Origin: an uncultured virus (IMG/VR IMGVR_UViG_3300028888_002345)
Taxonomy: Duplodnaviria > Heunggongvirae > Uroviricota > Caudoviricetes
Length of the DNA: 20,000 nt
Direction: 5' to 3' (one strand)
Virus record (IMG/VR): IMGVR_UViG_3300028888_002345
Shown here: one piece after another, positions 1 through 20,000 of the stretch
Layout: each line of letters opens with the position of its first letter
How positions within the stretch are numbered: the stretch's first letter is position 1
Position numbers and translations under genes: made by a program
Notes under the pieces: generated by a model
What the model saw: only the letters and a program-made list of their open reading frames with translations
What the model was told of the DNA's origin: nothing
Databases searched by the model: none

Positions 1-11
1 GGGAAGAAAAA

Positions 12-377
12 ATGACAAAAGCAGAAGAAATTAAAAATTACATGAAAAACCTTGGTATCTCAAAAGAAGAAGCAGAACAGCTTTGGGAAGATGACCATAA
101 TGATGTAGTTACTCCCGAAATGGCAGAGATGGAAAAGAAAGCAAAGCAGATTAAAAGATACGAAAAATCTGATAATAAAAGAAAGGCTTCCACAAAAGAA
201 AGAAAAGTAGATGAAGAAAAGAAAGCTTTCCTTAATGGCTTTAGAATCTTTGCAGAGGGTAAAGGTGGAAAAGTTACTGCAATTAAAAATGAAGCAGAAT
301 TCTCTTTTACCTACGGTGAAAATTCCTATACTGTAAAACTCGTCAAGCATCGCCCCGAAAAGAAAGGAGAAAAATAA
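12..377 (+). CDS. Hypothetical phage protein, 121 aa; paralog of 3518..3928
   Basis: Clean ORF ending in TAA. Shares 'M.NL.IS.EEA...DH' and the C-terminal 'N.E...F....YT.KLV.HR..K.GE' pattern with 3518..3928. Confidence 0.85.
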   Translation: MTKAEEIKNYMKNLGISKEEAEQLWEDDHNDVVTPEMAEMEKKAKQIKRYEKSDNKRKASTKERKVDEEKKAFLNGFRIFAEGKGGKVTAIKNEAEFSFTYGENSYTVKLVKHRPEKKGEK

Positions 378-378
378 A

Positions 379-630
379 ATGAAAAAGTTTTTTAGAATTG
401 AAGAGGGTTATAAATTTGAGTGGAATGACCTTAGATGTTTTATTACCGTTGTAAATGTAATTCTTATTATGATTTACGGGTTGTCAATTTCTTGGTTTGG
501 TCTTGCTGTCGCTGTAATAGGAATAATTAAAGATATTAAAACAGATAGAAGGGTAAATGGTCTTCTGATGCATATTGCAAATGCAAGTTTGAATATTTAC
601 TTTTTGCTGAGTTATTACAAAATTATTTAA
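379..630 (+). CDS. Small membrane protein, 83 aa
   Basis: AAAGGAG RBS; about three hydrophobic stretches; TAA stop. Confidence 0.8.
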   Translation: MKKFFRIEEGYKFEWNDLRCFITVVNVILIMIYGLSISWFGLAVAVIGIIKDIKTDRRVNGLLMHIANASLNIYFLLSYYKII

Positions 631-635
631 CCGCG

Positions 636-660
636 GGCGCCCTTAATTTTTAAGGGCGTG
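636..660 (+). terminator. GC-rich hairpin after the 379..630 stop, possible terminator
   Basis: gcgcccttaa...ttaagggcgt inverted repeat; no clear U-tract; similar hairpin at 2432-2460. Confidence 0.4.
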
Positions 661-757
661 CCCTTGGCCCGGCCGCATAAAAAAATTTTTCAAAAAACCC
701 TTGACAAACCCAGCTTTTTGTGGCGGCCCGCGTTCCTCCGGCGCGGGCTGATTTTTC

Positions 758-787
758 ATTATACCACACACGCCGCAATTTTGTCAA
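758..787 (-). promoter_or_regulatory. Antisense sigma70/SigA-type promoter
   Basis: Reverse strand TTGACA-N18-TATAAT with extended -10 TG. Confidence 0.6.
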
Positions 788-846
788 GAGAAATTTTGTA
801 CAAATTTTTTAATTAAAAATCCCGATATTTTGTGCAATATTGCCTA

Positions 847-875
847 TTGCTTTTTAAAGAATCTTTTGTTATAAT
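847..875 (+). promoter_or_regulatory. sigma70/SigA-type promoter
   Basis: TTGCTT-N17-TATAAT with TG extension. Confidence 0.7.
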
Positions 876-955
876 AATAAATGTCAAGAGGGAACGGTAG
901 CCTACACCGAAAAGATAACAGTAGGTCGGGTTGCTGAAAAAAATAAAAAAAATTC

Positions 956-984
956 TTGACAAATAAAAAACCTTATGTTATAAT
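956..984 (+). promoter_or_regulatory. Consensus sigma70/SigA promoter
   Basis: TTGACA-N17-TATAAT, TG extension, A-tract upstream. Confidence 0.85.
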
Positions 985-989
985 AAATA

Positions 990-1125
990 CATAAGATAAA
1001 GAAAGGGGAAACAAAAATGATGCGATGTAGGAAAAAAGCGCTTAGGGAAGGGTGGGCGCTATGACATAAAACCATCCCTCTTGAGGGGTAGCGCAAGGCG
1101 CCTGCGTCCCTCTCGTATGGCAAAA
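990..1125 (+). ncRNA. Putative structured small RNA or 15-aa leader peptide (MMRCRKKALREGWAL)
   Basis: GC-rich island between two perfect promoters, with hairpins agcgct/ggcgct and gaggg/ccctc; no long ORF. Confidence 0.35.
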
Positions 1126-1147
1126 ATAAAAAAAATAAAAAAAACTA

Positions 1148-1176
1148 TTGACAACCTTTTAAAAATTTGATATAAT
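1148..1176 (+). promoter_or_regulatory. Consensus sigma70/SigA promoter
   Basis: TTGACA-N17-TATAAT. Confidence 0.85.
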
Positions 1177-1227
1177 AAATACATAAAGAAAAACAAACAC
1201 ACTTACAAAAGAAAGGAAGTATGTACT

Positions 1228-1566
1228 ATGACTAAGAAAGAAAACTTCAACGCAATCGCAACTATCCTCAACGAAATGGGCAATCATGACTTTGATGAGT
1301 TTATCGCTCATGAGGTCGAGCTTCTGAATAAGAAGCGCACTGGTAGCAAGACGCCGACCAAGCGTCAGAAAGAGAATGAAATTCTCAAAGAACACATTCT
1401 CGGGGTTCTGTCCGATGAGGGCATGACGGTAACTGAAATCATGACCACTCTCAACGAAGATGGTCTTACCAATCAGAGGGTGAGTGCCAACCTTAAACAG
1501 ATGGTTGACAACGGCACTGTTAACAAGGCTGTTGTAAAGGGTAAGTCGCTGTTTACCCTTGCATGA
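1228..1566 (+). CDS. Winged-helix DNA-binding protein, 112 aa (paralog 1 of 3)
   Basis: Own promoter and RBS. C-terminal 'MTVTEI...NQRVSANLKQMVDNGTVNK' fits an ArsR/BlaI-like wHTH. Similar to 2848..3186 and 12177..12539. Confidence 0.8.
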   Translation: MTKKENFNAIATILNEMGNHDFDEFIAHEVELLNKKRTGSKTPTKRQKENEILKEHILGVLSDEGMTVTEIMTTLNEDGLTNQRVSANLKQMVDNGTVNKAVVKGKSLFTLA

Positions 1567-1611
1567 CTTCCCTTGCACGCTTCCTAAATAGCGTACCACG
1601 CAAGGCTTTAG

Positions 1612-1635
1612 GGGACTGGAAACAGTCCCTTTTTT
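1612..1635 (+). terminator. Rho-independent terminator
   Basis: gggactg-gaaa-cagtccc followed by T6. Confidence 0.85.
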
Positions 1636-1645
1636 ATTATACGTT

Positions 1646-1697
1646 TTGTTAAAAAATTAACAAGCTGGACCGGCGCGCATTGTTAAAAAAATCACAG
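1646..1697. repeat. 52-bp symmetric element: 18-bp palindromic box, N6-CCGG-N6, second degenerate box
   Basis: TTGTTAAAAAATTAACAA gctgga CCGG cgcgca TTGTTAAAAAAATCACAG; same geometry at 3389-3440. Confidence 0.75.
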
Positions 1698-1820
1698 TCT
1701 GAAGTTTTAAAAACATAGATGTCTATCCTAATAAATTTACTGAAATTTAAGATGTGTTTTCATTCACTGAACATTTTATCGTTTAAAAGAAAAAATCTTA
1801 AAAATTTTAGTAAATTCTGC

Positions 1821-1850
1821 TTGACAGCTTTTACTTACTTGTGGTATAAT
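1821..1850 (+). promoter_or_regulatory. sigma70/SigA promoter
   Basis: TTGACA-N18-TATAAT with TG. Confidence 0.8.
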
Positions 1851-1881
1851 TATCTCATCAATAGAGAGGAGATAAAATAAG

Positions 1882-2448
1882 ATGAATCCTTATGTATTTA
1901 AAAGTGATGTTCCCCATGAAAAAAGACTACAGGTTGTTTATCTTGGACTTAAAGAAAAACTTCCGCCTAAGAAAATCAGTAGTTATGTAAATTATGCCGT
2001 TTCTACAATAAGAACTTATTTACATAAATTTAAAGAACTTCTTTCGGAAGCTATTGAATTTTTTAAACCTAATGTTGAAATTATTTCAAAAGTAAAAGAT
2101 ATTCCAAATGCTGATAAATGTTATTGTTTTAAATTTTATGGCTGTGATGATGAAATTCTTTTCACTAAAATTGGGACAACGGTAAGAGCCACTAATAAAA
2201 GGTTAAAAGAAGAAATCAAGTCTTACACAAAAGCAGGTTTTACTATTGCTAAAGTAGTCATTGAAAGTATTATTGATTGTGGGTCAATTCCATCAGAAGG
2301 AGCAGAAAGTTTTACAAGAGCAATATTTATTCAAAAGTATCCTAACACTTTTAAAAAGAATGATAGGTTTATGGGAGTAGATATTCCTGTAGAAATTTTT
2401 AATAAAACTGTTGAAACTTACTTTAAAACTGCGGGAGCCCTTAATTAA
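1882..2448 (+). CDS. HTH plus putative GIY-YIG (T5orf172-like) nuclease-domain protein, 188 aa
   Basis: GAGGAG RBS; N-terminal 'PKKISSYVNYAVSTIRTYL' HTH-like; 'CYCFKF...FTKIGTTVR..NKRLKE' resembles the T5orf172/GIY-YIG motif. Confidence 0.6.
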   Translation: MNPYVFKSDVPHEKRLQVVYLGLKEKLPPKKISSYVNYAVSTIRTYLHKFKELLSEAIEFFKPNVEIISKVKDIPNADKCYCFKFYGCDDEILFTKIGTTVRATNKRLKEEIKSYTKAGFTIAKVVIESIIDCGSIPSEGAESFTRAIFIQKYPNTFKKNDRFMGVDIPVEIFNKTVETYFKTAGALN

Positions 2449-2466
2449 CAAGGGCACCCGTTTAGT

Positions 2467-2494
2467 CCGGCCGCGATTGTTAAACTTTTATCAA
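2467..2494. repeat. Half copy of the CCGG/TTGTTAA element
   Basis: CCGG ccgcga TTGTTAAACTTTTATCAA, same 6-nt spacing. Confidence 0.65.
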
Positions 2495-2515
2495 AGATTG
2501 TACTTAAATAAGAAC

Positions 2516-2544
2516 TTGCTTTCTTTAAAAATTTTTGATATAAT
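2516..2544 (+). promoter_or_regulatory. sigma70/SigA promoter with no convincing downstream gene
   Basis: TTGCTT-N17-TATAAT with TG. Confidence 0.65.
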
Positions 2545-2612
2545 TATTATGTCGAAAGGGAAAAGGAAAGTTAAAGCTTCAAAAAAACTTTCAAAAAAAA
2601 ATTAAAAACCTA

Positions 2613-2641
2613 TTGACAAACAAAAAAACTTATGTTATAAT
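2613..2641 (+). promoter_or_regulatory. Consensus sigma70/SigA promoter
   Basis: TTGACA-N17-TATAAT; near-identical to 956-984, including the downstream AAATACATAAGATAAA. Confidence 0.85.
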
Positions 2642-2647
2642 AAATAC

Positions 2648-2747
2648 ATAAGATAAATAAAGAAAGCGGTTATAAAGTAGTGAGAAAACCTACCTAGTGC
2701 GCACAAGGCAAACTCATTCAACCAATTTCACGGAGTTTAAAATCTCC
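2648..2747 (+). ncRNA. Putative small structured RNA
   Basis: About 100-nt non-coding unit between two perfect promoters; short pairings gtag/ctac, tgag/ctca, ggag/ctcc. Confidence 0.3.
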
Positions 2748-2767
2748 AAAAAAATTTAAAAAAACTC

Positions 2768-2796
2768 TTGACAACTTAATAAAGAAATGCTATAAT
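2768..2796 (+). promoter_or_regulatory. Consensus sigma70/SigA promoter
   Basis: TTGACA-N17-TATAAT with TG. Confidence 0.85.
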
Positions 2797-2847
2797 AAAC
2801 ATGTAAAGAAAAACAAAACACTTTAAAAAAGAAAGAGGTAATGTACT

Positions 2848-3186
2848 ATGGCTATGACTTATGTTGATGCTCTCACTGTTGCTATTAACGCTGTTGATTC
2901 TGAAACTGCTGAAAAGCTTACGGCTCTTAAGGCTCAGCTGATGAAGAAAAAGGGTTCTTCCAAGCCGACTAAAACTCAGGTTGCTAACGAAGCAACTAAA
3001 GCGGAAATCCGCGAGGTTCTCGGTTCTGCTGATGAACCGATGACTGTTTCGGAAATCCTTAAGGCTCTTCCGAATGACTACTCTTCGCAGAAAATTTCTG
3101 CTCTGCTTCGGCAGATGGGTGAAGATGGAACGAAAGAGGTCGTAAAGACCATTGAGAAGAAAGTTTCTCGTTTCGCTCTCGCGTGA
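2848..3186 (+). CDS. Winged-helix DNA-binding protein, 112 aa (paralog 2 of 3)
   Basis: GAGGT RBS; 'KK.GS..PTKTQ..NE..K..I..VL....PMTVSEI...SQKISALLRQM' aligns with 1228..1566. Confidence 0.8.
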   Translation: MAMTYVDALTVAINAVDSETAEKLTALKAQLMKKKGSSKPTKTQVANEATKAEIREVLGSADEPMTVSEILKALPNDYSSQKISALLRQMGEDGTKEVVKTIEKKVSRFALA

Positions 3187-3236
3187 GCCTAAAAGGTTTT
3201 GGCGGTTTTAGTCCTTAAAAACCGCCTGCGGTTTCT

Positions 3237-3308
3237 GCGTCTGTCGCCTAAAGGTATGGCACACGACTTTTAATCGTGACTATGTGGGTTCGATTCCCAC
3301 CAGACGCA
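3237..3308 (+). tRNA. tRNA-Lys (anticodon UUU), no encoded CCA
   Basis: Acceptor gcgtctg/cagacgc; D-arm gcc/ggc; anticodon stem cacga/tcgtg with loop CTTTTAA; T-arm gtggg-TTCGATT-cccac. Confidence 0.9.
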
Positions 3309-3350
3309 TTTTTTATCTAAAATTTGTTTTCTTCTCCTTTCCTTGGTGTT

Positions 3351-3376
3351 GGGCTAGACAATCGTCTAGCCCTTTT
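3351..3376 (+). terminator. Rho-independent terminator
   Basis: gggctagac-aatc-gtctagccc followed by TTTT. Confidence 0.8.
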
Positions 3377-3388
3377 CGTTTGTCCTTA

Positions 3389-3440
3389 TTGTTAAAAGTT
3401 TAACAAGCCGCTCCGGGTCACATTGTTAAAAAAACTACTT
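3389..3440. repeat. Second full copy of the 52-bp symmetric element
   Basis: TTGTTAAAAGTTTAACAA gccgct CCGG gtcaca TTGTTAAAAAAACTACTT. Confidence 0.75.
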
Positions 3441-3452
3441 TCAAAATCCCTA

Positions 3453-3481
3453 TTGACATTTTAAAAAATTTTTGTTATACT
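3453..3481 (+). promoter_or_regulatory. sigma70/SigA promoter
   Basis: TTGACA-N17-TATACT with TG. Confidence 0.8.
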
Positions 3482-3517
3482 TTAATTACAAAAGATAAAA
3501 GAAAGGAGAAACCCGAG

Positions 3518-3928
3518 ATGAAATATAAAGGTTACGAAATCCCCAATAAAGAGATTGATAAAATGATGGATACTCTTGATATTTCTCTTGAAGAAGCTTG
3601 CGAGGTTTATCTTTTTGACCATGACTTAATAGAGAATAAGGAAGTTGAAGAAATAACTAAAAAAGCTACAAAAAATCGTATTACTTCTACGATTCATGGT
3701 GCAAAAGGTGAAAAAAAGGAAAGAAAACCAAGAGAAAAGAAAGAAAATACACTGAAAAAACAGATTATTTCTCATATTTTTGATAGTTTTTTCTACGATA
3801 ATGTAAGAGAAAGTTATCCAAATCTTGAAATTTCTATCAGAAATGATGAAAAATACATTGATTTAATCATTGATAACAGAGAATTTACAATAAATCTTGT
3901 AGAACATCGTAAAAAGAAAGGGGAATAA
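3518..3928 (+). CDS. Hypothetical phage protein, 136 aa; paralog of 12..377
   Basis: AAAGGAG RBS, own promoter, motifs shared with 12..377. Confidence 0.85.
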   Translation: MKYKGYEIPNKEIDKMMDTLDISLEEACEVYLFDHDLIENKEVEEITKKATKNRITSTIHGAKGEKKERKPREKKENTLKKQIISHIFDSFFYDNVRESYPNLEISIRNDEKYIDLIIDNREFTINLVEHRKKKGE

Positions 3929-3930
3929 TT

Positions 3931-4242
3931 ATGACATTCGAACCTAAAATTAGCGGTACAAAAGTAGAAGGATTTTCTATCACTCCTATTTTTGCAGAAC
4001 AAATTGTTCTTTTATCTGATGCTCAAAAGGTAATCAAAAGACAGGAAACAATGAATTGTCTTCTTGATAACTTTCGTTTTACTAAATGTAACGAAAATTA
4101 TCCTAATGAATGGTATGCCATTCTTGATTTTGATACTATTTTTAAATTATCTGTACTGGAAAACTATCCCGAATATGAAAAAGAATTTATTGATTATTTT
4201 GGAAAAAGCTGGTTCAAACAGTACATTAGATTCAATCATTAA
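3931..4242 (+). CDS. Hypothetical protein, 103 aa
   Basis: AAAGGGG RBS, closely follows the upstream gene, TAA stop. Confidence 0.8.
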   Translation: MTFEPKISGTKVEGFSITPIFAEQIVLLSDAQKVIKRQETMNCLLDNFRFTKCNENYPNEWYAILDFDTIFKLSVLENYPEYEKEFIDYFGKSWFKQYIRFNH

Positions 4243-4344
4243 AACTGCGGGTGGTGGTCTAATCTTCACCGCCCTATTCTTTTTTTTCTTTGATTTTTTA
4301 AAAGAGAGGTTAAGAAAAACATCTTAAAAAATAAGCATAATTGC

Positions 4345-4375
4345 TTGTTATTTTCTTAACAATCTGCCCGGGCGA
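4345..4375. repeat. Half copy of the TTGTTAA/CCGG element
   Basis: TTGTTATTTTCTTAACAA tctgc CCGG. Confidence 0.6.
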
Positions 4376-4413
4376 ACTTCTCATCATTTTTTTAAAAAAT
4401 TTTAATTTTTTGC

Positions 4414-4442
4414 TTGACACAAGATATTTTATTTGCTATAAT
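4414..4442 (+). promoter_or_regulatory. Consensus sigma70/SigA promoter
   Basis: TTGACA-N17-TATAAT with TG. Confidence 0.85.
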
Positions 4443-4471
4443 TTACTTATCAAAAGAAAGGAGAAAAGAAA

Positions 4472-4663
4472 ATGAAAACAAACAAAGGACACATTCACTG
4501 CCCAGCTAATGCATGGGATTGCCCCTATTTTGATGCTAATGGATGTTGCATGATGTATCCCGATGCAGACCCAAAAGAAGAATGTGATGATTTCTATTTC
4601 TTCTGGGATGAAGATGATGATTACATTTGTTACAATAACCACGAAGGAGAAGAAAATGATTAA
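4472..4663 (+). CDS. Small Cys-rich acidic protein, 63 aa
   Basis: AAAGGAG RBS; CPANAWDCPYF...CC...ECDDF; very acidic C-terminus. Confidence 0.8.
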   Translation: MKTNKGHIHCPANAWDCPYFDANGCCMMYPDADPKEECDDFYFFWDEDDDYICYNNHEGEEND

Positions 4664-4907
4664 GGACTGGAATAGAAGCGAAGTAATGACACTTAAAGAT
4701 GTTTTTCATTTTAAAAATTCTTTAAGACCTTTTGTTACTGTAGATACTAATAGTGGAATTATTGGAGAACTTTTTATTGACATTAATGAAGGAGTAGCTT
4801 ATAATTTAGATGAATTAGAATACGAAGGGCTTGAATTCTATTCAAAAGAAGAAGATAAAGATTTTAAGGGTGTTGAAATAGACGGAACTATTAAAGAATG
4901 GTTTTAA
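4656..4907 (+). CDS. Hypothetical acidic protein, 83 aa (start reassigned from 4563)
   Basis: GAAGGAG RBS precedes ATG 4656, which overlaps the upstream gene's 3' end. Confidence 0.75.
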   Translation: MIKDWNRSEVMTLKDVFHFKNSLRPFVTVDTNSGIIGELFIDINEGVAYNLDELEYEGLEFYSKEEDKDFKGVEIDGTIKEWF

Positions 4908-4955
4908 CTGCGGGTACAGGTCTAACGGGGATTAGATTAGTCTAATCTCCTTTGA

Positions 4956-4983
4956 CCGGGCCGCCGCGTTAAATAAATAACTT
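4956..4983. repeat. Degenerate half copy of the CCGG/GTTAA element
   Basis: CCGG gccgcc GCGTTAAATAAATAACTT, same 6-nt spacing. Confidence 0.5.
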
Positions 4984-4994
4984 TTAAAAAACTC

Positions 4995-5023
4995 TTGACA
5001 ACTCTTTTTCTATCTGATATAAT
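4995..5023 (+). promoter_or_regulatory. Consensus sigma70/SigA promoter
   Basis: TTGACA-N17-TATAAT with TG. Confidence 0.85.
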
Positions 5024-5048
5024 TAAACCATCGAAAGGAGATAAAGAA

Positions 5049-5222
5049 ATGACACACATTGAACTTATTAAAGCAATCAAATCAAATTTTCAAAAAGAAT
5101 TTAAAGAAAATCCTACTACTTCTGAGCAGGTAAATGCTTTCCGAAGAGGTGTAATTTACGCTTATGATTATCTTATTGTTGTTTTAAAAAATGATGATTC
5201 ATGGATTTACGAAAGGAGATAA
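5049..5222 (+). CDS. Hypothetical protein, 57 aa
   Basis: AAAGGAG RBS before ATG 5049; the track's 4995 start lies in the -35 box. Confidence 0.75.
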   Translation: MTHIELIKAIKSNFQKEFKENPTTSEQVNAFRRGVIYAYDYLIVVLKNDDSWIYERR

Positions 5223-5227
5223 TTAAA

Positions 5228-5458
5228 ATGACAGTAGGACAAATTATGGTAGAAGTTAGAAAACTTAATGATGAAGAACTTAAAAATCTTGAAGATAATA
5301 TTCATGACCTTAAAAAAGACCGTGAAAATACCAAAAGAGAAAAAGCAGTAAATGAGCTTAGGAAAGCATGGGATATGGCGGTTTCTCTCGGAGTTGCAAT
5401 TTATGATAATGATGGTTATCAAATTGTAAATTTTGAAGACTTAGACTATCAGTTTTAA
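5228..5458 (+). CDS. Hypothetical coiled-coil protein, 76 aa
   Basis: AAAGGAG RBS before ATG 5228; terminator follows. Confidence 0.8.
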   Translation: MTVGQIMVEVRKLNDEELKNLEDNIHDLKKDRENTKREKAVNELRKAWDMAVSLGVAIYDNDGYQIVNFEDLDYQF

Positions 5459-5460
5459 AT

Positions 5461-5483
5461 AAACACCCTTCGGGGTGTTTTTT
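5461..5483 (+). terminator. Rho-independent terminator
   Basis: aaacaccc-ttcg-gggtgttt followed by a T-tract. Confidence 0.85.
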
Positions 5484-5583
5484 ATTTAACTACAATTAAA
5501 GTCCTCTAACTTTGCCGGCGCGATAATGTTCCACCTGCGCCGAAAAATCCTCCACTTGTCAATAGGTAATTTTCACAAATAAA

Positions 5584-5967
5584 ATGTTAAATTTTTAACA
5601 ATCTTCCTTTTTCCCGAAATTTTATTATGCAATAGTAACAAAAAAAGGTTTACATAATATTTATTTTTTGTACAATAGTACTAAATTTATAAAAAGTCAA
5701 TAGACAAAATGAACAAAAAAATATTGTTAAATTTTTAACAATGCCGTTAAAAATTTAACAATCCTCTCCGCTTTAGCACTGTAAAGCGTTACGCTTTAGT
5801 GTATTGAAGTCAGCAAGAGTAACGATCAAAAGAAAAGAGAGTATATGGTCTATATGGCTAGTTGGAATGGTTAAAGCATATGTACGCGGCAGCTGGTCAA
5901 AGAAGAAATGACTAACTATATGGATTTTTAATCTAGTTAAAGGGAAGGATTGTTAAAATTTTAACAA
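5584..5967. repeat. Cluster of four 18-bp palindromic TTGTTAA-N4-TTAACAA boxes
   Basis: Copies at 5584, 5724, 5744 and 5950; the last is a perfect palindrome, TTGTTAAAATTTTAACAA. Confidence 0.8.
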
Positions 5968-6048
5968 TAATGCTTAACGGTAGATTTTTAAATTGCTATA
6001 AGGAATATTAGACTGGTCCTGTGCACCGCATCACTACAATTTTTATAA

Positions 6049-6066
6049 TTTTCCACATTTTCCACA
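6049..6066 (+). promoter_or_regulatory. Two tandem DnaA-box matches
   Basis: TTTTCCACA TTTTCCACA; each matches the consensus TTWTNCACA. Confidence 0.4.
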
Positions 6067-6099
6067 ATTTTACTATTTTTCCAAAGCCTTTGATTTATT

Positions 6100-6324
6100 T
6101 TACCAATAATATATATCCTATTTATAACGAGAAGGTATTATTCCTTTTTCTCTTCTTTCTTCCAATACTTCTAAAACCTTATTAAACATTTCTTTTGTCT
6201 CTTCTATCCCTGCTTCTTCTCTATTCTATTTCATTCTTTTCATAAGCTAATAATAAGACTAACCTTCATTTTCGTAATTTTCTATAATCTGCTTTCTCCA
6301 GTTATCAGTCATTGTTATACTCAT
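6100..6324 (-). CDS. Hypothetical protein, 74 aa, TAG-recoded (4 TAG)
   Basis: Perfect AAGGAGG RBS; with TAG read through, MSITMTDNWRKQIIENYENEG*SYY*LMKRMK*NREE...RYK*DIYYW ends at TAA. Confidence 0.75.
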
Positions 6325-6464
6325 TTTGTTCCTCCTTTTCCATATGCATCTATTTTCCGGATATATTGCATCAAATGCCCAATCAAAACTTCACTCACCA
6401 AAATCGCACAGCCTATTAAGATAAAACTATTAGGAAGAATTATTCTATTAGGACTATTAGGAAG

Positions 6465-6582
6465 TGATGATAAAACATCCATTTTTAAGATAATGGATGA
6501 TGATAAAACATCTTACTATCTTAAAATGGATAATGATAAAATATCTTGTTATCTTAAAATGGATAATGATAAAATATCCACA
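6465..6582. repeat. Four iteron-like direct repeats with an exact 33-bp period
   Basis: TRATGATAAAAYATC at 6465, 6498, 6531 and 6564; spacers contain TATCTTAAAATGGA, inverted in the first unit. Confidence 0.8.
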
Positions 6583-6590
6583 CAAGCAAA

Positions 6591-7325
6591 TCAATCTATA
6601 GATAAAAGTTTTACAATATTTTTACTCTATAAAGAAAGATTATTTACCAACTCTTCTTCTATGACTTTAGGTAATCTCTTTCCTACAACATTAATTAATT
6701 GAAACTATTCTACTGGTCTATTTGTAGCATTTCCTGGTATTTTTACCCATACTTTTTTATACTCTATAAATTTCATTACAGATAAAGCAGATAAAGCTAC
6801 TTTAATAAGATCATTTACTCTACTATTTGCTGATTTAGAATAACCTAACATCTAACGAAGCTCAGTTAAAGTAAAAGTATAATCTGTTTTAAATTTATAT
6901 TTATCAGCTAAATAAAAATAAATTTTTATAACAAAAGGATTAGACACAGTACAAAGATAAGCTAAAACATCTACTGATACAATATAATAATTCTCATTAT
7001 AATTATATGGAAAAGTATATTCTTTAGCTTGCTCATCATATTTTATATAACCAGCGTCAATAAGCTTTTGTACTCTTTCTCCTACTTGTCTTGCCGTTTT
7101 ACCTATAACCTTCTTTATTATTGGTCTAAGTTTTTTATATTTAGACTAAGAAAGATATAAAAAAGACTGAGAACCATCTTTTTTCTATCCAGGCTTTATT
7201 CTTGCTGTAGCACCAACTAACATAAAAGAATAAACAATACTATCAAGATGATAATCAAACCAATCTGATTCTAATGAAATTCTTCTTGTTGCAGATGACT
7301 ATTTTTTTACAACAATAGTCTACAT
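6591..7325 (-). CDS. Putative replication initiator (Rep_3/RepA-like tandem winged helix), 244 aa, TAG-recoded (7 TAG)
   Basis: AAGGAG RBS; one frame from ATG to TGA if TAG is sense. 'NPFVIKIYFYL..KYKFK..YTFTLTELR*MLGY...NDLIKVALSAL' resembles the Rep_3 WH2 domain; adjacent to iteron-like repeats. Confidence 0.65.
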
Positions 7326-7425
7326 TTCTTCTCTCCTTGTAAAATGTAAAAAGGTTTCCCCTTTTTTCAAATCAAAATCATTTTAAAATTAAATCTACCC
7401 CGAATAAAAATAGAACATACCTCTA

Positions 7426-7608
7426 TTAAAATCCCAGGTTTTTAAGATACTAATCAAGTACCCCTATATATTGATCTGGAAGTTTCCTTACACCCCCAGT
7501 AAAAGAATAAAAAGTAGTATATGGAATATCACATTTATTACACATAGTCTTATAAGAAATTCCAATCTACTCCTTACATTTTTTAACTCTTTTCAATAAC
7601 TCTTCCAT
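7426..7608 (-). CDS. Cro/XRE-like HTH protein, 60 aa, TAG-recoded (2 TAG)
   Basis: GAGGT RBS; MEELLKRVKKCKE*IGISYKTMCNKCDIPYTTFYSFTGGVRKLPDQYIGVLD*YLKNLGF. Confidence 0.7.
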
Positions 7609-7672
7609 AATTACCTCGTCTGTAATTTTTTTATTTCATACATATGTAAAAAATAATTCATACAATTTTATT

Positions 7673-7924
7673 TTACTAGTCCAAAACTTTCTAATTTTTA
7701 CTCGATTCTTTTTCAAAATCTTTCATAGCCTCTATAACCTTCTCCATACCCCTCTTATTGCATAAATCAATAGTCTCACTAATTACATCAACACTATACC
7801 CCTCTTTAAAAATCCCCTAAACATAAATCATACTAATTACTAATTCCAATTCACTCAATAGCTCAGTAAGACTACCCCTTACAATATTCTTATATTTCTC
7901 ATTTTCTTTACTTATATTAATCAC
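7673..7924 (-). CDS. Hypothetical protein, 83 aa, TAG-recoded (3 TAG)
   Basis: GTG start overlaps the upstream TGA (GTGA); open to TAA at 7673 with TAG read-through. Confidence 0.6.
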
Positions 7925-8163
7925 GCGGGCGCCGGTCCTTCCTGGATTTTATCTAAATCCTTCTCTTCTTCGTTACTAGATTCTGCGGGGTTTAAACGGG
8001 CTCCCGCGTTACTTTTATACTTTTCTTCTATTGGTCTCTCCCACCCCGGTTTTGTTAACCAATTACAAACACCTCGTTTATCAATAACTACTAATCTATT
8101 TAAACAAAAACCACTTTTACTACAATAACCGCAGTTTTTGACCTAACATATAACATTTTGCAT
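7921..8163 (-). CDS. Small Cys-rich (DUF1540-like) protein, 80 aa, TAG at codon 7
   Basis: GAGG RBS and own promoter; MQNVIC*VKNCGYCSKSGFCLNRLVVIDKRGVC. Confidence 0.7.
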
Positions 8164-8193
8164 TTTAATTCCTCTTTTCTCTATTGTAATTAT

Positions 8194-8222
8194 ATTATAT
8201 CAAAAATTTCATCGTTTGTCAA
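8194..8222 (-). promoter_or_regulatory. Consensus sigma70/SigA promoter heading the minus-strand recoded cluster
   Basis: Reverse strand TTGACA-N17-TATAAT with TG. Confidence 0.85.
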
Positions 8223-8226
8223 TCTT

Positions 8227-8255
8227 TTGATTTTTTAAAAAATTTTTATTATAAT
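8227..8255 (+). promoter_or_regulatory. Divergent back-to-back sigma70-type promoter
   Basis: TTGATT-N17-TATAAT. Confidence 0.7.
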
Positions 8256-8348
8256 ATATATATACGGAAAAAGTAAAAAACGCTTTTTCGACTTCCAGCA
8301 AAAAACCAGAAAAAAGTCTTTATTTTTAAAAGAAAGGGGAAATGAAAC

Positions 8349-8543
8349 ATGCATGAACATAAAATAGACAAGAAAAAAATTCTTTTTTGGCTTGGTTTAA
8401 TTTTTTCAGTTATCGCCTTTTATGTGGCAGGAGGTTTTCTAGTTTCTTTTGTTTTTAGACTTTTATTTCTAGAAGGTTTGGCTATTTTTATTTTAACAAC
8501 TATTCTTGTAACTACATTAATTCTTGTTTTTGAAACTATTTAA
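8349..8543 (+). CDS. Small membrane protein, 64 aa
   Basis: AAAGGGG RBS; two hydrophobic segments. Confidence 0.75.
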   Translation: MHEHKIDKKKILFWLGLIFSVIAFYVAGGFLVSFVFRLLFLEGLAIFILTTILVTTLILVFETI

Positions 8544-8554
8544 AGGAGGATAAT

Positions 8555-9121
8555 ATGGGCGCTGATATTCATGTTAGAATTTGTAAATATGATTCAAAAA
8601 CTAATCTTTATAAAGAACTCGCTATTTATAGACTTCGAGAAGAAGATGAGAAATATAAATATGATTATAACGAGGAAAAAAATATTTGGGAGAAAGAAGA
8701 AATTACAAACCCCTATATTAAAATTTCTCCTTATGACGCTAGAAATTATGAGATGTTTGATGGGATGAAGCATGGAAATGAAACTGATGGATATGGATAT
8801 TTTCCATGTACCTCTATTGCTTTAAATTCTCTTGAGCCTTCTCTTAGAAAAGATATTGAAGATAAGATGAATATGAAAGAAAGCTACTACGATTTTTATG
8901 AAACTTCTTTCGCAGATGTAGAAGCTTATCTTTATAAATATCCGACTGTTGTAGACTATGATTTAGAATGGGAAGAAGGGGAAATTAAACCTTGTAAAGA
9001 TAATCCTATTAGGGAATTTTATCAAAAATGTTTAGATTATACCTACTTTGCAGAAAGATTTGGTATATATGCTGAACAGCCTTTTTCTCAGTATAAAATT
9101 CTTTTTTGGTTTAGCTGTTAA
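8555..9121 (+). CDS. Hypothetical phage protein, 188 aa
   Basis: AAGGAGG RBS; 'MGADIH...RNYEMF...ILFWF' pattern typical of a common phage hypothetical family. Confidence 0.85.
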   Translation: MGADIHVRICKYDSKTNLYKELAIYRLREEDEKYKYDYNEEKNIWEKEEITNPYIKISPYDARNYEMFDGMKHGNETDGYGYFPCTSIALNSLEPSLRKDIEDKMNMKESYYDFYETSFADVEAYLYKYPTVVDYDLEWEEGEIKPCKDNPIREFYQKCLDYTYFAERFGIYAEQPFSQYKILFWFSC

Positions 9122-9133
9122 ACAAAATTATAT

Positions 9134-9165
9134 AAGAGAGGATAAATATCCTCTCTTTATTTTTT
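9134..9165 (+). terminator. Rho-independent terminator
   Basis: aagagaggat...atcctctctt followed by a T-tract. Confidence 0.75.
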
Positions 9166-9216
9166 TATAAATTTTTGATATAATAAATATATAATAAAAG
9201 GAAAGGAGTGTTTTTA

Positions 9217-9501
9217 ATGTTAAAATATGAAAAACAAGACGAAGAAGAAATAAAAAAACTAAAAAAATTTAAAAAAAACTATCTTAAACTTAAAAATTTT
9301 AACCTTTCCGAAGAAGAAAAAGTTAAAAGATTTTTGAAAGTTATGAGAGGAGAAGAGTGTCATTATATGCTTGTAATTATCTTCCCTGATTGTGAATACA
9401 ATATAGCTCTTTATGATGATATGATAATTAAAGAAGAAGTAGATAAAATTGAAAATTTAATGGGGACTGAATGTTTATATTATGAGGTAAGAATAAAATG
9501 A
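9217..9501 (+). CDS. Hypothetical protein, 94 aa
   Basis: AAAGGAG RBS; extended -10 promoter at about 9176-9184. Confidence 0.75.
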   Translation: MLKYEKQDEEEIKKLKKFKKNYLKLKNFNLSEEEKVKRFLKVMRGEECHYMLVIIFPDCEYNIALYDDMIIKEEVDKIENLMGTECLYYEVRIK

Positions 9502-9740
9502 CTACTTTTAGAGAAATGGTAGATACTGGATATTTCGGTTATATATCTGAAAAAGAAGGTATAACCTCAATTAATTCTTCGCGGACGACAAAAATTAATG
9601 CAATTATTAAAGATTTTAAATCTTTAGTAAAACAAGGGAAAAACCCTAATGAATATATTTATGAAGTTCTACATAAATATGGACTTAATGAGCATTTGCT
9701 TACTGAAGCAGAGATTGAAAGGATTAATAATTTAGAATGA
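9498..9740 (+). CDS. Hypothetical protein, 80 aa
   Basis: ATGA overlap, GAGGT RBS. Confidence 0.8.
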   Translation: MTTFREMVDTGYFGYISEKEGITSINSSRTTKINAIIKDFKSLVKQGKNPNEYIYEVLHKYGLNEHLLTEAEIERINNLE

Positions 9741-9919
9741 ATACAGATACACTTACCATCTTTGAGCAGCAAGCTCTGCTTCAATTTCTTAAAGACAATC
9801 TTAATCGAGAAACAATCTCGGTTTATTCTGGCAGTACGCCCCATAGTTTATTCTTAGCCTTCTTGAAACTTCAAAAGAATATAGACAAACTCAATGAAGG
9901 CTTAGGGTATACAGAATAA
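9737..9919 (+). CDS. Hypothetical protein, 60 aa
   Basis: ATGA overlap with the upstream gene. Confidence 0.7.
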   Translation: MNTDTLTIFEQQALLQFLKDNLNRETISVYSGSTPHSLFLAFLKLQKNIDKLNEGLGYTE

Positions 9920-9929
9920 GGAGGTTATT

Positions 9930-10109
9930 ATGGCTTTTGATTAGAGAAATAGTCATTATTTAAATGAAAAAAATAGAATTTTTCCAAAATCAGAACCAGA
10001 TTTTTGGGATGTAATGGATGCAGATTATAATATAAAAACTGGAAATACTTTTGGAGAAACAGAACAAATAACTCTTTAGTTGCAAAACTGGAGAAGTGAA
10101 TAGAGGTGA
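9930..10109 (+). CDS. Hypothetical protein, 59 aa, TAG-recoded (3 TAG)
   Basis: Perfect AAGGAGGT RBS; MAFD*RNSHYL...ITL*LQNWRSE*R ends at TGA overlapping the next start. Confidence 0.7.
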
Positions 10110-10378
10110 ATACCTTGCTTAAATTAGTTTTTATTATTTTAGGAATTATTATAATATCTGCATCAATTTCTTATGGTTTATATTATAAATACCTTTATGT
10201 AAATTTACATAGAAATTTTAAATCTTATATGAAAAATGTAGAACGTAAATATATTAATGTAGATGTTATTTTACGCAATGCAGTATATGAAGCATATATA
10301 AATGCAAAAGAAAAACATTATGCTTTTGAACAAAAGGCTTATGAATAGCTATATCAAAAGATAAAAGCAAAATGGTAA
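10106..10378 (+). CDS. Membrane-anchored protein, about 90 aa (reads through TAG 10346)
   Basis: N-terminal TM helix; read-through reaches TAA 10376, immediately before the terminator. Start may be TTG 10115. Confidence 0.7.
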
Positions 10379-10382
10379 TTTT

Positions 10383-10424
10383 AAGGGAAGAGATTAAAAT
10401 AAAATCTCTTCCCTTTATTTTTTT
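10383..10424 (+). terminator. Rho-independent terminator
   Basis: aagggaagagatt...aatctcttccctt followed by a T-tract. Confidence 0.8.
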
Positions 10425-10481
10425 TAAAATTTTTGATATAATTATTATATCAAGAGGAAAGAAAAGAAAGGGGTTGTACTT

Positions 10482-11393
10482 ATGAATGAAAAATGGTATG
10501 TCGCTCCGAGCTATGAACACGCAGAAATCAAAAAAATTGATGAAGAAAATCATAAAGCATATATCAAAGAAGTATGCCCGAGATGCAGTGGACTGGGTAT
10601 TATCGTTTCTCGTGTTGAAAATGGCAAGATGATTCCTATCCCGGTAGATGGCGGTATATGCTATCAGTGTAATGGTGATAAATATATCTACAAATGGGTT
10701 AAAGCTTATACAGAAAAAGAATATGCCCGTTACACTAAAAACCAGGAAAGAGCAAAAGAACGTAGAATTGAAAAAGAAAAAGCTAGAATTGCTGAATTAG
10801 ACGCAAAAGCAGAAGAAAATAAAGCAGCTCTTCTTGAAAAATTTGGTTTTGATGTAGAAAATCCTACTGTTTATCTTATTAGTGGAAATACATTTGAAAT
10901 CAAAGATTGGATTAAAGAACGCGGCGGCCGTTACAACCCTGCTTTAAACTGGTACTTTACAGGAAATTCCAACCAGCTTCCGGAAGGCTACGAGTATATC
11001 GCAATTCCGTTTGATGACTTGTATGATTGGTATCCGCGTGTTAAGAGAATTGAACTGAAAGACAATGCGAAAGAAATCGCGGAAGCCGCTCGAATCGCCG
11101 CTATGCCTGAGTCTAAATCTGAATGGGTAGGAGAGATTAAGCAGCGTATGCGTGACCTCAAGGTAGTATTAACCGGCGCCCGCGTGGTTTCCAGCGCATA
11201 TGGAGAATCTATCATGTTCACTTTTGATTATAATGGCAACGCATTGGTCTGGTTTACCTCTTGTCCGCCTGATGAAGATAAGGCTATTGTTGGTCATGAA
11301 TATCTTCTTACCGGCACGGTTAAAAAATATGATGCTTATCGTGGTGTGAAACAGACTTACCTTAATCGTTGTATTTTAAAGGAGGTATGTTAA
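10482..11393 (+). CDS. Zn-finger plus C-terminal OB-fold nucleic-acid-binding protein, 303 aa
   Basis: CPRCSGLG...CYQCNG; central 'GNTFEIKDWIKERGGRYNP..WY'; C-terminal 'LTGTVKKYDAYRGVKQTYLNRC' OB-fold-like. Confidence 0.7.
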   Translation: MNEKWYVAPSYEHAEIKKIDEENHKAYIKEVCPRCSGLGIIVSRVENGKMIPIPVDGGICYQCNGDKYIYKWVKAYTEKEYARYTKNQERAKERRIEKEKARIAELDAKAEENKAALLEKFGFDVENPTVYLISGNTFEIKDWIKERGGRYNPALNWYFTGNSNQLPEGYEYIAIPFDDLYDWYPRVKRIELKDNAKEIAEAARIAAMPESKSEWVGEIKQRMRDLKVVLTGARVVSSAYGESIMFTFDYNGNALVWFTSCPPDEDKAIVGHEYLLTGTVKKYDAYRGVKQTYLNRCILKEVC

Positions 11394-11578
11394 TGACTAT
11401 TTATATGGTTCAAAAAATTGATGGATATGGTGGATGGGGAGAGACTTATTATGGAGAAGTAATTGCAGTTTTTCCGACAAGAGAAGAAGCTGAAAATTAT
11501 GTTTATAGTCATCATCTAGACAGTGCTATGTACAGTGGATGGCCGACCATTATAATCACAGAAAAAGAACTTAAATAA
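11393..11578 (+). CDS. Hypothetical protein, 61 aa
   Basis: GGAGG RBS, TAATG overlap; 'VIAVFPTREEAENY' common small phage protein pattern. Confidence 0.8.
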   Translation: MTIYMVQKIDGYGGWGETYYGEVIAVFPTREEAENYVYSHHLDSAMYSGWPTIIITEKELK

Positions 11579-11642
11579 GATTATTTTACTTTTAAAAAAA
11601 TTTTTGATATAATATATATATCAAAAGAAGGGAGATAAGCTT

Positions 11643-12089
11643 TTGAAGAAGGAAATTACTGCTATTACAGAGATTCTTAATGACTTTTTGAAACCTTTTG
11701 ATTGTGTATCAAATTTTGGAGAAGCTTTTGGTTTTTATCCATTTTCTAACACTGTTGAATTTGCACTCACTGTAAAAGACGTTCATGCTAAAACTTTTAT
11801 GAACTTTGTAACTAAGCGGTATCCCGATATTCATGCTGACATATTTTTATGGAGTATTATGCATGAAGTAGGTCATCATGAGACAGAAAATGATTTTGAT
11901 GATGATGAATGGGAAGACTATATGAGAGCAATTTTTAATTGCGAAGATGATATGGAATATTACCATTTGTCTATTGAATGCGCGGCGACCGATTGGGCGG
12001 GGAATTACATGAGAACTCATACAGATGAGGTTTCAGCCCTATGGAAGAAACTGCAGCCCGCGATTATGAACTTTTACAAAAGTTTTTAA
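11643..12089 (+). CDS. Putative zinc metallopeptidase (HExxH; ImmA/IrrE-like), 148 aa
   Basis: SIMHEVGHH plus downstream 'IECAATDWA' third-ligand motif; TTG start with GGGAG RBS. Confidence 0.7.
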   Translation: MKKEITAITEILNDFLKPFDCVSNFGEAFGFYPFSNTVEFALTVKDVHAKTFMNFVTKRYPDIHADIFLWSIMHEVGHHETENDFDDDEWEDYMRAIFNCEDDMEYYHLSIECAATDWAGNYMRTHTDEVSALWKKLQPAIMNFYKSF

Positions 12090-12176
12090 ATTATTTTACT
12101 TTTTAAAAAATTTTTGATATAATAAATACATAAGAAATAAGAAAACACTTTTAAAAAAGAAAGAGGTATGTGAACT

Positions 12177-12539
12177 ATGACTAAGAGAGAAATGTATGAT
12201 GTAATTGCTGAAGTTTTTGCTACTGTTGACCGTGAGGATAAAGAAGATGTCCTTGAAATGGTCAAGAAAGAAGTTGCTGCTCTTGACCGTAAGGCAGCTA
12301 CGGCTCGGAAGAAAGCTTCTGAGAAGAAAGCAGCTGGAGATGAGCTGAGAGAGCGAATCTCTGCTGTAATTGGCGAAGAGCCGATTACTGTTGAGGGTAT
12401 TCTTGATGCTCTTGATGAAGATGGTCTTACTCCTGCTAAAGTAACTGCTCGTACTAAGCAGCTTGTTGACCTTGGTGTGGTCGAAAAGAAAACTGTCAAA
12501 ATTGGTGACAGAAAGCTGATGGGGTATTACAAAGCTTGA
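12177..12539 (+). CDS. Winged-helix DNA-binding protein, 120 aa (paralog 3 of 3)
   Basis: 5' leader nearly identical to those of 1228 and 2848; 'EPITVEGIL...LTPAKVTARTKQLVDLGVVEK'. Confidence 0.8.
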   Translation: MTKREMYDVIAEVFATVDREDKEDVLEMVKKEVAALDRKAATARKKASEKKAAGDELRERISAVIGEEPITVEGILDALDEDGLTPAKVTARTKQLVDLGVVEKKTVKIGDRKLMGYYKA

Positions 12540-12562
12540 TATAAGCTACCCTAGTAATTTGT

Positions 12563-12598
12563 AATAAAGAGGGGCTTAATGCCCCTCTTTATTTTTTT
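12563..12598 (+). terminator. Rho-independent terminator
   Basis: aataaagaggggc-ttaat-gcccctctttatt followed by a T-tract. Confidence 0.85.
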
Positions 12599-12640
12599 AA
12601 AAATTTATGTTATAATATTATTATAATAAGGAGAAAAATT

Positions 12641-13321
12641 ATGGATTATAACGTAAGTAATTTTAAAGAATTTTTTAATAAAAAGTTTATATCATGCCAT
12701 TTCACAAGTAATGATATAGATGATTTAGTATATGAAATTGAAAAAAATTTTCCAAATTTTAGTTTTACTTTTGAAGAAGGTGCTACTAAATGCGTTATAA
12801 TTCCAAAAGAAGCTGATTATGTTATTAAAATTCCCTTTGATGGTGAATACAGAGAAAATGAAGAATTAGAAGAAGAATTCTATATGTTTTCCGGAGGGGG
12901 ACAAGAAGGCTGGGATTATTGTGACCAGGAATGTGCTTATTATGAAGATATTATAAAGGGTTCTGGTTTTGAAAAGTTCTTTTTGCCAAATAGTGTATTA
13001 AGTTTTGATTGGCCTATGTACACACAGCAAAAGGCTGAAGTATATATTGATTCTTATAGAAAAACTTCTAATAAATCAAAAAAAATGGTCAAAGAAATGA
13101 AAAAGTCCATATGGACTAATTTACCTAATATATGGTTAGAATTATGCTTAGAAAATTTTAATTTTGATATAAATAAATTAAAGAATTTTATTTGTTTCTT
13201 AGATGATAATTTTTCAGATTTACATAGAAGTAATATTGGTTATGTGGGAAATCAAGCAGTAGTTATTGATTATGCAGGTTACTGTGAATAGGAGGTAATG
13301 TGGGATGGAAGCTCCGTATGA
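12641..13321 (+). CDS. Minimal protein-kinase-like protein (216 aa to TAG 13291; 226 aa to TGA 13321 if recoded)
   Basis: 'EEGATK', 'YVIKIP', catalytic-loop-like 'DLHRSNIG' and Mg-binding-like 'VIDYAG'. Confidence 0.7.
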
Positions 13322-13559
13322 ATTTGAAATAGAAAGATATGATGAAGTTGAAAAAAGAACAGAAACTTTGCATGGGGTATTATTTGCTGACTCCTATGCT
13401 GATGCAGCTAATAAATTAGATAGTTACTTTAAAACAGAATTAGTCAGCATGAAAATTTTTGCCAATGAAGAAAGTCCAGTTTATATTTTTGAGAATACCA
13501 AGGAAGAATTGTGGCATGGGTTATATGAAGTAGATTTTAAAGAATGGGTAACAAAATAA
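13305..13559 (+). CDS. Hypothetical acidic protein, 84 aa
   Basis: AGGAGGT RBS, TAA stop. Confidence 0.8.
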   Translation: MEAPYEFEIERYDEVEKRTETLHGVLFADSYADAANKLDSYFKTELVSMKIFANEESPVYIFENTKEELWHGLYEVDFKEWVTK

Positions 13560-13561
13560 AG

Positions 13562-13590
13562 TTGCCCTTTTTTAAAATTTATGATATAAT
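13562..13590 (+). promoter_or_regulatory. sigma70-type promoter
   Basis: TTGCCC-N17-TATAAT with TG. Confidence 0.65.
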
Positions 13591-13613
13591 ATTATTATAA
13601 AGGAATGAAAATT

Positions 13614-13841
13614 ATGTATACTTATAATGATGCTATAAGTGAATATGGTATTGAAATTGCGGCGGCCCTGTCTAAAGAAGAATTTAACCAAATTATGGGA
13701 GGGTTTGAACGGACGCCCGCGAGTAGGCGTGATTTTGTTCCTTTTGATACTGATAATTATATAGATGCTCTTGAATTTATAGGGCATAAAAGGATGCGAA
13801 TTACAAATGAAAAGTTGTATAGAATGGCGGAAGAGTTTTAA
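13614..13841 (+). CDS. Hypothetical protein, 75 aa
   Basis: AAAGGA RBS before ATG 13614. Confidence 0.7.
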   Translation: MYTYNDAISEYGIEIAAALSKEEFNQIMGGFERTPASRRDFVPFDTDNYIDALEFIGHKRMRITNEKLYRMAEEF

Positions 13842-14598
13842 ATATTTACCAGAAATAGATTAGTTTAATATAGATTTCCGCAATAAATAGATAAAATTAA
13901 ATAAATTTTTAGATATATATGCTAAGTCTCAAAGGGTAAACATTAGACTTCCAGAAGAATATACAGAAGATGATATTAATTTATTGATTGCTGCTTATGA
14001 AAAAGGATATAATATAGCAATTATTCTTCCTGGTCAAAAGTCACAAAAAATTACATCTGTTCCATTTTATTTTTCTATTCCTGCGTATACTTGGGACCAG
14101 TTTTTAACTTACATTTCTATTGGTGTAAGTGATATTTTTATATCAGGTGATTTAGCTTTTGAATTAGATAAAATAAGTCCAATAGCTAAAGAAAAAAATA
14201 TTAGAATTAGATGTTATGCTAATATTGTTCAGGTAGATAATAATTTAAATAAGTATAATGATGGATTTAAGCAATTCTTTATTCGCCCAGAAGATATAGA
14301 CATATATGGAGAATATGTAGATGTAATAGAATTTTATAATTCTATTGAACGTCAAAATACTTTATATGAGATATATTTTAAAGATAAAGAATGGAATGGA
14401 AAACTAAGAGAAATTATTCAAGGTATGGATAATTAGGTAAATAATTACTATATTCTTGGAAAAGAGTTTGCTTAGAGAAGAATTAAATGTAATAGAAAAT
14501 GTTTAAAAGGTGATAATTGTCAACTTTGTGAAAGATTATTAGAATTAGCAGAAAGTTTAGAAAAAAGTAAAGATTATTAGGTGTTTAAGAGGAGGTAA
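13807..14598 (+). CDS. Phage peptidase-U32-like protein with C-terminal Cys cluster, 263 aa, TAG-recoded (5 TAG)
   Basis: Read-through of TAG at 13861, 13888, 14434, 14473 and 14578 gives one ORF ending 2 nt before the next ATG; 'FFIRPEDIDIY..YVDVIEF' and CNRKC-x5-CQLC. Confidence 0.7.
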
Positions 14599-14600
14599 CT

Positions 14601-14909
14601 ATGGCTCGGGGAGCAGTTGCAAAAGAACAGATTTTTAAAAAAATGCTTGAAGTCTTTGAAGGAAGTTTTATGTATAATTCTGGAAAAGAACTTCGTATTC
14701 CGTGGGATGAAAACGGAACTCTTGTGCAGATTAAAGTAGCTTTAACGTGTGCAAAAGACAATGTATCAGTAGGAGAAGAAGTGAACGCGGCGGTTGTTAA
14801 AGAAGAGGCACCGGTTAGTAACTTCCCAGCCCCTAAGAAAAAGGTTGAAGTTACTGAAGAAGAAAAACAGAACGTGGAAGACCTTCTTAAAGCACTTGGA
14901 TTGCAGTAA
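14601..14909 (+). CDS. Hypothetical phage protein, 102 aa
   Basis: AGGAGGT RBS, TAA stop. Confidence 0.85.
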   Translation: MARGAVAKEQIFKKMLEVFEGSFMYNSGKELRIPWDENGTLVQIKVALTCAKDNVSVGEEVNAAVVKEEAPVSNFPAPKKKVEVTEEEKQNVEDLLKALGLQ

Positions 14910-14918
14910 GGAGAATTA

Positions 14919-15221
14919 ATGGGACATGTATATCATGCTGAAATTTGGGAGTGTAACGGTAAATGGCTATGTGGTGACGTTTCAGCCCTCGCCGCGTGTT
15001 CCAATTATTGTTGGTATCCAGCATTTATTTTAGACCTTTCCCCTGTTGATTTTGTAAAATTACTTATTTCAAAGTATCATGCTGTAAATCTTAGTTATAA
15101 AGCTAAATATGATGTCCTAATTTATTATTTTTCTACTATTGAAGACGCTCGAAAATATAAAAATGATATTAACAAAGCTGCTAAATTAAAAAATTTTATT
15201 AATTATGAGTAGGTCATATAA
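14919..15221 (+). CDS. Hypothetical protein, 97 aa to TAG 15212 or 100 aa to TAA 15221
   Basis: AAGGAG RBS; end depends on TAG decoding. Confidence 0.75.
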
Positions 15222-15510
15222 AAAACATCCGAGAGCAAAAGATACTGCTAGCAAAAACATGAAAAAATTTGCTAATAAAAAAGTTAGAGCAAATCAGGAT
15301 AATCTTCCCTCTAAAGGCAAGTCTTTTAAAAAAATTTTTGAGTCATGGGAGATTTCTGACTGGAATTGGCATTGGTCAAAGAGAGAAGCTATTGAAGAGT
15401 GGGAAGAAGAAGAATCTCCTCATTATACAGGATTAGCATGGAGACATGAGCGTTTTAAAACCTTTGAAAAATGGTTACAATATTGGGAAAAAAGTATAAA
15501 AAGAAAATGA
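15205..15510 (+). CDS. Basic hypothetical phage protein, 101 aa
   Basis: 'MSRSYKK.P..KD.....KK.ANKKVR' pattern; TGA stop followed by a hairpin. Confidence 0.75.
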   Translation: MSRSYKKHPRAKDTASKNMKKFANKKVRANQDNLPSKGKSFKKIFESWEISDWNWHWSKREAIEEWEEEESPHYTGLAWRHERFKTFEKWLQYWEKSIKRK

Positions 15511-15517
15511 TTACTTT

Positions 15518-15552
15518 GGACAATATTATAAAATATTGTCCTTATTTTTTTA
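15518..15552 (+). terminator. Terminator-like hairpin between the accessory and structural modules
   Basis: ggacaatatt-ataa-aatattgtcc followed by a T-tract. Confidence 0.7.
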
Positions 15553-15605
15553 TTATTTTTTAGAATTATTATATCAATATCTTAAAACTAAGAAAGGAAC
15601 TTTTT

Positions 15606-15977
15606 ATGGCTAATAAAACTATAGATGAACTTACTGAATTAACTAGTTTCGTCGAAAATGATGAATTAGCTATATATGATCTCAGTAATGACCTTACCAC
15701 TAAAGGAAAAATTAAAAATCTTTTTAAAACTCCTTTAACAGATTTAAATACTACATCTAAAAATTTAATAGGTGCTATTAATGAAAATAAAGCGGCTATT
15801 TAGAGTGGAGGCGGATCTGGTAGTGGATTACCTACTCCTCCAGATACATAGGGAGAATATATGCTCTCCTTATCTGTTAGCAGTTTAGATCAAGGATAGT
15901 CTCTTATTTATAATTATGGTTGGGAATAGTATATAAATGGAGATGATATATAGTATGGTATTAATCAGCCAACATAA
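15606..15977 (+). CDS. Putative virion/tail-associated protein, 123 aa, TAG-recoded (5 TAG)
   Basis: AAAGGA RBS; 'L.DLNTTSKNLIGAINE' motif typical of tail-fibre proteins; GGGSGSG linker after the first TAG. Confidence 0.7.
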
Positions 15978-16011
15978 TTTTTATAATAGAAAATAAACAA
16001 GGAGGTTATTT

Positions 16012-16368
16012 ATGTCAAGTGTAATTAAAGGAACCTCTATTACGCTTACTCGCGGAGATACATTACGAGTTCTTGTAGGAACTACTTATAAAGATGGAAC
16101 TGTATATACCCCTCAAAATGGAGACACAATTCGTTTTGCACTTAAACATCCGCAATTAAATACAAGGCAAACTGAATATAAAGATACTTAGCCTTTAATA
16201 ATAAAAGAAATACCTTATGATACAATGATATTAGAATTAGAACCAAGTGATACAAAACCTTTAGGTTTTGGTACTTATGTTTATGATATATAGATTACTT
16301 TTCCAGATGGAAGAGTTGATACTTTTATTACTTAGGCAGTTTTTAAATTAACACCAGAGGTACATTAA
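16012..16368 (+). CDS. BppU-like baseplate upper protein N-terminal domain, 118 aa, TAG-recoded (3 TAG)
   Basis: AAGGAGG RBS; 'ITLTRGDT...IRFALK...LEPSDTK.L.FGTYVYDI*IT..DG.VDTFI...FKL..EV'. Confidence 0.8.
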
Positions 16369-16369
16369 A

Positions 16370-16660
16370 ATGGCAGATTTAACAAGAATAGATGGTGAAA
16401 TTATAGGGTCATTATCTTCTCTTGATACTCTCTCTGGAACTTTAACAAATACATTGACCCTATCTGGAACTTTAACTCCAGGAACTTTTTCAAAAGATTA
16501 TCCTGTATATACTGGAATGTATGAAATAATTCCACTAGTAGATTTAGATATATTACTAGAAACAGCGAATAAAAGATTATAGGACAATATAATAGTTAGA
16601 AAAATTCCATATTCTGAAACTTTAAATGAAAGTGGTGGTTATACAGTGATAATAGGATAA
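16370..16660 (+). CDS. Tail-associated protein, 96 aa, TAG-recoded (1 TAG)
   Basis: Read-through restores C-terminal 'DNIIVRKIPYSETLNESGGYTVIIG', which matches the C-terminus of the next gene (IP....N..GG.TV..G). Confidence 0.75.
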
Positions 16661-16670
16661 GGAGATTTTG

Positions 16671-17267
16671 ATGGCAAATCAATATAAAAATAAAATAATT
16701 TTTGGTTAGGAAGTTTTAATTGATTTAACATCTGACACAGTAGATGAGGATCATTTATTACTAGGATATACTGCGCATGATAAATCAGGTGCTCCTATTG
16801 TTGGTTCCTGTACTTATGATTCAAATACCGCAGATGCAACTGCAACAGCAGCAGATATTTTAGCAAATAAAACTGCATATATTGCAGGAGAAAAAATAAC
16901 CGGAACAATATAGAATAATAGTGCATTATCTGGAACTATTTCAGATATTAATACACCTTATGTTATTCCTCAGGGTTATTATGACGGAACTAGTTCTGTC
17001 AGTATTGATTCTGATTAGCAATCTAAAATTATTGCTAGTAATATTAGAGAAGGTGTAGAAATTCTTGGCGTTGTAGGAACAATGACAGGAACAGAAGATG
17101 TTAATGCACAATAGAAAACAATTATTCCAACTTTTACACAACAAACTATTGTACCCGATTCTCCTACATATAATTATCTTTCATCAGTAACAGTATCTGC
17201 AATTCCAATTACAATGACTGATAATGCAGCCGGCGGAGTTACTGTTACCGTTGGTACTATTATATAA
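16671..17267 (+). CDS. Tail-fibre-repeat protein, 198 aa, TAG-recoded (4 TAG)
   Basis: AAGGAG RBS; 'DATATAADILANKTAYIAGEKITGT', 'IPQGYYDG', 'IIASNIREGVEILGVVG' repeats. Confidence 0.8.
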
Positions 17268-17287
17268 ATAGGAGGGTAATTTAAAAA

Positions 17288-17575
17288 ATGGCAGTAAATA
17301 TCGTTAATATTAATGGGGAAGATATTGTAAATCTTACGGATGCAACTGCCACAGCAGATAAAATTCTTTTAGGTTATACTGCATATGGTTCCGATGGAAA
17401 TAAAATAGTCGGAATTATTAATACATATGATGGTATGACTAATTTTATACCTACAACTTCTTAGCAGGTAGTTGCTACCGCTGGAAAAATTGTTACAGAA
17501 GATATAATTGTCGAACCAATACCAAGTAATTGGGGATTAATAACATGGGATGGCGCTGTTTTAACAGTGTCTTAA
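17288..17575 (+). CDS. Tail-associated protein, 95 aa, TAG-recoded (1 TAG)
   Basis: AGGAGG RBS; 'DATATADKILLGYTAYGSDG' repeat shared with neighbours. Confidence 0.8.
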
Positions 17576-17588
17576 AGAAGGATAAAAT

Positions 17589-19028
17589 ATGGCACAAAAT
17601 GTAATAATTAATGGCGTAACATATAATAGTGTACCTTAGGTTAATATCCCACTAGCGGGTGGAGGAACCGCTCACTTTTATGATACTTCTGATGCTACTT
17701 TAACTAGTGGAGATCAGATGTTATCTGGATATACAGCCTATGCTAATGGTACAAAATATACAGGTGCTATTGTACCAAAAGCAGCTTCAGATATGACTGT
17801 TTCTGGAGCTACGGTTACAGTACCTGCTGGATATTATGCTTCCGATATGACTAAAACTATTGCTACTGGTTCTGCAAGTACGCCAGCATCAACCATTACA
17901 GCAAATCCAACTATTTCTGTTAGTGCTACTGGTCTTGTTACAGTTACAGCTAGTAGTTCTCAGTCTATAACGCCAACTGTTACTCCTGGCTATATCGCTT
18001 AGGGTACTGCTGGAACAGTTACAGTTAAAGGAAGCAATACAAAACAACTTGATACAACTTCTATTACAGAAGGTAAAACAACAGTCTCTGGGACAACTGC
18101 AACTAGAGGTACAGCTACATGGAATACAGGATGGATTCAAACTGGTACTATATAGGCTGCTACTTTTGCTAATTCAGCAACATCAGGTAAAACATATGTA
18201 GATATTTCTTCTACAGATGATGCTCCTGTTCTTATTGCTGGAGATTCTTTATATATAAATAAAGGTTATGTCGATGATATTAAAATTAGTCTTGCAAAAC
18301 TTGTTCCAGACGGAGCTAATGCAAATCTTGCATCTGGAGTAATTTTAAGTGGATATTCAGCTTATAATAGTGATGGTACTCTTGTAGCTGGTAGTATTCC
18401 ATCAAAAGCAGCTGCTACTTATAATGTAAGCACATCTAATCAAACTATAGCAGCTGGACAATACTTATCAGGTGCTCAAACAATAAGAGCGGTTACAACA
18501 GCAAACATTTCTGCTGCAAATATTAAAAGTGGAATAACTATTAAAGTTGGTGACTCTGCTGATGATGATAGAATTATTACTGCAACTGGTACTTTTACAG
18601 CTGCTAATACTGTATCTAATGGACAGGTCGCGGCCGGTGCTGACCAGATCGTATCTGGGTATTCAGCATTCGTAGACGGGGTTGAAGTAAAAGGTTCAAT
18701 AGCATCAAATGGACCTGTTTCAGGAACAATTTCTACAAAAGCTGGAACAGTAACAGTACCTGCTGGTTATACTAGTGGAGGTAGTGTTTCAATAGCTTCT
18801 GCTGAACAAGCAAAAATTATTTCTGGCAATATTAGATCTGGAGTAACTATTCTTGGTGTCGCTGGTAGTTCAACAGTTGTTGACACTGCTCTTACAACAA
18901 ATGTAGCAAATGCTTCTCGTATTTTAAATGGATATAAAGCCTTTGTTAATGGAGAACAAATTACAGGTACTTTAACAACACCTGTTGTATCTCAAGATTC
19001 AGCTACAAAGGTTCTTAGTATTTCGTAA
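17589..19028 (+). CDS. Tail-fibre-like Thr/Ala/Ser/Gly-rich repeat protein, 479 aa, TAG-recoded (3 TAG)
   Basis: One frame from ATG 17589 to TAA 19026 interrupted only by TAG at about 17637, 18000 and 18153; repeated 'ILSGYSAY..G', 'VTVPAGY', 'NIKSG' units. Confidence 0.85.
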
Positions 19029-19046
19029 TGAGTAAAAGGAGGAAAT

Positions 19047-20000
19047 ATGGCACAAAACATCACTATTAATGGCGAAAACTTTCAAAGTGTGCCATCTGTG
19101 GTGTTGCCTAAGACTGGTGGCGGCAGTGCGTCATTCGTTGATACGACTGATGCTACTGCTACACCCAGTGAAATATTACAAGGCTACACTGCGTACGGTG
19201 CGGACGGCACCAAACTTACAGGAACCGCCGCGGGCGGAGTAGTCACAATAGTGGACACACAAGATGCAGCTGGTGGTACAATTAGAGAAATTACTGCGTC
19301 AGAGACGTTTACATTACAAGGAAATAAAAGTGTGACTCCCTCTGAAACAGCGCAAACAATAACTCCAGACACTGGATATGATGCATTTGCTAAGGTTAGC
19401 GTTGGAGCAATATCATCTACATATGTAGGATCTGATATTGCAAGAAAGTCTTCTTCAGACCTTACTGCAAGTGGAGCCACAGTTACTGTACCCGCAGGAT
19501 ATTATTCTTCCCAAGCATCAAAAGCTGTTGCAAGTGGTTCTGCAACAACACCAGCTACAACTATTACAGCAAATCCAACAATTAGTGTAAGTACTGGTGG
19601 TTTAATTACTGCAACTGCATCTACTTCTCAAAATGTTACTCCTACTGTTTCTGCTGGATATGTATCTAGTGGTACAGCAGGGAAAATTACGGTAAGTGGA
19701 TCAAAAACTCAACAACTTACTGTAAAAGCTGCTTCTACATATAATGTAAATACATCTAATCAAACTATTGCATCGGGGCAATATTTAACAGGAACACAGA
19801 CAATTCGTGGTGTTACCACTTCAAATATTTCAGCAGCAAATATAAAAAGTGGAGTTGTAGTTAAAGTTGGTGATTCAGCAGACGATGATAGAATTACCGG
19901 CGTTACTGGGACTTTTACCGCGGCAAACACTGTATCAAGCGGACAAACCGCGGCAGGTGCTTCCCAGATTTTATCTGGGTATTCGGGATTTGTAGACGGC
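19047..20000 (+). CDS. Tail-fibre-like repeat protein, paralog of 17589..19028 (runs off the window)
   Basis: AAGGAGG RBS; 318 open codons with no TAG; long blocks highly similar to the upstream gene, e.g. 'NISAANIKSG...KVGDSADDDRI...TGTFTAANTVS'. Confidence 0.85.
   Translation, partial: MAQNITINGENFQSVPSVVLPKTGGGSASFVDTTDATATPSEILQGYTAYGADGTKLTGTAAGGVVTIVDTQDAAGGTIREITASETFTLQGNKSVTPSETAQTITPDTGYDAFAKVSVGAISSTYVGSDIARKSSSDLTASGATVTVPAGYYSSQASKAVASGSATTPATTITANPTISVSTGGLITATASTSQNVTPTVSAGYVSSGTAGKITVSGSKTQQLTVKAASTYNVNTSNQTIASGQYLTGTQTIRGVTTSNISAANIKSGVVVKVGDSADDDRITGVTGTFTAANTVSSGQTAAGASQILSGYSGFVDG

Follow-up and report, generated by a model that had tools for sequence, protein, structure and literature searches.

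TAG is a sense codon, most probably for glutamate, in late genes of a gut-type tailed phage

Our analysis indicates that TAG is read as a sense codon, most probably as glutamate, in the packaging, head, tail-fibre and several small late genes of an uncultured phage, with a putative decoder deduced from a relative. The DNA analysed, a stretch of 20,000 nucleotides (hereafter the window), belongs to a 44.7-kb contig that is about 31% complete by CheckV. This contig is a fragment of a large gut-type tailed phage of ~140 kb, of the SPbeta / Enterococcus EF1 / phAss-1 kind. Its TerL is 44% identical to those of Enterococcus phages VRE9_4 and H1 and Geobacillus virus E3, 41% to that of phAss-1 and 33% to a YonF-annotated gene; the homologous TerL and portal and a size in the range of ~130-145 kb place it with the SPbeta / Enterococcus EF1 / Geobacillus E3 / phAss-1-like phages, and the contigs of relatives measure 137-146 kb at 89-93% completeness. 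Relatives' DNA was recovered neither by an IMG/VR search with two window proteins nor with alignment A1 as query, and no match was returned for the 259-aa protein in GTDB genomes or for positions 6000-16000 in a megablast against GenBank phages. A glycosyltransferase query yielded 80 loci sharing that gene only with this phage, and the tail protein of a relative (G001) returned only itself. MAG bins with relatives are labelled Bacilli, Erysipelotrichaceae, Lachnospiraceae and others, which hints only weakly at the host. Words of this DNA are shared by 24 sequencing runs, the highest at 0.99, which may be the run the sequence came from, and three others at 0.34-0.41 (one of them RNA); these four are labelled sheep gut metagenome, but neither habitat nor expression can be read from these matches.

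A preliminary description of this DNA had counted by hand 14 genes and 43 in-frame TAGs between positions 6100 and 19028; with ORF starts adjusted by homolog comparison before the tally, the recount gives 46 in-frame TAGs in 16 ORFs (Table 1), and the observation that TAG alone breaks these genes stands. Across their 2401 codons, in-frame TAA and TGA each number 0, whereas the two other frames contain 98 and 152 TAA and 25 and 105 TGA. As described before, the ORFs have good ribosome-binding sites (an RBS-like core upstream of 15 of the 16 starts) and are tightly joined at 14598/14601, 16368/16370 and 7921/7924. Greedy ORF coverage of 6100-19028 rises from 0.563 under code 11 to 0.908 when TAG is sense and stays at 0.575 in the TGA-sense control; the corresponding values for the whole contig are 0.609, 0.846 and 0.61. 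Among the stop codons, both the gain in coding density and the uninterrupted frames are confined to TAG, as in stop-codon-recoded phages, where only one stop codon breaks conserved genes. PHROG profiles match across the TAGs, with phrog_13589 spanning those of the 16668 gene (E 2.3e-47) and the portal profile phrog_2739 spanning seven (2.5e-68). The codon clusters in late and structural genes and is scarce in early ones: TAG density per 1000 codons is 22.5, 27.9 and 9.9 in late blocks and 2.6 and 3.7 in middle blocks. TAA terminates most genes. In four ORFs, some or all of the TAGs lie close to the C-terminus (10346, 13289, 15210 and 7691/7676) and could be genuine stops; for 13289, this is suggested by the 17-nt overlap with the next gene that read-through creates.

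Table 1. ORFs carrying in-frame TAG codons, in positions of the 20,000-nt window
Feature	Position	Strand	In-frame TAG	Remarks
74-aa ORF	6100..6324	-	4 (6259, 6247, 6226, 6118)	stop TAA; RBS-like core upstream; no match in family searches, including PHROG profiles
244-aa ORF	6591..7325	-	7 (7320, 7299, 7185, 7146, 6852, 6705, 6627)	stop TGA; start moved to the Met at which homologs begin; TAG columns in 16 homologs: aa24 E7 D5 Q2, aa62 D16/16, aa75 Q16/16, aa248 E9 Q5
60-aa ORF	7426..7608	-	2 (7567, 7450)	weak phrog_8898 match
83-aa ORF	7673..7924	-	3 (7817, 7691, 7676)	last two TAGs near C-terminus; 4-nt overlap with next gene
80-aa Cys-rich ORF	7921..8163	-	1 (8143)	
71-aa ORF	9894..10109	+	4 (9903, 9942, 10077, 10101)	lacks an RBS-like core, unlike the other 15
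90-aa membrane-like ORF	10106..10378	+	1 (10346)	near C-terminus; may be a true stop
226-aa ORF	12641..13321	+	1 (13289)	at aa 217; possibly a genuine stop
263-aa ORF	13807..14598	+	5 (13861, 13888, 14434, 14473, 14578)	stop TAA; start moved from 13639; TAG columns in 90 homologs: aa19 E62 Q21, aa28 E36, aa210 D50, aa223 R37, aa258 E30 Q29
100-aa ORF	14919..15221	+	1 (15210)	at aa 98; possibly a genuine stop; homolog in G001
123-aa ORF	15606..15977	+	5 (15801, 15849, 15897, 15927, 15951)	start Met 'MANKTIDEL'
118-aa virion-module protein	16012..16368	+	3 (16189, 16291, 16333)	phrog_1084; TAG columns in 139 homologs: aa60 E42 T22 D14, aa94 Q55 E53, aa108 N18 E15 K14
96-aa ORF	16370..16660	+	1 (16580)	phrog_31538
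199-aa tail-fibre-like protein	16668..17267	+	4 (16707, 16911, 17016, 17112)	phrog_13589; codon-checked relatives: aa117 E6/6, remaining TAG sites variable
95-aa tail-fibre-like ORF	17288..17575	+	1 (17462)	
479-aa tail-fibre paralog	17589..19028	+	3 (17637, 18000, 18153)	
997-aa tail-fibre paralog (start only)	19047..20000	+	3 past window edge	BspA-type LRR end

The same preliminary description had taken the meaning of TAG to be probably glutamine (code 15), and here the homologs disagree. Six conserved genes of the 44.7-kb contig offer 56 TAG sites at which the aligned residues were verified as real sense codons; glutamate is the top residue at 39 of them, and the log-odds are +85.2 for Glu, -70.0 for Asp and -102.0 for Gln (plain column likelihood, -53.8 for Glu versus -217.5 for Asp); in the control for this method, 17 of 17 control codons returned their true residue. 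Columns occupied at 90% or more by one residue, among 75 TAG sites scored, comprise 15 of Glu, 2 of Asp, 1 of Gln and 1 of Gly. Four TAG columns of TerL are invariably Glu (42/42, 43/43, 52/52 and 68/68 homologs), and this protein has 32 Glu where 25 TAG-free homologs have 43.1 +/- 2.7 (minimum 39), a gap filled by its 10 TAGs, while its Gln count (22 versus 23.3) shows no such gap. Where close relatives differ at TAG sites of this phage, they carry GAA in 50 of 90 cases, GAG in 8 and CAA or CAG in 3; in the reverse direction the exchange is with GAA or GAG in 48 of 80 and with CAA or CAG in 7. The glutamate pattern also appears in eight other contigs (L008, L009, L010, L043, L035, G001, L291 and L294). 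The 19 in-window sites alone seem to favour glutamate too, but more weakly: it is top at 8 and Gln at 2, and plain likelihood is -41.1 for Glu versus -57.4 for Gln, with the log-odds near a tie (8.5 and 7.3). The preliminary description itself noted that other internal alignments set TAG opposite Glu or Ser.

That TAG instead means glutamine, as in NCBI table 15 and in crAss-like, Lak and phAss-1 phages, appears very improbable. It is the only TAG meaning met in the phage literature, going by passages of 10.1101/2021.08.26.457843 and PMC10607447, and sister lineages of the Gln type do exist (L042, L087 and several MAG contigs). Within the window, the near-tied log-odds leave Gln close to Glu, all 16 database homologs have Gln at TAG 7146, and Gln edges ahead of Glu at aa94 of the 16012 gene. 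Set against this are the codon-checked log-odds, the TerL deficit of 11 residues in Glu and none in Gln, and the exchange of TAG for GAA/GAG in 58 of 90 cases. Moreover, part of the database 'Q' is TAG translated by code 15: the database proteins P0001, P0002 and P0036 show Q where the DNA has TAG, which code-15 gene callers can produce. The two motifs offered for Gln do little for it, as 139 homologs split 55 Q to 53 E at 'YVYDI*IT' and 'PTTS*QVV' involves a single paralog pair. An ambiguous codon, read as a mixture of both residues when, for example, a non-discriminating GluRS charges Glu and GatCAB partly amidates it, is unlikely, though less so than pure Gln. The indirect Gln pathway of the GluRS/GatCAB type is found in many Bacillota, the phages encode neither GlnRS nor GluRS, and a minority of TAGs do sit on Gln-dominated columns (aa339 of gene 5807-6988, with Q49 and E16, besides 7146 in the window). 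Nevertheless, the columns conserved at 90% or more favour Glu by 15 to 1, and E/Q exchange is common in any protein family, Glu being top at 11 of 86 CAA sites in a control.

The remaining alternative, that the TAGs genuinely terminate translation or are mistakes (phage decay, chimerism of the assembly, systematic miscalling), has a negligible probability and is refuted, as far as sequence can show, by the counts above. The contig is a fragment, the stretch differs from its genome record at 11 bases, and the few C-terminal TAGs mentioned above could be true stops; against these points stand the total lack of in-frame TAA and TGA, the profile matches across TAGs, the position of TAGs on conserved Glu columns and the in-frame GAG codons that are kept (28 in the left late block). 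TAG positions also recur in five independent contigs (23 in L008, 13 in L009, 15 in L010, 4 in L043 and 2 in L035), and therefore are not assembly errors, a possibility raised at the outset. A systematic GAG-to-TAG miscall was rejected on the persistence of GAG and on the relatives having mostly GAA, and is contradicted as well by other lineages in which a different TAG meaning is paired with a matching tRNA. Pyrrolysine was rejected in that the TAG columns are Glu and not Lys-like.

As for the decoder of the glutamate codon, neither a tRNA(CUA) nor a release factor lies in the window, as previously noted, and this extends to the whole contig (about 31% complete), which has only a tRNA-Lys; the locus where G001 has a tRNA array has none in this phage, and 80 TerL loci contain no tRNA. 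G001, a relative of the Glu type that is 89% complete, provides the single example from which we propose a Glu-like tRNA(CUA) as the candidate. Inside its tRNA array, positions 23216-23289 form a cloverleaf that carries the anticodon CUA. Compared with 97 family tRNAs, it is closest to the tRNA-Glu(UUC) of G001 itself, sharing 46 of 73 positions at an alignment score of 14, whereas none of the 96 others scores above 7. Its minimum free energy fold is the cloverleaf, and it has the D stem and 4-nt variable loop in common with its tRNA-Glu(UUC); in Escherichia coli, the identity elements of tRNA-Glu include U11-A24 and U13.G22 in the D stem and a 4-nt variable loop. Neither ARAGORN nor Rfam detects this tRNA, its T-loop is odd (GGCAGCA) and its folding energy is unremarkable (no better than 37 of 200 shuffles, z -1.02). 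Pattern scans of IMG/VR and JGI metagenomes for a Glu-type tRNA(CUA) gave no second copy beyond G001, the other match being one tRNA on an unrelated high-GC contig. When the Glu-type fragments L008, L009, L010, L035, L043, L291, L294 and L313 were scanned for CUA stem-loops, only a terminator-like hairpin and coding-region matches came up, ARAGORN found nothing in L313, and the tRNA pattern matched two MAGs only at chance level. In a control for the method, the tRNA(CUA) of the Trp-type relative G002 proved to be a copy of the adjacent tRNA-Trp(CCA) (56 of 72 identical). Neither a GluRS/GlnRS catalytic domain nor an RF-1 domain was found in G000, G001 or G002; since no phage GluRS gene was found, charging by the host enzyme is assumed.

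By sequence comparison, early and middle genes avoid TAG, the genes for packaging, head and tail fibres and several small late ones use it as a codon for Glu, and TAA and TGA stay stops. Under the mechanism that we propose, the decoder would be a phage-encoded amber suppressor derived from tRNA-Glu, located in genome sequence absent from this contig and presumably charged by host GluRS, and late proteins could be translated only after its expression. A wider scenario, which we advance tentatively and consider somewhat doubtful, treats the phage family with TerL at least 63% identical as a hot spot in which amber was captured independently by Glu, Gln and Trp, all three readings of TAG being seen among this phage and its sister lineages (the relative G002 is of the Trp type), alongside TGA read as Trp, which is seen in at least 25 loci of sister lineages in the same family. 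Each capture would have proceeded through a duplicated cognate tRNA whose anticodon turned to CUA; Glu would work because hosts charge CUA tRNAs via GluRS and not GlnRS, and whether Glu or Gln results may depend on the suppressor being a substrate for GatCAB amidation or not.

Gene callers and databases apply table 15 to every TAG-recoded phage, which in this lineage gives proteins Gln at positions that most likely hold Glu and swaps a charged residue for a neutral one at conserved terminase, portal and nuclease sites. Amber reassignment in phages would go beyond Gln, against a statement in the survey 10.1101/2021.08.26.457843. Near relatives with three TAG meanings would constitute a natural system for studying stop-codon capture and synthetases that tolerate a CUA anticodon, and could be useful for engineering orthogonal suppressor pairs.

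Our literature search found no phage with TAG as Glu, and passages of Borges et al. (10.1101/2021.08.26.457843) state that only TAG-to-Gln and TGA-to-Trp are seen in phages coded unlike their hosts. NCBI table 30, the peritrich ciliate nuclear code, likewise assigns TAG to Glu, but it is eukaryotic nuclear and makes TAA Glu as well, whereas here TAA is the main stop, with none in frame. The TGA-to-Trp phages of code 4 (Agate and similar, in the parts of Borges et al. that treat them) resemble the sister lineages with TGA as Trp and differ from this phage in both codon and amino acid. The phages described as code 15 (crAss-like, Lak, Garnet and others, following portions of Borges et al., 10.1101/2021.08.26.457843, and Peters et al., PMC9523058) share with this phage structural and late genes that contain in-frame TAG, early genes that fit the standard code, a density gain only with TAG as sense and the expectation of a suppressor tRNA(CUA), carried by only part of the known cases; in them, TAG aligns with Gln, and here with Glu. 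A further comparison is phAss-1 (proposed Phassvirus group), a phage of the same broad kind with a genome of ~136 kb, for which sections of PMC10607447 describe 41 ORFs with TAG, TerL among them, and numerous tRNAs, no synthetase having been found in it. Those sections type its three tRNA-SUP-CTA as Gln and place its TAGs on Gln columns, whereas the TAGs of the present phage fall on Glu columns.

Reading TAG as a sense codon raises the ORF coverage of window positions 6100-19028 from 0.563 under table 11 to 0.908, and that of the whole contig from 0.609 to 0.846, compared with 0.575 and 0.61, respectively, when TGA is taken as sense; a TAA-sense control (0.80) is uninformative, the DNA being AT-rich. 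Once ORF starts had been refined against homologs, the 16 ORFs of this region were found to contain 46 in-frame TAGs and not a single in-frame TAA or TGA over 2401 codons, versus 98 and 152 TAAs and 25 and 105 TGAs in the two other frames of the same codons. An RBS-like core precedes 15 of the 16 starts. These results bear out the preliminary description, in which the genes were said to be broken only by TAG, never by TAA or TGA, TAG was proposed to be reassigned to a sense codon, and coding density was named among the checks. Assembly error, one of the refuting conditions listed there, is ruled out, as the TAG positions recur in five independent contigs of relatives (23 in L008, 13 in L009, 15 in L010, 4 in L043 and 2 in L035). 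Across the whole contig, a greedy gene set includes 128 in-frame TAGs, with TAG-rich blocks at genome positions 593-8178, 25331-27394 and 32870-44521, and the block at 8259-24689 is almost devoid of them. The sequence thus shows TAG to be a sense codon in the late genes of this phage and to be avoided by its early genes, and TAA and TGA to serve as stops.

The identity of the amino acid was assessed on conserved genes of the contig. An IMG/VR scan with the large terminase (TerL) recovered 249 relatives, 80 loci of which were kept, and 72 distinct TerL sequences (nine identical copies of 81 were dropped) were aligned with codons tracked and TAG translated separately. Eight of the ten TerL TAGs of this phage fall on Glu columns (42/42, 43/43, 41/47, 52/52, 61/65, 46/69 with the remainder mostly Asp, 57/67 and 68/68), and the other two occupy variable columns in which Asp is the commonest residue. 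Over 56 TAG sites in six genes, the top residue is Glu at 39, Asp at 5, Ala at 4 and Thr at 3, with log-odds of +85.2 for Glu, -70.0 for Asp and -102.0 for Gln, and plain column likelihoods of -53.8 for Glu versus -217.5 for Asp. Applied to 17 control codons, GAA, GAG, CAA and CAG among them, this procedure returned the correct residue every time. Two checks independent of the alignment agree with its result. Specifically, TerL contains 32 Glu, compared with 43.1 +/- 2.7 (never below 39) in 25 full-length homologs that have no TAG, and 22 Gln, compared with 23.3 +/- 2.0, alongside its ten TAGs. Likewise, where close relatives differ at the TAG sites of this phage (n = 90), they have GAA 50 times, GAG 8 times, GAT 6 times and CAA or CAG 3 times; in the reverse comparison, at the TAG sites of relatives (n = 80), this phage has GAA 44 times, GAG 4 times and CAA or CAG 7 times. 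Our results thus contradict the probable Gln assignment (code 15) of the preliminary description: alignment to homologs, a comparison suggested there, places TAG mainly on Glu columns, and the sequence evidence indicates that the codon corresponds to Glu, not Gln.

Within the window, support for Glu is weaker than across the contig. The DNA of relatives of the window genes was hardly found in searches, and database proteins were therefore used for the in-window sites; in such proteins, a Gln can represent a TAG translated by code-15 gene callers. P0001, the window's own database entry, and P0002, a protein 96% identical to it, have Gln at all seven TAGs, and both were left out of the site counts. 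P0036 (88% identical) has Gln at all five TAG columns, and it contains 15 Gln and 17 Glu, compared with family means of 9.9 and 21.4, respectively. Of the 19 in-window sites, 8 have Glu and 2 have Gln as the commonest residue, with log-odds of 8.5 for Glu versus 7.3 for Gln and plain column likelihoods of -41.1 versus -57.4; in a subset of 12 sites, Gln is slightly above Glu by log-odds. Evidence against the Glu reading comes from the TAG at 7146, which lies on a column with Gln in 16 of 16 homologs. Among all 75 sites, columns with at least 90% of one residue are 15 for Glu, 2 for Asp, 1 for Gln and 1 for Gly. Because the decisive genes and the window share one contig, the contig-wide Glu reading is applied to it as well.

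Locations of annotated features and residues of homologs at in-window TAG sites
Feature	Location	Strand	Basis	Homologs	Residues at successive TAG sites
Large terminase (TerL)	contig left end; L006:4074-5810	minus	Pfam/PHROG scans
Homing endonuclease	contig left end; L006:3643-3996	minus	Pfam/PHROG scans
Portal protein	contig left end	minus	phrog_2739, E 2.5e-68
Sigma-factor-like protein	contig left end	minus	Pfam/PHROG scans
Tail-fibre-like proteins, BspA-type LRR protein, GT2 glycosyltransferase	window right half and beyond		Pfam/PHROG
Paralogous tail-fibre gene set	window 17589-20000 and L007
tRNA-Lys(UUU)	window 3236-3309
Gene	window 6591-7325			16	E5 T4 Q3; E7 D5 Q2; D16; Q16; K9; N7 E5 Q3; E9 Q5
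Gene	window 13807-14598			90	E62 Q21; E36; D50; R37 K19 E14; E30 Q29
Gene	window 16012-16368			139	E42; Q55 E53; N18 E15
Gene	window 16668-17267			6 (codon-checked)	G6; P4; E6; S3 A3
Candidate tRNA(CUA) of Glu-type relative	G001:23216-23289		anticodon stem-loop scan
tRNA(CUA) beside tRNA-Trp(CCA), Trp-type relative G002	L089:6182-6354
tRNA(CUA), unrelated high-GC viral contig	L320:5983-6057

The window corresponds to bases 19232-39231 of a 44,686-bp IMG/VR virus record that is classed as linear and estimated by CheckV to be 31% complete; it differs from the genome sequence at 11 single bases (window 14960, 18904 and 19682-19985); in the genes examined, none of these adds or destroys an in-frame TAG. 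For relatives, completeness reaches 89% on a 137-kb contig and 93% on a 146-kb contig. The window's own 150-residue code-11 fragment P0064 (13984-14436) is also recorded on a 136,639-bp contig, and P0002, which matches the 6591-7325 protein, on a 75,096-bp NCBI contig, so that a near-complete genome of this phage is present in public data. To determine gene content, 34 ORFs were translated with X in place of TAG and scanned against Pfam and PHROG. TerL shares 44% identity with its counterparts in Enterococcus phages VRE9_4 and H1 and Geobacillus virus E3. The families phrog_15503 and phrog_24618 cover only its N- and C-terminal parts (residues 9-231 and 349-578) and look as if they were made from TAG-truncated fragments of recoded phages. 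At genome 26-8178, the portal block adjoins that of TerL, and in the Glu-type relative G001 about 40 kb lies between these blocks. The homing-endonuclease gene sits between TerL and portal, and all four of its TAGs are on near-invariant Glu columns (69/69, 67/71, 68/68 and 69/71). Segments of the tail-fibre paralogs reach 78% DNA identity, one paralog ends in a BspA-type LRR, and the GT2 glycosyltransferase gene among them has no TAG.

When each locus was scored alike, the Glu type comprised this phage, L008, L009, L010, L043, L035 and G001, the 136,945-bp record behind L021 (18 TAG sites, Glu +8.6, including columns with Glu in 54/54 and 36/36), as well as the MAG contigs L291 and L294 (30 and 39 sites, with Glu on top at 20 and 22). 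L042, L087 and several MAG contigs are of the Gln type, and L037 (23 sites, Trp +79.7) and L070/G002 (21 sites, Trp +92.6) are of the Trp type; no phage with TAG as Trp was found in the literature searched. In this TerL family, TGA is read as Trp by at least 25 loci (within L038-L086), which brings the number of stop-codon meanings within the family to four. A quick TerL tree (61 rows) puts the three TAG readings in three places and unites this phage with L008 and L009 in a clade (support 99); the tree is compatible with the Glu type having arisen only once. Six otherwise standard-code loci (L013, L014, L020, L034, L044 and L060) each have three or four in-frame TGAs on Cys columns, which could represent selenocysteine, TGA read as Cys, or gene breaks. 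In L289, L122, L124 and L158, TAG falls on Tyr columns at 2 to 10 sites, which may reflect an antisense-frame alignment artefact or a further reading.

The preliminary description had reported a CUA tRNA and a release factor to be absent from the window, and the contig as a whole conforms to this: tRNA-Lys(UUU) is its sole tRNA, and domain searches of the contig, G001 and G002 detected neither a GluRS/GlnRS domain nor an RF-1 domain. In G002, a tRNA-Lys(UUU) is found at a comparable distance from TerL. None of the 15 Rfam tRNA hits in G001 has the anticodon CUA. A scan for CUA anticodon stem-loops identified a 74-nt element within the G001 tRNA array, on the same strand; at minimum energy it folds into a cloverleaf in which the anticodon loop reads CUCUAAA, the variable loop has 4 nt and the T-loop (GGCAGCA) is unusual. 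The energy of this fold is unremarkable, the element is missed by Rfam even at E 10, and searches of IMG/VR and JGI metagenomes gave no further copy. Among 97 family tRNAs, the best match of the element is the tRNA-Glu(UUC) of G001 itself (score 14, all others at most 7), with 46 of 73 positions identical and the D stem and variable-loop length in common. A parallel case is provided by G002, whose tRNA(CUA) duplicates the adjoining tRNA-Trp(CCA) (56/72 identical) with an extra 21-nt insert in the variable region; by analogy, this supports the logic of a decoder derived from the cognate tRNA in G001. The tRNA(CUA) on the high-GC contig L320 fits the Glu-type D-arm and anticodon pattern. The G001 tRNA array is located among homologs of window genes 14601-15510, and this phage has no counterpart of the array at the syntenic place (window 14601-15977); the decoder, if phage-encoded, must therefore be in the missing 100 kb.

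In Escherichia coli, the identity of tRNA-Glu for GluRS includes U11-A24, U13-G22 and the lack of residue 47, and in many Bacillota GlnRS is absent and Gln-tRNA is formed via a non-discriminating GluRS and GatCAB. This background suggests how a CUA tRNA could carry Glu in such hosts, and why only a single step might separate the Glu from the Gln reading. Relatives were binned with Bacilli, Erysipelotrichaceae, Lachnospiraceae and others, a weak hint as to the host. Under the mechanism we propose, the phage would make a tRNA-Glu-derived suppressor, the host GluRS would charge it, and late proteins would be completed only in its presence; such timing of late proteins is part of a model already put forward for recoded phages (10.1101/2021.08.26.457843). 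The Glu reading has practical consequences for annotation, and this phage lends itself well to the study of codon capture in nature.

Systems in which stop codons are recoded in late phage genes are already known. According to a survey preprint, TAG-to-Gln and TGA-to-Trp are the only changes observed in phages coded unlike their hosts (10.1101/2021.08.26.457843), and another report describes the phAss-1 group as reading TAG as Gln, with Gln-type suppressors (PMC10607447). By contrast, TAG appears to be read as Glu in this phage, the TerL of which is 41% identical to that of phAss-1. Among the papers covered by full-text searches, no phage with TAG as Glu was found. This reading is known from peritrich ciliates (NCBI table 30), in which TAA also encodes Glu, whereas in this phage TAA is a stop.
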